Assembly: GCA_040905185.1 (NCBI GenBank)
Contig: JBBDRZ010000007.1
Span: 63,817-127,816 of the forward strand
Source: Chloroflexota bacterium
GTDB lineage: Bacteria > Chloroflexota > Limnocylindria > QHBO01
Direction of reading: 5' to 3'
Length of the DNA: 64,000 nt
Shown here: positions 1 through 64,000 of the stretch, piece by piece
Numbering within the stretch: the stretch's first letter is position 1
How the letters are laid out: the number at the start of each line of letters is the position of its first letter
The notes under the pieces: model-generated
The model's input: the letters and a program-made list of their open reading frames with translations, nothing else
Database searches by the model: none
Told to the model about the DNA's origin: nothing
Made by a program: the position numbers and the translations under genes

Positions 1-2
1 TG

Positions 3-1196
<1,194 letters not shown>

Positions 1197-1222
1197 ACGG
1201 GCCGGCGCCCGAATTTGGGGGG

Positions 1223-1251
1223 GTGACAGGCTGAGCGGCATTGGGTACGAT
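1223..1251 (+). promoter_or_regulatory. Putative sigma70-type promoter for the Cys-rich ORF-prfB-ftsEX unit
   Basis: GTGACA (1223-1228), 17-nt spacer, TACGAT (1246-1251). Confidence 0.5.
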
Positions 1252-1310
1252 GGGAGCCTCTACGGTTCGTCGGTCCTCGGAGCGGCGCGCCTACGTGGGC
1301 GGAGGAGCGT

Positions 1311-1637
1311 GTGAAGCAACTGGCGGGCGAGGCTCCCATTCAGATCTCTGATCTCCCCGCTTCGGCTCCCCCTCCGTCGGCTCCCCCTCCGTCGGCTCCC
1401 CCCCTCCCCCTCGTCACCCGATTCCGGGACCCATCGGTCCCGTACGAGGACCTCATCCAGTGCGAGCGTGACTGCATGCGCTGCAGTTACGCGGCCACGC
1501 TCGGCTGTGACGGCAACTGTGGGGCCTGCCCGCGTCAGTCCTACTGCCCCTGCGTCAACCCGGCCAAGCTCCGATCCCGATCGGGCCGCCTGGCGGACGT
1601 CGAGCTGACCATGGTTGCGGACCTTGGACGAAATTAG
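1311..1637 (+). CDS. Small Cys-rich hypothetical protein (108 aa, 8 Cys) with a Pro-rich N-terminal linker
   Basis: GGAGGAG Shine-Dalgarno just before the GTG; CERDCMRC...CDGNCGAC...CPC; 3' end overlaps the prfB start by 14 nt. Confidence 0.7.
   Translation: MKQLAGEAPIQISDLPASAPPPSAPPPSAPPLPLVTRFRDPSVPYEDLIQCERDCMRCSYAATLGCDGNCGACPRQSYCPCVNPAKLRSRSGRLADVELTMVADLGRN
1362..1403 (+). repeat. 15-bp tandem repeat TCGGCTCCCCCTCCG, about 2.8 copies (encodes SAPPP repeats)
   Basis: Directly visible at 1362-1376, 1377-1391 and 1392-1403 (partial). Confidence 0.9.
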
Positions 1638-2746
1638 GAGCGAGGCCCAGCGCCTGGCGCGCCTCGTGGCCGACACGGCGGTGCGGCTTTGACTTGGCTG
1701 CGCGGCAATCCGAGCTCGAGGATCTGACCGCTCGATCGGCGGACCCCAACCTGTGGGATGACCCGGCGAAGGCCCAGTCGGTGCTGCGTCGGGCCGACGA
1801 GCTCCGCGACGAGATCGACTTCTGGAACGACCTGAGCCGGCGCGCGACCGGGCTGGCAGAGCTGGCCGAGCTTGCCGCGGCCGACCCGGAGACCGACGGC
1901 GCGCTGCAGGCCGACCTGGAAAAGGACCTCGAGGCGCTGCGGTCGAGCTGGACGGCCGCCGAGCAGCGGCTCCTGCTGAGCGGCGCCTACGACGAGCGAC
2001 CGGCCATCGTCTCGATCTATGCCGGGGCGGGCGGCACCGAGAGCCAGGACTGGGCCGAGATGCTGCTTCGGATGTACCTGCGCTGGGCCGAGCGCCAGCG
2101 CTATCGGACCGAGATTCTGGACCAGAGCGAAGGCGAGGAGGCCGGTCTGAAGAGCGTGACGGCCAGCATTGGCGGGCGATGGGCGTACGGCCGGCTGCGG
2201 AGCGAGCGGGGCGTCCACCGCCTGGTCCGGATCAGCCCCTTCGACTCGCAGAACCGCCGCCACACGTCGTTCGCGCTGGTGGAGGTCATGCCCGAGGTTC
2301 CCCCCGATGCCGAGGTCGAGATCCGCGACGAGGACCTGCGGGTCGACACCTATCGGTCCAGCGGGGCGGGTGGCCAACACGTCAACAAGACCGATTCGGC
2401 GGTACGCATCACGCACATTCCGACCGGCATCGTGGTCACCTGTCAGAACGAGCGGAGCCAGATGCAGAACCGCGAGCGAGCGATGGCCGTGTTGCGCGCC
2501 AAGCTCGTCGAGCGAGCCGAGGAGGAGCGCGAGGCGGAGATGGCCCGTCTCCGCGGCCAGCACATCGAGCCCGGATGGGGGAACCAGATCCGCAGCTACG
2601 TGCTCCAGCCCTACACCATGGTCAAGGATCTGCGGACCGGGGTCGAGACCTCGAACCCGACCGCCGTCCTGGATGGGGACCTCGATCCGTTCATCGACGG
2701 CTATCTGCGATCGCAGATCGGCGCCAACGGGGACGGCGCGGCATGA
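1624..2746 (+). CDS. prfB: Peptide chain release factor 2, translated via a programmed +1 frameshift
   Basis: TTG at 1624 gives MDEIRSEAQRLARLVADTAVRL, then CTT-TGA-C (1687-1693); the +1 frame continues DLAARQSELE... with SPF and GGQ motifs. Confidence 0.97.
1676..1693 (+). promoter_or_regulatory. RF2 autoregulatory +1 frameshift site
   Basis: CTTTGAC slippery site preceded by a weak SD-like GGCGGTG. Confidence 0.92.
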
Positions 2747-3492
2747 CCGAGGCGCGACCGGTGACCGATGCGCGACCGGCGGCCGCCCGGCTGATCGGCG
2801 ACGAGCCGCTCATCCGGCTGGTGGACGTCACCGTCGCCTACCCCAACGGCAAGGAGGCGCTGATCAACGTCGACCTCGAAATCCGGCGCGGCGACTTCAT
2901 CTTCCTGGTTGGACCATCCGGGGCCGGCAAGTCGACCCTGATTCGGCTCCTCATCCGCGAGCAGGTGGCTACCACTGGGCGCGTCTACCTGGCCGGCCGC
3001 GACCTGGCCCGGGTCAGCCGGAGCCAGGTACACCGACTGCGGCGTCGGATCGGCGTCGTATTCCAGGATTTCCGGTTGCTGCCCAACAAGACGGTGCGTG
3101 AGAACGTGGCGTTCGCCCTGGAGGTCACGGGGGCCCCGCTGGCCGAGATCCGGCGCCGCGTGCCGCGCCTGCTGGCCCTGGTCGGGCTCGAGGACCAGGC
3201 TCAGCAGCTGCCCGCCCAGCTCTCCGGCGGCGAGCAGCAGCGGGCGGCCATCGCCCGCGCCCTCGTCCACGACCCGGCCATCCTCATCGCGGATGAGCCG
3301 ACCGGCAACCTCGATCCGGTGACCGGCTGGGAGATCGTGCAGCTCCTGCTGGAGATCAATGCGCTGGGCACCACCCTGGTGGTGGCCACTCACAACCAGG
3401 AGATCGTGACCGCGCTCCGACGCCGGGTTGTCGCGCTCGAGCAGGGCCGGATGGTCCGCGATGAGCTGGGCGCAGCCTACCGTCGCGGGTAG
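2743..3492 (+). CDS. ftsE: Cell division ATP-binding protein FtsE
   Basis: GPSGAGKST Walker [27 protein letters not shown]; ATGA overlap with prfB; followed by ftsX. Confidence 0.95.
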
Positions 3493-3504
3493 GATGCCCC
3501 GGTA

Positions 3505-4398
3505 ATGGGATTCCTGAGGTTCCTCGGCTTCACCCTGGTCCGGGCCGGGCAGGGCTTCTGGCGCAACAAGATGATGAGCCTGGCCGCGACGGCAACCGTG
3601 ATCCTCATGCTCGTCCTGCTGTCCGGGCTGGTCATCGTGCTGGGCGGCCTCAACTCGGGGCTGGCCTACATCGAGAGCAAGGTGGGGGTCACGGCGCGCC
3701 TGGTGGACGGGCTGGCGCCGGAGGCGGTTGATCAGCTCGTCGCCGATGTGGGTGCGCTGCCGGGGGTGGCGTCGGTGGAGTACGTCTCCCCCGAGGAGGC
3801 CATGCGGCGGCTGGAGCAGGCCTACGCCGACCGCGGGCAAACCCTCGAAACGGGAGGATCCGAGATCAGCCTGTATGCCAGCATCGAGGTCGACCTCACC
3901 GACCCGGCCGCCGCGACAGCAGTCTCCGCCGCGCTCGGCGAGCGACCCGAGATCGAGCGGATCACAACTATCCAGGAGCAGTACGACAAGCTGCTCGGCG
4001 TGACGAACGTGGTCCGCCTGGCCGGCCTGTCGGCCATGATCCTGGTCGGCCTGACCGTGGTTTTCATGATCGTCAACACGATCCGGATCGCGGTGTTCTC
4101 GCGCAGTCGCGAGATCGAGATCATGCGCTTGGTGGGCGCCAGCGACGCCTTCATCCGATGGCCGTTCATCATGGAGGGCATGCTCTGCGGCCTGCTCGGC
4201 GCCATGGCCACCGTCCTCCTGGTGGCCGTGGTGTGGGGGCCCATCCAGCCCCTGCTGATCGAGATCTTCCAGATGCCGACCGCTGTCGGCGCCCAGTTCT
4301 TCACGTTCGTAGCGGTCCTCATCCTGTCGGTCGGCCTGGTGGTGGGGATGCTGGGCAGCTGGATCAGCGTGCGGGCCCACCTGGCAGCCGGGGTCTGA
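3505..4398 (+). CDS. ftsX: Cell division permease FtsX
   Basis: NTIRIAVFSRSREIEIMRLVGASDAFIRWPFIMEG signature; four TM segments. Confidence 0.95.
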   Translation: MGFLRFLGFTLVRAGQGFWRNKMMSLAATATVILMLVLLSGLVIVLGGLNSGLAYIESKVGVTARLVDGLAPEAVDQLVADVGALPGVASVEYVSPEEAMRRLEQAYADRGQTLETGGSEISLYASIEVDLTDPAAATAVSAALGERPEIERITTIQEQYDKLLGVTNVVRLAGLSAMILVGLTVVFMIVNTIRIAVFSRSREIEIMRLVGASDAFIRWPFIMEGMLCGLLGAMATVLLVAVVWGPIQPLLIEIFQMPTAVGAQFFTFVAVLILSVGLVVGMLGSWISVRAHLAAGV

Positions 4399-4479
4399 CC
4401 GGGCCCGAGCGTTGCGGGAACGGCACCCGGGCGTAACCGGGCCTTGATCTGACCGGTGCTACACTCCCGCCCCCCAAAT

Positions 4480-5892
4480 ATGGACGACGCGACGCCTTCC
4501 GACCGGCCCGAATCCGGAGCCGATCCCACCCTCCAACCCGTTCCGACCCAGGCACCGGTCCGCCCTGGAGCCGGACGCTCCCTGCGCTATGCCGCGCTCT
4601 TCGGGCTGGCCGCGCTGCTCGGGACGTCGCTGTTCATGGGCGGCTACCTGGCGGCTGGCGGCTCGGGGTCATGTTCCGCTCCGAGCGAGGCGTTCGCCGC
4701 GTTCTGCGAGGCTTACGGCAAGCTCCACGCCCAGTACGTTGACCAGCTGGACGACAACAGGCTGGTGGAGGGCGCCCTCGAAGGGCTGTTCCAGTACGGC
4801 GTGGCGGATCCGTACAGCAGCTACATGAACCCGGAGGAGTACCGGAACTCGCTGGGAGACCTGTCGGGGACCTTCTCCGGCATCGGTGCTGAGCTGGCGG
4901 TCGAGAACACCGAGAACCCCGACGACCTGGAGGCCTGCGCCGTCCTGTCGGACACCTGCCTGTTGGTGGTGGTGGCACCCATCGACGGATCCCCGGCCCA
5001 GGCCGCCGGCCTGCAGTCCGGCGACGCGGTCCTGGCCGTCGACGGCGCGAGTGTGAACGGCAGCACGATCCAGGACCAGGTGACGAAGGTGCGCGGCCCG
5101 GAGGGGACGGAGGTCACGATCACCATCCAGCGGGGCGATGAGGTGTTCGACCTCACCATCACCCGGGCCGAGATCGTGGTGGTCGAGGTCGAGAGCGAGT
5201 TGCTCGCCAACCAGGTCGGGTACATCGCGCTCCACGGCTTCAGCGTCAACGCCGCCGACCAGTTCAGCGAATCGCTCGGCGACCTGCTGGGCGACGGGGC
5301 CGGCCAGATCGTGTTCGACCTGCGGGACAACCCGGGTGGCTACATCACCGCCGCCCAGCAAGTGGCCTCAGAATTCGTGGCCGGTGGCCTCCTGTTCAGC
5401 CAGGAGTCGGCTGGAGACCAGGTCATTGACTGGGATGCGACCGACGGCGGCCAGGCGACCGACCCCGCCATCGAGGTCGTCGTCCTCATCAACGGCGGAT
5501 CTGCCTCAGCTTCGGAGATCGTCGCCGCCGCCCTGGAGGAGACCAATCGGGCCACCCTCATCGGCGAGCCGACATTCGGCAAGAACACGGTCCAGATCTG
5601 GGATGAGCTGGCCAATGGCGGCGGGGTTCGGATCACCATCTCGCGCTGGTTCACGCCGAACCACAACAGCGTGGCCCCGGATGGCGTTCAGCCGGACATC
5701 GTGGTCAGCGTGCCGGAGGGAACGCCCGCGGACGAGGACCCGGTCCTAGATCGCGCCCTCGCCTACCTGGCGACGGTGGACCAGGAGGCAGCCTGGCGAC
5801 GGGCCGACGCCGCGCGTCCCGCGCAGACGGCGCTGCGTGTCGTGGGCTGGGCGCCGGAAACCGGGTTGTGGGCCGCCTGGCGCGCGTGCTAG
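4480..5892 (+). CDS. ctpA: S41A carboxyl-terminal processing protease (CtpA/CtpB-like) with PDZ domain
   Basis: N-terminal TM, FSGIG, PDZ domain, DLRDNPGG, catalytic SASASEI and TFGKNTVQ. Start taken as ATG 4480. Confidence 0.9.
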   Translation: MDDATPSDRPESGADPTLQPVPTQAPVRPGAGRSLRYAALFGLAALLGTSLFMGGYLAAGGSGSCSAPSEAFAAFCEAYGKLHAQYVDQLDDNRLVEGALEGLFQYGVADPYSSYMNPEEYRNSLGDLSGTFSGIGAELAVENTENPDDLEACAVLSDTCLLVVVAPIDGSPAQAAGLQSGDAVLAVDGASVNGSTIQDQVTKVRGPEGTEVTITIQRGDEVFDLTITRAEIVVVEVESELLANQVGYIALHGFSVNAADQFSESLGDLLGDGAGQIVFDLRDNPGGYITAAQQVASEFVAGGLLFSQESAGDQVIDWDATDGGQATDPAIEVVVLINGGSASASEIVAAALEETNRATLIGEPTFGKNTVQIWDELANGGGVRITISRWFTPNHNSVAPDGVQPDIVVSVPEGTPADEDPVLDRALAYLATVDQEAAWRRADAARPAQTALRVVGWAPETGLWAAWRAC

Positions 5893-5895
5893 CAT
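5866..5895 (+). promoter_or_regulatory. Putative promoter overlapping the ctpA stop
   Basis: TTGTGG (5866-5871), 18-nt spacer, extended -10 TGcTAGCAT (5887-5895). Confidence 0.45.
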
Positions 5896-5923
5896 CCGCG
5901 GCCACGAAAGGAGGTGGTGTGCA

Positions 5924-5965
5924 ATGGACAGTTCCAGGCGCGCCACCACCGAGGCGGTGCACTGA
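5924..5965 (+). CDS. Putative 13-aa small ORF MDSSRRATTEAVH (or a structured sRNA)
   Basis: Near-perfect SD AAAGGAGGTG upstream; bracketed by a promoter-like element and a terminator hairpin. Confidence 0.4.
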   Translation: MDSSRRATTEAVH

Positions 5966-5988
5966 CACAGCCATCGCGTGGTAGCGAC

Positions 5989-6023
5989 GGAGGAGCCGGC
6001 CGGCGAGGCCGGCTCCTCCATTT
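5989..6023 (+). terminator. Intrinsic terminator-like hairpin
   Basis: Perfect 13-bp stem GGAGGAGCCGGCC / GGCCGGCTCCTCC with a 5-nt loop, followed by ATTT. Confidence 0.7.
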
Positions 6024-6061
6024 CCTGCCTCCCATGGGGGGCCTGATAGGGTTCACGACCG

Positions 6062-6520
6062 ATGCCTGAGCAGACCGTCGCCCAAAACCGTCGCGCCCGC
6101 CACGAATACAACGTCGAGGAGACGCTGGAGGCTGGGCTGGTCCTGACCGGCACCGAGATCAAGAGTATTCGGGCCGGCCGCGCCAATCTGGCGGAGGCGT
6201 ACGCCCGTATCGAGCGCGGCGAGGCATGGTTGATTGGCGCCCATATCGCGCCCTATGCGCAGGCCAGTCGGTTCAACCACGAGCCAACGCGGACCCGCAA
6301 GCTCCTCCTGCATCGGGATCAGATCGCCGAGCTGGTGGGCAAGACCCAGACCCGTGGCTACACCCTGGTCCCGCTCCGCCTCTACCTGCGCGATGGGCTG
6401 GCCAAGGTCGAGCTGGGCCTGGCGCGGGGTCGCAAGGCGCATGACAAGCGGCGGGTGATCGCGGAACGCGACGCGCGCCGCGAGCTCGAGCGGGAGACCA
6501 AGTTCCGGGTCCGCCTCTGA
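6062..6520 (+). CDS. smpB: SsrA-binding protein SmpB
   Basis: [39 protein letters not shown]; adjacent to tmRNA. Confidence 0.99.
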
Positions 6521-6578
6521 GGTCCGTCTCTGACCACGTGGTATCCTCGAAGAGCCGGACACCAGGCCGGCGGTTCGT

Positions 6579-6936
6579 GGGGATGTCAGGTTTCGACAGG
6601 GCCCAGGAACCGGGAATCGCGAGCCGAGGTCGCCCGCAGGCCTCGTAAAACCGCGGGCAAACCGTAACTGGCAACCGTCAGTTCGCTCTCGCTGCTTAGG
6701 CAGTGAGCATCGACGCCGTCCCCTCTCCCCGGGCGGCGAAGGTGTCATCAGGGGAGATGCGGCGTCGCCGACTCCGGTGAGTGGCGTCAAAGAGCCGAGA
6801 GGTGACCGGATAGGGCGCGGAGCACCCCGCCGGTTGGGGGCCCGAGGCCCGAAACCCAAATAGGCCGGACACGCTCGTAGTGAGACCCGGCGACTCGGTC
6901 TTGGACGGGGAGTTCGATTCTCCCCCATCTCCACCA
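6579..6936 (+). ncRNA. ssrA: tmRNA; tag peptide (A)GNRQFALAA at 6670-6699
   Basis: 5' GGGGATG pairs with 3' CATCTCC-ACCA, including the G3-U alanine identity pair; TTCGA T-loop; TAACT precedes the resume codon; tag ends in LAA-stop. Confidence 0.97.
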
Positions 6937-6947
6937 GCACTCATCAG

Positions 6948-6988
6948 ACGGCGGCCACACGGCCGCCGTTTTCGTGCTCTCTTTTTTC
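6948..6988 (+). terminator. Intrinsic terminator after ssrA
   Basis: ACGGCGGCC-ACAC-GGCCGCCGT hairpin followed by T-rich runs. Confidence 0.8.
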
Positions 6989-7085
6989 CTTGATTGACCG
7001 ATGCGGGCGCGGTACGGTTCCGGCAGCCAGGAGGTCCGGACGGGAGCCTCCGCTGACGGCTCCAGCTTGGAGGAGAGGCGCAACC

Positions 7086-7487
7086 ATGAACTTCTCGGCA
7101 TTGAACGCGAATGACCGGCTGGCGGCCGTCGCGGCCGTGGTCGTGATCATCACCGGCTTGATCAGCATCGCGCAGGCCTGGGGCCCGCTGGTGTTCCTCT
7201 CGCTAGCCGCGGGGGTCGGCGTCCTGTTCGTCGTCCTGCAGCCGCAGATCGCCCCGGCCGTGAAGCTGCCCATGACCAAGGGCTTGCTTCTCCTTGGTCT
7301 TGGGGCTATCGCCACCCTAGTCCTGCTCGTGGTCGCCCTGAGCTGGATCGACTACATCCTCACGCCCCCGATCTTCGTCTTCGACACGATCCAGTTCTTC
7401 ATCGGCGTCGTGGCTGCCATCGTCATGCTCTTTGCGGGCTGGCGTGCGTACCAGGCCGAGAAGGGGACCACGCCGATCGCCGGCTAG
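7086..7487 (+). CDS. Hypothetical 4-TM membrane protein
   Basis: GGAGAGG SD before ATG 7086; four hydrophobic segments. Confidence 0.8.
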   Translation: MNFSALNANDRLAAVAAVVVIITGLISIAQAWGPLVFLSLAAGVGVLFVVLQPQIAPAVKLPMTKGLLLLGLGAIATLVLLVVALSWIDYILTPPIFVFDTIQFFIGVVAAIVMLFAGWRAYQAEKGTTPIAG

Positions 7488-7518
7488 GGCCGGGGCGGGC
7501 TACGCCCCAGGGGGACAT

Positions 7519-7932
7519 TCAGCGCGCGATGACGCGCGTGTATCGGTCGCGCAGGATTCTGGTCGCGTCCGCTCTGGTCGGCAGCAGTCGCTGGAGTCGG
7601 ATCGCCACGACCTCCCCCGAGAGACCGTCGTCGATCGCGTCGAGTGCCTCGCGCGTGTCGCCACTGAGGCTGCCCACGAGGTGGGCGAGGTCGGCCTGGG
7701 TGGCTTCCAGCTCCGCGGGCGGATCGGCCAGCGACTCCAGGAAGAAGGCGATGGCGGCCGCGACCAGCCCGGCCCGTCGTTCAAACGGGTCAGCCGTCGG
7801 GTCCCGCAGCGCCAGCCCGTCCGCAAGACCGAAGACCAGCCGGTAACCGTCAGCCGCCGGCTCGATGCCGACCCAGGTCCCATCCGGGGCGAGCCGTCCG
7901 ATGGCCCGGACCGATTCCTCGGCCCGCGGCAT
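7519..7932 (-). CDS. Hypothetical protein downstream of jag
   Basis: 137-aa ORF with typical codon usage, starting 7 nt after the jag stop. Confidence 0.7.
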   Translation of the reverse strand: MPRAEESVRAIGRLAPDGTWVGIEPAADGYRLVFGLADGLALRDPTADPFERRAGLVAAAIAFFLESLADPPAELEATQADLAHLVGSLSGDTREALDAIDDGLSGEVVAIRLQRLLPTRADATRILRDRYTRVIAR

Positions 7933-7939
7933 CCGCCCG

Positions 7940-8941
7940 CTACTCGACTTTCGTGGCGGGGAGGATCACAACCCGGCGGTTGGGCTCGACCCCGACGCTC
8001 TGGGTGCGGACCGTGGCGTGCTCCGCCAGCGCCAGGTGGACGATGCGGCGCTCCATGGCGGGCATGGCCTCGAGCTGGATGATCTTCCCGCTCTGCGCCA
8101 CGCGCTGGGCGGCCCGGTCCGCCACGTCGCGCAGCTGGTCTTCACGCCGGCCGCGGTAGTTCTCGACGTCGACCATGATCCGGTTCAGCTGGCCCTCGCG
8201 GCGAGCGACGATCAGGTTGACGATGTGCTGGAGGCTGGCCAGCTTCTCCCCACGACGGCCGATCAGCACGCCGAGGTCAGTCCCCACCACGTTCAGCTTG
8301 GCCGCCTCGGTGCCCATCAGGACCTCGACCGATCCCTGCAGCTCCATGAGCCGCAACAGCTCCTCCAGGACGGCCTTCGCCTCCTCCAGGGTGAGCCGCT
8401 CGGACTCGGACAGCTCTTCCATCGGCTTGGCAGGCACGAAGGGTCGGGGCTCGGGCCGGGCATCGCCGTCACGCGGCTGGGCAGCCGGCCGCTCGCCCCG
8501 GTCGCGGGGAGCGCGCGGCTCTCTGCGCGGGGCGGCATCGCGGCCTCGGCCGCGGCCCCGGGGACGTGGCGCGGGGGCTTCGGCAGCATCGGCGATCGCA
8601 TCAGCCATCGCGCCGGCCATCTCATCGCCACCGCCCTCGGAGATCGCGAACCCCTGCTCGTCAGCAGGTTCGGAGGCGGATTCGGCGACCTCGACCCCCT
8701 CACCCATACCGGCCTCCTCCGCCCGGGCCGGCGGCTCCTCCGCGCGCAAGCTGGTCGCCTCGGCCACCGCGGACTTGGGGGCGGCCAGGATGCGCGCCTC
8801 GTCGCCGCCCACGCCCAGGATGCCGCGACTGCCCTGGGACAGGATCTCGATGTCGAGATCGGCCAGGTCCGAGGCGAACTCGCGCATGGCGGCTCGGATC
8901 GCCTCCTCCACGTTCTTTCCGGTGAATTCCTTGAATGTCAT
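7940..8941 (-). CDS. jag: RNA-binding protein Jag/KhpB/EloR (Jag_N, KH, R3H)
   Basis: GKNVEEAI N-terminus, GVLIGRRGEKL KH motif, ERRIVH R3H motif; follows yidC. Confidence 0.95.
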   Translation of the reverse strand: MTFKEFTGKNVEEAIRAAMREFASDLADLDIEILSQGSRGILGVGGDEARILAAPKSAVAEATSLRAEEPPARAEEAGMGEGVEVAESASEPADEQGFAISEGGGDEMAGAMADAIADAAEAPAPRPRGRGRGRDAAPRREPRAPRDRGERPAAQPRDGDARPEPRPFVPAKPMEELSESERLTLEEAKAVLEELLRLMELQGSVEVLMGTEAAKLNVVGTDLGVLIGRRGEKLASLQHIVNLIVARREGQLNRIMVDVENYRGRREDQLRDVADRAAQRVAQSGKIIQLEAMPAMERRIVHLALAEHATVRTQSVGVEPNRRVVILPATKVE

Positions 8942-10059
8942 CGTCTTCGGCCCTCCCGGCCTCGTCGCTTCCGACTCGAGCGGCGCTGCCCGCCAGCCCT
9001 GGCTGGCACGGGAGCTTCGCGCCCATCGGTCGGTGGTGGTGTGGGGCTCTTGGCGGGTCGGGTCATGCCGATGTCACCGGCCTCGGGGCTCGGTGCCCAG
9101 CGCGGCTGCCAGCCGAAGAGCGGGAAGAGGTTGCCCCAGCCCATGATCAGGAACTGCTGGATGATCAGGTAGGCGGTGTACACGCCCCAGTACAGGACCA
9201 GGCCGCTGGGGAAGATGCCGCCCCAGACCACGGTCATGATCGGGAACAGGTAGGTCATGGTCTGGGTGGTGGCCGCGGTCGGGTCGTCGCTGCCGGCCCG
9301 AGCCGAGGTCATGCGGACCTGGATGAATTGCAGGATGCCCGCGATGATGGCGATGCCGGAAATGGCGAAGCCGCCGAACAGGAAGACCGAGAAGGCGTGG
9401 TCAATCGTGCCCAGATTCAGCGACACCCCGGTGAAGGGGTTGGTGAGCCACTCGATGACCGTGTCCACCGGCGCATCGAGCTTCAACGGGGTGATGAGCT
9501 GGCAGTTCAGAGGCAGGAACGAGTGGAAGTCGGATGGAATCCCGCACGACCCGTCGAATGGGATGTGGTATTGGTCGTTGCCAAGGGACTCGATCGCCGG
9601 GTTGGCGGCCAGGAAGGCGTCGAAGCTGGCCCGCTGCTCCTCGGATGGGGCATACGTGATGGCGCTCGACGCCCGCGTCAACGCCTGGTACAGCGCGAAC
9701 AGGATCGGGAGCTGGAGGAGGAGCGGCAGGCAGCCCCCGAACATGTTCACGCCGTGCTCGCGGTACAGGGCCGCGGTCTCCTCGCTGATCTTCTTTTGGT
9801 TGCCCTTGTGCTTGCGCTGGACCTCGCGGACCAGCGGCTGCATCCGCTGCATCTCCTTCTGGGAGCGGATCTGGCGCACGAACAGCGGCGCCAGCACGGT
9901 CCGGATGAGGATGGTCAAGCCGATGATGGACAGGGCCAGGTCGCTGAAGAGGACGCGGTACAGCCCGACCAGGGCGTTGAAGAGGGGGAGGAAGATGACG
10001 TCCCAGGGCGGGGTGAAGGTCTCGATCCCGAAGAATCCGGCGGCCAGAATCGGTTCCAC
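8938..10059 (-). CDS. yidC: Membrane protein insertase YidC
   Basis: IIGLTILIR, GGCLPLLLQLPILFALY, PSGLVLYW; synteny rnpA-yidD-yidC-jag. Confidence 0.96.
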   Translation of the reverse strand: MEPILAAGFFGIETFTPPWDVIFLPLFNALVGLYRVLFSDLALSIIGLTILIRTVLAPLFVRQIRSQKEMQRMQPLVREVQRKHKGNQKKISEETAALYREHGVNMFGGCLPLLLQLPILFALYQALTRASSAITYAPSEEQRASFDAFLAANPAIESLGNDQYHIPFDGSCGIPSDFHSFLPLNCQLITPLKLDAPVDTVIEWLTNPFTGVSLNLGTIDHAFSVFLFGGFAISGIAIIAGILQFIQVRMTSARAGSDDPTAATTQTMTYLFPIMTVVWGGIFPSGLVLYWGVYTAYLIIQQFLIMGWGNLFPLFGWQPRWAPSPEAGDIGMTRPAKSPTPPPTDGREAPVPARAGGQRRSSRKRRGREGRRR

Positions 10060-10069
10060 GCGGCGTTCC

Positions 10070-10276
10070 CTAGCGGACCGGGTCGTAGCCGCCGGGATGG
10101 AACGGATGACAGCGCGCGACGCGCTGGACGCCCATCCACGACCCGCGGAAGAACCCGTAGCGCTCGATGGCCTGGTAGGTGTAGGCCGAGCAGGTCGGCG
10201 TATACCGGCAGGTCGGCGGCATCCAGAACGTGAGCCGCTGGTAAGCCCGGATGAGGCCCAACCCGATCAGCCGCAC
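10070..10276 (-). CDS. yidD: Membrane protein insertion efficiency factor YidD
   Basis: [10 protein letters not shown]...[13 protein letters not shown]. Confidence 0.96.
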
Positions 10277-10280
10277 GCGG

Positions 10281-10619
10281 TCATGCTCCGGTCACCCCGG
10301 CGCGCGCGAGCAGCGTGTCGAGGGCAGCCCCCAACTCCGCGAACGTCGCGCGTCGAGCGTCAGGTTTCGTGATCACCAGCAGGTCCCAGCCCGCTCCCAT
10401 CTCGCCATAGCGCGCCCGGACCAGCTCACGCACGCGGCGTCGTACCCGATTCCGTTCCACCGCCCCGCCCAAGGTGGCCGGGGTTGCCAGGCCGATCCGG
10501 GTGATCGGCTCGTCGGTTCGCCGGGCCCGCAGGACCAGCAGCCGGGTGGCGCTGACGGTTCCAGATCGCGTCACCGCTTCGAAATCGGCTCGGCGACGGA
10601 GCGTCGGATAGGCCGGCAC
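10281..10619 (-). CDS. rnpA: Ribonuclease P protein component
   Basis: RNR motif [15 protein letters not shown]; synteny. Confidence 0.95.
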
Positions 10620-10637
10620 GGCTTCGGGTCCGGGAGG

Positions 10638-10772
10638 TCAGGCGCTCAGCCGGTTGCGCCCCCTCGCCCGACGGCGGGAAAGCACGCGGCGACCGCCCTT
10701 GGAAGCCATGCGAGCCCGAAAGCCGTGATTCCGCTTCCGGGCGCGCTTCTTGGGCTGGTAGGTCCGTTTCAT
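10638..10772 (-). CDS. rpmH: 50S ribosomal protein L34 (not in the supplied ORF track)
   Basis: Manual translation: [44 protein letters not shown] (44 aa). Confidence 0.98.
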
Positions 10773-10951
10773 CGTGGCGTGCTCACCCTCTGTTCAACCA
10801 GAGCGTCGCAGGGCCGCCGAACATGGGCAAGGCTGGCGTTTCGCCAGCCTCATCGGTGCGTCGTTGACGGTCTGCGTCGCGTGGCGGCGATTCTAGCCTA
10901 CCCTCGTCGCGGGGTGTCAAACCCCGGCCGGGGCCAACTGGCTGCGAAGCA

Positions 10952-10980
10952 TTGCCCGGGCTAGCGGCGGGCGCTACACT
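10952..10980 (+). promoter_or_regulatory. Putative dnaA promoter
   Basis: TTGCCC, 17-nt spacer, TACACT. Confidence 0.5.
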
Positions 10981-11100
10981 ACGCCGACCCCCGGAGCCAG
11001 ACGCCCGCCAAACGGGCCGTGCCCGCCCCGGAGGAGCACCAGAATCTCGGATTTCGCCCGGTCCGTGGCTCCCCGCGGCCGGCCTGGAGGCGTCTGTCGA

Positions 11101-12441
11101 ATGGATGCGAAACAGGTGTGGCGCGCCGTCCTCGGCGAGCTGCAGGTCAGTCTTTCGGCCGCCAACTTTGAAACCTGGCTGAAGGACACCTCGCTCGAGG
11201 AGATCGACGAGCACCTGTTCCGCATCTCGGCGCCCAACGGGTTCACCCGGGACTGGCTGGACAACCGATATCGGACCCTGGTCAGCCAGACTCTGGCCCG
11301 GGTGGTCGGTCGGTCGGTGCGGGTCGAGTTCGTGGTGGCCGACGCCCCCGGCCCTGCCCCGGAGCAGTCGAGTGATGAGCTGACGCCGGTCCCGGTCTCG
11401 ACGCCCAGCGGGAATGCGGTCAACCTCAACGGGCGGTACACGTTCGGGAACTTCATCGTCGGCAGTGCCAACCGGCTGGCGCATGCCGCTGCCCTGTCGG
11501 TGGCCGAGCGGCCCGGCCACGCCTACAACCCCCTGTTCCTGTACGGCGGGGTCGGCCTGGGCAAGACCCACCTGATGCACGCCATCGGGCACGCGGTGGC
11601 GGCCAAGTTTCCGCGCAAGCGGATCCTGTACGCGACCAGCGAGAAGTTCACCAACGACTTCATCAACTCCATCCGCGAGCAGAAGATGGAGGACTTCCGG
11701 GGCCGATATCGGCGCATCGACGTCCTGCTCATCGACGACATCCAGTTCATCGCCGAGCGCGAGCGGACCCAGGAGGAGTTCTTCCATACCTTCAACGCCA
11801 TCCACGAGATCGGCAAGCAGATCGTCCTCAGCTCGGATCGGCCGCCCAAGGCCATCACCACCCTGGAGGAGCGGCTTCGCTCGCGGTTCGAGATGGGGCT
11901 CCTCGCCGACCTGACCCCGCCCGATCTGGAGACCCGGATCGCCATCCTGCGATCGAAGGCCGAGGACCAGCTGCACCTGATTCCGCCGGAGGTCATCGAG
12001 TTCATCGCGCGCAAGGTGGTGAGCAACGTCCGTGAGCTGGAGGGCGCCCTGAACCGGGTCCTGGCCTATGCCTCCATGAGCGGTGCACCGATCAACATCG
12101 AGCTGGCGTCGGCGGTGCTCAGCAATGTCATGTACAACCCACGCAAGCGGTCCATCACGCCGCAGCGCATCGTGCGCGTGGTGGCGGACTACTACGGCGT
12201 GAACCTCGATCAGCTGCGCAGCAGCAAGCGGGAGAAGGCGATCGTCGTCCCGCGCCAGATCGCGATGTACCTGATCCGGGAGGAGACCGATATCTCGCTC
12301 CTGCGGATCGGCGCCGAGCTCGGCGGCCGCGACCATTCAACCGTGCTGCACGCGTGCGACAAGATCAACCGCGAGATGGCGGAGAACGACGAGCTGCGCC
12401 GTGAGATCAGCGCCGTGCGGGAGATGATCTACTCGGAGTGA
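11101..12441 (+). CDS. dnaA: Chromosomal replication initiator DnaA
   Basis: [40 protein letters not shown]. Confidence 0.99.
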
Positions 12442-12710
12442 GGTGGTGGACAACCGGCCTGGGGCTGGGGACAGGCGGGGGAGCGCGAGCCGGCCGCAGT
12501 TGACGCTCCGCGGTGGAGGCCAAGGGCTTGTCAGCCGGCCATCGACGAATCCGGCTGGCCTGCCAACCGCGCATCCCCGGGCTGCCAACACGCGCCGGAC
12601 GGCCTCCCGAAACCAGATGGCGCGAATGTCCACATCATCCACACCCCTACTACCAGAGACGACGATTCAAAGACTCTATGCTTCAGGGGAACCGTAGTGA
12701 GACGCATTTC
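12442..12710. other. Replication origin oriC (dnaA-dnaN intergenic)
   Basis: Tandem DnaA boxes ATGTCCACA (12626-12634) and TCATCCACA (12635-12643), a C-run, then DnaA-trio-like CTACTACC; further degenerate boxes at 12445-12453 and 12466-12474 on the minus strand. Confidence 0.8.
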
Positions 12711-13847
12711 ATGAACCTCTCTGTCATGCAGGAGAACCTTGCCCGGGGTCTCGGCATCGTCAGCCGGGCAGTGGCCAGCCGGGCCACCCTGCCGGTCCTG
12801 GCCAACGTCCTGCTCCGCACGGAAGATGGCGGGCTCAAGCTCACCGCCACCAACCTGGAGATCGGCATCACCTGCTGGGTAGCGGCGAAGGTCGAGGACC
12901 CCGGCGAGATCACCATCCCGGCGCGCCTCCTGACCGACCTGGTCGGGTCGTTGCCGCCCCAGCGCATCGACCTGGAGCTTTCAGCCAAAGACCGTAGCCT
13001 GAAGGTCACGTGTGGGGGAAGCCGCGCCTCGATCAAGGGCATCGAGGCCGACGAGTTCCCCGTGGTCGGAGCGATCGGCGAGGCGGCGCTCACCGCCGTC
13101 GACGCGCGGGTCCTGCGCGAGGCCCTGGGTGAGGTCGTGTTCGCGGCAGCGAGCGACGAATCGCGACCCATCCTGACCGGTGTCCTGACCCGGCTGGAGG
13201 GCGACACGATGACCCTGGCCGCGGCCGACAACTACCGGATCGCGGTCCGCAGCCTGGTCCTGGCCCGCCCGGTCAGCGTCGAAACCACGATCGTGGTGCC
13301 CGGGCGCAGCTATGCCGAGCTGGTGCGTGTCCTCCCCGACGCCGAGGCGCCGGTCGAGATCACCATCACCCCCAACCGCAGCCAGGTGCTGTTCCACGTC
13401 GAGGGGATCGACCTGGTCAGCCGCCTGATCGAGGGCCAGTTCCCGAACTACGAGCCGGTTGTCCCGCGCAAGGACGCGTGGACCTCACGCGCCACCGTCG
13501 ACCGCGAGGCGTTCCTGGCCGGCACCCGCCGCGCGAGCTTCTTCGCTCGCGACTCGGCCAACATCATCAAGGTCGAAGTCGGCGGCGAGGACGGCGAGGC
13601 GCCCGGCGTCACCATCAGCGCTCACGCGGTCGACATCGGCGACAACGCGGACACGCTCGAAGCCACCGTGGAGGGCACGCCCACCACCATCGCCTTCAAC
13701 GCCCGCTACCTGACCGATGTCCTCGGCGCCCTGGGCGCCGAGGAGGCCATCCTCGAGCTCTCCGGCCCGTTGGCCCCCGGCGTCATCCGTGGGGTCGGCA
13801 AGGACGACTACGTCCACGTCATCATGCCGGTGCGCACCGCCTCCTGA
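12711..13847 (+). CDS. dnaN: DNA polymerase III beta sliding clamp
   Basis: ATNLEIGI, SRPILTGV, SRLIEGQFPNY, IAFNARYL, VIMPVR. Confidence 0.99.
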   Translation: MNLSVMQENLARGLGIVSRAVASRATLPVLANVLLRTEDGGLKLTATNLEIGITCWVAAKVEDPGEITIPARLLTDLVGSLPPQRIDLELSAKDRSLKVTCGGSRASIKGIEADEFPVVGAIGEAALTAVDARVLREALGEVVFAAASDESRPILTGVLTRLEGDTMTLAAADNYRIAVRSLVLARPVSVETTIVVPGRSYAELVRVLPDAEAPVEITITPNRSQVLFHVEGIDLVSRLIEGQFPNYEPVVPRKDAWTSRATVDREAFLAGTRRASFFARDSANIIKVEVGGEDGEAPGVTISAHAVDIGDNADTLEATVEGTPTTIAFNARYLTDVLGALGAEEAILELSGPLAPGVIRGVGKDDYVHVIMPVRTAS

Positions 13848-13853
13848 TGTGAT

Positions 13854-15044
13854 GTGCGTCTCGCTCGTCTCCTGCTCGACCACTACCGGAGCTATGCCTC
13901 CGCCGAGCTGGAGCCCGACCCGGGGCTGACCGTCATCGCCGGCCCCAACGGAGCCGGCAAGACCAACCTGCTGGAGTCGGTGTGGGTCACCGTCTCAGGC
14001 CGATCCCACCGGCCCGCAGCCGACGCCGACCTGGTCACGCATGGCGCTCCGCTGGCTCGCGTCCGTCTCGACCTGGCGCCCGTCACCGGGGGCGACGCCA
14101 CTGAACAGGTCGAGCTGGTGCTCCCCGGGGTGGAGCCGCCGCCCGGCCTCCGGCGCCGCTTGACCGTCAACGGGGTGTCGCGCCGCCAGGCGTCGCTCGC
14201 CGATACGGTGCGCGCGGTTCTGTTCCGCCCCGAGGAGATGCTGCTCCTGGTGGGCTCGCCTTCGGAGCGGCGCCGCTTCCTGGACGCCATCCTGGCCCAG
14301 CGCTCGAGGGGGACGGCACGCGACCTGCTGGACCTGGCCCGGGTGCTTGCCCAGCGCAACGCGCTCTTGCGGGCCATCCGGGCCGAGGAAGCGGACCCCG
14401 CCGAGCTGGCCGTCTGGGACGAGCAGCTGGCGCAGATCGGCGGCCGGGTGACGGCCGCGCGCGTGGACCTGGTCTCCGACCTGGCGATGCGCATCGGCCC
14501 GCTTCACGATGCGGTGGCGCCTGCTGATGAGCTGGACGACCGGGTCGGGCTGACATACGCCGACGCGCTGAAAGATGCCTGGCCCGGTCGCGAGGCGGCC
14601 CGCACCGATCCGGGCCAGGCCGACCCGCTGGTCCTCGCCCAGGCCATCCGACGCCGGTTGGAGGACGTCCGCCAGAAGGAGATCTGGAACGGGGTGTCGC
14701 TGGTGGGCCCCCAGCGCGACGACCTGGCGGTCACCCTGGGCGGCCTGCCGGTGGCGGCCCACGCCAGCCGCGGCCAGCAACGGACGATCATCGTGGCGCT
14801 CAAGCTGGCGGAGACCGATCTGCTGGCGGAGAGCGGCGGACCGTCGCCCATCGTGCTCCTCGACGACGTGTTCAGCGAGCTGGACCCGGAACGGTCGGCG
14901 CGGGGACTCGACCTGCTGCGGCAACGGGGCCAGGTCCTGGTCACCATCACCGATCCGGCCCTGCTGCCCGCCCGCCACCGGCACCGCGTGCCCATCTGGA
15001 GCGTGGGCGAGGGCCGGCTGGCACGCACCTCCCGGGTGGCGTGA
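13854..15044 (+). CDS. recF: DNA replication/repair protein RecF
   Basis: GPNGAGKTNLLE, GPQRDDL, SRGQQR, LLDDVFSELD. Confidence 0.97.
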   Translation: MRLARLLLDHYRSYASAELEPDPGLTVIAGPNGAGKTNLLESVWVTVSGRSHRPAADADLVTHGAPLARVRLDLAPVTGGDATEQVELVLPGVEPPPGLRRRLTVNGVSRRQASLADTVRAVLFRPEEMLLLVGSPSERRRFLDAILAQRSRGTARDLLDLARVLAQRNALLRAIRAEEADPAELAVWDEQLAQIGGRVTAARVDLVSDLAMRIGPLHDAVAPADELDDRVGLTYADALKDAWPGREAARTDPGQADPLVLAQAIRRRLEDVRQKEIWNGVSLVGPQRDDLAVTLGGLPVAAHASRGQQRTIIVALKLAETDLLAESGGPSPIVLLDDVFSELDPERSARGLDLLRQRGQVLVTITDPALLPARHRHRVPIWSVGEGRLARTSRVA

Positions 15045-15054
15045 GGACGGCCGC

Positions 15055-15414
15055 ATGAGCAGACGGCCGACGACCGAGGAAGCGGTGAGCGCCGTCCAGC
15101 GCGCGCTCCTCCAGTGCGTGGGGCCCGGCGCCGCGGAGCAGCTGGCCCTGGCCCAGGCCCGTCTGGCGTGGCTTGAGGCCGTGGCCGAGGCCGGACTCAC
15201 GCCCCACGGGATGTGGAGCCGCCTGGTCAGCGTGAACAACGGAGTGGCTACCGTCGTGACCCCCGAGCCGATCCTGGCCGCCGAGCTCAAGCTGCGCGGC
15301 GATCGCCTGGCCCAGGCCGTCAACGAACGCCAGCGCGGCCGCCCCGGCGCCCTGTACCGGCTGCGCAGCCTGGCCGTGGTGGTCCGCCCGGGGGCGACCG
15401 AGGGCCCGTCGTGA
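15055..15414 (+). CDS. DciA/DUF721-family helicase-loader-like protein
   Basis: Position directly after recF, about 120 aa, W...V.....L pattern with AELKLR resembling DUF721. Confidence 0.6.
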   Translation: MSRRPTTEEAVSAVQRALLQCVGPGAAEQLALAQARLAWLEAVAEAGLTPHGMWSRLVSVNNGVATVVTPEPILAAELKLRGDRLAQAVNERQRGRPGALYRLRSLAVVVRPGATEGPS

Positions 15415-17627
15415 GCCAGCGCCTGGCGACCCGGTTCGGCCTCGTCCCCGAGGCGGAGCGCGCGCCGGACGCGACCGACCTGGTCCGGGTCAACGAGCCG
15501 ACGGTGGGGGCCCCGGTCCGGACCAAGGGCAGCCTCTACCTGCTGGCCCAGCTGACGGAGGCCGGGGCCGGCACGGTGCGGGCCGCCCAGCAGACGCTGG
15601 AGGCGATCGAGCACGACTACTACTACGACCTGTCGGCCGGTCCGCTCGACACCCTGGCCCGCGCCGTGGCCCAGGCCAACCGGCGCCTCTACCACGCCCG
15701 CGGACGGGTGGGCCTGACCCGGGGAGCGCGGATCAGCGTGGTCGGGGTCGCCATCCGGGCCGCGGAGCTCCACGTGGCCAAGATCGGCCCCGCCGGCGCG
15801 ATCATCGTGCGCGGCCAGCGCATCTACGAGCTGCCACCACCCCTGCCGGCGGGCGATGACCTCGACTCCGGCCGGCTGGTCGCCGACTCGCTGGGGGAGG
15901 CGCTCGAGATCGAGCCGGTGACCTGGTCCGGCGCGCTGGCGGGCGGGGATCGCGTGGCGCTGGTCAGTCGCAACCTGGCCGAGGTGGTCGGGGCCGAGGA
16001 CACGCGGCAGGCGTTGCTGGACCTGCGGCCCGCGGCCGCCGCGCAACACATGCATCGCCTGTTCATGGATCGTGGCGGCTCGGGCTCCGACGGCCTGATC
16101 ACGATCGAGCTGACCGCGATCGGCCTCACCGCGACCACCCATCGGCTCGAGCCGGTCCGACCGGCAGACCCGCTGGCGGGGCTTCCGGACCGCAGCCCGG
16201 TGCCGGGCGCCGATGCAGTCGGGGGAGCCATCCGACGCGCGGACCAGGCCGTGGATCACGCGCAGTCGCGGCTCGGCGGCTCGGTAGACCTGTTCATCGG
16301 GCGCCTGATGGCCCTCATGCCCCGACGTCGGGTGGACTACCCGCGGCGGGTGGTGCGCACCGAGGCCCTCGAGGCGCGGCGCCGGTGGCGTCTGGGGGCG
16401 CTCGGCATGGTGGCGGTCGCCGTCCTGGTGGCCGCCGGCGTCACCGTGGCCAGCTATCCGTCGCTGGATCCGACGCAGGCCATCCCGCGCCTGACGGTGG
16501 CCCGCGAGGCCGTCGCCGAGGCTCACGAGCTGATCGCCGCCGTGGAGGACCGGATTGACGGCCAGGATCTGGTGGAGCGCGACCCGGAGCAGGCCAGGGA
16601 TCTCCTGGCCAACGCCGAGCGAGCCCTCGACCGGGCCGAGGGGGTCGGGGTGTCGGAATCGGCGCTCGAACCGCTCCGCATCCGGCTGGACGGCCGGCTC
16701 GATGCGCTGTACGCCGTGACCCGCATCCGCGAGCTGACGACCGTGGTGGACCTGGCGACGGCGTTCACCGCCATCTCGCCTGAACGGATGGTTGCCGCCT
16801 CCGATGCGTCGCTGTGGATCACCGACACCGGTCGGGGTCGCGTGGTCCGCGTGGACCCGGCGACCGGCACCTCGGAGGTCGTCTACCGGGCCGGTCAGGA
16901 GCTGGACGGGGGCGTGGCCGGCGAGCCCTGGCTGCTCGCCACGGCGGCCACCGACGTCGTCATCGTGGACCGCGCGCGCCAGGCGTGGCGCGCGGACCTG
17001 GTTGAGCGCGTCCCGCGCCGGATGCCCCTGGCCGGCATCGAGGACCTGGACCCGGCGAGCCGGCTGCTGACCGCGCTCCAGCATCGGCCTCCGCTCGAGA
17101 TCTTCACCCTGTACGCCGTGGACGACGCCAGCGGCGTGGTCTGGAAGTGGACCCCGCCGGCGGTGATCCCGGTCACCTTCCCCGATCCGCCCGAGTCGTT
17201 CCTCAGCGGGGCCGCGGACCTCAACCCGGCCGCCGCCCGCGACCTGCGCGCGGATGCCAACCTGTGGCTCCTCCAGCGCGCGACCGTGACCCGGGTCAAC
17301 TTCGGCACGCCGGTCCCGCAGTCGGACTTCTCCCTCGATCCACCGCCGGATGCCGCGGTCCGCGAGCCGTTGGACTACCAGTTCCTGGACAGCGCCACCA
17401 TCGGCGACCGCGACCAGTTCTTCGTCTACGACGCCGCCAACGCGCGAATCATCGCCTTCGGGCGCGCCGACGGGGCGTTCCTCGGGCAATGGTTGGCGCC
17501 CCGCCGGGGAGATGCCGCCGGCCTGCTGGACGAGGTCCTCGGGATGGAGGTCCTGTCCACCCCCGACGGCCCGCCGGCGGCCTATCTGCTGACCCCGGAT
17601 CGGGTCGTCCGCGTCGTCCTGGAGTAG
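15411..17627 (+). CDS. Membrane protein: degenerate PP2C-like N-domain, single TM, extracellular helical region and beta-propeller-like domain
   Basis: AVAQANRRL, LHVAKIG, DSLG...IEP, GDRVALVS resemble PPM/PP2C motifs but lack the catalytic Asp residues; TM near aa 325-345; LWITDTGRGRVVRVDP and FVYDAANARII are NHL-like repeats; GTGA overlap with the upstream gene. Confidence 0.7.
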   Translation: MSQRLATRFGLVPEAERAPDATDLVRVNEPTVGAPVRTKGSLYLLAQLTEAGAGTVRAAQQTLEAIEHDYYYDLSAGPLDTLARAVAQANRRLYHARGRVGLTRGARISVVGVAIRAAELHVAKIGPAGAIIVRGQRIYELPPPLPAGDDLDSGRLVADSLGEALEIEPVTWSGALAGGDRVALVSRNLAEVVGAEDTRQALLDLRPAAAAQHMHRLFMDRGGSGSDGLITIELTAIGLTATTHRLEPVRPADPLAGLPDRSPVPGADAVGGAIRRADQAVDHAQSRLGGSVDLFIGRLMALMPRRRVDYPRRVVRTEALEARRRWRLGALGMVAVAVLVAAGVTVASYPSLDPTQAIPRLTVAREAVAEAHELIAAVEDRIDGQDLVERDPEQARDLLANAERALDRAEGVGVSESALEPLRIRLDGRLDALYAVTRIRELTTVVDLATAFTAISPERMVAASDASLWITDTGRGRVVRVDPATGTSEVVYRAGQELDGGVAGEPWLLATAATDVVIVDRARQAWRADLVERVPRRMPLAGIEDLDPASRLLTALQHRPPLEIFTLYAVDDASGVVWKWTPPAVIPVTFPDPPESFLSGAADLNPAAARDLRADANLWLLQRATVTRVNFGTPVPQSDFSLDPPPDAAVREPLDYQFLDSATIGDRDQFFVYDAANARIIAFGRADGAFLGQWLAPRRGDAAGLLDEVLGMEVLSTPDGPPAAYLLTPDRVVRVVLE

Positions 17628-17646
17628 CAGCCACTAGAATCGGGCC

Positions 17647-18186
17647 GTGACCCAGCTCATTGAGATGGTCGTCGAAAGCGTGCGGGTCCACGTCCTGTCG
17701 AGCCAGCACGTGGTGATCCTCAAGGAGACCGAACGGGACCGATACCTGCCCATCTGGATCGGTCCCTCTGAGGCCAACGCCATCGCCATGCGCCTGCAGG
17801 GCATCAGCGCCGAGCGTCCGCTGACCCATGACTTGTTGGTCAGCGTGCTGGGCGCGGTTCACGGCTCGCTGAGCCGGGTCGTGGTCACCCACGTCAGCGA
17901 TGGGACCTTCCACGCCCGCCTGTACCTGGAGACCGCCGAGGGCGGGGAGACGGAGATCGACTCGCGGACCTCGGACGCGATCGCGGTCGCGATCCGGACC
18001 GGGTCGACCATCTACGTCGACGAACGGGTCCTCGACGAGGCCGGCGTCGAGCCCGAGACGAACGGCGAGCTGGGCGAGGACGACGAGAAGCTGGCCGTGT
18101 TCCGCGACTTCGTGAACTCGCTCGACGTCGACCTGGGGCCGTCCGAGGGCCGCCCACCGTCCGAGGGCCGCCCACCCATCGAGTAG
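17647..18186 (+). CDS. Bifunctional nuclease family protein (DUF151)
   Basis: LPIWIGPSEANAI, RPLTHDL, IDSRTSDAIAVA; TAGAAT lies 6 nt before the GTG (probably leaderless). Confidence 0.93.
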   Translation: MTQLIEMVVESVRVHVLSSQHVVILKETERDRYLPIWIGPSEANAIAMRLQGISAERPLTHDLLVSVLGAVHGSLSRVVVTHVSDGTFHARLYLETAEGGETEIDSRTSDAIAVAIRTGSTIYVDERVLDEAGVEPETNGELGEDDEKLAVFRDFVNSLDVDLGPSEGRPPSEGRPPIE

Positions 18187-18192
18187 CCGGGG

Positions 18193-18948
18193 CTAGGTTC
18201 CTGGCGACGACCCCAGCGTCCGCTCCCGGTCGGTCCACAGCGCCCAGCGCAGCCGGAAGATGTCCCGGAAGGTGCGCATGATCTTCAGGAAGCTGGCGCC
18301 GGTGTTCTGTCCCGCGGTCCGCGGGTAGTGCGTGACGCCCACTTGATCCATCCGCACGCCCCGCGCGTTGAGCTTGATGAGCAGCTCGGCCGACAGGAAC
18401 GGCCCTTCGGAATCCAGCCGCAGGCCATCGAACACGTGACGGCGGAAGACCTTCATGGCGCAGTCGATGTCGCGCACCCGGAGCCCGAACAGGACCGACA
18501 CGATCGCGTTGTAGGTCTTGGCGATGATGAGCCGATGAACCGGGTCGCGGCGCTTGATGCGGTAGCCGATGACGGCGTCCACCGGGCGGGCGGTGTTCGC
18601 CAGCCGATCGAGCAGCCGGCGCAGCTCGGCCAGGTCGAACTGGAGGTCGCCATCCGAGAACGCGATCAGCTCGCCGCGGGCGTTGGCGAACCCCGCCTGT
18701 AGCGCGCCGCCGTAGCCGTGGTTGGGCTGGTGGACGACGCGGACACGGGTGTCGGCGGCGGCCAGCTCATCGGCCAGCTGCGGGGTGCGATCGGTCGAGC
18801 CATCGTCGATGGCGAGCACCTCGAGCGAGCCGACCAGGGGCCCGACCTCCTCCAGGGCCCGGGCTACCGTCCGCTCGATGTTCGCCTCCTCGTTGTAGGC
18901 GGGGAAGAAGAACGTCAGGGCAGGACGGGCTGCGACCGATTCGTCCAC
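18193..18948 (-). CDS. GT2 glycosyltransferase, polyprenol-phosphate sugar (mannose) synthase-like
   Basis: PAYNEE, IDDGSTD, NHGYGGAL, DGDLQ, DIDCAMK. Confidence 0.88.
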   Translation of the reverse strand: MDESVAARPALTFFFPAYNEEANIERTVARALEEVGPLVGSLEVLAIDDGSTDRTPQLADELAAADTRVRVVHQPNHGYGGALQAGFANARGELIAFSDGDLQFDLAELRRLLDRLANTARPVDAVIGYRIKRRDPVHRLIIAKTYNAIVSVLFGLRVRDIDCAMKVFRRHVFDGLRLDSEGPFLSAELLIKLNARGVRMDQVGVTHYPRTAGQNTGASFLKIMRTFRDIFRLRWALWTDRERTLGSSPGT

Positions 18949-19025
18949 GGGCCTCCCTGGTTTTCAGAGCCGGTCAAGGGGTGGCGCGGATGGTAGCGGA
19001 ACCCGGCGCTATACTCGCCCCCGCC

Positions 19026-22000
19026 TTGCCGACCCGTCGTTTCCTCGATCCGTTCGGCACGCTCCTCGTGCTCCTCCTCGCCGGCCTCGCGCTGCGCGTG
19101 CTGGTGGCGACCGTCATCCTGCCCCAGAGCGGCCTCCACAACGACATCACCGCCTTCAGCGCATGGGCTTTGCGCCTGGCCGACGTCGGCCCCGCCGAGT
19201 TCTACGCCCCGGGCTATTTCGCCGACTACCCACCCGGCTACATGTACGTGCTGTGGTTGCTGGGCGAAGTGTCCCGCTTCCTGGAACCGCTCCTGGGGGC
19301 GAGTCCCATTCGGGGCCTGGTCAAGGTGCCGGGGATCGCCGCCGATCTCGGAGTGGCATGGCTCATCTATCTCATCGCGGTCCGGTTCTTCGGGGATCGG
19401 CCGCCCATTCGCTGGCTCGGATCGGGCGCGCGGATTGGCCTCATCGGCGCCGCGCTCTACCTGTTCAACCCCGGCACCGTGTTCAACTCGGCGGTCTGGG
19501 GCCAGATGGATGCGGTCGGGGTCCTCGTCATCCTGGCCGGGCTGTACGCCCTGGGCCGGGGGTGGACCGAAGCCGCCGGGCTGGCCGCGGTGGTGGCGCT
19601 CCTGATCAAGTTCCAGTTCGGCTGGCTCGTCCCGATCGTGGCCGTGGTCGGGCTCAAACGGCACCTGTTCGGCCGGTCGTCGGACGCGACGCTCGCGGCT
19701 CGTCCCGATCCGGTCCGGGTCCTGACCTCGCTGGCGGTGGGGTTCGGAACACTGGTTGCTCTGCTCCTCCCCTTTGGGATGACCCTCCTGCGCACCGGCG
19801 ACCCAACGACCGGCCTGATCGACAAGTTCCTGGCGGCAGCCAACCAGTACCAGGGACTCACCATCAACGCCTTCAACCTGTGGCGCAACCCGTGGAGTGG
19901 ACTCTCGCAGGTCCAGCAATGGGGAAACGACCAGGCCATCGCCCTCAACCTGGGCGGCCTGGACGTGACGTGGGCCATGGTGGGGATCGCGCTGTTTGCC
20001 CTGGCGGTCGTCGCCGCCCTGGTGGCGGTGGCGCGGCGCGACGACATGCACGGCATCCTCATGAGCTCGCTGACCATGGCGGTCGCCTTCTTCGCGTTGC
20101 CCACCCGGGTCCACGAGCGGTACCTGTTCCCGGCCATCGCGCTGGCGGCCCCGCTGGCGGGGACGGCCGTCCGGTGGGCGCTTGCGTTCGCGACCATCTC
20201 GGCCCTGTTCTTCCTGAACATCTACTGGGTGTACTCGGCCGACTGGTCGTACGCCGCGCCCCCGGTGATCAACCCGGGGCTCGGGGGCGAGCCGTTCGCG
20301 CGCGACCCGCTGCTGGCCGCCACCGTCTTCAGCGACATGGGCGTCTACCTGGTGTCGGCGAGCGTGGTGGTGGTGCTGGGCTGGATCGTCTGGCAGGCGC
20401 TGCGCCCGGAACCCTTGCCAGGCGACGTGGCCGCGCGCGCGGTCGACGTGGAAGCCGCCGAGGAGGCCGCCGCGGCGGCGAGCGCGGTCCGCGCGGCGCG
20501 GGGGCGCCCCGGCTGGCGCTGGCTGCGTCAGGACGCGGTCGCGGAGGACGAACGCGAGCCCCCACGCCGGCTGGACCGATTGGACCTGGCCCTGGTCGTG
20601 GCCCTGGTGGCGCTGGCGCTCGTGCTGCGCCTGTGGCGGTTGGACGTGCCGCGCTCGATGATCTTCGACGAGGTCTACCACGGCCGCACCGCCGCCGAAT
20701 ACCTGGCCAACTGGACCTGGGGCTGGGACCGCGACCCGTACGAGTGGACCCACCCCATGCTGGCCAAGTACCTCATCGCGGCGGGCATCGTGGTCGCGAA
20801 CCCGAACCAGGTCAGCGGCAGCACGGATCTCGATGCGCCCGCCACGAGCCTGGCGGTGGCGCCCCAGAAGACCGCCTCCGGGTGGCCTGCGTCGATCGTG
20901 TTCTCCTCGGACGGGAGCCGGACGATCGAGGCCCGCGACGCGTCCACCGGCGTGGTCGCGGACAGCTGGGAGGCCGATGGCCCTGTGTCGAGCCTGGCCT
21001 GGGACCCGGACACCGGCCGGCTCCTGGCCGGCCTGGGCGACAGCGGCACCATCGCGGCCTGGGACCTGAACGCGTTCCTGAGCGGAGGGGCGGAGCGGGC
21101 GCCGCCCGTTGTCACGTTCGGCATCGAGACCGGCATGACAGGCGTTCTCCAGCTGCTCGTGCCACTCGCCGATTCGGTGCTCGTCGTGCGCGGCCCGGAC
21201 GAGGTGGCCGTGTTCGAGCGGGTCACCGGGGCCGAGATGGCGCGCCGTGAGATGACGGTCAGCGCCATCACCTACACGAGCGCGGTGAGCGGCGACAACG
21301 AGGTCAGCGCGCGGGTGATCGTCATCGACCCCAACCGGGAAGTGGTGCTTTCGCTGGACGCGGGGACGCTGAGGACCGAAACCACGGAGACGCCCGAATC
21401 CGCGCCGCTCGGGTTGCTGATGACCAGCGGGCGCGGGACAAACCAGCTGACCTGGGTACCGGTTGGCCCGCTGCCGGCGACCGCCGAGCACCCGGCCACG
21501 ACCGGCGGCATGATGATCCTGCGCGGCGGCGGGATCATTCCGGACGACACGATCCCGCTCCCCGGTCCGGCCCGCGCCCTCGGCTGGGACCAGGTGGCCA
21601 ACCTGGTGTACGTGGCAGGACCGCAGCAGGTCTGGACCATCATGCCGCACGGGGACAGCCGCTCGGGGTACGCGGTGTACGACGAGACCCCGGTCGAGGG
21701 CGAGCCGCTGGCATTCGCGTTCGATGTCAGCGACACCTCCCAGACCGATGACCACGGCCGGCTGATCGTGTCCACCCAGCGCGCCGACGGCGGAGCGCTG
21801 GTCAGCCTCGACATCGGCGACAACGCGTATGCCTGGCGCCTGGCGGCGGCGGTCTTCGGGGCCCTGCTGGCGGGACTCGCCTACGCGTTCACCGCGATGC
21901 TCTTCCGGCGCCGCTCGATCGCCATCCTGGCCGGGCTGTTCGTGGCCGTCGACCTGATGAGCATCGCCATGAGCCGGATCGCCATGAACGACATCTTCGT

Positions 22001-23543
22001 CGCGTTCTTCATCGTGGCTGCCTATGCCCTGTTCTGGCCCATCTGGGGCGGTCGCTGGCGTCGGAGCGCGTGGTGGGTGCTGCCCCTGGTGGGGGTCATG
22101 ATCGGTCTGGCCGCCGCGTCCAAGTGGGTGGGCTGGTACGCGCTCATCGGCCTGTGGTTCCTGGTCCTGCTTCGCTCCCAGCTGGGCCGATTCATCCTGG
22201 TGGCGGCGACCGGCTTCGCGGCGGTCGCGGTTGGCATGGGCGCCCCATGGCCCGATTCTCCGTGGCCGCCATGGCCCTTCACCCTCATCGCGCTTGCCGT
22301 GCTGGGCCTGGCGCTGGCGGTGGCCTGGGTCCGGCCCGTGCGCCTGTCCGGCTCCGAGCTGTGGGCTGTCGCCTCCACCGGGGTGGTGGTTGGCGCTATC
22401 GGTCTGTCCTTCGTCCTCGCATTCCAGACCCTCGACTGCGGCGCCTCGCCGTGCCGTGAGCCAGGAGGCATCGTGGAGCTGGGCTTCGGGATCCTGTTCC
22501 GCGGCCTGGAAGCCCACTGGCCGGCCATCGTGGCGCTCGGTATCGCGGCGCTCCTCCTGCTCGTCCGTGCCGCTCGCAGCCTGCTCCGACCGGACAGTGA
22601 TGCGCGGTGGCTCAAGCCGGCCGAGATGGCCGGCTTCGCATGGCCCTGGATTTTCGTGTGCCTCCTGGTCGTCCCGCTTGCGGTGTACGTCGCCACATAC
22701 ATCCCCTGGCTGGACGTGGGCCACTCGTTTGCGATCCCGAACAGCGGCCCCGGCTACGCCTGGTCACTCGACGAGCTGCATGCCCAGATGTTCGGCTACC
22801 ACTACGGCTTGCAAGCCGGTCACGCGGCCTCGTCGCCGTGGTGGAGCTGGCCGCTGGACCTCAAACCCGTCTGGTTCTACAGCCATTCATTCGACCTCCT
22901 GCGCGTAGCGGTGACCTACAACGGTGGGAACCCGGTCCTGTTCTGGGCCAGCGTGCCGGCCATCGGGGTGGCTCTCCTGCTCGCCTGGCGTCGGCGCTCG
23001 TGGGCACTTCTGCTGGTGGTGATTGCCTTCGCGTTCCAGTACCTGCCCTGGGCGCGGATTGAGCGAGCGACCTTCCAGTACCACTATCTGACCGCGGTGC
23101 TGTTCGCGTTCGTGGCGGTCGCCTACGTCCTGGACGAGGTGCTGCGCGATCGATCGTTGCGCGACTACGGGATTGCATTCCTGATCGCGGTGGGGGTGAC
23201 GGGGCTGATGATCTACCCGCTCAACTCGGCGCTGGCCATGCCCGACTGGTACGTCAACGCCGCCCGCGCGCTGCCGCCGTGGAACTACGCGTTCCAGTTC
23301 CCGGGGCCGCCCCAGGGTGAGCGGCCGCCACTCATCAGCACCGACATCGTCGTCCTGGCGCTGGCCACGGTGGTGTCGCTGGCGGCGGCGGCGTTCGCGT
23401 CGTTCGGTCACGACCTCCTGGCCGGCCGGATTCGCGAGCGGTCCGGCTCCTCAGCTGGTTCGGCGGAGGGCGGTAGCCAGGACCAGGATCCCGATGACGA
23501 CCAGGCCGATGGGCCAGACGAGGTCCCAGTTCAGCCAGGGTAG
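19026..23543 (+). CDS. Very large GT-C fusion: N-terminal GT-C glycosyltransferase plus a PMT/GT39 protein O-mannosyltransferase-like module with an inserted beta-propeller-like domain
   Basis: N-part has DYPPG, NSAVWGQMD and RVHERYLFP. C-part has IFDEVYH, THPMLAK, AWRL, SRIAMNDIF, SKWVG, SSPWWSWP, GNPVLFW and FQYHYL. The start could be 18981, 18990 or TTG 19026 (TATACT at 19010-19015). Confidence 0.88.
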   Translation: MPTRRFLDPFGTLLVLLLAGLALRVLVATVILPQSGLHNDITAFSAWALRLADVGPAEFYAPGYFADYPPGYMYVLWLLGEVSRFLEPLLGASPIRGLVKVPGIAADLGVAWLIYLIAVRFFGDRPPIRWLGSGARIGLIGAALYLFNPGTVFNSAVWGQMDAVGVLVILAGLYALGRGWTEAAGLAAVVALLIKFQFGWLVPIVAVVGLKRHLFGRSSDATLAARPDPVRVLTSLAVGFGTLVALLLPFGMTLLRTGDPTTGLIDKFLAAANQYQGLTINAFNLWRNPWSGLSQVQQWGNDQAIALNLGGLDVTWAMVGIALFALAVVAALVAVARRDDMHGILMSSLTMAVAFFALPTRVHERYLFPAIALAAPLAGTAVRWALAFATISALFFLNIYWVYSADWSYAAPPVINPGLGGEPFARDPLLAATVFSDMGVYLVSASVVVVLGWIVWQALRPEPLPGDVAARAVDVEAAEEAAAAASAVRAARGRPGWRWLRQDAVAEDEREPPRRLDRLDLALVVALVALALVLRLWRLDVPRSMIFDEVYHGRTAAEYLANWTWGWDRDPYEWTHPMLAKYLIAAGIVVANPNQVSGSTDLDAPATSLAVAPQKTASGWPASIVFSSDGSRTIEARDASTGVVADSWEADGPVSSLAWDPDTGRLLAGLGDSGTIAAWDLNAFLSGGAERAPPVVTFGIETGMTGVLQLLVPLADSVLVVRGPDEVAVFERVTGAEMARREMTVSAITYTSAVSGDNEVSARVIVIDPNREVVLSLDAGTLRTETTETPESAPLGLLMTSGRGTNQLTWVPVGPLPATAEHPATTGGMMILRGGGIIPDDTIPLPGPARALGWDQVANLVYVAGPQQVWTIMPHGDSRSGYAVYDETPVEGEPLAFAFDVSDTSQTDDHGRLIVSTQRADGGALVSLDIGDNAYAWRLAAAVFGALLAGLAYAFTAMLFRRRSIAILAGLFVAVDLMSIAMSRIAMNDIFVAFFIVAAYALFWPIWGGRWRRSAWWVLPLVGVMIGLAAASKWVGWYALIGLWFLVLLRSQLGRFILVAATGFAAVAVGMGAPWPDSPWPPWPFTLIALAVLGLALAVAWVRPVRLSGSELWAVASTGVVVGAIGLSFVLAFQTLDCGASPCREPGGIVELGFGILFRGLEAHWPAIVALGIAALLLLVRAARSLLRPDSDARWLKPAEMAGFAWPWIFVCLLVVPLAVYVATYIPWLDVGHSFAIPNSGPGYAWSLDELHAQMFGYHYGLQAGHAASSPWWSWPLDLKPVWFYSHSFDLLRVAVTYNGGNPVLFWASVPAIGVALLLAWRRRSWALLLVVIAFAFQYLPWARIERATFQYHYLTAVLFAFVAVAYVLDEVLRDRSLRDYGIAFLIAVGVTGLMIYPLNSALAMPDWYVNAARALPPWNYAFQFPGPPQGERPPLISTDIVVLALATVVSLAAAAFASFGHDLLAGRIRERSGSSAGSAEGGSQDQDPDDDQADGPDEVPVQPG

Positions 23544-23927
23544 GAACTCGGCGGCCAGGAACCAGGCCCCGATCACGATCAGGATGGCCCCCAGGATCAC
23601 GCGGCCGCCTGGCCCGCCTGCCGCGTTGGCAGCCGGGGGCCACGAAGCCGGAGCAGCGGAGCCTGTCGCCGCGGGTGTTTCATCCCCTTGCTCGCCCGAT
23701 GGCGGCGCGGCCGTGAGCCCCGCGGCTGCGCCCACCGGGTACGGCTGTTCGGGGACGACTGCCCACATGACCAGGTAGACGACGAGGAACACGCCGCCCG
23801 AGAAGAAGGCCAGCAGCAGCCACAGGACGCGAGCGATCGAGGGATCAATGTCGAAGTAGGTGGCGGTACCCGCCGCCACGCCGCCGATGCGACGATCGAC
23901 CACCGATCGGTACAGACGACGGTTCAT
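23451..23927 (-). CDS. pspC: PspC-domain protein with a C-terminal LiaI/LiaF-like TM hairpin
   Basis: RLYRSVVDRRIGGVAAG...DPSIARV...YLVMWAVVPE. Confidence 0.9.
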   Translation of the reverse strand: MNRRLYRSVVDRRIGGVAAGTATYFDIDPSIARVLWLLLAFFSGGVFLVVYLVMWAVVPEQPYPVGAAAGLTAAPPSGEQGDETPAATGSAAPASWPPAANAAGGPGGRVILGAILIVIGAWFLAAEFLPWLNWDLVWPIGLVVIGILVLATALRRTS

Positions 23928-24889
23928 GAGCAGCCTCCCTCCGGGTTGAGCGTGAACGCGGCCGCGTTGCCGCTGAAAACGATGTCAATCCGGGTTTCCG
24001 CGGACGTGTATCCCGGCGTGCGCCACACGTCTCCATCCTCGGTCAACCCCTCTTCGTCGAGGTTATGACCCACCGCGACGTCACTGCCGATGGTGACCTG
24101 CAGGCCGATATCATCCGGGACGCAGACGTGGAACTCGCCCGCATTCGCGCTGAGCCGCACCGAGCCGACCTCGGTCTGGTCCGAGAACCGAATGCCCGCC
24201 GATCCCGCGTTGAGTGATGCCTCCACCGTGTCCGCGGCCGCGTCCGAGAGGTCTACCGTGAACGCTGCCGCGTTTCCCTCCACCTGGATCGCGCCCCAGT
24301 GGCCGCCGGCCAGATCCAGGGTCGCGTCCCCGGCGTTGAGCGAGGTCGACAAGTTGGTGTCCCCGTCCTCAGGGAGTGTCACCGCCACGTGGCGGCGTCC
24401 GCCCAGCGACACCGCGTCGCCGGATCGAATCCCCAAGTCTCGCTTGCCCGAGGACAACTCCAAATCGGGCGCGGACTCCTCGTCGGCCTCGACGATCCAT
24501 TCCCGGCCGTCTCCGCCGGTCACCTCGAGACTGACGCAGTTGAGATCCAGCTGCACCTCCGCGCCGTTCCCGCGGAAGGAGCCTTCGTCGAAAGCCTGCA
24601 ACGGGCCGGGATCGCCGCCACCGCACGCCGTCGGGAGCGAACCCCCGCCGCCCACCAGGCCCCCAATCAGCGCGCCGAGCATCACCCCGGCCAGGCCGAT
24701 GGCAACCACGCCCAGCCTGCCGGCGAATATGACGGCCACGCCGGCGCCGATCAGGATCAAAGGCCACCACCGCGAAGCCTCAGCCAGGATCTCGTGGCTG
24801 ATGTAGCCCTGTTGAATCGCCAGGATCACCACCCCGGCGCTGACAAGTGCGGCGCCCCAGAAGATGGCGCGGCGCGACGCGGATTTCAT
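23924..24889 (-). CDS. LiaF/DUF5668-like membrane protein with a C-terminal adhesin/toast-rack-like beta domain
   Basis: FWGAALVSAG...RWWPLILIGAG; repeated xNAGxxxL beta units; ATGA-coupled to pspC. Confidence 0.75.
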   Translation of the reverse strand: MKSASRRAIFWGAALVSAGVVILAIQQGYISHEILAEASRWWPLILIGAGVAVIFAGRLGVVAIGLAGVMLGALIGGLVGGGGSLPTACGGGDPGPLQAFDEGSFRGNGAEVQLDLNCVSLEVTGGDGREWIVEADEESAPDLELSSGKRDLGIRSGDAVSLGGRRHVAVTLPEDGDTNLSTSLNAGDATLDLAGGHWGAIQVEGNAAAFTVDLSDAAADTVEASLNAGSAGIRFSDQTEVGSVRLSANAGEFHVCVPDDIGLQVTIGSDVAVGHNLDEEGLTEDGDVWRTPGYTSAETRIDIVFSGNAAAFTLNPEGGCS

Positions 24890-25030
24890 GGCGACTGACT
24901 CCCCTCCGGGCTAGGCTCGCCCATTCTGGCACCCGTCCCGTTCCGACTCCAATGCCATTCGGCCCGATTCCTGAGCGGTAGTAGGCTTCCTGGGACACGG
25001 ACGTTCCGAAGGGGGTCTAGAAAGTCCGGC

Positions 25031-25099
25031 ATGAAGATTGTGGTTATTGGCGGCAGCGGGCTAATCGGGACAAAGCTCGTGAACAAGCTTCGTCAGCGC
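25031..25099 (+). pseudogene. 5' remnant of an SDR/NmrA-like NAD(P)-binding oxidoreductase
   Basis: Translates as MKIVVIGGSGLIGTKLVNKLRQR (Rossmann GGxGxxG), then runs into unrelated sequence and stops at 25177; lower GC than its neighbours. Confidence 0.75.
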
Positions 25100-25110
25100 G
25101 CGAGGCTCTT

Positions 25111-25145
25111 GACACGAGTCATATATTCACCAAATGACTCGTATC
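25111..25145. promoter_or_regulatory. Probable TetR operator / promoter
   Basis: Inverted repeat GACACGAGTCAT-(11 nt)-ATGACTCGTATC (11/12 match) enclosing TATATT and the tetR ATG. Confidence 0.7.
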
Positions 25146-25751
25146 GCAAATGGCACGCAGCGTGCCTACCGGAGTGACCTTCGGGCCCAGCAGGCCGAGG
25201 AGACGCGGTCCCGGATCCTGGACGCGACGGTGCGGGTCCTCGCGGCCGGCGTGGCGAGCGTCTCGATTCCCGGCGTGGCGCGCGAAGCAGGGGTTTCGAT
25301 CCCCACCGTGTACCGCCACTTTGGGACCAAGCGGGACCTGCTGGCCGCGGTCTACCCCCACCTGGTTCGCCAGTCGGGCCTCTCCGAGCTGATCGCTCCG
25401 CGCAACATGGAGGAGTTCGGCCAGATGGTTCGCCAGCTCTTCGGGCGCATGGGGTCATTCGACGAGATGAGCCGGGCGGCGATATTCAGCCCCGCGGCCG
25501 ACGAGGTCCGGCGGATCAGCATGCCGGAGCGGATCGCCAAGAGCCGCGCCTTCGCCCGGCTGCTGGCGCCGGGGGCCAGCGCCGCTGACCTGGAACGCAT
25601 CACGCGCATCTTCGTAGTCCTCACCAACTCGGCGGCGATGCGGATCTGGCGCGACCACCTCGGCTCCTCGGTCGACGAGGCGGCCGATGACATCGTCTGG
25701 ATCCTGCGCGCCGCGATCGCCACAGCCCAAGGGGGGAAGGCACGTTCATGA
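25134..25751 (+). CDS. TetR/AcrR family transcriptional regulator
   Basis: TRSRILDAT...VAREAGVSIPTVYRHFGTKRDLL helix-turn-helix. Confidence 0.93.
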   Translation: MTRIANGTQRAYRSDLRAQQAEETRSRILDATVRVLAAGVASVSIPGVAREAGVSIPTVYRHFGTKRDLLAAVYPHLVRQSGLSELIAPRNMEEFGQMVRQLFGRMGSFDEMSRAAIFSPAADEVRRISMPERIAKSRAFARLLAPGASAADLERITRIFVVLTNSAAMRIWRDHLGSSVDEAADDIVWILRAAIATAQGGKARS

Positions 25752-27928
25752 ATCCGAGCGCACTCCGACAACTCCGAGATGTCCGCATGGCCGATGCCGC
25801 CCAGGTTGGCGGCAAGGCCGCCAGCCTGGGGGACTTGATGGCGGCGGGAGTCCGGGTCCCCGACGGGCTGGTCCTCACCGCGGATGCCGCGGAGATGAGC
25901 GCCAACGAGCGCGGCGCCCTCCTCCGAGCTGGCGCCGCGGACCTGGGGAGCGGGCCGTTCGCGGTCCGGTCCAGCGGCGTCACCGAGGACGGCGCCGAGC
26001 ATTCGTTCGCCGGGATCTATGAGACGGTGCTGGACGTGGCGCCCGACGACCTGCCGGAGGCCTCGGACCGGGTGCTGGCCAGCGCCCGCGCGGCCCGCGT
26101 CGCGCAGTACGAACCGTCCGGCACCGGGACGATCGCGGTCATCGTCCAGCGCATGGTCGCGCCGGCAGCCGCCGGCGTGGCCCTGACCGCCGACCCGGTC
26201 AACGGGGATCGGTCCACCTCGGTGATCACCGCGGTGCGAGGCGTCGGGGACCGGTTGGTATCCGGGAACGCGCTTGGCGACGAGTGGGTGATCCGTGGCC
26301 GCAAGGCCACCGCCCGCCGGCAGCCGGAGCAGGCGCTCGACAAGCGCCAGGCCCTGGCCGTGGCCCGCGAGGCGCAGCGCATCGCGACCGCGCGCGGGAC
26401 CCCGCAGGACGTCGAGTGGGCGATCGACGCCGACGGCGCGCTGTGGATCCTCCAGGCGCGGCCGATGACCGCGCTGCCGCCCGACGTCTCCTGGGCGTCG
26501 CCAGCGCCCGGCGCCTACACCCGCACGTATCGGTTGGGGGAATGGATCTCGGAGCCGGTGACCCCGCTCTTCGAGTCGTGGCTCTTGTCAGCCATGGAGA
26601 TCCGTCTCCACGGCCTCCTCAAGCGCTGGTTGGGGCAGCGCGCGCCACTGCCCCACCACGTGGTGGTGAACGGCTGGTACTTCTACTCGCTGAACTGGTT
26701 CTCCCCCGGGTCGCTGCTCCGCAGCCTGCCGAGCATCCTGGCCCATATCGTGCGCGATCCGCGCCGCGTGGCCGGTGTCTTGCCACAGACAGTCCGCTTC
26801 GCCGTCCCGATCATCGAGCGCGGATGGCGCGAGGACGTTCAACCCCGCTATCGGGCGGCGGTCGCGGCCGCCGAGGAGCGGGTCGAGGAGCTGCCGGTGG
26901 GCGAACTCCCCGAGCTGATCGACGCGCTGGCCGACCTCGCCGGGGAGTACTTCACCTGGGTGGCCGGGCTGACCGGCGCCGCCTACAAACTGGAGCTCAA
27001 CCTGGCCCAGTTCTACCGCAAGCACCTGGCCCCGGCGCTGGGTGGCAGCCACCTGCCCCTCGTCTCCGGCTTCGAGCCGCCGGCCGATCCGGGGCGCCAC
27101 GCGGTCGTCTCGCTCGACTGGTGGCACGCCGCCGCACCGCTGTCCGCGGCACCTGCGAACGAACCGAAGCACGCCCGCCTGGTGGAGACGCGGCAAGCTG
27201 CCGAGGCGGCCGCCCTTGTGGCCCTCGCCAACTCACCGTCGAAGCTGCGGGCCTTCCGGAGACTGCTGGCAGACGCCCAGCACCTGGTGCCCATCCGCGA
27301 GGAGCAGACCGGCGAGCTGACCATCGCCTGGCCTGTCATGCGCCGGGCGGTCCTGCGCATCGGTGAGGCCCTGGCTGAGCGCGAGGTGATCCGCGAGCCG
27401 GACGACGTCTTCTTCTTGACCCGGACCGAGGCGCTCGCCGCGCTGGAGGGAACGCCGCTGCCGGCGACGGTCGACGTGGCCGGCCGCCGGGCGATTCGCG
27501 AGGAGCAGGCCAGGCTCGTCCCGCCACCGATGGTCGGAAGCCTGAACCGGCAGCTGAAGGCGTGGTGGGACAGCCAGCCCCGCCAGTTCGGTGCCAAGCG
27601 ATCGGAGACCGCCATCGTCTCGGGTGCCCCCGCATCGCCAGGCCGCGCCAGCGGACCGGTCCGCGTCATCCGGGGTCCGGACGAGTTCGATCAGCTGAAG
27701 CCGGGCGAGATCCTGGTGGCGCCGCTCACCGCGCCGGCCTGGACTCCGCTCTTCAGTCGGGCGGCGGCGGTGGTCACCGACGTGGGGAGCGTGGCCGCCC
27801 ACGCATCGATCATCGCCCGCGAGTACGGGATCCCAGCGGTGGTCGGCTGCGGCGACGCAACCGCCCGCCTGCGAACCGGAATGCGGGTCACCGTGGACGG
27901 CAGCGCGGGGACCGTCGAGCCGGAGTAG
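25748..27928 (+). CDS. PEP-utilising enzyme family, rifampin-phosphotransferase-like architecture (ATP-grasp, substrate domain, C-terminal phospho-His swivel)
   Basis: GGKAASL, AVRSS..ED...SFAG, DVEWAID, LQARP; C-terminal AHASIIAREYGIPAVV. Confidence 0.88.
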   Translation: MNPSALRQLRDVRMADAAQVGGKAASLGDLMAAGVRVPDGLVLTADAAEMSANERGALLRAGAADLGSGPFAVRSSGVTEDGAEHSFAGIYETVLDVAPDDLPEASDRVLASARAARVAQYEPSGTGTIAVIVQRMVAPAAAGVALTADPVNGDRSTSVITAVRGVGDRLVSGNALGDEWVIRGRKATARRQPEQALDKRQALAVAREAQRIATARGTPQDVEWAIDADGALWILQARPMTALPPDVSWASPAPGAYTRTYRLGEWISEPVTPLFESWLLSAMEIRLHGLLKRWLGQRAPLPHHVVVNGWYFYSLNWFSPGSLLRSLPSILAHIVRDPRRVAGVLPQTVRFAVPIIERGWREDVQPRYRAAVAAAEERVEELPVGELPELIDALADLAGEYFTWVAGLTGAAYKLELNLAQFYRKHLAPALGGSHLPLVSGFEPPADPGRHAVVSLDWWHAAAPLSAAPANEPKHARLVETRQAAEAAALVALANSPSKLRAFRRLLADAQHLVPIREEQTGELTIAWPVMRRAVLRIGEALAEREVIREPDDVFFLTRTEALAALEGTPLPATVDVAGRRAIREEQARLVPPPMVGSLNRQLKAWWDSQPRQFGAKRSETAIVSGAPASPGRASGPVRVIRGPDEFDQLKPGEILVAPLTAPAWTPLFSRAAAVVTDVGSVAAHASIIAREYGIPAVVGCGDATARLRTGMRVTVDGSAGTVEPE

Positions 27929-28102
27929 GCACCAGCGCTCGGTCGGATCATGCTTGTCCGACCGTGATGCGTGCATGGACAATGCGTCACGACGCCGTCG
28001 CGGTTGCGCGGACTCCCACTATTTGATACGGCGTTGGAGCCATAACGACCTCGCCACGGGGCGGCAACTTCGCGATCCTCTATCTACTACCCCTCCCGTT
28101 TC

Positions 28103-28132
28103 TTGACACTGCCCGAGATCCGCCCGTAGACT
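28103..28132 (+). promoter_or_regulatory. Sigma70-type promoter of the ABC/GNAT operon
   Basis: TTGACA, 18-nt spacer, TAGACT. Confidence 0.7.
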
Positions 28133-28204
28133 CCGCCGGCGACCAACGCCGGGTGTAGCCGCCACCCGCCACCCTTTCCGTTCGCAACGAGGAGCCGCAT
28201 CGCC

Positions 28205-28261
28205 ATGACCTGCACGCTCAGCGCCCCGCGAAACGGGAGATCTGCGCCCACGACCCGCTGA
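28205..28261 (+). CDS. Putative leader peptide MTCTLSAPRNGRSAPTTR (18 aa)
   Basis: GAGGAG SD upstream; lies between the promoter and a terminator within a 5' leader of about 250 nt. Confidence 0.5.
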   Translation: MTCTLSAPRNGRSAPTTR

Positions 28262-28295
28262 CGATCCGGCGGCCCCGCCGCCGACCCAGACCCCA

Positions 28296-28327
28296 GCCGT
28301 GGGCCGATCCGGACCACGGCCTTTTTG
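28296..28327 (+). terminator. Attenuator-type intrinsic terminator in the 5' leader
   Basis: GCCGTGG-G-CCG-ATC-CGG-A-CCACGGC followed by CTTTTTG, 57 nt upstream of the ABC ATG. Confidence 0.7.
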
Positions 28328-28383
28328 TGCCCGGTCCGCATCGGTCCAGCCGACAACATCGGTCCAGCCAGAAGGAACTGCAG

Positions 28384-29289
28384 ATGCAGACCGGAATCAA
28401 CCCTCAGGAAAAGACGGTGACCGACGAGCGCCCCACCGCGACGGTGGAGGCGCCGCAGGTGGTGCTGCCTGAGCCGATGCTGCCGCTGGCCGTCATGGCC
28501 GAGCACGTCAGCAAGCGCTTCCAGGTGGGCCGCAAGAAGCGGCCTGTGGTGGCCATCAACGACGTTTCGATCCAGATCGAGCGCAACGAGATCTACGGCA
28601 TCCTGGGCGCCAACGGGAGCGGGAAGTCGACCCTCATCCGGCTCTTTTCAACCCTGCTGACGCTCGACACCGGGCGGGTCGAGATCTTCGGCCATGACAT
28701 CGAGCGCAACGAGATGGCGGTCAAGCGCCTGATCAACCGGGTCAGCGTGGACGCGGCCTTCTTCAAGAAGCTGTCCCCGTTCGAGAACCTGATCTACGCC
28801 GCTCGCCTGTACGGCATGGACGCCCGGCTGGCGCGGGTCGAGGCGATCCGCATCCTGGCCCGGCTGGGAATCGCCGAGAAGCGCCTGTCGCGGCCGCTGG
28901 AGCAGATGAGCCGGGGCATGCAGCAGAAGGTGGCGATTGCGCGCGCCCTGCTGACCAGCCCCATCCTGCTCCTCCTGGACGAGCCGACCACCGGCCTGGA
29001 TCCACGGTCCAAGCTGGAGGTCCAGACCTTCATCGAGGACGTGCGGGACAACCACGACGCGACGATCGTGCTGACCACCCACGATCTGGACGAGGCGGAG
29101 CGGCTGTGCCGGCGGATCGCGATCCTGAACGACGGGCGGATCGTGGCCGAGGACACCCCGGCCGGCCTGATGGCAATGGTCGCCGCCGAGCACGGCCAGC
29201 CGCCGACCATGGAAAGCGTGTTCATGACCTTCACCGGACGGTCGCTGGACGACGACGTCGAGGAGAAAGAACCCGAAGAGGACGAGTAG
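28384..29289 (+). CDS. ABC-2 type (DrrA-like) exporter ATP-binding protein
   Basis: GANGSGKST, MSRGMQQK, LLDEPTTGLDP, TTH; GAAGGA SD before ATG 28384. Confidence 0.92.
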   Translation: MQTGINPQEKTVTDERPTATVEAPQVVLPEPMLPLAVMAEHVSKRFQVGRKKRPVVAINDVSIQIERNEIYGILGANGSGKSTLIRLFSTLLTLDTGRVEIFGHDIERNEMAVKRLINRVSVDAAFFKKLSPFENLIYAARLYGMDARLARVEAIRILARLGIAEKRLSRPLEQMSRGMQQKVAIARALLTSPILLLLDEPTTGLDPRSKLEVQTFIEDVRDNHDATIVLTTHDLDEAERLCRRIAILNDGRIVAEDTPAGLMAMVAAEHGQPPTMESVFMTFTGRSLDDDVEEKEPEEDE

Positions 29290-30090
29290 ATGGCCATCCT
29301 GACCCGCGAGCTGAGGGCCTCATACGCCTTCGTCGAGCGGAACTTCAACCTCACCAAGCGCTACTGGGGCTGGGAGGTCGCCTTCCTGGTCTACTCGGTG
29401 GCGGGCGCCCTGGCGGTCGCCCTCATCGGTCAGTCTCAGAACGACCAGGTGCTGTTGCTCACCCTGGCGGTCGGCGCCATCTTCTGGAACTACCTGTCCA
29501 TCCTGTTCAGCTTCATTGCCGAGACCGTGGCCTGGGAGCGCTGGGAGGGGACCCTGGAGTACACGTTCATGGCCCCCGTGCGGCGATGGACCCACATGCT
29601 GGGCTCGACCATCTTCGCGGTGACCTACGGTCTGATCCACACCGTGGTCATGCTCGTGGTGCTGGCCCTGTTCTTCGACCTGAACCTGGCCCAGGCCGAT
29701 CTCGGCACCGCCGCGGTGTTCATGGTCCTGGGCTCGTTCTCGTTCATCGGGATCGGGATCATGACCGCCATCCTGCCGCTCATGTACGTGGAGCGCGGGG
29801 CGCAGATGACGTTCGTCCTGCAGTCCGTGCTGCTGCTGATCAGCGGGGTCTACTACTCCGTCGAGATCCTCCCCGAGTGGATGCAGTTCCTCAGCAACTT
29901 CAGCCCGGCCACGTACGTCCTGGACGCGGTGCGCGAGGGGCTCATCAACGGCACGTCGGTCACCGCGCTGCTCCACGACGCGTGGCCGTTGGCCGTGATG
30001 GGGTTCGTATTCATTCCCCTGGGCCTGTGGGCCTTCGGGCGGGCCGAGCGCTACGCCAAGCGCACCGGCCGGCTGAAGCGGGTGGGCTGA
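29290..30090 (+). CDS. ABC-2 type exporter permease
   Basis: WERWEGTLE, ISGVYYSVEILPEWMQ..S...PATY; six TM segments. Confidence 0.9.
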   Translation: MAILTRELRASYAFVERNFNLTKRYWGWEVAFLVYSVAGALAVALIGQSQNDQVLLLTLAVGAIFWNYLSILFSFIAETVAWERWEGTLEYTFMAPVRRWTHMLGSTIFAVTYGLIHTVVMLVVLALFFDLNLAQADLGTAAVFMVLGSFSFIGIGIMTAILPLMYVERGAQMTFVLQSVLLLISGVYYSVEILPEWMQFLSNFSPATYVLDAVREGLINGTSVTALLHDAWPLAVMGFVFIPLGLWAFGRAERYAKRTGRLKRVG

Positions 30091-30091
30091 C

Positions 30092-31084
30092 ATGAGCGCG
30101 AAATTGACCGATGTTCAGGTCCGGCTGCGACCGTATGCCGGGGACAGCGACATCCCGGTCCTGACCCGCATCACCAACGATGCGGAGGCGGCCGACCAGA
30201 TCAGCGACCGCCTCACCGTGGAGCAGATGACCCTTGAGCTGCGTCCCGACGAGAAGTGCGACCCCGCGCGCGACCTGGTCGTGGCCGAGGTCGGCGAGAC
30301 GACGGTTGGCTTCGCGAAGGTCGAATGGATCGACACCAACGACGGGCTGCGCGAGTACCGATCCTGGGGAGAGGTGGATCCGGTCTGGCGCCGGCGTGGA
30401 GTCGGCTCGGTGCTGTTCGCCCGTGCGCAGGCGCGCATCGCCGAGGTGGCGGCCAGCCACGACATCGATCGACCGCGGGTCGCCGGCTGCTGGGCCGCGG
30501 AAACGGACAGGGGCGCGCACGCTCTGTACGAGCAGAACGGGTTCCAGCCGGCGCGCTGGTTCTTCCACATGACGCGCAACCTGGCCGACCCGATCGCGGA
30601 ACTCCCGCTCCCCGAGGGGCTCGAGGTCCGGCCGGTGACGCGTGAGGACTCGCATCGGCTGTTCCTGGCGGACGGCGAGGCGTTCCTCGACCACTGGGGT
30701 GGAGTGGACACCTCGGACACGGCGTTTGCTCGCTGGTCCGAGGAGTCGAGCTTCGACCCGTCCCTGCACGTGGTTGCCTTCGACGGCGATGAGATCGCAG
30801 GCGCGGTCATCAACGCGATCTATGCCGATGCGAACCGGCAGCTGGGGATCGAACGGGGCTGGCTGGACTCGGTGTTCACCCGCCGTCCGTGGCGCAGTCG
30901 CGGGCTGGCCCACGCGCTGGTTGCCCGCAGCTTGACGCTGATCCGTGACCGCGGCATGACCGAAGCCATCCTGGGGGTGGACGCCGGTAACGAGACCGGC
31001 GCGCTGGGGGTCTACACCGACAACGGCTTCGTGGTCAGCGAGAAGTTCACCGCCTACCGGCGAGCGTTCGAGGTGGATCGATGA
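30092..31084 (+). CDS. Tandem-domain GNAT acetyltransferase (paralog 1)
   Basis: VDPVWRRRGVGS and TRRPWRSRGLA acetyl-CoA motifs; LGVDAGNETGALGVY. Confidence 0.88.
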   Translation: MSAKLTDVQVRLRPYAGDSDIPVLTRITNDAEAADQISDRLTVEQMTLELRPDEKCDPARDLVVAEVGETTVGFAKVEWIDTNDGLREYRSWGEVDPVWRRRGVGSVLFARAQARIAEVAASHDIDRPRVAGCWAAETDRGAHALYEQNGFQPARWFFHMTRNLADPIAELPLPEGLEVRPVTREDSHRLFLADGEAFLDHWGGVDTSDTAFARWSEESSFDPSLHVVAFDGDEIAGAVINAIYADANRQLGIERGWLDSVFTRRPWRSRGLAHALVARSLTLIRDRGMTEAILGVDAGNETGALGVYTDNGFVVSEKFTAYRRAFEVDR

Positions 31085-32094
31085 TGGTTGCCGCCGAGCG
31101 GGTACTCGTGCCGGAGGCGCCTTCGATTCCGGGGCTGACCTTCCGGCGGCTGCGCCTGCCCGATGATCTGCAGCCGCTCGTCGCGCTGTTCAACCTGGCC
31201 AACGAGGAAGATGACGTCGAGGACCGATCCGATGTCGCCGGTTTGGCGGAGTGGTTCTCCCACCCGTCGGGGTTCGACCCGCTCCGCGACTGCCTGATCG
31301 CGCACGTCGGCGAGAAGGTCATCGGCTACGGCAAGGTCCATTGGGTGGACGATACCGATGGGGGCCGCGACTACGCGTCGTGGGGCGTGGTCCACCCCGA
31401 CTGGCGGCGGCGGGGCCTGGGCCGCGCCATCCTGCGCGCCAATCATCGGCGGCTGCGTCAGATCGCGGCCACCCACGATCTGGCCCCCGACGTGGCGCGC
31501 CGGTTCGAGACGTGGGCCGCCGAGTCCCAGGTCGGGGCGCTGGCCCTGCTGGAGTCAGAGGGCATGACGGTGGCACGCTCATTCTTCGAGATGCTCCGGC
31601 CGAACCTGGACGACGTGGCCGAGTTCGCGCTGCCTGAAGGGATCGAGGTGCGACCCATGCGGCCCGAGCACTATCGGGAGGTGTGGGCCGCCGACGTGGA
31701 GGCCTTCTCCGACCACTGGGGCGGGATGGACGGCGGGGAGCAGATGTTCCAGCGCTTCTTCAGCGGCCCATCCTTCGAGCCAGACATCTGGCGAGTCGCC
31801 TGGGACGGTGACCAGGTGGCGGGATCGGTGTCCAACGTTGTCATGCGCGAGTTCAACGAGGCGACCGGCGCCCGCCGTGGATTGCTGGCCGGGGTCAGCG
31901 TGCGGCGCCCATGGCGCGGGCGCGGACTGGCGCGTGCCCTCGTGGCGCAGAGCCTCATTGTCTTGCGCGAGCGAGGGATGGCCGAAGCCGTGCTGGGCGT
32001 GGACGCCGACAACCCGACCGGGGCCATCGGGGTGTACGAGGCCAACGGATTCGTCGTCCATCAGCGCGAGCGGAGCTACCGCAAGCCCTTCTGA
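31081..32094 (+). CDS. Tandem-domain GNAT acetyltransferase (paralog 2)
   Basis: VHPDWRRRGLG and VRRPWRGRGLA; LGVDADNPTGAIGVYE; colinear with paralog 1. Confidence 0.88.
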   Translation: MMVAAERVLVPEAPSIPGLTFRRLRLPDDLQPLVALFNLANEEDDVEDRSDVAGLAEWFSHPSGFDPLRDCLIAHVGEKVIGYGKVHWVDDTDGGRDYASWGVVHPDWRRRGLGRAILRANHRRLRQIAATHDLAPDVARRFETWAAESQVGALALLESEGMTVARSFFEMLRPNLDDVAEFALPEGIEVRPMRPEHYREVWAADVEAFSDHWGGMDGGEQMFQRFFSGPSFEPDIWRVAWDGDQVAGSVSNVVMREFNEATGARRGLLAGVSVRRPWRGRGLARALVAQSLIVLRERGMAEAVLGVDADNPTGAIGVYEANGFVVHQRERSYRKPF

Positions 32095-32352
32095 GTCCGG
32101 CTCGCTGCCATGGAGCCCCATCGGTACCGCCGCCGACCTGATCGCCCGCCGCATGTGTCGGTCCGTGACACGTATCGGACAAGTTCGCCCGCGTGCTTGG
32201 CCGTAAGGTGCCCAACGGTGTCGCATTCGGCGCCGGAGAGGCCTGTCATGGCCTTATTCGAGGCCCTTCTTGGCCGATAAGGATCGCGGCGAGGCACATC
32301 CGGCTGAACGGTTGGCGTTCTGTGCCGTCGGCCTTCCCCGAGAAAGCTGAAC

Positions 32353-33564
32353 CTAGGAGGCGACGTGCTCCGCCAGGACGCGGTCGCGAACCTCGTGGTA
32401 GTAGGCCACCAGCTGCTGGGTGACACGCTCCCAGGAGTAGTCCTCGGCCTTCGTGCGGCCGGCCTCGCCCATCCGATGTCGCAGGTCCGGATCGCCGGCC
32501 AGCTTGTACAGCGCCGCCGCGATGGCACGCGGATTGCGCGGCTCGACCAGGTAGCCCTCGACATCGCGCGAGACGACGTTCTTGTAGCCGTGGATGTCCG
32601 AGGCCACGATCGGCAGGCCGGCGGCCATGGCTTCCAGCAGGACGATCCCGAAACTCTCCTGGCCGGTGGATGGGGCGCAGAAGACATCCGCGCTGGCGAA
32701 GTAGCGGAGCTTGGCGGCCTGGGACACGTGGCCCACGAACTCGACGTCGCGGATGCGGCGGGTCGCGGCGTAGCGTCGGTACTCGCGGAGCCGCGGACCT
32801 TCGCCGACCACGATCAGGCGCGCGTCGACGCGGCGCTTCCGGAGCCGGTGGTAGCCGCGCAGGAGGTACGACATGCCTTTGCGGTCCTCCATCCGACCCA
32901 CGAACAGGATGTTCAAGGTCCCGTCCCGCAGCTCGTCGAACGGCTGCGCCGTGGCGAACGGCTCGATCTCGACTCCATTGGGAATGATCCGGTAGTCGCC
33001 CTCGAAGTAGCGGCCGATGAAGTGGCGGGCCGCGCCGCTGACCGCAATCCGGCCGTGCAGGCGCGCGGCCAAACCGGAGCCAGCCCGGCGTCCGAGCCAG
33101 TAGGACGGCGAGAAGCCGCCAAACGCGTGGAAGGTCGCCACGTTGACGGTCCTCGATTCGCGCAGCACCACGGGGCACAGGAACGGGACGAACGGCTCGT
33201 GGAAGTGGAGCACGTCGAAGCGGTGGGCCGCCAGCAGGTCGCGGATCCGGGGTCTGAGCCGCCAGCCAATGGTCAGGCGGCCGACGCTGCCGTTGCTGGG
33301 CACCGCCCAGCCCGTGCCGACGCGGATGACGTGGCCCTCGCTGTCGCGCTCCGGACCGTACTTGGGGGTGATGATCCACGCGTCGTGGCCCAGCGAGCGA
33401 AGCTCCTCGTAGGTGTGGCGGACGTGCTCGTTGACCCCGCCGGGGTGCGGAAAGCCATACGGGCTCACGATCCCGACCTTCAGTGAGGCCCGCGGAACGG
33501 TCGGGCCGGTCGGCTCCGCGCGAACGTCGAGGCGGGCGGCCTCGGGAGCCTCAATCACGCTCAT
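32353..33564 (-). CDS. pimA: GT4 glycosyltransferase, phosphatidyl-myo-inositol mannosyltransferase PimA-like
   Basis: SPYGFPHPGGVNEH, NGSVGRL, FDVLHFHEP, ATFH, GRIAVS, RKG, ESFGIVLLEAMAAG follow the PimA pattern; operon context with pgsA and acyltransferases. Confidence 0.8.
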   Translation of the reverse strand: MSVIEAPEAARLDVRAEPTGPTVPRASLKVGIVSPYGFPHPGGVNEHVRHTYEELRSLGHDAWIITPKYGPERDSEGHVIRVGTGWAVPSNGSVGRLTIGWRLRPRIRDLLAAHRFDVLHFHEPFVPFLCPVVLRESRTVNVATFHAFGGFSPSYWLGRRAGSGLAARLHGRIAVSGAARHFIGRYFEGDYRIIPNGVEIEPFATAQPFDELRDGTLNILFVGRMEDRKGMSYLLRGYHRLRKRRVDARLIVVGEGPRLREYRRYAATRRIRDVEFVGHVSQAAKLRYFASADVFCAPSTGQESFGIVLLEAMAAGLPIVASDIHGYKNVVSRDVEGYLVEPRNPRAIAAALYKLAGDPDLRHRMGEAGRTKAEDYSWERVTQQLVAYYHEVRDRVLAEHVAS

Positions 33565-34310
33565 CGCCACTCTCCGGACGGGCGCAGAGTATGCCCCAGC
33601 TTGCGGGCCTTGGCCACCAGCTGACGGCCGTACACCGCCACATTGTGGCCGGTGCTCCAGTGGCGGCCGACCGCCTCCACCGCACCCTCTGCCAGCGCGG
33701 CCCGGAACTCCGCACCCGTGGTGCCGTCGAAGGTGGTCCAGGCGCTGCCCACCGTCTCCAGCACGTGGGCGTCTGAGCTGCCCAACCCAGGGAGTTGGAG
33801 GCGCTCGGCGTTCAGCTCGGCCAGCGCCGCGTGGCGCAGCCGGCCGCCGAGGCTGGGGTTGATCAGCTCGACCGCGTCGAGGTGCCGCTCGGGGCGTGGA
33901 TCGGTCTGGAGGCGAACCAGGCTCCCTCGGCCGAGCGAGAGGAAGATCCCCAGCGCGTGGGGCGCGATGGCCAGGCCACCCTGTTCATGGATCCGCTCCA
34001 CGGTCTCGGCTACCGAGCGAAACGGCGGGATGGGGCTGGTCAGGAACAGACCGAGCAGGTGACCGCTGCGGGTCGTGATCTCCTCGCCCACCACGAGCCC
34101 GAAGTGGTACTCGCCCGCCGCGTGCATGGCCTGGGCACGCAGCGCACCGTCGATCCGATCGTGGTCGGTGATGGCCACCAGGTCCAGGCTCGTCCGCTGC
34201 TCGACCCAGCCGAGCAGGTCCACCAGGCGCGCGGTGCCGTCGGAGTACAGGGTGTGGAGGTGGAGATCGGCCATGCCGTGCGCCCCGCTCCGGGGTCCGG
34301 ATCGGCTCAT
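33561..34310 (-). CDS. PHP-domain metallophosphoesterase
   Basis: DLHLHT, ITDHD, GEEIT, GHLL, APH and SDAH metal ligands. Confidence 0.9.
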   Translation of the reverse strand: MSRSGPRSGAHGMADLHLHTLYSDGTARLVDLLGWVEQRTSLDLVAITDHDRIDGALRAQAMHAAGEYHFGLVVGEEITTRSGHLLGLFLTSPIPPFRSVAETVERIHEQGGLAIAPHALGIFLSLGRGSLVRLQTDPRPERHLDAVELINPSLGGRLRHAALAELNAERLQLPGLGSSDAHVLETVGSAWTTFDGTTGAEFRAALAEGAVEAVGRHWSTGHNVAVYGRQLVAKARKLGHTLRPSGEWR

Positions 34311-35248
34311 GGTCGGCCCCCGCCGTCAGCAAGCAGATCGGGCAGCTGTTCGGGCGTCAGGTCGGCCCAGATCGGCTGGAAGGCGGCCCACCATTGCTCG
34401 GGCGCCCGGGCGATGTGATCGGCCAGGACGTCGGTGATGCGCTGGGTCAGGGCCGCCACGTCGGCCCGGCGGTTGCCGGTCGGTGTCCACGCCACGAGGT
34501 CGGTGCGGGCCGCGAAGCGATTCGGGGCGGTTCGGCGGAGCGTGCCGACGACCACCGGAGCGCCGGTCAGGACCGCGAGCGTGGCCGGACCACCCGGCAC
34601 CCGCGCCGGATGGCCGAAGAGGCTCACCACCAGGCCGCTCCCGCTCACGTCGCGGTCGGCCGCGATGGCCACCAACTCGCCGTGGCGCAGGCCATTTAGC
34701 ACGCGACGACCGGACGGCGGTGCCACCATCTCGCCTCCTGCACTGCCCGCCCCGCGTCGCGAACGCAGGTACGCGAACAGCTCCGGCGGCTCGATGCGCT
34801 CGACCGGGGCCACCCAGCGCAGGCCGCGGGCGGCAAGCCAGATGGCCCCCGGCTCGAAGTTGCCGAAGTGGGCAGATACGCCGATGACGCCGCCCGTCCG
34901 CGCGAGCGCTTCGACGCCGGCCGCGTCGTCAAGCACGAGCATCTGGGCGATATCCCGGCGGCCGTGCCGCGGGAGGCGGATCACCTCCAGGTAGTAGCGG
35001 GCGTGGGCCACGAATGCCGCGCGCACCAGTCGCCGCAGCTCGGTGCCGTTGACCGGCCGGCCCGTGGCCGCGCACACGCGGGCCAGGTTGGCCGCCACCA
35101 GCCGGCGCCGGGCCGGGGCGAATCGGTACCACGCCAACCCGAGCCGGTCCGCCAGGGCGTAGGCGGCGCGACCGGGGAGGAGGCCGACCAGCGCATCCCC
35201 CAGCTCCAGGCCGGCGCGCAGGACCAGGCCGCCCGGACGCAGGCTCAT
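34307..35248 (-). CDS. PatA/LpxL-family acyltransferase (copy 2)
   Basis: SAHFGNFE catalytic motif; AADRDV...LFG....PGGPATLA; ATGA overlaps at both ends. Confidence 0.85.
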   Translation of the reverse strand: MSLRPGGLVLRAGLELGDALVGLLPGRAAYALADRLGLAWYRFAPARRRLVAANLARVCAATGRPVNGTELRRLVRAAFVAHARYYLEVIRLPRHGRRDIAQMLVLDDAAGVEALARTGGVIGVSAHFGNFEPGAIWLAARGLRWVAPVERIEPPELFAYLRSRRGAGSAGGEMVAPPSGRRVLNGLRHGELVAIAADRDVSGSGLVVSLFGHPARVPGGPATLAVLTGAPVVVGTLRRTAPNRFAARTDLVAWTPTGNRRADVAALTQRITDVLADHIARAPEQWWAAFQPIWADLTPEQLPDLLADGGGRP

Positions 35249-36252
35249 CGGCCGCCGATGGTCCAGTCCTCGCCCGCCCGGGCGCGTGCCAACGCTGCGG
35301 CGGCCGCGGCCCGGTCGGCCGCGGTCTGGGGCCACACCGGGCGGAACATGTACCACTGGCCCGGGTCGCCGGCGATGACCTGGCCAAGGGCATCGGCCAG
35401 GGCCTGGGTGGCGCGGTAGACTTCGGCCGGTTCGCTGCTGCTGGCCCGGATGACGGGGTATCCCCACGCCTCCAGCCGGTCGTCATCGGTCCGCCGGGCG
35501 CCGATGGGCAGGATTGCGGCACCGGTCCGGGCCGAGATCACCGCCGGCCCCGCCGGGAACGTGGTGGCGGCTCCCAGCAGCTCGACCGGGACGTCGCCGG
35601 GTCGGTAGGCGCCATCGCACAGGAGGGCGAGGTTGCCGCCGCTCCGGAGCACCTTGTACAGCCGGCGCAGGTTGCGCCACCCGATGATCTGTACCCCGAA
35701 CGCGCCGCGCACCGCCGCCAGGTGGTCGTACAGCCGCCCGTAGGTCGTGTCGTCACCCACCACGCTGATCTTTTCGCCCTCGACCATCAGGGCTGGGGCC
35801 AGCAGGTCCATGGCGCCCACGTGGACGGCGCATATGAGGAGCCCCTTGCCCTCCGTGCCCTGGGCGGCGGCCAGGTTCTCCCAGCCATGGAACGTGACCC
35901 GCTGCCGGGCCTCCACCGGGTCCAGGGCCGGCAGCCGCATGACCTCGGCCAGGTAGCGGCCGTAGTTCTGGAACGCGCGGCGCGCGGCGCGCGACACGCG
36001 TGGATCCTCAACCGGAAGGCCCAGGGCCTGGGCCATGTTGGCTCGGATCACGGCGCCCTTCGCGCCGGACACGTCATAGGCGCCGTTGGCAAGCGCCGCC
36101 GCCGCCGGCAGCACGACCCGGCGAGGCAGCGCGCTCAGGGCGCGTTCGGTCGCTCGGTAGCCCCAGTACGCCAGCCGCTCACGCCCGCGCTCGCCCCCAC
36201 GCGCAGCATATTGCCGCGCCCGAGCGCGAGTCGAGCTTCCCTCAGCGGTCAT
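35245..36252 (-). CDS. PatA/LpxL-family acyltransferase (copy 1)
   Basis: AFQNYGRYLAE, VHVGAMD, LLCDG...PAGPAVI, PGQWYMFRPVW. Confidence 0.85.
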   Translation of the reverse strand: MTAEGSSTRARARQYAARGGERGRERLAYWGYRATERALSALPRRVVLPAAAALANGAYDVSGAKGAVIRANMAQALGLPVEDPRVSRAARRAFQNYGRYLAEVMRLPALDPVEARQRVTFHGWENLAAAQGTEGKGLLICAVHVGAMDLLAPALMVEGEKISVVGDDTTYGRLYDHLAAVRGAFGVQIIGWRNLRRLYKVLRSGGNLALLCDGAYRPGDVPVELLGAATTFPAGPAVISARTGAAILPIGARRTDDDRLEAWGYPVIRASSSEPAEVYRATQALADALGQVIAGDPGQWYMFRPVWPQTAADRAAAAAALARARAGEDWTIGGR

Positions 36253-36276
36253 GGGCGGACGCTCTCAGCGAGGCCT

Positions 36277-37494
36277 TCAGCGCCGGGCGGTGGCTTTGGC
36301 GCGAGGCACTCGCGGGGCACGCCTGGCCCGTACCGGACGCGGCGCCTCGGTGCCGTCCAGGGTCTCGTTGTCCTCGCCCCGGATGAAGGCCTCCACCCGC
36401 TCCCGGGCCACGTCGTCGTGGATCTGGATGGGCGGCGACTTCATGAAGTACGAGGACGGCGCGACCAGCGTGCCGGCCAGCCCGCGGTCCAATCCCAGCT
36501 TGGCGCAGCGGATGGCATCGGTGATGACGCCGGCGCTGTTCGGCGAGTCCCAGACCTCCAGCTTGAGCTCCAGGTTGAGCGGCACGTCGCCGAAGGTGGT
36601 TCCTTCCATCCGGATGTGGCACCACTTGCGGTCCTTCAGCCACGGCACGTAGTCCGAGGGCCCGACGTGGACGTTGTCCGCCCCCAGCTCGTAGTCGAGC
36701 ATCGAGGTCACCGCGTTGGTCTTGCTGATCTTCTTCGACTCCAGCCGCTCGCGCTCGAGCATGTTCAGGAAGTCGGTGTTCCCTCCGAAGTTGAGCTGAT
36801 AGGTGCGATCCACCCGCACGCCGCGGTCCATGAACAGCCGGGTCAGGACCCGGTGCGTGATCGTGGCGCCCACCTGGCTCTTGATGTCGTCACCGATGAT
36901 CGGCAGGCCGTGCTCGGCAAATCGGCGCTGCCAATACGCCTCGCGCCCGATGAACACCGGGATGGCGTTGATGAAGCCGACACCCGCCTGGAGTGCCTGC
37001 TCTACGTACCACTTGGTGGCGTCTTCGCTGCCCACCGGCAGGTAGGAGACCAGGACGTCGACCTCGCGGTCGCGGAGGATGCCGACCACGTCGGCGGTCT
37101 GGCCGGGCGCCTTCTCGATTACCTGGGACAGGTACTTGCCCAGCCCGTCGAGGGTCATGCCCCGATCCACGGTGACGCCCAGGTGGGGCACCTGCTGGAA
37201 CACGTACGTGTTGTTGGGCGCGGCGTAAATGGCCTCCGACAGGTCCTTGCCGACCTTGTTGCGGTCAATGTCGAACGCGGCCACGAACTCGATGTCGCGG
37301 ATGTGGTAGCCGCCCAGGTCGACGTGCATGAGGCCCGGGATCTGGTCCCCGACACGGGCGTTCTCGTAGTAGTAGCGCCCCTGGACCAGGCTCGAGGCGC
37401 AGTTGCCCACGCCCACGATGGCGACCCGGACCTTGCCGTCCGAGCGTCGCTTCCCGTTCCGCCCGTTCGAGGCGATCTTGGTATTGGTGGCCAC
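36277..37494 (-). CDS. ino1: myo-inositol-1-phosphate synthase
   Basis: [54 protein letters not shown]; AGGAG SD before GTG 37494. Confidence 0.97.
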
Positions 37495-37499
37495 GATGT

Positions 37500-38174
37500 T
37501 CAGCGCTCCTTGTCTTGACCGATGGGGGCAGGCAGGGCGGCGGAAGCCGCCTGCTGACGAACGTTCCAGATGCGCTGGGCGACGGTCACCCAGGCGAGAA
37601 TGGCGATGAGGCCCATCGCCGCGATCAGAGCGATGGCATGGCCAAGCCCAGCCAGCGCCAGGCCCAGGACCAGGATGATCAGCCGCTCGGGACGGGGCGC
37701 CAAGCCGTTGGAGGCAGTGAAGCCGACGGCCTCGGCCCGGGCCCGCGAGTAGCTGACCAGGAACGAGCCGCTCAGAGCGAGGGCGGCCAGCATGACTGGC
37801 ACGAAGGGTTGGGCGGTGCGATCCAGCCAGAAGGCCACGATGCCGAGGTAGACGAGGGCTTCCCCGGTGCGGTCCAGGGTGCTGTCCAGGAACGCCCCGA
37901 AGGGCGTGGCGCCGCCCTGGGCCCGGGCCAGGCCGCCGTCGATGGCGTCCAGACTCGCGCCCACGGCCAGGAACACCGCGCCCAGCAGCAGGGATCGCTG
38001 CCATACCAGGAGGGAGGCAGCGGCGACCAGGATCAGGCCAGAAACCGTGACCGAGTTGGGGGAGACCCCCGCCGCGGCCAGGACATTCACCACCGGCGCC
38101 ACGGCCACCCGACCCGCCTCCTTGAGCCGGGCCGAGAGGAGCGCATCGCCGCGCGGCGCTCGGTCAGCGGACAC
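37500..38174 (-). CDS. pgsA: CDP-alcohol phosphatidyltransferase, phosphatidylinositol-phosphate synthase-like
   Basis: DAIDGGLAR...[10 protein letters not shown] motif; SYSRARAE and RPERL as in inositol-phosphate-using PgsA1-type enzymes; adjacent to ino1. Confidence 0.88.
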
Positions 38175-38529
38175 GAAGCACGCCTCCCGCATCCAGGCCC
38201 TGGGTGGCGGCCAGGCGCAGGTCACCTGCCACCAGGCGTTGCTGGGCGGCGGTCAGCGCCGCGAAGGCGGCGGGTCGCAGGGCGCACAGCTTCTCGCGAC
38301 CGTGGGGCCGCATTTCCACCAGCCCGGCCGTGCGCAGGATCCGCAGGTGCCAGCTGATGAGCGGCTGAGACAACCCGAATCGAGCCGACAGCTCATTGAC
38401 GGGGAGGGGTCCCGACTCGCCCAGGATGGCGCAGATCCGCAGCCGGGTGGGGTCGGCCAGGGCGCGGTACAGGTCGCGCAACAGGCGGAGGTCGCGGGTC
38501 GCGATCGAGTCGGCGCGGAGAAGGGTCAC
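38164..38529 (-). CDS. ArsR/SmtB family transcriptional regulator heading the inositol-lipid operon
   Basis: RALADPTRLRI...LSQPLISWHLRILRTAGLV. Confidence 0.92.
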   Translation of the reverse strand: MTLLRADSIATRDLRLLRDLYRALADPTRLRICAILGESGPLPVNELSARFGLSQPLISWHLRILRTAGLVEMRPHGREKLCALRPAAFAALTAAQQRLVAGDLRLAATQGLDAGGVLRVR

Positions 38530-38564
38530 GCGGTGGGGCCTCTCAGGAGAGAACCGTTAAGGTA

Positions 38565-38616
38565 GCCTTTATATAAGGCGGGGCTTATCCTATTACCCGA
38601 ATTGGGCAGGTGTCAA
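38565..38616 (-). promoter_or_regulatory. Promoter and candidate ArsR operator
   Basis: Minus-strand TTGACA (38616-38611), 18-nt spacer, TAGGAT (38592-38587); palindrome GCCTT-TATAT-AAGGC (38565-38579) just downstream. Confidence 0.6.
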
Positions 38617-38654
38617 CACGACCTCCGCCGATCGGGACGCGGTAGAGTCCGGCC

Positions 38655-39428
38655 ATGCCGACCTCCACACCGGACGCGCTGTGGTCGTCGCCGGCCGCCG
38701 GTCGCCTGCGGCCGGTGGCGGTGGAGGTCAACGACCTCGCTCGCCGGGTGGGCAACCGGCCGATTCTGGACGGGATCGAGCTGGCGGTACCGGTCGGGGC
38801 GCGTGTCCTGCTGTCCGGGGTCGACCCCGAGGCTCCTTCGCTCCTGTTGCGGATCATGGCCGGCCTGGCCCGCGCGGATCGTGGAACGGTGACTCTGGCC
38901 GGGCTCCAGCGGGAGACGGCCATTCCCGGGGGCTGGGTGCGGAGGATCGGGTTCGTTGGATCGGATCCGGGCATTCCGCGGTGGATGACGGCGGCCGAAA
39001 GCCTTGACCTGGCCGCGCGCCTGGCCGGGATCGACGGTGCGGAACGACAGCGCGAGATCGAAGAATTCCTCCAGGCGTTCCGGCTGGGCGCCATCCGCGA
39101 CCGTCCGTTGCAGCATGCCGGGCGCATCATTCTCGAACGGACGGCGCTGGCAGCCGCCCTCCTCCCCGACCCCGAAGTCCTCCTCCTGGATGAGCCGCTG
39201 CGCGCCCACGCTCCGTCCGACCGACTGCGGCTGCTCCGCATCCCGGGCGAGCGCCGAACCGTGCTCATCGCCAGTCGCTACCCGGCCCAGCAGGGCGGTT
39301 TCGTCGACCGGGTGGTCCTCATCCGCGATGGACGCGTGGCGCTCCATGCGCCGATCGGCGAGCTGGACGCGCAGCGCCTGCCCCTCTCGTTGCGGGGCCT
39401 GACCGCATTGGCCGACCTGGTCCCATGA
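38655..39428 (+). CDS. ABC-type ATP-binding protein with degenerate catalytic motifs
   Basis: ABC fold with LLLDEP, but Walker A reads SGVDPEAPS, with no LSGG and no H-loop His. Confidence 0.8.
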   Translation: MPTSTPDALWSSPAAGRLRPVAVEVNDLARRVGNRPILDGIELAVPVGARVLLSGVDPEAPSLLLRIMAGLARADRGTVTLAGLQRETAIPGGWVRRIGFVGSDPGIPRWMTAAESLDLAARLAGIDGAERQREIEEFLQAFRLGAIRDRPLQHAGRIILERTALAAALLPDPEVLLLDEPLRAHAPSDRLRLLRIPGERRTVLIASRYPAQQGGFVDRVVLIRDGRVALHAPIGELDAQRLPLSLRGLTALADLVP

Positions 39429-40117
39429 TCCTCACCGTCCACGTCGCGCGCCAGCTCTGGATTCAGCTCCGGCTGCTGGGCCTGCTGGTCCTTCCGGCCA
39501 TCGCGGCCGTGGTGGCGGTCATCGTCGACGGCCAGTTCGGTTCGGAGGCCGGTCGCCTGGCGCTGGCGGTTGGCTTCGCCGCGGCCGCCGTGCTGAGCGC
39601 AGCCCTGGTGGGCACAGGCTTCAGCGAGGAAATCGGCTCGGGCGCCGCAGCGTGGCTGGTGGTCCGGGCCGTGCCCCGGACAGCGCTCATCAGGGCTTGG
39701 CTGGCGCTTCCGGCGCTGGCCGTGCTGGTGGCATTCGTACTGGCCGGGATCCTGGCCGGCCTCGCCCTGCCGCCTCCGTTGGAAGGGGCGCCGGGTCCGG
39801 TCGCGGTGGCCGTGACGGTGCTCGCCGCCGCCGCTCCGGCGCTGCCACTGTCGGCGGCTGCGCTGGCCATCGCCGTCGATGCTTCGAGCCGGGTCACGCT
39901 CGTGACGGTCGTCGGGGGAGCCGCGATATTAGCCCTGCCGTTCGTCCTGGTCGGTGAGACGGCCGTCCATCCCGCGAGCGGCTACTGGCTGGTGGCCGGA
40001 ATGGTCCCTGCCGATCGGCCGATCACGGTGGGCCTCCAGGCCATCGGCCTCTGCCTGACCCTGGCCGCCCTGGCCTGGGCCGGCGCCGCCTTGCGGTTCC
40101 GGCGGCGCGACCTCTGA
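39425..40117 (+). CDS. Putative ABC-2-like permease / membrane protein
   Basis: About six TM segments; SEEIGSGAAAWLVVRAVPR resembles the ABC-2 cytoplasmic loop; ends RFRRRDL; ATGA-coupled to the ATPase. Confidence 0.7.
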   Translation: MILTVHVARQLWIQLRLLGLLVLPAIAAVVAVIVDGQFGSEAGRLALAVGFAAAAVLSAALVGTGFSEEIGSGAAAWLVVRAVPRTALIRAWLALPALAVLVAFVLAGILAGLALPPPLEGAPGPVAVAVTVLAAAAPALPLSAAALAIAVDASSRVTLVTVVGGAAILALPFVLVGETAVHPASGYWLVAGMVPADRPITVGLQAIGLCLTLAALAWAGAALRFRRRDL

Positions 40118-40127
40118 TGGGTCGAGA

Positions 40128-40814
40128 TCAGGGCTGGATGGGCAGTGCGACCACGATCAGCTCGCCCCAGTTGCGGTTGAAGCCCTGGGAGGTTTGGAGC
40201 GTCAGCCGTTCGTGGTCGGTGGCCGCCGTCCAGCGGCCTCCCTCCTCGCACTCGGGGCCCGCATACAGGAGGTCCAGCGGCGGGCTCGGCATTGGCTCGG
40301 CGTCCGGGTCGGGGCAGGACACGTTGGGGTGGACCTCGGTCACGCGGTAGCGGAGGACCTGGCCGTCGGACATCAGGACCCGCACCTCGGCGCCGAGCTG
40401 GACGTTCCACAGGCCTATGAACAGCGGCCGCAGGGCGTGCGCCACGATGTACGAATTCGTTCCGCGGCCCGGGTCCGAGGTCTGCGAGAGCAGAAATGCG
40501 CAGCAGTCGCCGAGCGGCTGGCCTGGCGCAAGCCGCTGGATGGCGACATTGACGCCTACTGACTCGATCTGGATCTGGGTCGCCACCCAGTCGCTGGGGA
40601 TCGGCGTGGCCTCGGGCGTGGCCACGGGCGTGCCATCCGTCGAGGGAGCGGCCGCGGGCGTCTGGGTCCCACCCACCAGGCTCGGGTTCGGGATAGGCGC
40701 CAGGCTGGGCGGCGCGCCCTCGTCCAGCGGCAGCTGGCCGGCAAGAATCAGGACCACCCCCAGCAGGGCCAGGGTCAGCGGAAGGGCCAGACCTCGGGCC
40801 CGGCGACCGTTCAA
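40128..40814 (-). CDS. Sortase-fold protein with Ser in place of the catalytic Cys
   Basis: N-terminal TM and P/T-rich linker, PGRGTNSYIVAH, YRVTEV, LTLQTS (canonical TLxTC); TTGA overlap with the nuoN stop. Confidence 0.78.
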   Translation of the reverse strand: MNGRRARGLALPLTLALLGVVLILAGQLPLDEGAPPSLAPIPNPSLVGGTQTPAAAPSTDGTPVATPEATPIPSDWVATQIQIESVGVNVAIQRLAPGQPLGDCCAFLLSQTSDPGRGTNSYIVAHALRPLFIGLWNVQLGAEVRVLMSDGQVLRYRVTEVHPNVSCPDPDAEPMPSPPLDLLYAGPECEEGGRWTAATDHERLTLQTSQGFNRNWGELIVVALPIQP

Positions 40815-42262
40815 GCCGGCAGCCACCCGAGCAGGATGCCGGGGAAGATGCCGAGCAGGAGCACGCCGGCCACGCTGAGCACCAGCGCCAGGCGGCCCAC
40901 TCCGGTGCGCTCCACCTCCGCCGGCTCGGCCTCCGGGTCACGCATGTACATGTAGACCACGACCCGCAGGTAGTAGAACGCGGCCAGGGCGGCATTCAGG
41001 GCGATGGCCACCGCCAGCCAGGCCAGGCCCGCGTCGACCGACGCCAGCAGCACGTACAGCTTGGCAAAGAACCCGACCGTGGGCGGGATGCCGGTCAGCG
41101 ACAGGAGCAGGACGGTCATGGCCGCGGCCAGGGCCGGCTGGCGCCCGGCCAGGCCCGCGAACGACCCCAATCCACCGTAGCGGCGCACGTCGCGCTGAAG
41201 CATGCCGACCACCGCGAAGGCCGCGATGTTCATCACCGAGTAGCCGACCAGGTAGAACACGACCGCCTCGATGGCCTCCCTGGCGACCACCGGATCGGTG
41301 GCCGCCGCAAACGCCGCCAGCCCAGCCAGGATGTATCCGGTATGAGCGATCGACGAGTAGGCGAGCATCCGCTTGACGTTGGTCTGGGTCAGGGCCACGA
41401 CGTTGCCAAACGTCATGGTCACCAGGGCCAGGACCACGAATACGTCCAGCCAGTCGGCGCGCAACGGGCCGAACGCCTCGCCGAAGAGGCGCAGCAGCAG
41501 GGCGAAGGCCCCCAGCTTGGGGCCCACTGACAGGAACCCGGTTATGGGCGTCGGGGCGCCCTGGTAGGCGTCCGGGGTCCAGAAGTGGAACGGCACCGCC
41601 GCCGCCTTGAAGGTCGCGCCCACGGTCAGGAAGCCGATCGCGACCAGCACCGCCCCGTTCATCAAGCCGCCCGAGAACACCTCGGCAATCTCGGTGAACA
41701 CGGTCGAGCCGGTCAGGCCGTACGTCCAGGCGATCCCAAACAGGAGGATGGCGCTCGCAAATGACCCGAGCAGGAAGTACTTCAGCCCACCCTCGTTGCT
41801 GAACCGATCGGTCTTGTGGAAGGCGGCCAGCAGGTAGGCCGGCATGACCATCAGCTCCAGACCCAGGAACAGGGTGATGAGATCCGCGCTGCTGGAAAGG
41901 ACGAAGATGCCCAGGGTCGAGAACAGCAGGATGGCGTTGAACTCGCCCAACGGCAGGCGGCGGACGACCAGGTAGCCCGGCGCGAACAGGGTCGTCAACA
42001 GGCCGATACCGACCGCCGCCAGCTTCAGCACCAGCGCCAGCCGGTCCACGGTGTAGACCCCTCCCGCCAACGCCTCACTGGGCGGGGTGGTCCAGACCGC
42101 GCCGATGGCCAGCGCGGTGGCCGCCAGGCCGGCCACGGTCAGCGGGGTCAGCAGCCACTTGCGCTCCCGGGGCAGGAACAAGTCGACGGTGATAATCACC
42201 AGGACCGAGATGGCCAGCGCCGCCTCGGGCAGGAGTGGGTACAGGGCGGCGGGGTCGTTCAT
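40811..42262 (-). CDS. nuoN: NADH-quinone oxidoreductase subunit N
   Basis: EGGLKYFLLGS, FKAAAVPFHFWTPDAYQGAP, KRMLAYSSIAH. Confidence 0.97.
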   Translation of the reverse strand: MNDPAALYPLLPEAALAISVLVIITVDLFLPRERKWLLTPLTVAGLAATALAIGAVWTTPPSEALAGGVYTVDRLALVLKLAAVGIGLLTTLFAPGYLVVRRLPLGEFNAILLFSTLGIFVLSSSADLITLFLGLELMVMPAYLLAAFHKTDRFSNEGGLKYFLLGSFASAILLFGIAWTYGLTGSTVFTEIAEVFSGGLMNGAVLVAIGFLTVGATFKAAAVPFHFWTPDAYQGAPTPITGFLSVGPKLGAFALLLRLFGEAFGPLRADWLDVFVVLALVTMTFGNVVALTQTNVKRMLAYSSIAHTGYILAGLAAFAAATDPVVAREAIEAVVFYLVGYSVMNIAAFAVVGMLQRDVRRYGGLGSFAGLAGRQPALAAAMTVLLLSLTGIPPTVGFFAKLYVLLASVDAGLAWLAVAIALNAALAAFYYLRVVVYMYMRDPEAEPAEVERTGVGRLALVLSVAGVLLLGIFPGILLGWLPA

Positions 42263-42269
42263 ACCGGTC

Positions 42270-43796
42270 TCACCATGGCCAGGCGACCAGATTGAGCCCC
42301 GCGGCGCTCTGAACCGCCTCCAGGATGCGCTGCACCGGCCCGGCGGTGGCCTCCAGGACGGGGGCCGGGAACACGCCCAGGGCCACGACCAGGACCACCA
42401 GCGGCGCCAGCGACAGCCATTCGACGCGGGTCAGGTCACGCAGCCCGCCCCAGGCCCGGCGCATCCAGTCCGACGGCACCGCGAAGAACGCGCGCTGGAA
42501 CATCCACAGCATGTAGACCGCGCTGGCGATCACCACCAGCATGGCCCAGGCGGCCACCCAGGGGGAGTACTGGAACGCGCCGAGCAGGACGAGGAACTCG
42601 CCCACGAACCCGGACAGCCCGGGGAGGCCGATGGAGGCGAAGATGAACAGCCCGAACAGGGCGGCATAGGCCGGCATCCGGGCGTTCAGCCCGCCCATGT
42701 GGCTGATCATCCGGTCGTGGGTCCGCTCATAGATGACCCCCACCAGCAGGAACAGGGCCCCGGTCGTGATGCCATGGCTGACCATTTGGAAGACGGCCCC
42801 CTGCAACCCCTGGGCATTGAACACGAACGTGCCGAGGATGACGAACCCCATGTGCGACACGCTCGAGTAGGCGATCAGCTTCTTCATGTCGGGCTGCACC
42901 ATCGCCACCAGCGCGCCGTAGACGATGGCCACCAGGGCCAGGCCGATCATGAGTGGCGCGAAGGAGTGGGCCGCATCGGGCAGCAGCGGCAGTGAAAACC
43001 TCAGGAACCCGTAGCCGCCCAGCTTGAGCAGTACCCCGGCCAGGATGATGGAGCCCGCGGTCGGGGCCTCGACGTGAGCATCGGGCAGCCAGGTGTGGAA
43101 CGGCCACATCGGCACCTTGATGGCGAACGCCAGCCCGAACGCGATGAACGCGCCAGCCTGGAGCAGGTCGGGAAACGGGGCGCCGCGGAGGGCTTCGTAG
43201 CTGAACGTGAACGTTCCGCCCGGGAGGTTGGCGTTGGCGATGACCACGGCCAGGATGGCGACCAGCATGAGGAGCGAGCCGACCAGGGTGTAGATGACGA
43301 ACTTCAGCGTGGCGTAGATGCGCTGTGGTCCGCCCCAGATCCCGATCACCAGGTACATCGGGATCAGGCTCAGCTCCCAGAAGACGTAGAACACGAACAG
43401 GTCGAGCGCCACAAAGACGCCGAGCATGCCGGCCATCAGCAAGAGCATCGCGGCGTAGTACTCCTTGACCCGCATCTGGATCGGTCCCCACGAGTACAGG
43501 ATGCTCACCACGCTCAGGACCGTGGTGAGCAGCACCAGCACGGCGCTCATGCCGTCCACCCCCAGCTGGTAGCGGATCCCGAACGCGCTGATCCACGGAA
43601 GGTCCTCGCGGAATTGGAACTCCGCCCCGGCCGGGTCGTACCCCAGCAGGAACAGGCTGAAGCCCAGGCTCACGAGCGCCGCAAGCAGGGCCACCCAGCG
43701 GATGAGCCGATGGTTGGCGCCCGGCACGAACAGCAGGGCCGCCACGCCGAGAAGCGGCGTGAAGACGATCAGCGACAGGACCGGCAGGCCGCTCAT
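42270..43796 (-). CDS. nuoM: NADH-quinone oxidoreductase subunit M
   Basis: FYVFWE, KVPMWPFHTWLPDAHVEAP, KKLIAYSSVSH. Confidence 0.97.
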   Translation of the reverse strand: MSGLPVLSLIVFTPLLGVAALLFVPGANHRLIRWVALLAALVSLGFSLFLLGYDPAGAEFQFREDLPWISAFGIRYQLGVDGMSAVLVLLTTVLSVVSILYSWGPIQMRVKEYYAAMLLLMAGMLGVFVALDLFVFYVFWELSLIPMYLVIGIWGGPQRIYATLKFVIYTLVGSLLMLVAILAVVIANANLPGGTFTFSYEALRGAPFPDLLQAGAFIAFGLAFAIKVPMWPFHTWLPDAHVEAPTAGSIILAGVLLKLGGYGFLRFSLPLLPDAAHSFAPLMIGLALVAIVYGALVAMVQPDMKKLIAYSSVSHMGFVILGTFVFNAQGLQGAVFQMVSHGITTGALFLLVGVIYERTHDRMISHMGGLNARMPAYAALFGLFIFASIGLPGLSGFVGEFLVLLGAFQYSPWVAAWAMLVVIASAVYMLWMFQRAFFAVPSDWMRRAWGGLRDLTRVEWLSLAPLVVLVVALGVFPAPVLEATAGPVQRILEAVQSAAGLNLVAWPW

Positions 43797-43797
43797 G

Positions 43798-46035
43798 TCA
43801 GCGCACCACCGTGGCGTAGACCAGCAGCACGATGACCAACCCGGCCGCGATACCCAACCCGTAGTTCTGGACCCGACCGGTCTGGGACCGGCGCAACCCG
43901 CCGCCCAAGCGCTGGGCCAACCAGCCGACGCCGTTCACCGCCCCATCGATGACCTTCACGTCGAACCACCACAGGGCGTTGGAGAGCACCACGCCTCCGC
44001 GGGCGAAGACGAGCTGGTACAGGTCGTCGAAGTAGTACTTGTTCAGGCTGGCCCGATACATCCCAGGTCCCAGCCCGAACGGGATGCGCTGCACGAAGCG
44101 CGCCGGCGCCTCGGGATCCTGGATGTACCAGCGCCGGGCGAGCAGGATCCCGGCCAGCCCGACCGAAGCTCCGGCGAGCAGCAGCAGGCCGCCCAGGCCG
44201 AACAGCTCGAAGCCGTGCGCCTCCCCATGTTCCAGGGCGCCGGCCAGGATCGAGCCGGGCTGGATGCCGGCCCCCAGCTCCTCCGCGCCACGGAACACCT
44301 CCTCGAGCCACTGGTGAATGGCGCCGCCCTCGGGCGGAATGCCCAGCAGCAGCCCGGCCAGCACGGTGGGCACGGCCACGATGACGAGCGGCGCCACCAT
44401 GGTCGGTGCGCTCTCGTGGACGTGGTGCCACGCCGCCGCCGGCCCGCGCCACGCGCCGTGGAAGGTCATGAAGATCATCCGGAAGGCGTAGAACGCGGTC
44501 AGGAACGCGACCCCGATGCCCACCGCCCAGTAGATCGGATAGCCGCGGGCGAATGCCTCCGACAGGATCTCGTCTTTGCTGAAGAACCCCGCGAAGATCG
44601 GGATCCCGGCCAGGGCCAGGGCCCCCACCACCATGGTCCCGTAGGTCCAGCGCATCCGTTCCCGGAGGCCGCCCATGAACCGCATGTCCTGCTCCCCGCC
44701 GGCGCCGTGGATGACCGATCCCGAGGCCATGAACAGCAGCCCCTTGAAAAAGCCGTGGGTCAGCAGGTGGAAGATGGCCGCCACCCAGGCGCCGATGCCC
44801 AGGGCGAAAAACATGTAGCCCAGCTGGCTGACGGTGGAGTAGGCCATCACCTTCTTGACGTCGTTCTGGGTCAGCGCAATGGCCGCCGCCAGGACGGCGG
44901 TGAACACGCCGATGGCGGCGACGACACCCATTGCCTCCGGGGAGTGGGCAAAGATCGGGTTGGCGCGGGCGACCAGGTACACCCCGGCGTTGACCATGGT
45001 CGCGGCGTGGATGAGGGCGCTGACCGGGGTGGGGCCTTCCATGGCGTCGGGCAGCCAGACGTGGAGCGGGAACTGGGCGCTCTTGCCCACCGCACCCGCG
45101 AACAGGAGCAGGGCGATGAGGGTGATATGCCAGCCCTCCAGGCCGCCGATCCCGGCGAACACGTCGTCGAAGGTCAGCGTACCGAGCAGGGTCCAGATCA
45201 GGATCACGCCCAGCCCAAAGCCGAAGTCGCCGACCCGGTTGACGATGAACGCCTTCTTGGCCGCTCCCGCCGCCGACGGCTTCTTGTACCAGTAGCCGAT
45301 CAGGAGGTACGAGCACAGCCCGACTGCCTCCCAGCCGACGTACAGGAGCAGGAAGTTGTCGGCCAGGATCAGCAACAGCATGCTGAACATGAACAGGTTC
45401 AGGTAGGCGAAGAAGCGCCACACGCTGCGGTCGCCGTCCATGTAGCCGATGGAATAGACGTGGATCAGCAGGCCGACCGTGCCGACCACCAGCAGCAGGA
45501 CCGCGGTCAGCGCGTCCACGAAGAACGTGATCTCGATCCGGAAATCGCCCGACACGATCCAGTCGTAGACGGTGACCCGGTACTCGGCGCCTCCGAAGAT
45601 GACCGAGCCGAAGATCGCCATCGACGCCGCCCAGGCCACGGCCACCAGTGCGACCGGGACCCACCACGAGCGGTAGACCGGCCGCGGCCCGCCGGGCCTC
45701 ACGTGACCGGGCTGCCCGCGCCCGTCGTTCAGCTCGTCGGGGATGATCCCATCGGCCCCGTTGGCGTTGGCCAGGTCGTCGGCGTGGCCCCGGTGGGGCG
45801 AGGTCTCGCGCTGCTCCTCCTCGGTCGGGACGCCGCGGTACCCGGACTCGTCGACCGCCTCGGCGTGGGAGGCGTGCGCGTCGCCGCCCGTGTCGTGACC
45901 CGCCCCGGCGCCGTGCTCCTCATCGTGCTCGGCGTGCTCCGGAATGCGGTCGAGGCGCGGCCCAAGCAGCACCGCGAACAGGAAGCCGGCCAGCGGCAGG
46001 GCCGGGATCAGGGCGACGAGCGACTGCAGGTCCAG
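43798..46035 (-). CDS. nuoL: NADH-quinone oxidoreductase subunit L (probable CTG start; His/acid-rich insert)
   Basis: KSAQFPLHVWLPDAMEGPTPVSALIHAATMV. TM1 (LIPALPLAGF) lies upstream of the first GTG and is reached only from CTG 46035, which has AAGGAG 7 nt upstream. Confidence 0.95.
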   Translation of the reverse strand: MDLQSLVALIPALPLAGFLFAVLLGPRLDRIPEHAEHDEEHGAGAGHDTGGDAHASHAEAVDESGYRGVPTEEEQRETSPHRGHADDLANANGADGIIPDELNDGRGQPGHVRPGGPRPVYRSWWVPVALVAVAWAASMAIFGSVIFGGAEYRVTVYDWIVSGDFRIEITFFVDALTAVLLLVVGTVGLLIHVYSIGYMDGDRSVWRFFAYLNLFMFSMLLLILADNFLLLYVGWEAVGLCSYLLIGYWYKKPSAAGAAKKAFIVNRVGDFGFGLGVILIWTLLGTLTFDDVFAGIGGLEGWHITLIALLLFAGAVGKSAQFPLHVWLPDAMEGPTPVSALIHAATMVNAGVYLVARANPIFAHSPEAMGVVAAIGVFTAVLAAAIALTQNDVKKVMAYSTVSQLGYMFFALGIGAWVAAIFHLLTHGFFKGLLFMASGSVIHGAGGEQDMRFMGGLRERMRWTYGTMVVGALALAGIPIFAGFFSKDEILSEAFARGYPIYWAVGIGVAFLTAFYAFRMIFMTFHGAWRGPAAAWHHVHESAPTMVAPLVIVAVPTVLAGLLLGIPPEGGAIHQWLEEVFRGAEELGAGIQPGSILAGALEHGEAHGFELFGLGGLLLLAGASVGLAGILLARRWYIQDPEAPARFVQRIPFGLGPGMYRASLNKYYFDDLYQLVFARGGVVLSNALWWFDVKVIDGAVNGVGWLAQRLGGGLRRSQTGRVQNYGLGIAAGLVIVLLVYATVVR

Positions 46036-46039
46036 CGCG

Positions 46040-46348
46040 CTACTCCTTCAGATCGGCGTAGTCGTCGACCTCGGCGGTCTGACGCGTGCGGATGATCGCG
46101 ATGACCAGGGCCAGGCCCACCGTCGCCTCCGCTGCCGCGACGGCCATGACGAGCAGCGCGAAGACGGCGCCGGCGTTATCGGTGGCGTAGTAATCGAACG
46201 CGTTGAACGCCACCAGGGCCAGGTTGACGGCGTTCAGCATGAGCTCGATGCAGATCAGCATCATGATCGCGTTGCGTCGGGCCAGGAAACCGAAGGCCCC
46301 GATCCCGAACAGGGCGAGTGACAGGAACAGGTAGCCGTTGAGGCCCAT
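46040..46348 (-). CDS. nuoK: NADH-quinone oxidoreductase subunit K
   Basis: RRNAIMMLICIELMLNAVN, AAAEATVGLA. Confidence 0.97.
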   Translation of the reverse strand: MGLNGYLFLSLALFGIGAFGFLARRNAIMMLICIELMLNAVNLALVAFNAFDYYATDNAGAVFALLVMAVAAAEATVGLALVIAIIRTRQTAEVDDYADLKE

Positions 46349-46351
46349 CGG

Positions 46352-46861
46352 TCAGTTCATCCGCTCGTCTTCTTCGGGCCGCCGGGCCAGGTAGATGGCG
46401 CCGATGATGGCGGCCAGCAACAGGAAGCCCACGATCTCGAACGGCAGCGCGTAGTCGTTGAAGATGGCGGCGGCCAGGGCGTCGAGCTCAACCGGGATGA
46501 TCACGCTGGGGTTGGGCCAGTCGGTCTGGAGCAGGGCCCATCCGACGAGGGCCACGATCCCGATGGCGACCAGGGCTGCGAAGGGCGCCTGCCGCTGGAA
46601 GGGTGCCGGCAGGTTGGCGTCACCGGCCTGGGTCAGCATGATCGCGAACAGGATCAGGACGCTGATGGCGCCCAGGTAGATGAGGACCTGGGCAGCGGCC
46701 ACGATGGGCGCGCCGAGCAGGGCGTAGGTGCCGGCCAGGGCTCCGAAGGAGACCATCATGGCCACCGCGGAATGGATCACGTTCCGCAGCAGGACGGCCG
46801 CCAGGCCGCCGCCCAGGACGCCGGCGGCGAGCACCACGAAGAGGACGGTCGAGATGTCCAG
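46352..46861 (-). CDS. nuoJ: NADH-quinone oxidoreductase subunit J (probable CTG start)
   Basis: AQVLIYLGAISVLILFAIML, YALPFE; GGGAG SD 8 nt before CTG 46861, with an in-frame stop 11 codons further upstream. Confidence 0.93.
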   Translation of the reverse strand: MDISTVLFVVLAAGVLGGGLAAVLLRNVIHSAVAMMVSFGALAGTYALLGAPIVAAAQVLIYLGAISVLILFAIMLTQAGDANLPAPFQRQAPFAALVAIGIVALVGWALLQTDWPNPSVIIPVELDALAAAIFNDYALPFEIVGFLLLAAIIGAIYLARRPEEDERMN

Positions 46862-46925
46862 AGTCGAGGCTCCCGTTCGAAGACCGAACGCTCACACGGC
46901 CTCGCTCCAGAGGCCGTGGCCGATT

Positions 46926-47771
46926 CTACGGCAAGAGCTGATCTCCCTCGCGCCCGGCGGTCACCTGCAGGCCGTTGGCGGTGGACGCGGCCAGAGTGGC
47001 GGCGTCCATGGCCAGGACGTCCATCTGGTCGTCGGTTCGTGCCGGATCGTGGTGGAACAGGACCAGCTTGCCGACCTGGGCGCGGCGCGCGAAGGCGATG
47101 GCCTCGGCGACCGATGAGTGGCCCCAGCCCAGCCGCTCGGCACGCTCTTCGTTTGTGTATTGAGCGTCGTGGATGAGCACGTCCGCCCCGCGCGCCAGGC
47201 GCAGCCCGCTCACCCAGGATGTGTCGCCATCTCCGTCACTCGTCCCCAGAGCCGGCTCGTGGTCGCTCAGGTAAGCCAGCGACTGGCCGTTCCCGGTGAT
47301 GCGGTAGCCGAGCGTCGCCCCCGGATGGATCACCTCGTCAGCCCGGATCGTGAACGGACCGATCCGGAACGGCTCCTCGGGGGCGTCATGGAAATCGAAG
47401 TTGGCGCGCAGGTCGCGCAGCCGAATCGGGAACAGCGGCGGGGAGAGGTAGCGGGTCAGGCGCGCCCGCAGGTGTAGGGTCGGCGAGGGCGGGCCCCAGA
47501 TGTGGATCTCGCACCCGCGCCGGAAGATGGGCGCAAAGAAGCCCAGCCCCTGGATGTGGTCCATGTGGAGGTGGGTGAGGAGGATGTCGATCCGCCCCGC
47601 CTCCATCGCGACCTCGGCGCCCAGACGCTGGATGCCGGTCCCCGCGTCGAGGACAAGCAGCGTCCCATCGTCGCCGCGCACCTCCACGCAGGCCGTGTTG
47701 CCGCCATAGCGCGCAGTCTGGGGGCCGGCGGCGGCCACCGACCCGCGGGTGCCCCACAGGCGGACGATCAC
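46926..47771 (-). CDS. MBL-fold metallohydrolase (phosphodiesterase/RNase Z-like)
   Basis: WGTRGS, YGGNTAC, DAGTG, THLHMDHIQG, DAQY, WGHS, FHHDP. Confidence 0.9.
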   Translation of the reverse strand: MIVRLWGTRGSVAAAGPQTARYGGNTACVEVRGDDGTLLVLDAGTGIQRLGAEVAMEAGRIDILLTHLHMDHIQGLGFFAPIFRRGCEIHIWGPPSPTLHLRARLTRYLSPPLFPIRLRDLRANFDFHDAPEEPFRIGPFTIRADEVIHPGATLGYRITGNGQSLAYLSDHEPALGTSDGDGDTSWVSGLRLARGADVLIHDAQYTNEERAERLGWGHSSVAEAIAFARRAQVGKLVLFHHDPARTDDQMDVLAMDAATLAASTANGLQVTAGREGDQLLP

Positions 47772-48172
47772 GCCTCGGGGGACTCCCAGAACATCGTCAC
47801 CGAGCCCATCACGTCGCCGTGCCCGCCGGTCAGCGGGAAGGCGGTGACGCCGATCCGGCGCGCGACGCCGTCGCCGCCCGTGATCTCGATCGTGGCGTGA
47901 GCCGGACGGCCCTGGCGCAGGGCGATGATCGGAGGCAGCTCTTCCCTGGGCAGCGGGTTTCCGGACTCGTCCCGGGGGCGGAAGGACGTGGTCCAGGTCT
48001 CGAACGGCATCTGGTCCACGTCGTCGGCCCGCACGCCGAGGGTGGGCTCGGCCGCCTCGTTGAAAAAGACGAGATCCCCCTCGCCGTCGATGACCCACAT
48101 CGGGATGGACAGGTGCTCCGAAAGCTGGCGGAGGAGGATCATCTCGATCGGCTGCTGGGGGAGATCGGTCAT
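47768..48172 (-). CDS. Stand-alone PAS-domain protein
   Basis: MWVIDGEGDLVFFNEAAEPTLG PAS N-motif; GTGA-coupled to the MBL hydrolase; TATCCT 7 nt before the ATG. Confidence 0.85.
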   Translation of the reverse strand: MTDLPQQPIEMILLRQLSEHLSIPMWVIDGEGDLVFFNEAAEPTLGVRADDVDQMPFETWTTSFRPRDESGNPLPREELPPIIALRQGRPAHATIEITGGDGVARRIGVTAFPLTGGHGDVMGSVTMFWESPEA

Positions 48173-48226
48173 CCGGGCGAGGATACCCGCTGACGTCCTC
48201 CGACACCGTCGCCCCGGATCACTCAG

Positions 48227-48355
48227 CTTGGCCCGATCGTCCTGCCCTGGATGGACCGATGGGCGCGCGTCCTGGTCGCTTCGCTTGCGCTCAGCTCCGC
48301 GATCGAGCTCGCGCAGCCAGGGGTTCCCGACCGCTCGGCCGATGTCGACGACCTG
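48227..48355 (+). pseudogene. Internal fragment of a VanZ-like gene
   Basis: LGPIVLPWMDRWARVLVASLALSSAIELAQPGVPDRSADVDDL matches the VanZ S..IE..Q...R..D.DD pattern but lacks the N- and C-terminal parts. Confidence 0.6.
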
Positions 48356-48489
48356 AAAACGGCGCCAGAGCGCCCGTCAGCAGCGAAATGCGACACCCGG
48401 GGGCACCGATCGGCACGGCAGGAGCTTCATCCTGGCTGATAGGTGTCACGGGCAAGCACACGGCGTCGGCGCAGCGGGAAGGCGCCGGT

Positions 48490-50886
48490 TTAGCGGGTGG
48501 GGCGCTCCCGGTCGGACATCTCCAGGATGTCGAGCATGGGCAGGTCGCGCTGGTACTCGCTGAACTCGAACTCCGGGCCGCAGCGCAGCGCGTCGTAGGG
48601 ACAGGCGTCGGCGCAGATGCCACAGAAGATGCAGCGGCTCACGTCGAGCTGGTAGGTCTCCAGGATGCGCGGCCGCGGCATGAGCGCGCCGACCGGGCAC
48701 GTCTCCGCGCAGCGCCCGCATGACACGCACGGGGTCTCGTTCAGCGAGACGTAATCGGCGGTCGTAACCAGCGAGTCGAAGCCCTTGCCGATGAAGTCGT
48801 AGCACCCGGCGCCCACGATGTCCTTGCACACCTGGGCGCATCGGCCGCAATCGATGCAGCGCGAGTAGTCGCGCAGGATGAACGAGTGGGTCTCGTCCCG
48901 GCCGTAGCCGTGGTTGATGCCGACATACGGGTTGTCCTGGATCGACCGCTCGTCGATCGTCATGTTCAGGGTGGTCTCGTACTCGATGGCCGCCTCGCGC
49001 AGGTCGCAATGGCCGATCGCTTCGCACGTGCACTGGAGGCAGCGGGCGGCCTCGCCCATGGCCTGGTCGTGGGTATAGCCGTGCTCGTACTCCTCGAAGT
49101 TCGTGCGCCGCTCCTGAGCGCCCAGCTTGCCCATCACCGCCTGGGGCTCCTTCACGTCGTCGGTAAAGGGCACGATGGTCAGGAACGACGGCTGCGGCTC
49201 GGACACGACGCGCCGCACCTGCGGGTCGTCCAGGTCGTGGCCGCGGAGCCAGTAGTCCATGGCATACGACGCCCGCCGCCCGTCGCCGATAGCCTCGACC
49301 ACGGTTGTCGCCCCCAGGTTCACGTCGCCGGCGGCAAAGATCTTGGGGATCCCGGTGCGGAACGTGTTCGCATCGGCCACCAGGCGCCCCTGGCGGCTGA
49401 CCTCCAGCCCGGAGCGGATCTCGTCCGGCTCGGAGTCGATCCATGACAGCTCCGGTCCCTGGCCGATCGCCCCCAGCACGGTGTCACACTCGACAATGAA
49501 CTCGGTGCCGGGCATGGGCTCCGGTCGGCGGCGCCCCTTCTCATCGGGCTCGCCCAGGTGCATCTTCTGGAATTCGACCCCGGTCACCTTGCCTTTGGCA
49601 TTGGTCACGACGCGGACCGGAGCGGCCTGGAAGATGACGGTCGCGCCCTCTTCGATGGCCTCGTGGACCTCGTCCTGGGAGGGCATGTCCTTCAGGTCGC
49701 GGCGGTAGACGATGGTCACCGCCTTCGCCCCCTGGCGGAGGGATGTCCGGGTGCAGTCGATAGCCGTGAACCCGCCGCCGATGACCACCACTCGGGCCCC
49801 CTTCAGGGCGGGGACCGGGACGCCCCGCGTGCTGTTGTACAGGTTCTCCAGCGCGTTCACGGTGCCGTCCGCGAACTCCTCGGGAATCCCCATCTCGTTG
49901 GGCTTGTAGCAGCCGATGCCCACGAAGATGGCGTCATAGCCCTGCTCGACCAGATCGGCCAGGTGGAAGTCGCGGCCCAGGCGCATGTTCGGCTTGAAGG
50001 TGGCGCCCAGCTCCCAGACGTGGTTCAGCTCGCGGTCCATCCAGCCCTTGGGCAGGCGGTACTCGGGGATCCCGTAGCGGAGCATGCCGCCCTGCTCCGG
50101 ATCGGCCTCGAACACGTCGCAGTGATGCCCGCGCAGCTGGAGGTAGTAGGCCACCGTCATGCCGGCCGGTCCTGAACCCACGATCGCCACCCGGCGCCCG
50201 GTGTCCGATTCCTTGGGCCACGGCAGGGGGGCCGGCGCATCCACCTCCAGCACCCGGTCGGCGCAGTACCGATGCGAGTCGCGGATCGCAATGGCGGTGT
50301 CCACTTCCTCGCGCCGGCAGTGGGTCTCGCACGGGGCGGGGCACACCCGACCTAGGATGGCGGGGAAGGGGAGCGAGCGCTTCAGGATGCGGGTCGCCTC
50401 TTCCCAGTTGCCCTCCGCGTTGGCCTTCAGGTAGCCGGGGATGTCGACCCGGGTGGGGCACTTGAACTGGCAGGGCGGCAGGCAGTACGCGTCGTGGTCC
50501 GAGAAGATCAGCTCCAGCACCAGGCGGCGGTTCTCGATGACCCGCTCCGAGTGGGTGGTGATGACCATCCCCTCGGTGATCTGGGTGCCGCACGAGATGG
50601 GCGTGTTGTCCTGGCCCTCGACCTCGACCACGCAGATGCGGCAGGCACCGTAGGGCGACAGCTTGGGCTCGTAGCACAGGGTCGGGATCTCGAGCCCCAG
50701 CACCCGGCAGGCCTGGAGGATGGTCTGGCCCTCTTCGGCCTGGACCTGGCGGCCGTTGATCGTGACCGTGATCTTGCGCGTGCCGGGCACCACCGGCCAG
50801 ATGGGCGCGTAGTCCTCCAGGCGCCCCAGGGTGGCGCCATCGTCCTTGCCGTTGCCCTTCCCATTGCCGTTGCCCACGAAGGTCAT
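48490..50886 (-). CDS. Fusion of NuoG-like N-terminal Fe-S domains, a GltD-like FAD/NADPH domain, a 2x[4Fe-4S] ferredoxin and the C-terminal half of NuoI
   Basis: [2Fe-2S] motif IPTLC..GACRIC..SC; HDAYC; PPCQFKCP and GRVCPAPCE; GSGPAG; GGGFTAIDC; YRR; CLQCTC..HCDL; CIDCGRCAQVC; CVSCGRCAETCP; then YQLDVSRCIFCGICADACPYDAL..GPEFEFSEYQR. Confidence 0.9.
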   Translation of the reverse strand: MTFVGNGNGKGNGKDDGATLGRLEDYAPIWPVVPGTRKITVTINGRQVQAEEGQTILQACRVLGLEIPTLCYEPKLSPYGACRICVVEVEGQDNTPISCGTQITEGMVITTHSERVIENRRLVLELIFSDHDAYCLPPCQFKCPTRVDIPGYLKANAEGNWEEATRILKRSLPFPAILGRVCPAPCETHCRREEVDTAIAIRDSHRYCADRVLEVDAPAPLPWPKESDTGRRVAIVGSGPAGMTVAYYLQLRGHHCDVFEADPEQGGMLRYGIPEYRLPKGWMDRELNHVWELGATFKPNMRLGRDFHLADLVEQGYDAIFVGIGCYKPNEMGIPEEFADGTVNALENLYNSTRGVPVPALKGARVVVIGGGFTAIDCTRTSLRQGAKAVTIVYRRDLKDMPSQDEVHEAIEEGATVIFQAAPVRVVTNAKGKVTGVEFQKMHLGEPDEKGRRRPEPMPGTEFIVECDTVLGAIGQGPELSWIDSEPDEIRSGLEVSRQGRLVADANTFRTGIPKIFAAGDVNLGATTVVEAIGDGRRASYAMDYWLRGHDLDDPQVRRVVSEPQPSFLTIVPFTDDVKEPQAVMGKLGAQERRTNFEEYEHGYTHDQAMGEAARCLQCTCEAIGHCDLREAAIEYETTLNMTIDERSIQDNPYVGINHGYGRDETHSFILRDYSRCIDCGRCAQVCKDIVGAGCYDFIGKGFDSLVTTADYVSLNETPCVSCGRCAETCPVGALMPRPRILETYQLDVSRCIFCGICADACPYDALRCGPEFEFSEYQRDLPMLDILEMSDRERPTR

Positions 50887-50896
50887 CGGTCCAATC

Positions 50897-52243
50897 CTAT
50901 GACGCCAGCGGCGCGAGCAGCGGGGAGACCGGGTCCGTCTTGCACGAGCCGGCCAGGCAGACGCCCCGCTCGGCGTGGGCGCGGTACTCGTCCGCGAAGC
51001 GATCCAGGGTGGTCAGCATGGGGCGTGGGGCAAGAGACTCGAGGCGGCACAGGGCGGTGTCGGCGATCTTGGCCGACAGCTCACGGAGCAGGACCAGGTC
51101 GTTGGGACGCGGCGTGGCGGCCAGGATGCGGTCCAGGGCCTCCACCAGGCGCAACGGACCGATCCGGCACGGGACAGCCTTTCCGCACGCTTCGCGCGCG
51201 GAGTAGTCCAGCAGAAAGCGGGCCGTGGCCACCATGCAGGTGGCGGCGTCGGTGACCAGGACCGATCCCGAACCGATGTGGGCGCCGGCGGCGCCCAGCG
51301 CGCCATATTCGTAGCCCGTGGCGGACAGCTCGTCGGCTGCCAGGGCGCCGGCACCCGGTCCACCCACGAACGCGGCCTTCACGGTCCCGGTCGAACCGCC
51401 AGCCAGCTTGACGATGTCCGCCACCGGGGTGCCCATGGCCACCTCGGCCAGGCCCGGGTTACGCACCGCGCCGGCGATCGTGACCAGCTTGGTGCCCGGC
51501 GCCTCCTCGGGCCCGACCTTCGCGAAGTCGGCTGCCGAGTGACCCAGGATCCACGCCACGTGAGCCAGGGTCTCGCCGTTGTGGACGAGGGTCGGGACGC
51601 CCCACAGCCCGCGCTCGGCGGGGTACGGGGGGCGGATGAGCGGCATGCCGCGGTCGCCCTGGAGGGCGTGGATGAGAGCCGTCTCCTCCCCCGCCACGTA
51701 GGCGCCGGAGCCTTCCCATACCGACACCTGGACCGATACGTCGGTGCCCAGGATGAGGTAGCCCGCCAGGTGCGCGGCCTCGGCGTCGGCCACTGCCTTG
51801 CGGAGACGTTCGATGGCGGCGGTCCAGTCGCGGCGCACGGCCAGGATGGCCTCGGAGGCGCCCACCGCGGCGGCCGCGATGATGAGGCCCTCGAGGACGA
51901 GATGCGGGTTGCCCTCGGCCAGCGCCCGGTCACCCAGCGAGGTCGGGTCGGCGCCCATCAGGTTCGCGACCGCGATCTTCCGCTCGTCGGGCGCGGAACG
52001 AGTGGCGCGCCACTTGTCGGCAACCGGGAACCCGGCGCCCCCTCGGCCGCGGAGGCGGGACGCGAAGATCTCGGTGATGACCTCGTCGGGGGAGAGCTTG
52101 GTGATGGCGCGGGTCAGGCCGCGGTAGCCCCGGGCCTTGCGGTACGCATCCAGCGATTCGGCGTCCAGCTTCCCGATCCCGGCCAGCAGGCGCTGCTCCC
52201 CGCCGGGGAGGATCCGGATCTGCGGAGAGAGGCCGGCCGCCAT
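50897..52243 (-). CDS. nuoF: NuoF-like subunit with degenerate motifs
   Basis: LRGRGGAGFP, GAYVAGEETAL, PPYP and NGET retained; NADEG(E/D)P replaced by NLMGADP; CGKAVPC lacks one N3 Cys. Confidence 0.85.
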   Translation of the reverse strand: MAAGLSPQIRILPGGEQRLLAGIGKLDAESLDAYRKARGYRGLTRAITKLSPDEVITEIFASRLRGRGGAGFPVADKWRATRSAPDERKIAVANLMGADPTSLGDRALAEGNPHLVLEGLIIAAAAVGASEAILAVRRDWTAAIERLRKAVADAEAAHLAGYLILGTDVSVQVSVWEGSGAYVAGEETALIHALQGDRGMPLIRPPYPAERGLWGVPTLVHNGETLAHVAWILGHSAADFAKVGPEEAPGTKLVTIAGAVRNPGLAEVAMGTPVADIVKLAGGSTGTVKAAFVGGPGAGALAADELSATGYEYGALGAAGAHIGSGSVLVTDAATCMVATARFLLDYSAREACGKAVPCRIGPLRLVEALDRILAATPRPNDLVLLRELSAKIADTALCRLESLAPRPMLTTLDRFADEYRAHAERGVCLAGSCKTDPVSPLLAPLAS

Positions 52244-53070
52244 CAGGCCCCCGCCCGTGCCTTCTCGGCCCGACGGGCGTAGATCAGGTGGCGTGCCTCG
52301 TCCACGTTGAGCGGCCCGTAGACCAGGGTGTCGATCCGCACCGCCGGCGCAATCGCGCCCGCTCCCACGCTCGCATCGGTCTCGAGCGTGAACGCGCCGT
52401 CATCGGTCGTCTCGCCGGCTCGAACGCCCAGCTCCTCCTCCAACGCCGCCAGCAGCTTGTCGCCCCCCGCGAAGCGGCACGCGGCGCAGTCACACACCGT
52501 CACGAGATGCCCTTCGGTGGGCAGCAGCCGGAAGCCTCCCAGCCCGGCGGCCCCGAAGACCTGGGCCCAGTGGATCGTCATCCGGTCGCTGATCCGGCGC
52601 AACGCCGGTTCCGGCAGGTAACCGTATCGGGTCTGGACCGCGACGAAGATGGCCACCAGCGACTCGGGCCGACCACCGAACCCGTCGATGACCTGGTCCA
52701 CCCAGGGGGTGTCCACCGCTTCCTCCCAGCGCGCCGCGTTGCGCATCGGTCTGGACGGAAGGCCGGCCCGCCGGAAGGCGTTCGGATCGCGGCGCTCGTC
52801 GTAGATCTCGGGCAGCCCGTATCGGATCTTGTTGCCCTGCGAGTCGAAGCCGCTCATGTCAATTGCTTCCACCGGGCACACCATGGCGCACTGGAAGCAA
52901 ACCTCGCACTTGTGCTCCCCGAACGGGTCGTAGATGAGGTCCAGCCGCCCCCGCCAGCGCTCGGCCATGGCCGGGCGCACCTCGGGGTACTGCTGGGTCA
53001 CCTTGGGGCGGAAGAGGTTGCGCAGGGTGACGCCCATGCCGGTGAGCAGGCCGGAGCCGGGGATCGCCAT
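52243..53070 (-). CDS. Fusion of the N-terminal half of NuoI and a degenerate NuoE-like domain
   Basis: GMGVTLRNLF..VTQQYPE..RWRGR..KCEVCFQCAMVCP (only one ferredoxin motif), then VQTRYGYLP..VCDCAAC..DDGAFTLE..SVGAGAIAP. Confidence 0.9.
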   Translation of the reverse strand: MAIPGSGLLTGMGVTLRNLFRPKVTQQYPEVRPAMAERWRGRLDLIYDPFGEHKCEVCFQCAMVCPVEAIDMSGFDSQGNKIRYGLPEIYDERRDPNAFRRAGLPSRPMRNAARWEEAVDTPWVDQVIDGFGGRPESLVAIFVAVQTRYGYLPEPALRRISDRMTIHWAQVFGAAGLGGFRLLPTEGHLVTVCDCAACRFAGGDKLLAALEEELGVRAGETTDDGAFTLETDASVGAGAIAPAVRIDTLVYGPLNVDEARHLIYARRAEKARAGA

Positions 53071-53081
53071 GTGTCAGGCCA

Positions 53082-54101
53082 TCACAGCTTGAAAATCAGG
53101 ACCACCGCGGCGGTCACGAACAGGTTGATGAGCGCCAGCGGCAGGAGCGCTTTCCAGGCCATCCCCATCAGCTGGTCCACGCGCACGCGGGGCAGGGTGG
53201 CCCGCACCCAGATCGCGATGAACACGAAGATGTACGTCTTCAAGAAGAACCAGACCAGGCCGTATACGGTGCCGGCGAAGCCGTCCAGCTGGGCCGGGAA
53301 GGGCCATGGCGCCAGCCACCCGCCGAAGAAGAGGGTGACCAGGATGCCGCACATGATGAAAAGTGCGACGTACTCCGCAAAATAGAAGAAGCCGAATCGC
53401 ATCCCCGAGTACTCGGTAAACGGCCCGGCCACGATCTCTGAATCGGCCTCCACCATGTCGAACGGGGTGCGGTTGATCTCGGCGGCGGCGGCGATGAAGA
53501 AGATCGGGAAGCCGACCAGCTGCCAGATGACCGCCCAGCCGTGCTCCAGCTGCCATTCGACGATGTGGGTGAAGGACAACGTCCCGGTCAGGACCACCAC
53601 GCCCACGATGGACAGGGTCAACGGGATCTCGTAGCTGACCATCTGGGCCGCGCTCCGCAACCCGCCCAGCAGTGCGTACTTGTTGTAGCTGGCCCACCCC
53701 GCGACCAGCATCCCGACCACCGACAGACCGATGATGGCGAAGAAGAAGATGACGCCGATGTCGGAGTCGAAGGCCACCAGCCCCGGCGCGAATGGGATGA
53801 CCAGCATGCTCATGGCGGCCGCCATGAACACCATCCACGGAGCCAGGGTGAAGACCGGCACGTCGGCTCGATCCGGCGTCTGGTCCTCCTTGGCCAGGAT
53901 CTTGAAGCCGTGGATCGCGCTCTGGAACATCCCGCGCGGGCCCACCCGGTTGGGGCCGTAGCGGAGCTGCATGAGGGCGATGATCTTGAGCTCCAGCTGG
54001 CCCACGATAAACGCGGTCGGCACGGTCAGCAGCAGGAGCAGGGTGGTGGCCGCCACGAAACGGCCGACGCCGAGCAGGGTTTCGACGAATGCCGGATCCA
54101 T
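53082..54101 (-). CDS. nuoH: NADH-quinone oxidoreductase subunit H
   Basis: RYGPNRVGPRG, KYALLGGLRSAAQMVSYE, EINRTPFD..EA..E, EYSG, RATLPR. Confidence 0.97.
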   Translation of the reverse strand: MDPAFVETLLGVGRFVAATTLLLLLTVPTAFIVGQLELKIIALMQLRYGPNRVGPRGMFQSAIHGFKILAKEDQTPDRADVPVFTLAPWMVFMAAAMSMLVIPFAPGLVAFDSDIGVIFFFAIIGLSVVGMLVAGWASYNKYALLGGLRSAAQMVSYEIPLTLSIVGVVVLTGTLSFTHIVEWQLEHGWAVIWQLVGFPIFFIAAAAEINRTPFDMVEADSEIVAGPFTEYSGMRFGFFYFAEYVALFIMCGILVTLFFGGWLAPWPFPAQLDGFAGTVYGLVWFFLKTYIFVFIAIWVRATLPRVRVDQLMGMAWKALLPLALINLFVTAAVVLIFKL

Positions 54102-54110
54102 ATGGGCGCT

Positions 54111-55391
54111 CTACTTGTCCACGCCGCCCATGATCGGATCCAGGCTGGCCATGATCGCCATGGTGTCGGCGATGAGATGCCCGGGCATGAGCTTGGGCAT
54201 GACCTGGAGGCTGATGAAGCTCGGATCGCGCATCCGGAACCGATACGGGTTGGGGCCGCCGTCACTGATGGCGTACACGCTGTACAGCCCGCGGGGCGAC
54301 TCGATGGCCGCATAGGCCCGTCCCGGGCGAGGGCGGATGATCCCGGGCACCTGGGCCTGCACCGGGCCGTGGGGCATCTTGTCCACGATCTGGTCGATCA
54401 GGTGGATGGACTGCTTCAGCTCCGCGATGCGCTGCATGTAGCGGGCGTAGGTGTCCCCCTCGGTGTGGGTGATGACGTCGAACTCCAGCTCGTTGTAGAT
54501 GCAGTACGGGTGCGCCTTGCGGACGTCGAACGGCACGCCGCTGGCCCGCAGGTTGGGGCCGCTGACGCCCAGGTCGATGGCCTGCTTGGCGGTCAGGGTG
54601 CCCATGCCCCGAGTCCGGGCTCGGAAGATCTCGTTCTCGGTCAGGATCTTCTCGTTCATCTCGATCGTGTCCAGCACGTTGGCCCGCCAGCGACCGAGAC
54701 GAGACATGAACTCGTCGTTGGTGTCGAAGTTCACGCCCCCCACCCGGAAGAAGTTGAACAGCATCCGCTGACCCGAGATGGCGGCCAGCATTTCCACCAC
54801 TTCGTCGCGGTTGATGAAGCCGTACAGGATGGGGGTCAGGCCGCCGATGTCGAGCGCCAGGAAGCCCATCATCAGGCCATGGCTGAACACCCGGTTCAGC
54901 TCCACCACCAGGGCCCGGATGTATTCCGCCCGGCGCGGCGCATGGATGCCGTACAGCTTCTCGAACGCGATGGCCGGCGCGTGCTCGTTGTGCATGGCCG
55001 ACATGTAGTCCATGGGGTCCACGTAGGTCAGGACCGTGGTGTAGGTGGCCTCCTCGCACAGCTTCTCGATCCCGCGGTGCAGGTAGCCGAGCACGGGGTC
55101 GATGTCGATGACCACCTCGCCGCGGACCTTGAGCACCAGGCGCATCACGCCGTGGGTGGACGGGTGCTGGGGGCCCATGTTGACGAGCATCTCGCCGTCG
55201 CCGAGGGTGTAGACCTCCTGCTCGCGCTCGGTCTGGGGCGGCCGGTCGGGGGGCGGGACGATGTCGAAGCCGAAGAACTCCTGGCGCGGCGCGGCGGTGG
55301 CCATGGCGTCCAGGGCAATGGGATCCGGGATGCGCGGCTCGTCCGGGTCGGCCGGCGGCTCGGGGGCGGGGCGCGACCTGGTGGTCGTCAC
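54111..55391 (-). CDS. nuoD: NADH-quinone oxidoreductase subunit D
   Basis: NMGPQHPSTHGVMRL, GYLHRGIEK, ESPRG, C-terminal DPIMGGVDK. Confidence 0.97.
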   Translation of the reverse strand: MTTTRSRPAPEPPADPDEPRIPDPIALDAMATAAPRQEFFGFDIVPPPDRPPQTEREQEVYTLGDGEMLVNMGPQHPSTHGVMRLVLKVRGEVVIDIDPVLGYLHRGIEKLCEEATYTTVLTYVDPMDYMSAMHNEHAPAIAFEKLYGIHAPRRAEYIRALVVELNRVFSHGLMMGFLALDIGGLTPILYGFINRDEVVEMLAAISGQRMLFNFFRVGGVNFDTNDEFMSRLGRWRANVLDTIEMNEKILTENEIFRARTRGMGTLTAKQAIDLGVSGPNLRASGVPFDVRKAHPYCIYNELEFDVITHTEGDTYARYMQRIAELKQSIHLIDQIVDKMPHGPVQAQVPGIIRPRPGRAYAAIESPRGLYSVYAISDGGPNPYRFRMRDPSFISLQVMPKLMPGHLIADTMAIMASLDPIMGGVDK

Positions 55392-55966
55392 ACCGGGCCT
55401 CCGGGCTCGTCGCGGTGCGCGGCCGCGTCATCAAGCTTGCCCAGGTCCCACGTTTCGGGCCGCTCCAGCGGGCGGTTGCCTGCGGCCGCGGAGTCGGCGG
55501 CGTCATCGGGGAGCAGGAAGTCCTTGCGCTGCGGGAAGGACCGGTAGTCGGGCGACATGTAGATCCGCCGCAGGTCGCGGTTGCCCTCGAAGACGATGCC
55601 CATCATGTCGTACATCTCGCGCTCGTGAAACATCGCCCCCTCCCACAGGGAGGTGATGGTGGGCGTCACGGGGTTCTCGCGGTCGACCTTGACCCGGACC
55701 CGCAGCCAGGTCGGGTGGCGGTCCGAGTACAGGTGGTAGACGACCTCGAACCAGTTGCCGACGCCGTAGTCGACCGCGGCCGCATCGGCCAGGAAGAAGA
55801 AGCCGAAGTCAGCGTCGTCGCGCAGGGTGCGGAGCGACTCGACGATCTTGTCGCGGGGAACCTGGATCTCGACCGTGTCCTCGTCGGTCCACAGGTCGCT
55901 CGCCGCGTCGGCGAGGCGTTCGCTCAGCAGCCGGACCAGCGGGCCCGCCGCGGCCGGTGCGCTCAG
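55388..55966 (-). CDS. nuoC: NADH-quinone oxidoreductase subunit C (probable CTG start)
   Basis: [32 protein letters not shown]; CTGA overlaps the nuoB stop, with GAAGGAG 7 nt upstream. Confidence 0.93.
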
Positions 55967-56592
55967 CGCACGTCTCCTTCCCAGGATCGGAGGTCCGGTC
56001 CCCGGTCGGCATACGTGCCCCACTGGCCGCGGCGCTGCTTGACCAGCTCCTGGAGCTTCATCATCCCGTAGATCAGCCCCTCGGGCCGCGGCGGGCAACC
56101 CGGCACGTAGACGTCCACCGGCATGACTCGATCCACGCCCTGGACAACGCTGTAGGAACGCTTGAAACGGCCTCCGGAGGTCGTGCAGGTGCCCATCGCT
56201 ACGCACCATTTCGGCTCCGGCATCTGCTGCCACAGGCGCACCAACGGCCCGGCCATCTTGGTGGTCAGGGTGCCGGCCACGATCAGGACGTCGGCCTGGC
56301 GCGGCGAGGCGCGGAAGGGGAACATCCCGAATCGGTCGATGTCGTTCACGCTGGTGGCGGTGCTCATCATCTCGATGGCGCAGCACGACAGGCCCGACAG
56401 GAGCGGCCACAGGGAGTTGGCCCGGATGAGGTCCAGGATGTAGTCGGCTCGGGTGGGGATGACCTCCAGCAGGCCGTGGAAGCCACCCTGCGGGTGGTTC
56501 TCCATCCCGAACTCGCCCAGCAGTGGGTCGTCGCCGGCGGCGTCGGGGATGACGATCGGCTCGTCAGCGCGGGGAGGGGTCGTTATCGCCAT
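55963..56592 (-). CDS. nuoB: NADH-quinone oxidoreductase subunit B
   Basis: [37 protein letters not shown]. Confidence 0.98.
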
Positions 56593-56942
56593 TTCAGGTC
56601 ACCCTTCTTCCAGGCGTAGAACTCGCCGTACATCAGGACCACCAGGAAGATGCCCATCAGGATCATCCCAGTGAGGGTGAGGTCGCGGATCACGATCGCC
56701 CAGAGGTAGATGAAGATGATCTCGACGTCGAAGGCCACGAAGAGCAGGGCGTACAGGTAGAACGCCAGCCCGAACCGGGACCAGGTGTCACCGATGGTGT
56801 CGATCCCGCACTCGTAGGGCAGCCCCTTCTGGGCCTCTTTGCGCCGATGGGTGATCAGCCACGAGAACAGGATCGTGCCGAACACGAAGGTCGTGGCGGC
56901 CAATCCGAATCCCAGGACGTAGAGCAGCCCGGTCTGGTCCAT
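56583..56942 (-). CDS. nuoA: NADH-quinone oxidoreductase subunit A
   Basis: [21 protein letters not shown]. Confidence 0.97.
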
Positions 56943-56961
56943 CGTCGTCGTGCTCGCTCGA

Positions 56962-57014
56962 GCGGGCCGCTACGGCCCGCAATGCGGATCAAATCTCCTG
57001 GTCAGAGTCTATCA
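56962..57014 (-). promoter_or_regulatory. Putative nuo promoter (extended -10) and 5' UTR hairpin
   Basis: Minus-strand TGa-TAGACT (TAGACT at 57011-57006); hairpin GCGGGCCG-CTA-CGGCCCGC at 56962-56980. Confidence 0.45.
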
Positions 57015-57040
57015 GGAGAGCCTTTCGAGGACGAACTCGG

Positions 57041-58168
57041 CTACCTGCCGAGCCAGGCGGCGTCGGTGAGGATGCGGAGGCCGTCGCTGACCAGGGTATG
57101 GGCGCCGAGCAGGAAAGGTACCGATGCGGCCGCAGTCGCCGTGGTGAGTTCGCGCAGCCACTCGGCGCTGACCGAGGTGGCGTCCGCGAAGTCGGATGCG
57201 AACCGGTCTTCGGGCACTGGCCAAACCGCTGGGTCCGCCGACCCGACGAGGGCGGCCATGATTACGCGGGTGTCGATGATGACCGCGTTGCCCAGGTCCA
57301 TGAGCCGCTCGACGAGGGCCGCGGCTCCCCTCTCTGTGACCCAATCGGCAAGCAGCGACCGGGGGCGGTTGGCAGGTGCTGCCCGCATCCCGCGTTCCTC
57401 GACAAAGAGGCGCACACGGCAGGCGGCCTGCTCTTCCAGGTAGGCGAAGGCGCTGGACGGGACGCGGCCGGCCACAACCAGCTCCGCATTCCGGTTCCTG
57501 AGAACGGCAAGCAAGTCCTCGAGGCGTGGGATTTCCAACGGCCGACCGCCGGGTAACTGCGCGCCATCGAGGAACGCGACAATCGCCGGATCCAGCGTCC
57601 GCGTGCCGGCGATGCGCGTCGCCAAGCGCAACAGGGCGAGATCGAGCGGCGTGTCGACGTCGAATCGCGTCCAAGGGGCGCCAAATAGGTCGCGGATCGT
57701 GAAGTCGGCGGCTTCCAGGGCCCGCGGGGCGCCGTTGTCGGCTCCCAGTCCGGCAAGCACTCCCAACGCGGCCGGCAAGTCGCCGGCCACTACGAACGCG
57801 TCCGAGCTGAACCGGTTGTTGGTGACAACTTCTCCGGCGATCGGGTTCAGCAATGCATCGAGCGCGTCGTCGGGCAGCAAGGCCAGCGCCCCTGCGCCCA
57901 CCCAGCCCAGCGCGTCCACGCGGTCTCCTGCCGCGTCCAGCGCGGCACGCGCCGCCCGGGCGTACCAGCTCCCCCAGTGAAACAGTCCCTCCCCAGACGG
58001 TGGGATGAGCTGCACGGCCGCACCCTGGCGGCCCAGCCGCTGACTGAGCTCCGCGGCCAGCAGATGCCGTCCGGTGGCGAGGACCGCTGCGTACGAGCCG
58101 AACGGTGCCTCGTCGGCGGCAGGCGCCCCCATCAGGACCAGCGGCGCCTGGCGCCGGCCTCCGCTCAT
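57041..58168 (-). CDS. Hypothetical protein with a CofC/nucleotidyltransferase-like central motif
   Basis: VTNNRFSSD and FDVDTPLDL resemble the CofC DxDTxxDL motif; ATGA-coupled to the upstream gene. Confidence 0.6.
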   Translation of the reverse strand: MSGGRRQAPLVLMGAPAADEAPFGSYAAVLATGRHLLAAELSQRLGRQGAAVQLIPPSGEGLFHWGSWYARAARAALDAAGDRVDALGWVGAGALALLPDDALDALLNPIAGEVVTNNRFSSDAFVVAGDLPAALGVLAGLGADNGAPRALEAADFTIRDLFGAPWTRFDVDTPLDLALLRLATRIAGTRTLDPAIVAFLDGAQLPGGRPLEIPRLEDLLAVLRNRNAELVVAGRVPSSAFAYLEEQAACRVRLFVEERGMRAAPANRPRSLLADWVTERGAAALVERLMDLGNAVIIDTRVIMAALVGSADPAVWPVPEDRFASDFADATSVSAEWLRELTTATAAASVPFLLGAHTLVSDGLRILTDAAWLGR

Positions 58169-58773
58169 TCCGCGGTGCGGTCCAGCAGGTCGTGCAGCTG
58201 CTCGAGGTGCATGAGGTCGTGGACGCCGCAGAACAGGAGCCATTCCCCGCAAAGCAGCCGGGTGCCGATCAGTGGATGGTCGAGCGGGCAGGAATCGGTC
58301 TCGTGGCCGGCGATGGCCGCGGCCGACAGGGCCATGGAGCGGCGGCTCTTACCCAGCAGCATGAGCAGCGTCTCGCGGTCGGCATCGGCCGGGCCGGGGA
58401 TGCCCGGGGTCACGACTGGCGGGGGATCCGGCCACTCGCCGCGGGCCGCCATGGCGGCCGCCGCCGCCAGGTAGCGCCGCGACCCGGTGGTGTGGGCGAA
58501 GGCCTGGGACACGTTCCAGTCGCCCTCCCCGCCCGGATCGAGGAGCATCGCGTCGGGCATCTCGGCCAGGATCGCCTCGAGCGCGCCGGCGATTGCTTCC
58601 TGCTCGGCCAGCACACGGGCCGCGCTGCCGGGTCCCGACCGGCGACTCAGCTCAGCGCGGATCGCCGAGTAATCCTTGCTGAAGTCGGCGGGATCGATCA
58701 GCCGCCAGACGGCCACCACGTCCGGCGCTCCGAACTCCAGCTCGTCCACCCAGGCGCGCGGAGACGCGCGCAT
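58165..58773 (-). CDS. DinB/YfiT-like superfamily protein
   Basis: WNVSQAFAH and HDLMHLEQL provide the His triad. Confidence 0.8.
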   Translation of the reverse strand: MRASPRAWVDELEFGAPDVVAVWRLIDPADFSKDYSAIRAELSRRSGPGSAARVLAEQEAIAGALEAILAEMPDAMLLDPGGEGDWNVSQAFAHTTGSRRYLAAAAAMAARGEWPDPPPVVTPGIPGPADADRETLLMLLGKSRRSMALSAAAIAGHETDSCPLDHPLIGTRLLCGEWLLFCGVHDLMHLEQLHDLLDRTAE

Positions 58774-58787
58774 CGGTATCGGTCCTG

Positions 58788-59117
58788 CTAGAGGCGCTCG
58801 AAGCGCTCGACGGGGAGGACGAAGACGGTCGCCCCGCCGACCTCGACCTCGACCGGGTAGGGCATGTAGAACTCGCCCGGCTCCATGATCGGGGGCATGG
58901 GGTTCACGAACTGCTTGCGGGCATGGCAGTTGGCGCTGATGAGGGCCAGCACGGCGTCCACCTGGTCGTCCTCGCACCCGATCAGGATGGTGGCGTTGCC
59001 CTGCTTGAGGAACCCGCCCGACGAGTTCAGCCGGGTGGCGCGGTACTCCTTCTCGAGCAGGGCGTCGACGAGGGCTCCGGCGTCCTCGCTGTGGACGACG
59101 GCGGTGACGAGCTTCAT
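58788..59117 (-). CDS. darA: PII-like cyclic-di-AMP receptor DarA/PstA (DUF970)
   Basis: MKLVTAVVHSEDA..ATRLNSSGGFLKQGNATILIG..VGGATVFVLPVERF; 109 aa; near tmk. Confidence 0.93.
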   Translation of the reverse strand: MKLVTAVVHSEDAGALVDALLEKEYRATRLNSSGGFLKQGNATILIGCEDDQVDAVLALISANCHARKQFVNPMPPIMEPGEFYMPYPVEVEVGGATVFVLPVERFERL

Positions 59118-59188
59118 CGCGGTCTCGTGTGCAGGGGCGGCTAGTATGCCAGACGACCCGCCGCGAAGCCGCATCCTGGAAGGGACCG

Positions 59189-59698
59189 ATGTCCACGCCG
59201 GAACCCGTCCGACACACGATCGAAATCCCGGACCAGGTGGAGTACGGGGCTGACGAACCGGAGTCCGCGCCATCGGCCGCGACCTGGAGCGATGTCGACG
59301 CGCGGCTACGTACTGAGCGCTATTTCTGGCTGGTCGTGATCCGCCCCGATGGACGCCCGCACGCGGTGGCGGTGTGGGGCATCTGGGAGGACGGGTGCCT
59401 GTGGTTCACCATGAGCCCCCGGACGCGAACAGCCCGTCACCTGGCCCGCGATCCACGCGTGTTGGTGCACCTGCCAGACGCGGCAAATGCGGTCGTCCTG
59501 GAAGGGGAGGCACGGCAGGCGGCACCGGCGACGGTCCCGATCAGTGTCATCGACCGGTACGAGGCCGCGTACGGCTGGCGGCTCGACCCTGCCGACCCCC
59601 AGATGCCGTATTTCGCGGTCCGGACGGCGCTGGTCCGAGCCTGGAGCGCGGCTGACGTGCGGGGAACCGCGACCCGCTGGGATCTGCTCAGCGGCTGA
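59189..59698 (+). CDS. Pyridoxamine 5'-phosphate oxidase-like (split beta-barrel) protein
   Basis: YFWLVVIRPDGRPHAVAVWG, RHLARDPRV, VVLEGEA. Confidence 0.82.
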   Translation: MSTPEPVRHTIEIPDQVEYGADEPESAPSAATWSDVDARLRTERYFWLVVIRPDGRPHAVAVWGIWEDGCLWFTMSPRTRTARHLARDPRVLVHLPDAANAVVLEGEARQAAPATVPISVIDRYEAAYGWRLDPADPQMPYFAVRTALVRAWSAADVRGTATRWDLLSG

Positions 59699-60332
59699 AC
59701 AGGGGCTGAACGAGCGCGCGGATGGCTGCGTCCGTGTCGTCGACCGATCCGGAGGCGTCCAGGACCCGGTACCGATCCGGCTCGGCCGCGGCCAGATCGA
59801 GGTAGGTGCGGCGCACGCGCTCGAAGAAGGCGGCGCTCTCCGTGTCTTCGAACCGGTTCCATCGGTCGCGCCGCTTGCGCCCGAGGCCGATCTCGACCGG
59901 CACGTCCAGGAGGATGGTGAGATCCGGCTTCAACCCCCCCGTGGCAAACGCCTGGAGGTCCCGCAGGGCGTCCATGTCGAGGCCGTAGCCGCCACCCTGG
60001 TAGGCCATGGACGAGTCCAGGTAGCGGGCACACACCACCCACTCGCCGCGCTCGAGGGCGGGGAGGATGCGGCGCGCCACGTGCTGGGCGCGGCCGGCGG
60101 CGAACAGGAGCGCATCGGCCTTGGGATCAAGGTCATCGGAGAGCGTCCGGATGTGGAGGAGGAGACGCCGAATCTCCTCGCCGACCGGAGTTCCGCCTGG
60201 TTCGGCGGTCAGGGTCGTCGGCACGCCTCGGGTGCGGAGCCACTCGGCCAGATGGCGGGCGGCGGTGCTCTTGCCGCTGCCTTCGGGACCCTCCAGGGTG
60301 ATGAACACGCCGCGGTTCGCCCCGCGGCTCAT
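59688..60332 (-). CDS. tmk: Thymidylate kinase
   Basis: FITLEGPEGSGKST, EPGGT, ARYLDSSMAYQG, PDLTILLD. Confidence 0.97.
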   Translation of the reverse strand: MSRGANRGVFITLEGPEGSGKSTAARHLAEWLRTRGVPTTLTAEPGGTPVGEEIRRLLLHIRTLSDDLDPKADALLFAAGRAQHVARRILPALERGEWVVCARYLDSSMAYQGGGYGLDMDALRDLQAFATGGLKPDLTILLDVPVEIGLGRKRRDRWNRFEDTESAAFFERVRRTYLDLAAAEPDRYRVLDASGSVDDTDAAIRALVQPLFSR

Positions 60333-60339
60333 CGCGCGT

Positions 60340-62037
60340 TCAGCGCCAGGCGCGCCCCTCGTCGGGGAGGAGCTGAACCCGGCGGTTCGGCTCGCTGCCC
60401 CGCGAGCGGCTCATGAGGTTGTGCTGCTCGGCCATCTGGTGCTGCAGGCGCCGGACGTACGCGTTCTGAGGCGCCAGCTCCATCGATCGGCCGCTCTCCT
60501 GGACCAGGCCGATGGCCTCCGCCGTCTCCCGCAGGGCGGCCTCCTGGGGATTGGCCTCCAGCTCGTACAGGTTGGCGAGCATGGACTCCATCTGGAGCAG
60601 CGTGTTCGTCTTGAGCACGAACAGCGGGGTGCCGCCCGCCTCCGCGTCGCGCAGGGCCGGGGGCTTGCGGCGGTAGTAGGTCCGCAGGGTGATGACCGCA
60701 TCCGATTCCTCCATGTCGCGCGCCACGGTCACCGGAACGCCCAGCTCGCGAACCGCCTGCTCCAGGCGCTTGCGGCTGACTCCATACGGGAACACGGCCA
60801 TGGGCCGCATGCTCGCCACACGCGTTTCGCGCTCGCGGACGGTCGTGGCCTGGGCCACGTCCGAGGAAACGTCTGATGCGAGCATCGCCTCCTCGATCGA
60901 CCCCTGACCCCGCCCACCGGGGAGCGGCTGGAGCCCGGACAGGCCGGTGCGCCGGGTGAACGTGCCGTGCCCGCCAGGCTCAGGAGTCAGGAACATCGAG
61001 CTGTTGGAGGCGGCCTCGTGGATCCGGTAGTCGTACTTGGTCGCGGCGCGCACCTCCCCGGCCTCGTCCCGCCATCGCGACTCGGGCGGCACCATGTGGC
61101 CGCGCAGGATGGCGTCCACCGTCTCGGCCACGCTGCGGTGGACGATGACCCGGTCGCGCTCCACGATCTCGACCACCACGTCGAACGTCGGCGGCGCCTT
61201 GCGCTCCAGCACGCTCTTCTGGGTCCCGCGCCGGCGGGCCTCCTCGTCTCCCAGGGTCACGGTCTGGATCCCGCCGATCAGGTCGGACAGGGTCGGGTTG
61301 AGCATGAGGTTGTCCAGCGTGTTGCCGTGGGCGGTGCCCACCAGCTGGACACCTCGCTCGGCAATGGTCCGGGCCGCGATGGCTTCCAGCTCGGTCCCGA
61401 TCTCGTCGATGACGATGACTTCGGGCATGTGGTTCTCGACCGCCTCGATCATCACCGCGTGCTGCTCGGTGGGGGTCCGGACCTGCATCCGCCGCGCGTC
61501 ACCAATCCCCGGATGCGGGATGTCCCCGTCGCCCGCGATCTCGTTGGAGGTGTCGACCACCACCACCCGCTTGCCCAGGTCGTCGGCCAGGACACGCGCC
61601 ACTTCGCGCAACATGGTCGTCTTGCCGATCCCCGGCCGGCCCAGGATCAGCAGGCTCTGCCCCGCCTCCACGATGTCGCGGATGATGTCGATGGTCCCGA
61701 ACACGGCCCGCCCGATGCGGCAGGTCAGGCCCACCACCTTGCCGGACCGATTCCGGATGGCGCTGATCCGATGCAGGGTGCGCTCGATGCCGGCCCGGTT
61801 GTCGTCGCCGAAGGCACCGATGCGGTCCACGACCCAGCCGATATCGGCCTCGGTGACTTCCCGCTCCAGCAGGAGCTCCTCACCGTGCGTGAAGCGGGCC
61901 TCCGGCCGGCGGCCCAGGTCCAGGACGACCTCCAGCAGGTCGGCCCGCGACCCCAAGCCGCGGACGCGCTCGATGATCTCCGGGGGCAGCGCCTCCAGCA
62001 GGGCCTCGAGGTCGTCGGTGGTTTCGAGTTTCGCCAC
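60340..62037 (-). CDS. Ycf45/SpoIIIAA-like AAA ATPase with C-terminal R3H domain
   Basis: [45 protein letters not shown]; RRLQH R3H motif. Alternative TTG start at 62067. Confidence 0.9.
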
Positions 62038-62063
62038 GCGCTTCTCCGCGCTCCGTTGCCTGC

Positions 62064-63125
62064 TCAATTGACCGCCGGCACCATCGCCGGTTGGCGTGCC
62101 GTGGCCCGCACCTCGCGAACCAGCAGGGTGACTCGCCCCACCGGGGCGAAGGCCGCGTCCGCCCCGGCCTGCAGCCCGGCCGATTCGTATGTTCGCACCG
62201 GAGCCAGGATCCCGGCGGCCAGCGCGTCCGCGGGCAGGCGCCCCAGGACTGCATTGAGCAGCGCGGCCCCGTCGGTTCCGTCGCGGACCAGGAAGCGCAG
62301 GTAGTGCGGCCCCACCCGGCTGGCCCCGTGCTGGGCGAACCCGCCGGCCCGCTGGTCAAGTGGCGCCAGCCAGGCACTGACGGCGGAGAAGTGGAGGATG
62401 GGGTTCAGGCTGGAGCGCGGGACGATGGCCTCGTGGCCCACCGACTCCCAGTCCGCGGCCCGGTAATCCTCCACCCGCGCGATGGCGGGCGGGGTGCAGT
62501 GGCTCCACAGGTCGAACAGGTGCCACGCGTCGGGCGCCCCGGCGGGCTGGAGGGTGATGTCCGCCGCGACCTCTCCCCGCCCGGGCAGCCGATTCCGGAA
62601 GCCGCGGCGCAGCCAGCTCCGCCCGCTGCTCCCCGGCTCCTCGGCCGGGCGGTACAGGATCTCCTCTTGGGCGTAGGCCATGAAGCCGGCCGTCCCGAAC
62701 AGCTGGAGGTTCTCGCGCACGTCGGCGCAGGCCACGTGATAGCGCGCCACATCGCGCTTGGCCCCCTCCGCGATGAGGGCCTCGAGCAGAGCCCAGCGCA
62801 CCTCGCCGGCCATCGGCCCGTCGGCGGCGTCCAGCTCGATGATCACCCAGTCGTCACGGTGCGGCTCGGTGATGGCCCGGCATGAGCCGATCAGCGCCCC
62901 GTCCGATTCGGCCACCAGGTGGACCGACGGCGGGCGCAGCGGGATCCACGACGGGATGAGGGTCGACAGCTTGATGCCGGGACTCCCCGCCGGGGCGGGC
63001 ACGCCCAGGCTGCGCCGATATGCGTCCGACGCGGCGTGGACCTGCCCCGAAAGCTCGGCCAGGGCCTGGCGATCGGTCAGCCGCGCGGCGCGCACCTCGC
63101 CGGCATCGTTGGTCACGCTGGTCAT
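62064..63125 (-). CDS. Hypothetical protein, probable degenerate tandem GNAT fold
   Basis: [27 protein letters not shown]; ATGA-coupled to pdxT. Confidence 0.65.
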
Positions 63126-63727
63126 GCTGGTGTCCCGACCCCGATGAGGTCCACCAGCGCCCGGTGGAAGCGCCGATCCCCGGTCAGCTCGGGATGGAAC
63201 GCGGTGGCCAGCAGGCGGCCCTGGCGCACGGCCACCGTGCGCCCCATCGGATCGGTGGCCAGGACCTCGACCCCAGGTCCCACATCGGTCACCACCGGTG
63301 CGCGGATGAAGACCGCATGGAGTGGCTCGTCCCCCAGGGCCGGGACGGCCAGGTCGGCCTCGAACGAGTCCAGCTGGCGCCCGTACGCGTTGCGCCGGAC
63401 CTCGATGTCGAGCAGCGGCAGAATGGGCTCCTCGCCATCGGTGATCCGGCGGGCCATGAGGATGAGACCCGCGCAGGTGCCCCACATCGGCGCACCCGAA
63501 GCCGCCAGGCTGAGGATCGGCTCGGCCAGGCCGTAGGCGTCGATCAGGCGGCGCATGGCGGTGCTCTCCCCACCGGGCAGGATGAGGGCCTCGACCCCGG
63601 CCAGGTCACGCGGAAGGCGGACCTCCACCGGCTCCGCGCCCACCTCGCGCAGGGCCGCGGCGTGCTCGCGCACGTCCCCCTGCAGCGCCAGGATGCCGAC
63701 CCGCGGCCGGCGCTCTGTGCCTACCAA
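63122..63727 (-). CDS. pdxT: PLP synthase glutaminase subunit PdxT
   Basis: GILALQG, PGGEST, GTCAG, RNAYGRQ, FIRAP, FHPE. Confidence 0.98.
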
Positions 63728-64000
63728 CCCCGGGTGGCCAGCCGCTCCTCGGCAGGGATCTCGGCCAGCTCCAGGCCATGCATCGGCTCACCCAGGCCCG
63801 CGCTGACCTCGGCCAGGATGTCCGGGTTGTCGTAGTGGGTGGTGGCCTTGACGATGGCACGGGCAACCTTCTCGGGGTGCTCGGCCTTGAAGATGCCACT
63901 TCCAACGAAGACCGCTTCCGCGCCCAGCTGGCGCATGAGGGCCGCGTCGGCGGGAGTGGCGACGCCGCCGGCCGAGAAGTTGGGGACCGGCAGCTCGCCC
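63721..64000 (-). CDS. pdxS: PLP synthase lyase subunit PdxS, C-terminal part (truncated by window end)
   Basis: [36 protein letters not shown]...RGW. Confidence 0.97.

Follow-up and report, generated by a model that had tools for sequence, protein, structure and literature searches.

NfnB of T. maritima uses NADPH, and the YRR motif binds the 2'-phosphate of this nucleotide. NADPH is also described as a substrate of S. ovata StnC and of the NfnA proteins of C. saccharolyticus and T. sibiricus (PMC10482914, PMC11829005, PMC12018979), and the minimal bifurcating site is given as B1-FMN-C1, with B3/B4 serving ferredoxin (PMC11829005). In Mbx-like complexes of Thermotoga and proteobacteria, a GltD-related flavoprotein is said to replace NuoI and to reduce NAD(P)+ (Degli Esposti 2015, PMC4758237), while an 11-subunit form of complex I occurs in Chloroflexi (PMC3144371). 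A literature search returned no description of a complex I with an NfnA-like subunit and a split NuoI; relevant gene tables may be contained in the supplements to PMC4453560, PMC4758237 and PMC6776052.

The locus described here belongs to a Chloroflexota bacterium (Limnocylindria; QHBO01; assembly GCA_040905185.1, contig JBBDRZ010000007.1). The window is the whole 64,000-nt stretch that was analysed, and all features given below lie on its minus strand. Positions 48490..50886 encode a 798-residue fusion protein, and its translation contains every motif quoted in the initial annotation: HDAYC (residues 131-135), PPCQFKCP (137-144), GRVCPAPC (179-186), GSGPAG (237-242), GGGFTAIDC (370-378), YRR (394-396) and CLQCTC..HCDL (616-629). 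The protein starts with a NuoG/HydA-type [2Fe-2S] domain (residues 37-130, 50497..50778; C71, C82, C85, C99), matched by Pfam Fer2_4 at residues 37-113 (E 1.5e-21). This is followed by a His-ligated cluster motif that is split by a GltD/NfnB-like FAD/NADPH domain, and then by two ferredoxin-like [4Fe-4S] clusters. The annotation had read the His-ligated motif as interrupted after HDAYC and resuming at CLQCTC..HCDL. This reading agrees with the Pfam match to NADH-G_4Fe-4S_3, which covers only model positions 1-17 of 40 (residues 120-136) and breaks off after H-x3-C, and with an alignment to T. maritima NfnB that places the insertion between H131-x3-C135 and C621-x5-C627.

The inserted domain (residues 136-620, 49027..50481) was recognised by Pfam, NCBIfam and solved structures, and has two [4Fe-4S] sites. 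Pfam matches are Fer4_20, the family of GltD/DPD N-terminal clusters, at residues 136-214 (E 2.4e-20) and Pyr_redox_2 at residues 232-536 (E 1.5e-26). The domain is circularly permuted relative to NfnB, because the NfnB alignment falls into two reordered pieces (NfnB 8-43 with residues 585-620, and NfnB 46-461 with residues 138-549). Features of the GltD/NfnB family include GSGPAG (237-242), GGGFTA (370-375), YRR..MP and, for the two [4Fe-4S] sites, six cysteines together with H205. The 2x[4Fe-4S] ferredoxin-like domain (residues 660-740, 48667..48909; C677/680/683/687 and C720/723/726/730) was matched by Fer4_Nqo3, Fer4_7 and Fer4_9, with Pfam Fer4 domains extending over residues 670-768. As the annotation had noted, a molybdopterin-type domain is absent: none of the 18 Pfam families matched is a molybdopterin family, and neither Pfam nor NCBIfam gave a match to an Fdh/NuoG-like C-terminal domain in the fusion protein.

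Comparison with solved structures gave long alignments to C. saccharolyticus NfnA (9bov_A, E 9.4e-169, residues 37-762 with 2-699 of 1178), S. ovata StnC (8oh5_C, E 2.6e-146) and T. sibiricus NfnA (9n5u_A, E 2.6e-139), in addition to T. maritima NfnB (4ylf_B, E 1.6e-88). The NfnA/StnC alignment stops at residue ~700 of their 1172-1178 residues, and NuoG chains of complex I align to residues ~37-140 of the fusion protein only. The ferredoxin-like domain aligns with the same domain of NfnA/StnC, and the second Rossmann motif and YRR..MP are identical to those of all four enzymes. Like Bfu A subunits, the fusion protein thus combines an N-terminal [2Fe-2S] domain with ferredoxin-like clusters and with a His-cluster motif into which a GltD-like FAD/NADPH domain is inserted. 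It had been proposed that the GltD domain replaces the C-terminus of NuoG; this was mistaken, since the insertion in the His-cluster motif is common to all NfnA/StnC proteins. Motif identity with four solved enzymes suggests that the GltD-like domain binds FAD and prefers NADPH.

The last ~58 residues of the fusion protein correspond to the C-terminal half of NuoI (residues 741-798, 48490..48666; C752, C755, C758, C762) and occupy the place of the Fdh/molybdopterin-like domain. NCBIfam TIGR01971 is matched here over positions 71-112 of 121 (residues 740-781, E 7.4e-15) and NF004536 at residues 718-781. The N-terminal half is encoded two genes upstream, as residues 1-85 of protein P0002 (52816..53070), and carries the first CxxCxxCxxxCP motif (C55, C58, C61, C65), with all four cysteines invariant in 63/63 sequences. 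It matches TIGR01971 positions 1-72 of 121 (residues 11-83, E 5.9e-14) and residues 8-91 of M. smegmatis NuoI (8e9g_I, E 6e-11). This half is fused to a NuoE-like protein through a linker of ~30-35 residues, with no stop codon between the parts. A one-polypeptide NuoI with two CxxCxxCxxxCP motifs was not found, the halves being present on two proteins only, and none of the five class genomes examined has an intact NuoI above the curated cut-off. The nuoI gene therefore appears to have been interrupted by an inserted NfnABC/StnABC-type (Bfu) gene trio.

Co-folding of the two NuoI halves, using residues 1-100 (alignment A2) with 736-798 (A3), gave a score of 0.21 against a mark of 0.32, a value that bears on their pairing in neither direction. 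Assembly artefacts were considered as a source of the fusions and dropped, as the fusions are kept in 63-70 independent assemblies and in several classes.

The trio lies within an otherwise complete set of complex I genes. Upstream are nuoA (56583..56942; Pfam Oxidored_q4, E 6.9e-32), nuoB, which encodes the cluster N2 subunit (55963..56592; TIGR01957, 221.9 bits against a cut-off of 142.7), nuoC (55388..56410, ORF limits as listed; Pfam Complex1_30kDa, E 4.2e-37), nuoD (54111..55391; NF004739, 423.8 bits against 360) and nuoH (53082..54101; NF004741, 323.8 bits against 305). With an ORF that overlaps nuoB and a domain that starts only at residue 182, nuoC probably has its true start further downstream. 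As in 11-subunit operons, nuoH precedes the E/F/G-like genes. Downstream are nuoJ (46352..46837; Pfam Oxidored_q3, E 1.8e-34), nuoK (46040..46348; Pfam Oxidored_q2, E 1.8e-26), nuoL (43798..45972; NF005141, 707.7 bits against 556), nuoM (42270..43796; Pfam Proton_antipo_M, E 4.7e-77) and nuoN (40811..42262; Pfam Proton_antipo_M, E 3.2e-73). All membrane subunits (NuoA, H, J, K, L, M and N) were thus matched, NuoH and NuoL above curated cut-offs, and the quinone module of NuoB, NuoC and NuoD is present. The proteins expected of a canonical N-module fell well below their cut-offs: 326 bits against 558.65 for NuoF (TIGR01959), 100.2 against 470.05 for NuoG, over model positions 1-95 only, and 61.9 against 142.4 for NuoE. 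An RNase Z-like MBL-fold hydrolase gene (46926..48206; Pfam Lactamase_B_2, E 1.3e-21) between the fusion gene and nuoJ is found in 8/80 related loci, all from the closest relatives, and in 0/8 loci of two other families; its product probably lies outside the complex.

The other two members of the trio also point to a Bfu enzyme. The NuoE/NfnC-like part of P0002 (residues 117-275, 52243..52722) matches NfnC (9bov_C, E 1.2e-24), and the 448-residue NuoF/NfnB-like flavoprotein core (50897..52243) matches StnB (8oh5_B, E 1.4e-111) and Aquifex NuoF (E 2.3e-77). All three proteins, NuoE-, NuoF- and NuoG-like, resemble the solved subunits of Nfn/Stn (Bfu) more closely than those of complex I, in line with the earlier suggestion that the trio resembles StnABC. 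The StnB match is confined to residues 106-524 of 584; the equivalents of 1-105 and 525-584 are missing, and the core lacks the Fe-S domains found at both termini of Bfu B subunits. The NuoE-like part retains two of its four [2Fe-2S] cysteines (aSvGaG, compared with aClGcC in NfnC), and the NfnC-type cluster domain is wholly missing in 7/7 more distant lineages. In the NuoF-like protein the N3/B1 motif reads CGKAVPC and has lost its second cysteine, as it has in 64/64 sequences of the source genome's family and 6/8 of two sister families; it is complete in the other 2/8 and in 7/7 distant lineages. The StnB loop NADEGDPGAF is NLMGADPTSL here, without the acidic residue equivalent to StnB E184, and the Gly-rich FMN loop is degenerate in 3/8 sister-family sequences. 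In the source genome itself, the GEET and ET motifs are intact, as is the FMN loop (RGRGGAGFP). Of the Bfu flavobicluster B1-FMN-C1 with B3/B4, there remain three of four cysteines at B1 and two of four at C1, and no B3/B4 domain. The cofactors that define Nfn/Stn electron bifurcation are therefore all missing or eroded, and bifurcation would be impossible without the NfnC cluster and the N-terminal and ferredoxin-binding domains of NfnB, all of which are gone.

A tblastn search with 14 operon proteins against the 2.18 Mb source genome (94.8% complete) found no second NuoA, B, C, D, H, E, F, J or K; the fusion-type operon is its sole complex I. PntB is present. No NDH-2 candidate was found among the nine strongest of 13 PF07992 matches in this 94.8% complete genome, the fusion gene being set aside: these are a MerA-like protein, lipoamide dehydrogenase, two further disulfide-reductase-like proteins, two thioredoxin-reductase-like proteins, one GltD-like paralog and two SQR/flavocytochrome c-like proteins. 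In sequencing runs, word shares were small (0.06-0.15 in six runs from four studies). One metatranscriptomic library (X6) yielded short contigs, 90-99% alike, over 27/30 bins of 48400-53200; these derive from relatives, with DNA carry-over possible, and were rejected as a sign of transcription.

The fusion design is phylum-wide: among 401 sampled genomes of Chloroflexota, at least 85 carry it, cultured Ktedonobacteria included. It accounts for the 'missing NuoG' described in Chloroflexi; the complex I of Thermomicrobium is listed as nuoA-E,H-N (PMC6776052). Gene order is colinear in 80/80 related loci, 35 of which have all 13 nuo-type genes, and is the same in 8/8 loci of two other families. 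A fourth family has the order B-D-[I_N::E]-F-[fusion], and Ktedonobacteria-type genomes have B-[I_N::E]-F-[fusion] beside a canonical 14-gene complex I operon, so that linkage to nuoB persists even where the operon is broken up. The NuoF-like gene was never missing in any locus examined. None of the 37 ligand and motif residues checked in the fusion protein varies in 8/8 divergent sequences, and a check of 42 residues in sequences from several classes found them invariant or conservatively replaced in 11/11; both GxGxxG motifs, YRR 394-396, H205 and R277 are invariant in both sets, and the four cysteines of the [2Fe-2S] domain do not vary either. Identity to other families is highest in the ferredoxin-like domain (70-74%), the best-conserved region of the fusion protein, followed by the GltD part (58-60%); NuoF (41-47%) and the NuoE part (24-37%) are the least conserved subunits.

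A 58-sequence tree was built from 13 NuoI-fused sequences and the best-scoring 45 of 112 long representatives. The fused sequences form one clade (support 0.996), which suggests a single origin. Beyond fragments from its own family, the best representatives are at most 44% identical and mostly 1000-1270 residues long, of the ordinary StnC/NfnA type. Ten further representatives comprise nine of 812-896 residues and P0160 of 1140 residues. Only P0153 among them carries the NuoI C-terminal half, six end at a contig edge early in the Fdh-alpha/NuoG-like domain, P0198 and P0160 carry that domain, and P0172 has neither.

We propose that an NfnABC/StnABC-type trio was inserted into nuoI of an A-B-C-D-H-I-J-K-L-M-N operon, the N-terminal half of NuoI joining the NfnC/NuoE-like protein and the C-terminal half replacing the Fdh-like domain of the NfnA-like protein. 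Once re-paired, the halves would form the 2x[4Fe-4S] NuoI fold (N6a, N6b) and so bolt the flavoprotein module onto NuoB/NuoD. NADPH would reduce FAD, from which electrons would pass to the proximal [4Fe-4S] cluster (C182, C186, C190, H205), the distal [4Fe-4S] cluster (C139, C143, C616, C619) and the His-ligated cluster (H131, C135, C621, C627; the N5/A3 equivalent). The reassembled NuoI would carry the electrons on to N2 in NuoB and thence to quinone, which would power proton pumping by NuoH/J/K/L/M/N. As a three-way junction, the His-ligated cluster would have a third arm, leading through the ferredoxin-like clusters and the [2Fe-2S] cluster to the FMN site of the NuoF-like protein. Where the N3/B1 motif is complete, this site may still accept NADH; in the source genome's family it has lost one cluster ligand and part of the nucleotide loop. 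Beyond the observed homology, fusions, gene order, conservation and distribution, we infer that the parts assemble, that NADPH is the physiological donor, and that the complex runs forward and pumps protons. The locus is probably best read as encoding a proton-pumping complex I that reduces quinone without bifurcation, takes its electrons from NADPH by way of FAD, and has a side entrance for NADH at FMN that is eroding. The proposal in the initial annotation that an Stn-like module is wired into a membrane complex I, with entry from NADPH via FAD, is thus supported at the sequence level by the Bfu-like trio, the complete nuo operon and the NuoI fusions, although the module is no working Stn enzyme: its bifurcation cofactors are gone and its NuoE- and NuoF-like parts are eroded.

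The strongest competing account, which we consider unlikely but worth weighing, is that the complex of the source lineage uses NADPH only. All electrons would then enter through FAD, the NuoF- and NuoE-like proteins would be structural relics that hold the NuoI N-terminal half and the NfnA-like subunit, and NADH would be converted to NADPH by PntAB. The lost N3/B1 cysteine (64/64 in the own family, 6/8 in sister families), the loss of the E184 equivalent, the degenerate FMN loop in 3/8 sister sequences, the low conservation of NuoF and NuoE and the presence of PntB all agree with this. Set against it are the intact RGRGGAGFP, GEET and ET motifs in the source genome, the retention of NuoF in every locus examined and the high conservation of the ferredoxin-like clusters that lead towards NuoF; moreover, a three-cysteine site can still hold a cluster. 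With PntB present and no NDH-2 found, NADH reoxidation in an NADPH-only enzyme would depend on PntAB at the expense of proton-motive force, which argues for some retained NADH oxidation or for an FAD site that accepts both nucleotides. In the lineages with a complete N3/B1 motif (7/7 distant lineages and 2/8 sister-family sequences) NADH may be an equal or even the main donor, because NuoF is kept everywhere.

Complex I is reversible, and the enzyme might instead run mainly backwards, with proton-motive force driving electrons from quinol to NADP+ for biosynthetic NADPH. This would be useful for Chloroflexota that scavenge H2 and CO; Thermogemmatispora and Thermomicrobium are described as persisting on these atmospheric gases (PMC6776052), and the canonical 14-gene operon alongside the fusion-type locus in Ktedonobacteria-type genomes suggests a division of labour. 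We nevertheless regard it as improbable as the main function, since an apparently respiring heterotroph with this as its sole complex I and no NDH-2 found would be left with no route from NAD(P)H to quinone, and PntB already offers a supply of NADPH. Less credible still is an ordinary NADH-only complex I with an inert GltD-like remnant, comparable to the cofactor-less molybdopterin domain of canonical NuoG. Catalytically dead domains are described in both canonical NuoG and StnC (PMC10482914), and annotations call such operons type I NADH dehydrogenase (PMC6776052). However, all checked FAD, NADPH and cluster residues are invariant across classes while those on the NADH side drift, the opposite of the pattern expected from a GltD remnant. 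A soluble Nfn/Stn-like transhydrogenase merely encoded inside the nuo operon is scarcely tenable despite the similarity of all three proteins to soluble Bfu enzymes, as both trio ends are fused to NuoI halves with no other NuoI in 5/5 class genomes, a strong argument against a free enzyme, the ferredoxin-reducing and bifurcating parts are missing along with the Fdh-like domain that StnC is described as needing for a stable complex (PMC10482914), and linkage to nuoB is kept even in broken-up operons.

The favoured NADPH-fed complex I, if correct, would be a natural NADPH-linked, proton-pumping enzyme of a kind long discussed for NDH-1-type complexes; to our knowledge, none has been shown. It would also be a second, datable case of complex I gaining an electron-input module, by the unusual route of splitting a core Fe-S subunit and fusing it to the newcomer, and the conversion of a bifurcating enzyme into a non-bifurcating respiratory module would offer a natural experiment for the debate on the Bfu mechanism. 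Limnocylindria that are abundant in soil and fresh water carry it, as do cultured Ktedonobacteria, which makes bench tests of the idea feasible now. The fullest form of the proposal, to which we give about an even chance, is a second, independent N-module, a captured NfnABC minus its ferredoxin branch fused to a split NuoI, making a proton-pumping NADPH:quinone oxidoreductase whose junction joins NADPH/FAD, NADH/FMN and quinone; it would be the only pyridine-nucleotide entry to respiration in Limnocylindria and an NADPH-specific or reversible isoform beside the canonical enzyme in cultured Ktedonobacteria.

Among known systems, NfnABC/StnABC (9bov, 8oh5, 9n5u) is homologous in all three subunits (E 9.4e-169, 1.4e-111 and 1.2e-24). 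NfnA/StnC share with the fusion protein the permuted GltD insertion, the [2Fe-2S] and ferredoxin-like clusters, the Rossmann motifs, YRR and the position of a non-cysteine ligand to the proximal cluster, which is His205 here, Lys in StnC (K170) and Glu in NfnB. The Limnocylindria system differs in lacking the Fdh/molybdopterin-like C-terminal domain of the A subunit and the C-subunit cluster, in the fusion of both module ends to NuoI halves, and in its occurrence in nuo operons of aerobes, whereas Nfn/Stn are found in anaerobes. Canonical complex I is built of the same kinds of folds and likewise passes electrons from a flavin along a series of clusters to N6a/N6b and N2, but its gene order is A-B-C-D-E-F-G-H-I-J..N, compared with A-B-C-D-H-[E F G']-J..N here, and it has neither the extra FAD/NADPH domain nor a NuoI spread over two polypeptides; bit scores and the tree indicate that the present N-module was gained independently, from a Bfu enzyme. 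Mbx-like complexes, as described, share a GltD-family NAD(P)(H) site at the NuoI position of a complex I-type membrane machine, but they are related to hydrogenases and have a hydrogenase-like NuoD, and their description mentions no NuoE/F/G-type parts (PMC4758237). Like the Limnocylindria complex, cyanobacterial NDH-1 and archaeal Fpo with FpoF combine an A-B-C-D-H-I-J-K-L-M-N core with a lineage-specific input module. The input modules of NDH-1 and Fpo dock as separate proteins, whereas here a core subunit is split and each of its halves is covalently linked to the module.

The gene encoding the fusion protein (P0001, NfnA'::NuoI-C, 798 aa) spans 48490-50886 on the minus strand, a correction to the strand in the initial annotation, and its translation contains every motif quoted there. 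Here, a prime marks the counterpart of a complex I subunit that resembles NfnABC/StnABC-type bifurcating transhydrogenases (Bfu). Pfam analysis indicated a [2Fe-2S] domain of NuoG/HydA type (residues 37-113), a partial match to the NuoG His-cluster model (its first 17 of 40 positions, at 120-136), a GltD/DPD cluster domain (136-214), a two-Rossmann flavoprotein body (232-536) and Fer4 domains (670-768), with no match to any molybdopterin family. The closest solved structures cover residues 37-763 and are NfnA from C. saccharolyticus (9bov_A, E 9.4e-169), StnC from S. ovata (8oh5_C, E 2.6e-146) and NfnA from T. sibiricus (9n5u_A, E 2.6e-139). T. maritima NfnB aligned in two pieces whose order is swapped, with NfnB 8-43 (RCLQC at the C-terminal end of the piece) matching residues 585-620 and NfnB 46-461 matching residues 138-549. 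This indicates a circular permutation of the GltD-like domain, which lies within H131-x3-C135 / C621-x5-C627, so it does not replace the NuoG C-terminus, as originally worded, but interrupts the His-cluster motif.

Residues 740-781 of the fusion protein match positions 71-112 of the 121-position NuoI model (NCBIfam, E 7.4e-15), while positions 1-72 are matched by residues 11-83 of P0002, encoded by the upstream ORF (52243-53070, minus strand; E 5.9e-14), in which the NuoI N-half is followed by a NuoE/NfnC-like domain (residues 117-264) with no intervening stop codon. NuoI is therefore split over two polypeptides. The operon order is nuoA-B-C-D-H-[NuoI-N::NuoE']-[NuoF']-[NfnA'::NuoI-C]-(MBL gene)-J-K-L-M-N, in which a three-gene cassette interrupts nuoI of the 11-subunit order A-B-C-D-H-I-J-K-L-M-N. 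No NuoI match above the curated cut-off was found in five genomes of the class Limnocylindria, and no second copy of NuoA, B, C, D, H, E, F, J or K was found in the window's genome (2.18 Mb, 8 contigs, 94.8% complete). The MBL-fold RNase Z-like gene between the fusion gene and nuoJ (46926-48206, minus strand, 426 aa as listed) occurs in eight of the 80 related loci but in no locus of the eight from two other families, and appears to have entered the operon recently. The listed nuoC (55388-56410), nuoD (54111-55391) and nuoL (43798-45972) ORFs begin approximately 60-180 codons ahead of the homologous region, with nuoC overlapping nuoB; in this 69-70% GC DNA, translation probably starts later in each ORF.

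All three cassette proteins are closer relatives of Bfu enzymes than of complex I subunits. NuoF' (P0003, 50897-52243, minus strand) scored 377 bits against StnB, 375.7 against Csac NfnB and 353.6 against Tsi NfnB, whereas Aquifex NuoF and Thermus Nqo1 gave 264 and 260.7 bits, and the NuoE' domain scored 90.5 bits against NfnC versus 54.5 against M. smegmatis NuoE. NuoF' aligns only to StnB residues 106-524 of 584, its motif for the NuoF-type [4Fe-4S] cluster (N3/B1) is CGKAVPC versus CGKCIYC in StnB and CGKCVPC in the Ktedonobacteria-type NuoF', and NuoE' features aSvGaG where NfnC has aClGcC, so that two of four cluster ligands are missing. In the available text of two Bfu studies, the minimal bifurcating site is B1-FMN-C1, with ferredoxin reduced by the ferredoxin-domain clusters B3/B4 (PMC11829005), and deletion of the StnA cluster abolished bifurcation (PMC10482914). 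Given these requirements, the missing parts of NuoF' and NuoE' indicate a module unable to bifurcate or reduce ferredoxin. The three families retaining the thioredoxin-like domain all share an invariant C-x-C-x2-C triad in NuoE' (P0002 residues 193-198, window about 52477-52494), even though they have lost the second Cys pair of the [2Fe-2S] site. At the C-terminal end of P0003 (residues 423-434, window about 50942-50977), H423, C429 and C434 align with the StnB His/Cys stretch ahead of the ferredoxin domain. These residues persist in most lineages despite the absence of a domain behind them, possibly as a remnant of the Bfu zinc hinge.

Clusters were assigned to the fusion protein by alignment to StnC/NfnA and from the available text of the Stn paper (PMC10482914): a [2Fe-2S] cluster (C71, C82, C85, C99), the His-ligated [4Fe-4S] cluster (H131, C135, C621, C627), a distal GltD cluster (C139, C143, C616, C619), a proximal GltD cluster (C182, C186, C190 and H205) and a ferredoxin-like pair (C677/680/683/687 and C720/723/726/730), followed by a last CxxCxxCxxxCP motif (C752-C762). 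R277 aligns with StnC R239. The non-Cys ligand position of the FAD-proximal [4Fe-4S] cluster is Lys in StnC (K170) and NfnA proteins and Glu in NfnB, but His205 here (window about 50272-50274), which is invariant in all fused proteins checked and may adjust the potential of the cluster to suit electron flow towards quinone.

All of these cysteines are invariant in 63-70 orthologs from independent assemblies, and the absent cysteines are likewise consistently absent. Compared with eight genomes from two other families of the class, identity to the window's proteins was 24-37% for the NuoE' domain, 41-47% for NuoF', 51-55% for NuoI-N, 50-64% for NuoI-C, 58-60% for the GltD part and 70-74% for the ferredoxin-like domain. 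All 37 ligand and motif residues checked in the fusion protein are invariant in the eight sequences from these families; NuoF' drifts in the same families, with the second N3 Cys kept in only two of eight and the FMN loop degenerate in three. Seven more distant lineages all have a complete N3 motif, with a family-specific NAYDADP loop in place of NADEGDP, and their NuoE' part consists only of the N-terminal helical piece, the thioredoxin-like domain being absent. In the fusion protein, the 42 residues checked are invariant or conservative in 11 of 11 sequences spanning several classes. This selection pattern says that the FAD arm of the enzyme would be indispensable and the FMN arm negotiable. 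In two sister families (L093-L100; P0020, P0055 and others), a His/Gly/Asn-rich tail of 60-90 residues extends beyond the NuoI half; it is absent from the window's family.

NuoG of complex I passes electrons from its His-ligated cluster to NuoI. We propose that the equivalent cluster here would be the meeting point of three arms: the GltD clusters, leading from FAD/NADPH; the ferredoxin-like clusters and [2Fe-2S], leading to NuoF'/FMN; and the NuoI halves, leading to the NuoB cluster N2 and quinone. The electron order given for Nfn in the available text is FAD-A7-A6-A3-A2-A1-B1-FMN (PMC11829005). The arm whose counterpart is treated as a non-functional remnant in Stn, in the text available (PMC10482914), would be the productive arm here. 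The earlier interpretation of an Stn-like module in a membrane complex I is thus supported at the level of sequence, and extended. The window's genome encodes a PntB transhydrogenase outside the window (G000:C7:341391-342755, 600 bits), so NADH and NADPH could be interconverted in the cell, and no NDH-2 was found among the flavoproteins examined in this genome. With no other visible route from pyridine nucleotide to quinone, forward operation is favoured in this organism. A second GltD-like protein (G000:C7:197789-199561, L107; 672 aa, PRK12771-like), encoded approximately 70 kb from the window, shares 32% identity with fusion-protein residues 135-687.

A search for related loci yielded 139 relatives among 159 matched stretches, nearly all titled Limnocylindria or Chloroflexota MAGs. 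All 80 loci kept are colinear, and 35 carry all 13 nuo-type genes. In one of them (L062, about 8600-9900), nuoF' is spread over three reading frames, which may be an assembly error or a decaying gene. Across 401 Chloroflexota genomes, full-length NuoI-N::NuoE' matches were confined to three families of the class (16/16, 23/23 and 4/4), while the fusion protein matched 95 genomes at E <= 1e-120, including a fourth family of the class (2/2) and, outside the class, families f9 (5/5), f24 (Ktedonobacteria, 27/28), f28 (11/11), f19 (1/2) and f46 (one). Four of the 95 matches (G056, G086, G168 and G212) end at residue 758-765 and lack the NuoI half, and in six other genomes the listed match stops before the C-terminus, in some cases where a contig ends, leaving the fusion in at least 85 genomes. 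These tallies take in three genomes flagged as unpublished (G344, G145 and G227), none of which carries the fusion; nothing else reported here depends on these three. Identical or near-identical proteins occur in Thermogemmatispora aurantia, T. carboxidivorans, Ktedonobacter robiniae, Tengunoibacter tsumagoiensis and Dictyobacter species, and the system is testable in cultured organisms. The annotation of these proteins goes no further than "FAD-dependent oxidoreductase" or "hypothetical protein".

Four families outside the class feature B-[I-N::E']-F'-[fusion] and one features A-B-C-D-H-[I-N::E']-F'-[fusion]. Each of five outside-class genomes examined has one intact NuoI beside a NuoH, and a Thermogemmatispora-type genome has, besides a canonical A-to-N operon, two further loci: an A-C-D-H cluster and a B-[I-N::E']-F'-[fusion] cluster. 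Large-genome lineages thus retain two isoforms, of which Limnocylindria keep only the new one. In a FastTree phylogeny (LG+gamma) of 58 sequences, comprising all 13 NuoI-fused sequences and the best 45 of 112 long representatives, the fused sequences form one clade (support 0.996) with P0153 as its basal member, which points to a single origin. Fusion proteins from the fourth family of the class (L124, L125; G317, G309) group with the Ktedonobacteria-type clade, and the nuo genes of this family are divided between an A-C-H-J-K-L-M-N locus and a B-D-[I-N::E']-F'-[fusion] locus; either transfer or a deep divergence inside the class could account for this.

The literature searched, where supplementary tables might hold relevant data, yielded no account of this architecture. 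In the available texts, Spero et al. credit many Chloroflexi with 13 of the 14 subunits, "missing only NuoG" (PMC4453560), and Thermomicrobium complex I is listed as nuoA-E,H-N (Islam et al., PMC6776052); both listings are consistent with an NfnA-like replacement that went unrecognised. Among complex I-like machines bearing a GltD-type site, the closest parallel is, from the text available, the Mbx-like operon of Degli Esposti (PMC4758237), which differs in construction. Compared with complex I, the window's system lacks an intact NuoI and canonical NuoEFG; compared with Bfu enzymes, it lacks the flavobicluster, the ferredoxin domain and the Fdh-like domain. We infer an enzyme that would work like complex I, with an input module resembling a stripped NfnABC.

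Follow-up and report, generated by a model that had tools for sequence, protein, structure and literature searches.

A split NuoI carried by a Bfu-type electron-input cassette in the complex I operon of a Limnocylindria bacterium

Locus and operon organisation

The complex I operon of a Chloroflexota bacterium of the class Limnocylindria encodes NuoI in two parts. The N-terminal half of the subunit stands at the head of one protein, here called X, and the C-terminal half at the tail of another, Y, with about 3.9 kb of inserted coding sequence between them. X, Y and the NuoF-like protein encoded between them (F') form a cassette whose nearest solved counterparts, by sequence comparison, are the NfnABC/StnABC transhydrogenases of the Bfu family. 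We analysed a window of 64,000 nucleotides (positions 63,817-127,816 of contig JBBDRZ010000007.1, GCA_040905185.1). The assembly is of the metagenome type, with 8 contigs and a genome completeness of 94.8%, and the habitat given for the bacterium is soil and sediment. The operon lies on the minus strand in the order nuoA-B-C-D-H-X-F'-Y-(PAS, MBL)-J-K-L-M-N. Its features, in window coordinates, are:

56583..56942 (-), nuoA; NCBIfam NuoA models, E 1.9e-22
55963..56592 (-), nuoB; TIGR01957, 221.9 bits, above cut-off
55388..55960 (-), nuoC, 190 aa; PF00329, E 1e-37, and TIGR01961
54111..55391 (-), nuoD, complex I type; NF004739, 423.8 bits, above cut-off
53082..54101 (-), nuoH; NF004741, 323.8 bits, above cut-off
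52243..53070 (-), X, 275 aa; NuoI N-half and NuoE-like domain
52822..53070 (-), X residues 1-83, NuoI N-half; TIGR01971 profile positions 1-72, E 5.9e-14
52699..52821 (-), X residues 84-124, linker; alignment of 20 orthologues
52243..52698 (-), X residues 125-275 and stop, NuoE/HydC-like; PF01257, E 4.3e-25
50897..52243 (-), F', 448 aa; NuoF/BfuB core only, by Pfam
48490..50886 (-), Y, 798 aa; GltD-containing large subunit and NuoI C-half
50452..50778 (-), Y residues 37-145, NuoG/HydA-type [2Fe-2S] domain and HxxxCxxxCxxxC; PF13510, E 1.5e-21
49240..50481 (-), Y residues 136-549, GltD/NfnB-like domain; PF14691, PF07992 and PRK12814, E 1.1e-166
48682..49059 (-), Y residues 610-735, CxxCxCx5C and HydA/Nqo3-type 2x[4Fe-4S] ferredoxin domain; PF22117, Fer4 families and 9bov_A alignment
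48490..48681 (-), Y residues 736-798 and stop, NuoI C-half; TIGR01971 positions 71-112, E 7.4e-15
47768..48172 (-), inserted PAS-domain ORF, 134 aa; PF13188, E 2e-6
46926..47756 (-), inserted metallo-beta-lactamase-fold (MBL) ORF, about 276 aa; PF12706, E 4e-22
46352..46837 (-), nuoJ; NCBIfam NuoJ models
46040..46348 (-), nuoK; NF004320, 106.2 bits, above cut-off
43798..45972 (-), nuoL; NF005141, 707.7 bits
42270..43796 (-), nuoM; TIGR01972, 603 bits
40811..42262 (-), nuoN; TIGR01770, 428.1 bits

All seven membrane subunits (A, H, J, K, L, M and N) match NCBIfam Nuo models. The Q-module is complete: NuoB has all four cysteines of cluster N2 (CC, C, C, including PGCPP), NuoC is present, and NuoD is of the quinone type, with GPQHPSTHG and without NiFe cysteines. 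At its N-terminus, NuoD carries about 65 additional residues rich in proline. A longer nuoC reading frame, to 56410, would overlap nuoB, and the start codon of nuoL is uncertain because the NF005141 match begins only at residue 104. The canonical NuoE-F-G module is absent from between nuoD and nuoH, and nuoH follows nuoD directly. The genome has one nuoF-like, one nuoG-like and one nuoB gene, every one within the operon, and the organism has no complex I other than that of the X-F'-Y operon.

The two halves of NuoI

The NCBIfam NuoI profile TIGR01971 (121 positions; family cut-off 113.05 bits) matches X over residues 11-83 (profile positions 1-72, 51.7 bits) and Y over residues 740-781 (positions 71-112, 54.6 bits), both below the cut-off. 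The halves are collinear and complementary, and they fill the nuoI position between nuoH and nuoJ. In X, the NuoI part consists of an amphipathic helix, TQQYPE (residues 25-30) and a single CxxCxxCxxxCP motif (residues 55-66; C55, C58, C61 and C65). It is followed by a linker, in which Y90, R93 and A98 are invariant among the 20 aligned orthologues, and by the NuoE-like domain. The second CxxCxxCxxxCP is found in Y (C752, C755, C758 and C762, then GPEFEFSEYQR), preceded by two CxxCxxCxxxC motifs at 677-687 and 720-730.

An intact NuoI of a relative aligns through its residues 11-81 with residues 7-77 of X and through 92-128 with residues 740-776 of Y, at 46% identity in each case. Nqo9 of the solved T. 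thermophilus complex I aligns with X at its residues 6-71 and with Y at 86-126, and the best single-stretch PDB matches of the NuoI half of Y are NuoI chains. An intact nuoI was not found in a whole-genome TIGR01971 search, which returned 8 matches, none above the cut-off; the top two are the halves in X and Y. These profile matches and the genome-wide search bear out the initial annotation, which had given this gene order without an intact nuoI, had described X as a NuoI start with one cysteine motif that turns NuoE-like, and had seen in Y a NuoI second half with a third ferredoxin motif; the profile coverage it proposed to check is complementary.

Like canonical NuoI (Nqo9, TYKY/NDUFS8), the two halves taken together have the N-terminal helix, TxxYPE, both CxxCxxCxxxCP motifs and the C-terminal FEF..R, at the canonical gene position. 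Unlike it, they are divided between two polypeptides, neither of which exceeds the family cut-off, whereas all complex I structures matched here have NuoI as one polypeptide chain. A one-piece NuoI with two [4Fe-4S] clusters is absent, and X and Y together hold all eight cysteines. In 2x[4Fe-4S] ferredoxin folds, each cluster takes three cysteines from one motif and the fourth from the other. Because of this ligand pattern, clusters N6a and N6b would be ligated across X and Y.

Conservation among relatives

Within the limits of the contigs, gene order is the same in all of 80 related loci, and the synteny with the same two fusions that the initial annotation proposed to look for is present in them. 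These loci are sub-strings of A-B-C-D-H-X-F-Y-(MBL)-J-K-L: X is followed by F in 79, Y occurs in 72 and reaches its NuoI half in 59, and nuoJ is next in 42, the incomplete strings being due to contig ends. The metallo-beta-lactamase-fold ORF occurs in only 6 of the 80. Two further families have the same gene order (8/8 loci). The NuoI cysteines are invariant in X (81/81, 8/8 and 1/1 orthologues) and in Y (52/52, 8/8 and 3/3 sequences); the NuoI half of Y is almost invariant inside the family, and X orthologues keep the NuoI-specific N-terminal helix and TxxYPE.

Purifying selection is indicated by dN/dS values from 6 of the 80 loci: X has 0.02-0.15, F' 0.06-0.21 and Y 0.07-0.10, comparable with those of nuoD and nuoH. 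Among 41 Limnocylindria genomes, a single one has an intact NuoI above the cut-off. Four genomes of one family (f3) also encode small additional ORFs (143-168 aa) that match NuoI weakly, at about 44-54 bits against the cut-off of 113 bits. In another family (f2), the B-D-X'-F'-Y' genes are separate from the membrane-arm genes; 4 of the 5 f2 genomes checked have no other NuoI, and their membrane-arm cluster is without B, D and I.

The electron-input cassette

The NuoE-like domain of X matches NuoE/HoxE models over residues 117-264 (PF01257 over 125-263) and aligns to Bfu small subunits. It keeps C193, C195 and C198, and the third and fourth [2Fe-2S] ligand positions, in alignment with HydC-type chains, are Ser234 and Gly238. 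At this C1 site, two of the four cysteines are replaced by Ser/Asp/Glu/Asn and Gly in 81/81 family sequences, and the entire thioredoxin-like part is absent from family f2 and two f3 loci.

F' aligns to residues 106-524 of 8oh5_B (584 aa) and scores 326 bits against the NuoF model (cut-off 558.65). It lacks BfuB's thioredoxin-like domain at the N-terminus and ends at the NADH_4Fe-4S domain, so that the C-terminal 2x[4Fe-4S] ferredoxin-type domain (B3/B4) is absent. The N3/B1 motif is CGKAVPC, in which the second cysteine is replaced by alanine in 72/72 family sequences; the other three of the four cluster cysteines are kept in all 72. The FMN loop reads NLMGADP versus NADEGDP in aligned Bfu B subunits, and GRGG.G, GEETAL, GGP and GSG are retained. 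The flavobicluster B1-FMN-C1 is thus without full ligand sets in this enzyme. The FMN/NADH core motifs are retained, and electron exchange with NAD(H) may persist in F'; given the altered loop and the three-cysteine cluster, we treat binding of FMN and NADH as a possibility.

Y was initially read as a NuoG/HydA-type protein. Such a domain is present, with all ligands of its [2Fe-2S] domain and HxxxCxxxCxxxC invariant, but the NuoG model covers Y only at profile positions 1-95, and an inserted GltD-like FAD/NAD(P)H domain occupies residues ~136-549. This domain, aligned to chains 9bov_A and 8oh5_C, has two [4Fe-4S] motifs, an FAD GxGxxG and a dinucleotide site (GGGFTAID...YRR); GxGxxG, GGGFTAID and YRR are kept in all Y sequences counted. 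Every cysteine in residues 610-735 is invariant (52/52, 8/8 and 3/3 sequences). Residues 37-762 of Y match 9bov_A (E 9.4e-169), StnC (8oh5_C, E 2.6e-146) and NfnA (9n5u_A, E 2.6e-139).

Comparison with known systems

The NfnABC/StnABC references (PDB 8oh5, 9n5u and 9bov; PMC10482914, PMC11829005) share with X-F'-Y a three-subunit set with NuoF-like and NuoE-like members and a large subunit that combines a [2Fe-2S] domain, a GltD-like FAD/NADPH domain and HydA-type clusters. StnC is described as binding FAD and NADPH and as bearing the NADPH:viologen activity of Stn (PMC10482914). The cassette differs from these soluble enzymes in lying within a nuo operon, in the NuoI N-half that heads its NuoE-like subunit, and in Y, which lacks the FdhF-like C-terminal domain and has the NuoI C-half in its place, ending about 36 residues past the region aligned to Bfu large subunits. 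Its B subunit is without both extra cluster domains, and C1 and B1 are incomplete.

A Bfu module in a complex I operon (Nuo-Bfu) was predicted by Schut et al. (2022; PMC9304861), who describe a 14-subunit complex (A-N) from Deferribacteres, Proteobacteria, Planctomycetes and Nitrospirae. As in that proposal, a Bfu-type module here replaces NuoEFG and would feed quinone reduction and proton pumping. The present operon differs from Nuo-Bfu as described there in a cassette placed at nuoI, in a divided NuoI and in a large subunit with a GltD domain; F' is also without the ferredoxin-type domain by which that paper defines BfuB. The terms 'NuoI', 'fused' and 'fusion' are absent from its main text.

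In Mbx-like operons, a gltD-related flavoprotein is reported to substitute for NuoI (Degli Esposti, 2015; PMC4758237), and the present operon likewise joins a GltD-type NAD(P)H flavoprotein directly to the NuoI position. The NCBIfam model PRK13984 is partly matched by X (residues 17-73) and Y (residues 139-549), with the NuoI-like match at profile positions 19-70 and the GltD match at 198-608. The presence of both in one model suggests a single polypeptide. Compared by profile and description, this type lacks the split ferredoxin fold and the NuoE and NuoF partners found here. The backbone A-B-C-D-H-I-J-K-L-M-N, with an empty nuoD/nuoH gap, resembles the 11-subunit 'ancestral' complex I reported in Chloroflexi and Actinobacteria (Moparthi & Hagerhall, 2011; PMC3144371), but an input module has been gained, at nuoI rather than at the E-F-G position. 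Open-access papers and preprints yielded no description of a split-NuoI complex I, in agreement with its initial designation as undescribed.

Proposed origin and electron path

We consider it probable that an 11-subunit-type operon received a Bfu-type cassette inside nuoI, that the two NuoI halves co-fold, and that the product is a reduced, non-bifurcating, NADPH-fed complex I. An A-B-C-D-H-I-J-K-L-M-N operon would have acquired a three-gene electron-input cassette of the NfnABC/StnABC kind within nuoI, with in-frame fusion at both ends placing the NuoI N-half at the head of X and the C-half at the tail of Y. The initial annotation had proposed an E-F-G-type cassette in the middle of nuoI. The insertion and fusions are supported by the complementary halves at the nuoI position and by an arrangement kept in 80/80 loci within the limits of their contigs, but the cassette is an Nfn/Stn-type Bfu module whose NuoE and NuoF parts, in this lineage, are without some ligands and domains.

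The halves would form one NuoI-like 2x[4Fe-4S] domain, in which N6a and N6b each have three cysteine ligands on one polypeptide and the fourth on its partner, and this joint domain would anchor the input module to NuoB/C/D/H. Electrons would enter from NADPH at the FAD of Y, a protein predicted from its similarity to StnC to be specific for NADPH and not NADH. They would then pass along the Fe-S chain of Y to its HydA-type 2x[4Fe-4S] domain, which lies upstream of the NuoI half by about 20 residues, and through N6a/N6b to N2 in NuoB and to quinone, in that direction, while NuoL/M/N would pump protons. As bifurcation-specific parts are missing or degraded in Limnocylindria, our reading of their enzyme is an NAD(P)H:quinone complex I that does not bifurcate. 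PntB is also encoded in the genome, and balancing the pyridine nucleotide pools would thus not by itself call for a complex I that oxidises NADPH.

A less likely reading, although one to be taken seriously, is that the NuoE part of X and F' are leftover Bfu scaffold and the GltD domain of Y is the sole entry, which would make this complex I depend strictly on NADPH. Conservation is highest in Y (median identity to the window within the family 86%, versus 77% for X and 70% for F'), the acidic residues of the FMN loop are replaced, and one B1 and two C1 cysteines are lost. However, F' is under purifying selection comparable to that of core subunits, and its core motifs and three cluster cysteines persist in 72/72 sequences.

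Homology of the cassette to bifurcating NfnABC/StnABC, and the confurcation predicted for a Bfu module inside a nuo operon (PMC9304861), would fit a true electron-confurcating Nuo-Bfu in the sense of Schut et al. (2022), in which NADH and reduced ferredoxin (with NADPH) drive quinone reduction and proton pumping, as would the complete BfuB and intact NuoE of relatives labelled Thermoleophilia. We regard this as improbable, given the loss of two C1 cysteines in 81/81 sequences, the three-cysteine B1 in 72/72 and the absence of the whole thioredoxin-like part in f2 and two f3 loci. Bifurcation is reported to require the flavobicluster B1-FMN-C1 and clusters B3/B4 (PMC11829005), and C1 and B3/B4 are needed for ferredoxin reduction in Stn and Nfn (PMC10482914, PMC11829005).

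It is very unlikely that the half motifs are unpaired, with X-F'-Y a separate soluble oxidoreductase and a membrane complex that works without NuoI. Contact between X and Y is so far inferred, and the f2 cassette genes lie apart from the membrane-arm genes; yet that cassette travels with nuoB and nuoD, and most of the f2 genomes checked lack another NuoI. Each half has only four cysteines, spaced so that a second motif is required as partner, the other two motifs of Y pair mutually, as in HydA and StnC, and the NuoI-specific helix and TxxYPE are kept. We also know of no electron path from donor to N2 without N6a/N6b. We reject an assembly artefact or decaying gene as scarcely credible: the assembly is metagenomic and in 8 contigs, but the fusions recur in 80 independent loci, some of them on contigs that range from hundreds of kilobases up to 2 Mb, and a second lineage has them in 110 relatives. 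The dN/dS values lie far below 1, and contigs from other studies' runs bridge the X junction (e.g., run X6 record 24, 52563-52860).

A second lineage and wider significance

The second lineage, labelled Thermoleophilia, comprises 110 relatives with the same fusions and combines the split NuoI with a complete Bfu core. These relatives keep complete BfuB and intact NuoE, and the F protein of one of its loci (L114, 646 aa) has the C-terminal 2x[4Fe-4S] ferredoxin-type domain (B3/B4). Split-NuoI lineages have been recovered in many soil, sediment and freshwater metagenome records. We suggest, tentatively and with some doubt, that a clade in at least two phyla (Limnocylindria and Thermoleophilia-labelled Actinomycetota) took an Nfn-type NADPH/NADH/ferredoxin module into nuoI, independently of the classical NuoEFG recruitment and at a different site, which would place N6a/N6b at a heterodimer interface. 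The Thermoleophilia-type enzyme would then be confurcating, from NADPH, NADH and ferredoxin to quinone with proton pumping, and the Limnocylindria form a streamlined proton-pumping NADPH:quinone oxidoreductase.

Public annotation calls X only "subunit E", so metabolic reconstructions would score nuoI and nuoG as missing and complex I as incomplete. The probable NADPH-fed enzyme would mark a second way in which evolution has given an 11-subunit complex I a pyridine-nucleotide module, and the complete Bfu core of one lineage and the stripped core of the other provide a built-in comparison. If the N6 clusters are assembled between two proteins, this bears on Fe-S insertion, assembly order and input-module docking. 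The finding suggests NADPH-linked, proton-pumping respiration in these lineages from soil, sediment and freshwater metagenomes.

Organization of the nuo operon

The complex I operon of the window has three ORFs, referred to as X, F' and Y, in place of nuoI. Its features are:

nuoA (56583-56942), then nuoB, nuoC, nuoD and nuoH (53082-54101), minus strand
52243-53070, minus strand: X, 275 aa, the N-terminal half of NuoI followed by a NuoE-like domain
50897-52243, minus strand: F', 448 aa, a NuoF/BfuB core
48490-50886, minus strand: Y, 798 aa, a large subunit containing a GltD domain, followed by the C-terminal half of NuoI
47768-48172, minus strand: ORF with a PAS domain, 134 aa, between Y and nuoJ
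46926-47756, minus strand: ORF with a metallo-beta-lactamase (MBL) fold, ~276 aa, between Y and nuoJ
nuoJ, K, L, M and N, minus strand, the end of the operon, down to 40811

The translated NuoB keeps all four cysteines of cluster N2, and NuoD is of the quinone-reducing type (GPQHPSTHG, no NiFe cysteines). Start codons are uncertain for NuoD (54111-55391), which has a proline-rich N-terminal extension of ~65 residues, and for the NuoL ORF (43798-45972), in which ~100 residues precede the model match. The interval between Y and nuoJ seems to be a spot tolerant of insertions, given that the gap ranges from 157 to 4005 bases across related loci and that the MBL gene occurs in only 6/80.

NuoI is divided between two proteins

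X residues 11-83 match positions 1-72 of the 121-position NCBIfam model for NuoI, TIGR01971 (E 5.9e-14), and Y residues 740-781 match positions 71-112 (E 7.4e-15); neither protein alone reaches the 113-bit cut-off. The intact NuoI of a relative (locus L109) aligns with both at 46% identity, residues 11-81 with X 7-77 and residues 92-128 with Y 740-776. Similarly, Nqo9 of the solved T. thermophilus complex I aligns with X over residues 6-71 and with Y over 86-126. One CxxCxxCxxxCP motif is found in X (C55, C58, C61, C65) and the other in Y (C752, C755, C758, C762). The complementary spans found by profile search of both proteins bear out the initial annotation, which had proposed that NuoI is split over X and Y.

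The genome (2.18 Mb, 8 contigs, 94.8% complete) encodes no intact nuoI. There are eight matches to the NuoI model genome-wide, none over the cut-off, and the best two are the halves in X and Y; the absence of an intact gene, first noted for the operon, thus extends to the rest of the genome. The nuoF-like, nuoG-like and nuoB genes are present once each, all within the nuo operon.

The third ferredoxin motif of Y had been read as the second half of NuoI, and this reading holds. In addition to the TIGR01971 match, the best single-stretch matches of this fragment to PDB chains are NuoI chains (50-54 bits); polyferredoxins outrank them only because many weak repeats, each of at most ~23 bits, are summed. 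The alternative, that the motif is a remnant of a cluster of the FdhF domain of StnC/NfnA, is rejected on the same scores and because the alignment with 9bov_A is gapped and poor in this region.

Conservation and exclusion of an assembly artefact

Relatives of X numbered 334 in a scan that took one genome per species; most record titles are Candidatus Limnocylindria or Chloroflexota, and a few bear other labels. Of these relatives, 80 loci were kept. Gene order in 80/80 is a sub-string of A-B-C-D-H-X-F-Y-(MBL)-J-K-L. We found nuoH before X in 79, F after X in 79 and Y in 72, while the NuoI half of Y is reached in 59 and nuoJ is next in 42, the shortfalls being due to contig ends. Among sampled relatives, X is full-length in 14/17 genomes of the genus and in 6/7 of the other genera of the family (13/16 and 5/6 without the unpublished genomes G015 and G021). 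Recurrence of both fusions in synteny in related genomes, which the initial annotation proposed to look for, was found, also at 8/8 fetched loci of two further families of the class (f3 and f4), where gene order is as in the window.

After removal of sequences short of the reference span, no substitutions are seen in the NuoI motif of X in the window's own family, f1 (81/81), in f3 and f4 (8/8) or in a fourth family, f2 (1/1). All cluster cysteines of Y, including those of its NuoI half, are invariant in 52/52, 8/8 and 3/3 sequences. For the window compared with 6 of the 80 loci, dN/dS is 0.02-0.15 in X, 0.06-0.21 in F' and 0.07-0.10 in Y; nuoD and nuoH have values of 0.06-0.23.

The junctions were compared with Logan contigs (150-390 bases) that derive from relatives in soil and sediment runs. 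A few contigs from runs of other studies cross the NuoI/NuoE junction of X (e.g., 52563-52860), but the Y junction is fully spanned by none of those listed; one (X5 record 9, 48634-48780) ends at the first cysteine of the NuoI motif. Contigs of the metatranscriptome library X23 match Y at 88-95% likeness, which is not a sign of transcription by the window's own strain. The order common to 80 loci, the invariant cysteines, the low dN/dS and the contigs over the X junction rule out an assembly artefact.

Distribution of split NuoI

X-type proteins (E <= 1e-25) were identified in 33 of 301 sampled genomes of the phylum: the window's own genome, 14/14 of f1, 16/16 of f3 and 2/2 of f4. At this threshold, no other sampled family among the 301 has them. 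NuoI over the cut-off occurs in only one of 41 genomes of the class (G039 of f2; G015 and G021 are among the 41). Some f3 genomes encode small ORFs (143-168 aa) with weak full-span NuoI-like matches (~44-54 bits; cut-off 113), which perhaps serve other complexes as ferredoxin subunits (G028:C99:7522-7806, G034:C2:99755-100024, G036:C6:50472-50726 and G038:C5:1198416-1198673).

Family f2 encodes complex I in two clusters, nuoB-nuoD-X'-F'-Y' and nuoA-C-H-J-K-L-M-N, with X' covering positions 1-66 and Y' positions 69-111 of the NuoI model. The clusters lie at separate genome sites (loci L107, L108 and L110 for the first; L111 and L112 for the second). There is no nuoC in the peripheral-arm cluster; the NuoE domain of X' is missing its thioredoxin-like half, and F' has all four B1 cysteines. 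Intact NuoI is absent from 4/5 f2 genomes checked; the fifth, G039, encodes an additional canonical 14-gene nuo operon with intact NuoI. There, the split-NuoI set and the canonical operon (NuoI 142.6 bits) are ~18 kb apart on one contig (L109, G039:C21:82000-101900), and two further NuoH matches were found.

A search of 1.84 billion cluster representatives returned only 22 proteins at E <= 1e-30, and also more distant full-length fusions of the NuoI N-terminal half to NuoE with intact NuoE cysteines. One of these, P0149, has 1095 relatives in a clustered protein collection (E <= 1e-30) and, separately, 110 in metagenome contigs. Of the 80 loci kept from this group, all 11 long loci examined have the order A-B-C-D-H-X-F-Y-J-K-L-M(-N). 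In L114, X combines NuoI positions 2-66 with NuoE over the equivalog cut-off, and Y, of 831 aa, has NuoI positions 69-115 at its C-terminus. Its F is a complete BfuB (646 aa) with a thioredoxin-like domain, a C-terminal 2x[4Fe-4S] domain and canonical motifs (CNGDEGDPGAF, CGKCVPC). This second, larger lineage (L113-L192, e.g., L114:9001-14201), amounting to 1095 protein clusters, shares the split NuoI but has a complete Bfu core with an intact NuoE, and its contigs come from varied metagenome sources (GC 0.64-0.70). Two NCBI-named members are labelled Thermoleophilia bacterium; most members lack organism labels.

Other joins of ferredoxin-type or other domains to NuoE were also seen: P0176 (280 aa, a single CxxCxxCxxxCP), P0201 (a 566-aa membrane protein), P0207 (801 aa) and P0216. 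The P0176-type fusion was not found in 301 Chloroflexota genomes, where the NuoE part alone matched (query residues ~84-280).

Comparison with described complexes

Two kinds of complex with Bfu modules have been predicted, Mbh-Bfu and, in other phyla, Nuo-Bfu with 14 subunits A-N (Schut et al., 2022, PMC9304861); the words 'NuoI', 'fused' and 'fusion' are absent from the main text of that article. Mbx-like operons in which a gltD-related flavoprotein substitutes for NuoI (Degli Esposti, 2015, PMC4758237) and an 11-subunit backbone (Moparthi & Hagerhall, 2011, PMC3144371) have also been described. The available parts of these three articles, and of PMC9326234, PMC6741124 and 10.1101/2021.02.01.429150, do not mention a split NuoI, and full-text literature searches found no description of one. 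In public annotation, X orthologues carry the name 'NAD(P)H-dependent oxidoreductase subunit E' and a single Pfam domain, PF01257. As far as the full-text literature was searched, a split-NuoI complex I is undescribed, as initially supposed. This form of complex I is real, strongly conserved and new.

The inserted cassette is related to Bfu transhydrogenases

The initial annotation proposed an E-F-G-type cassette inside nuoI. The NuoI halves are indeed fused to cassette subunits, but by sequence comparison the cassette is not a plain NuoEFG module; it aligns with transhydrogenases of the Bfu family. The alignment of Y residues 37-762 with Bfu large subunits of known structure runs end to end: 9bov_A (E 9.4e-169), StnC (8oh5_C, E 2.6e-146) and NfnA (9n5u_A, E 2.6e-139). 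Y begins with a [2Fe-2S] domain and an HxxxCxxxCxxxC motif, after which comes a GltD/NfnB-like domain that carries two [4Fe-4S] motifs, an FAD GxGxxG motif and a GGGFTAID...YRR dinucleotide site. Next are a CxxCxCx5C motif and then a HydA/Nqo3-type 2x[4Fe-4S] domain, and the NuoI half starts ~20 residues past the last ferredoxin motif. F' aligns with the B subunits 8oh5_B, 9bov_B and 9n5u_B only over residues 106-524 of 584. The best alignments of the X C-terminal domain are with small HydC/NfnC-type subunits.

The GltD part of StnC binds FAD and NADPH and has NADPH:viologen activity, whereas its FdhF-like domain (residues 683-1172) is inactive, its clusters C1 and C2 judged to be outside electron transfer (PMC10482914). 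Y differs from StnC in having the NuoI C-terminal half instead of the FdhF-like domain.

Bifurcation in the Bfu family occurs at the flavobicluster B1-FMN-C1, and ferredoxin is reduced via B3/B4 (Li et al., 2025, PMC11829005). The F' of the window lacks the B3/B4 domain. Its B1 motif is CGKAVPC; the Ala is present in 72/72 f1 sequences, and this position is Thr, Ser or Cys in f3 and f4 and Cys in 4/4 f2 sequences. The FMN loop is NLMGADP versus NADEGDP in the aligned Bfu B subunits. F' still has GRGG.G, GEETAL, GGP and GSG, and its remaining three cluster cysteines are conserved.

At the C1 site, X keeps C193 and C198, both present in 81/81 family sequences; the third ligand position is occupied by Ser in the window and by Asp, Glu or Asn in its relatives, and the remaining one by Gly in 81/81. 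An extra C195, relative to HydC-type proteins, is conserved in 81/81 family sequences and gives the NuoE-like domain (52243-52698) a CxCxxC pattern. Residues 193-238 may form a re-ligated cluster or a metal site. The thioredoxin-like part of NuoE is wholly missing in f2 proteins and in two f3 loci, and thus was apparently lost more than once; X at these f3 loci (L105:9695-10336 and L106:7454-8101) is just 214-216 aa. Because B3/B4 is absent and C1, B1 and the FMN loop are altered, we take the module of the window to derive from an Nfn/Stn-type enzyme by reduction and to be non-bifurcating.

Predicted electron input

Both clusters of a 2x[4Fe-4S] ferredoxin fold draw on both motifs, each being ligated by three cysteines of one and a single cysteine of the other. 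X and Y would jointly form the NuoI domain, so that N6a and N6b would each have ligands from both proteins at the X-Y interface, anchoring the module to the Q-module. Sharing of N6a and N6b between two proteins is thus very likely.

Prediction of a complex of X 1-112 with Y 736-798 and two [4Fe-4S] clusters, run twice without controls, scored 0.27 each time, short of the mark of 0.32, and counts neither for nor against pairing of the halves. In AlphaFold2 models of single proteins, the NuoE domain of X has pLDDT ~80-94 and X residues 22-113 are <50. For Y (20-row alignments), only the GltD domain is confident; residues 597-798 are <50, although this stretch takes in the HydA-type ferredoxin domain, whose fold is known from homologues. 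Low pLDDT of the NuoI halves is therefore uninformative, since domains with cysteine-ligated clusters were generally not modelled with 20-row alignments.

Two genes outside the window were also identified. One encodes PntB (G000:C7:341391-342755, 600 bits), so that the genome has a membrane transhydrogenase in addition to the putative NADPH-oxidising complex I. A second GltD-like ORF on the same contig (G000:C7:197783-199597; loci L003 and L004) shows ferredoxin motifs and a match to Fer4_20; its open frame spans ~690-705 aa.

The FAD of Y would be reduced by NADPH, and electrons would pass from the Y clusters to N6a/N6b, N2 and quinone; we know of no path to N2 other than via N6a and N6b. F' may add electrons or exchange them with NAD(H). 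For the lineage of the window, the best-supported prediction is a complex I with non-bifurcating input from NADPH, and possibly from NADH as well.
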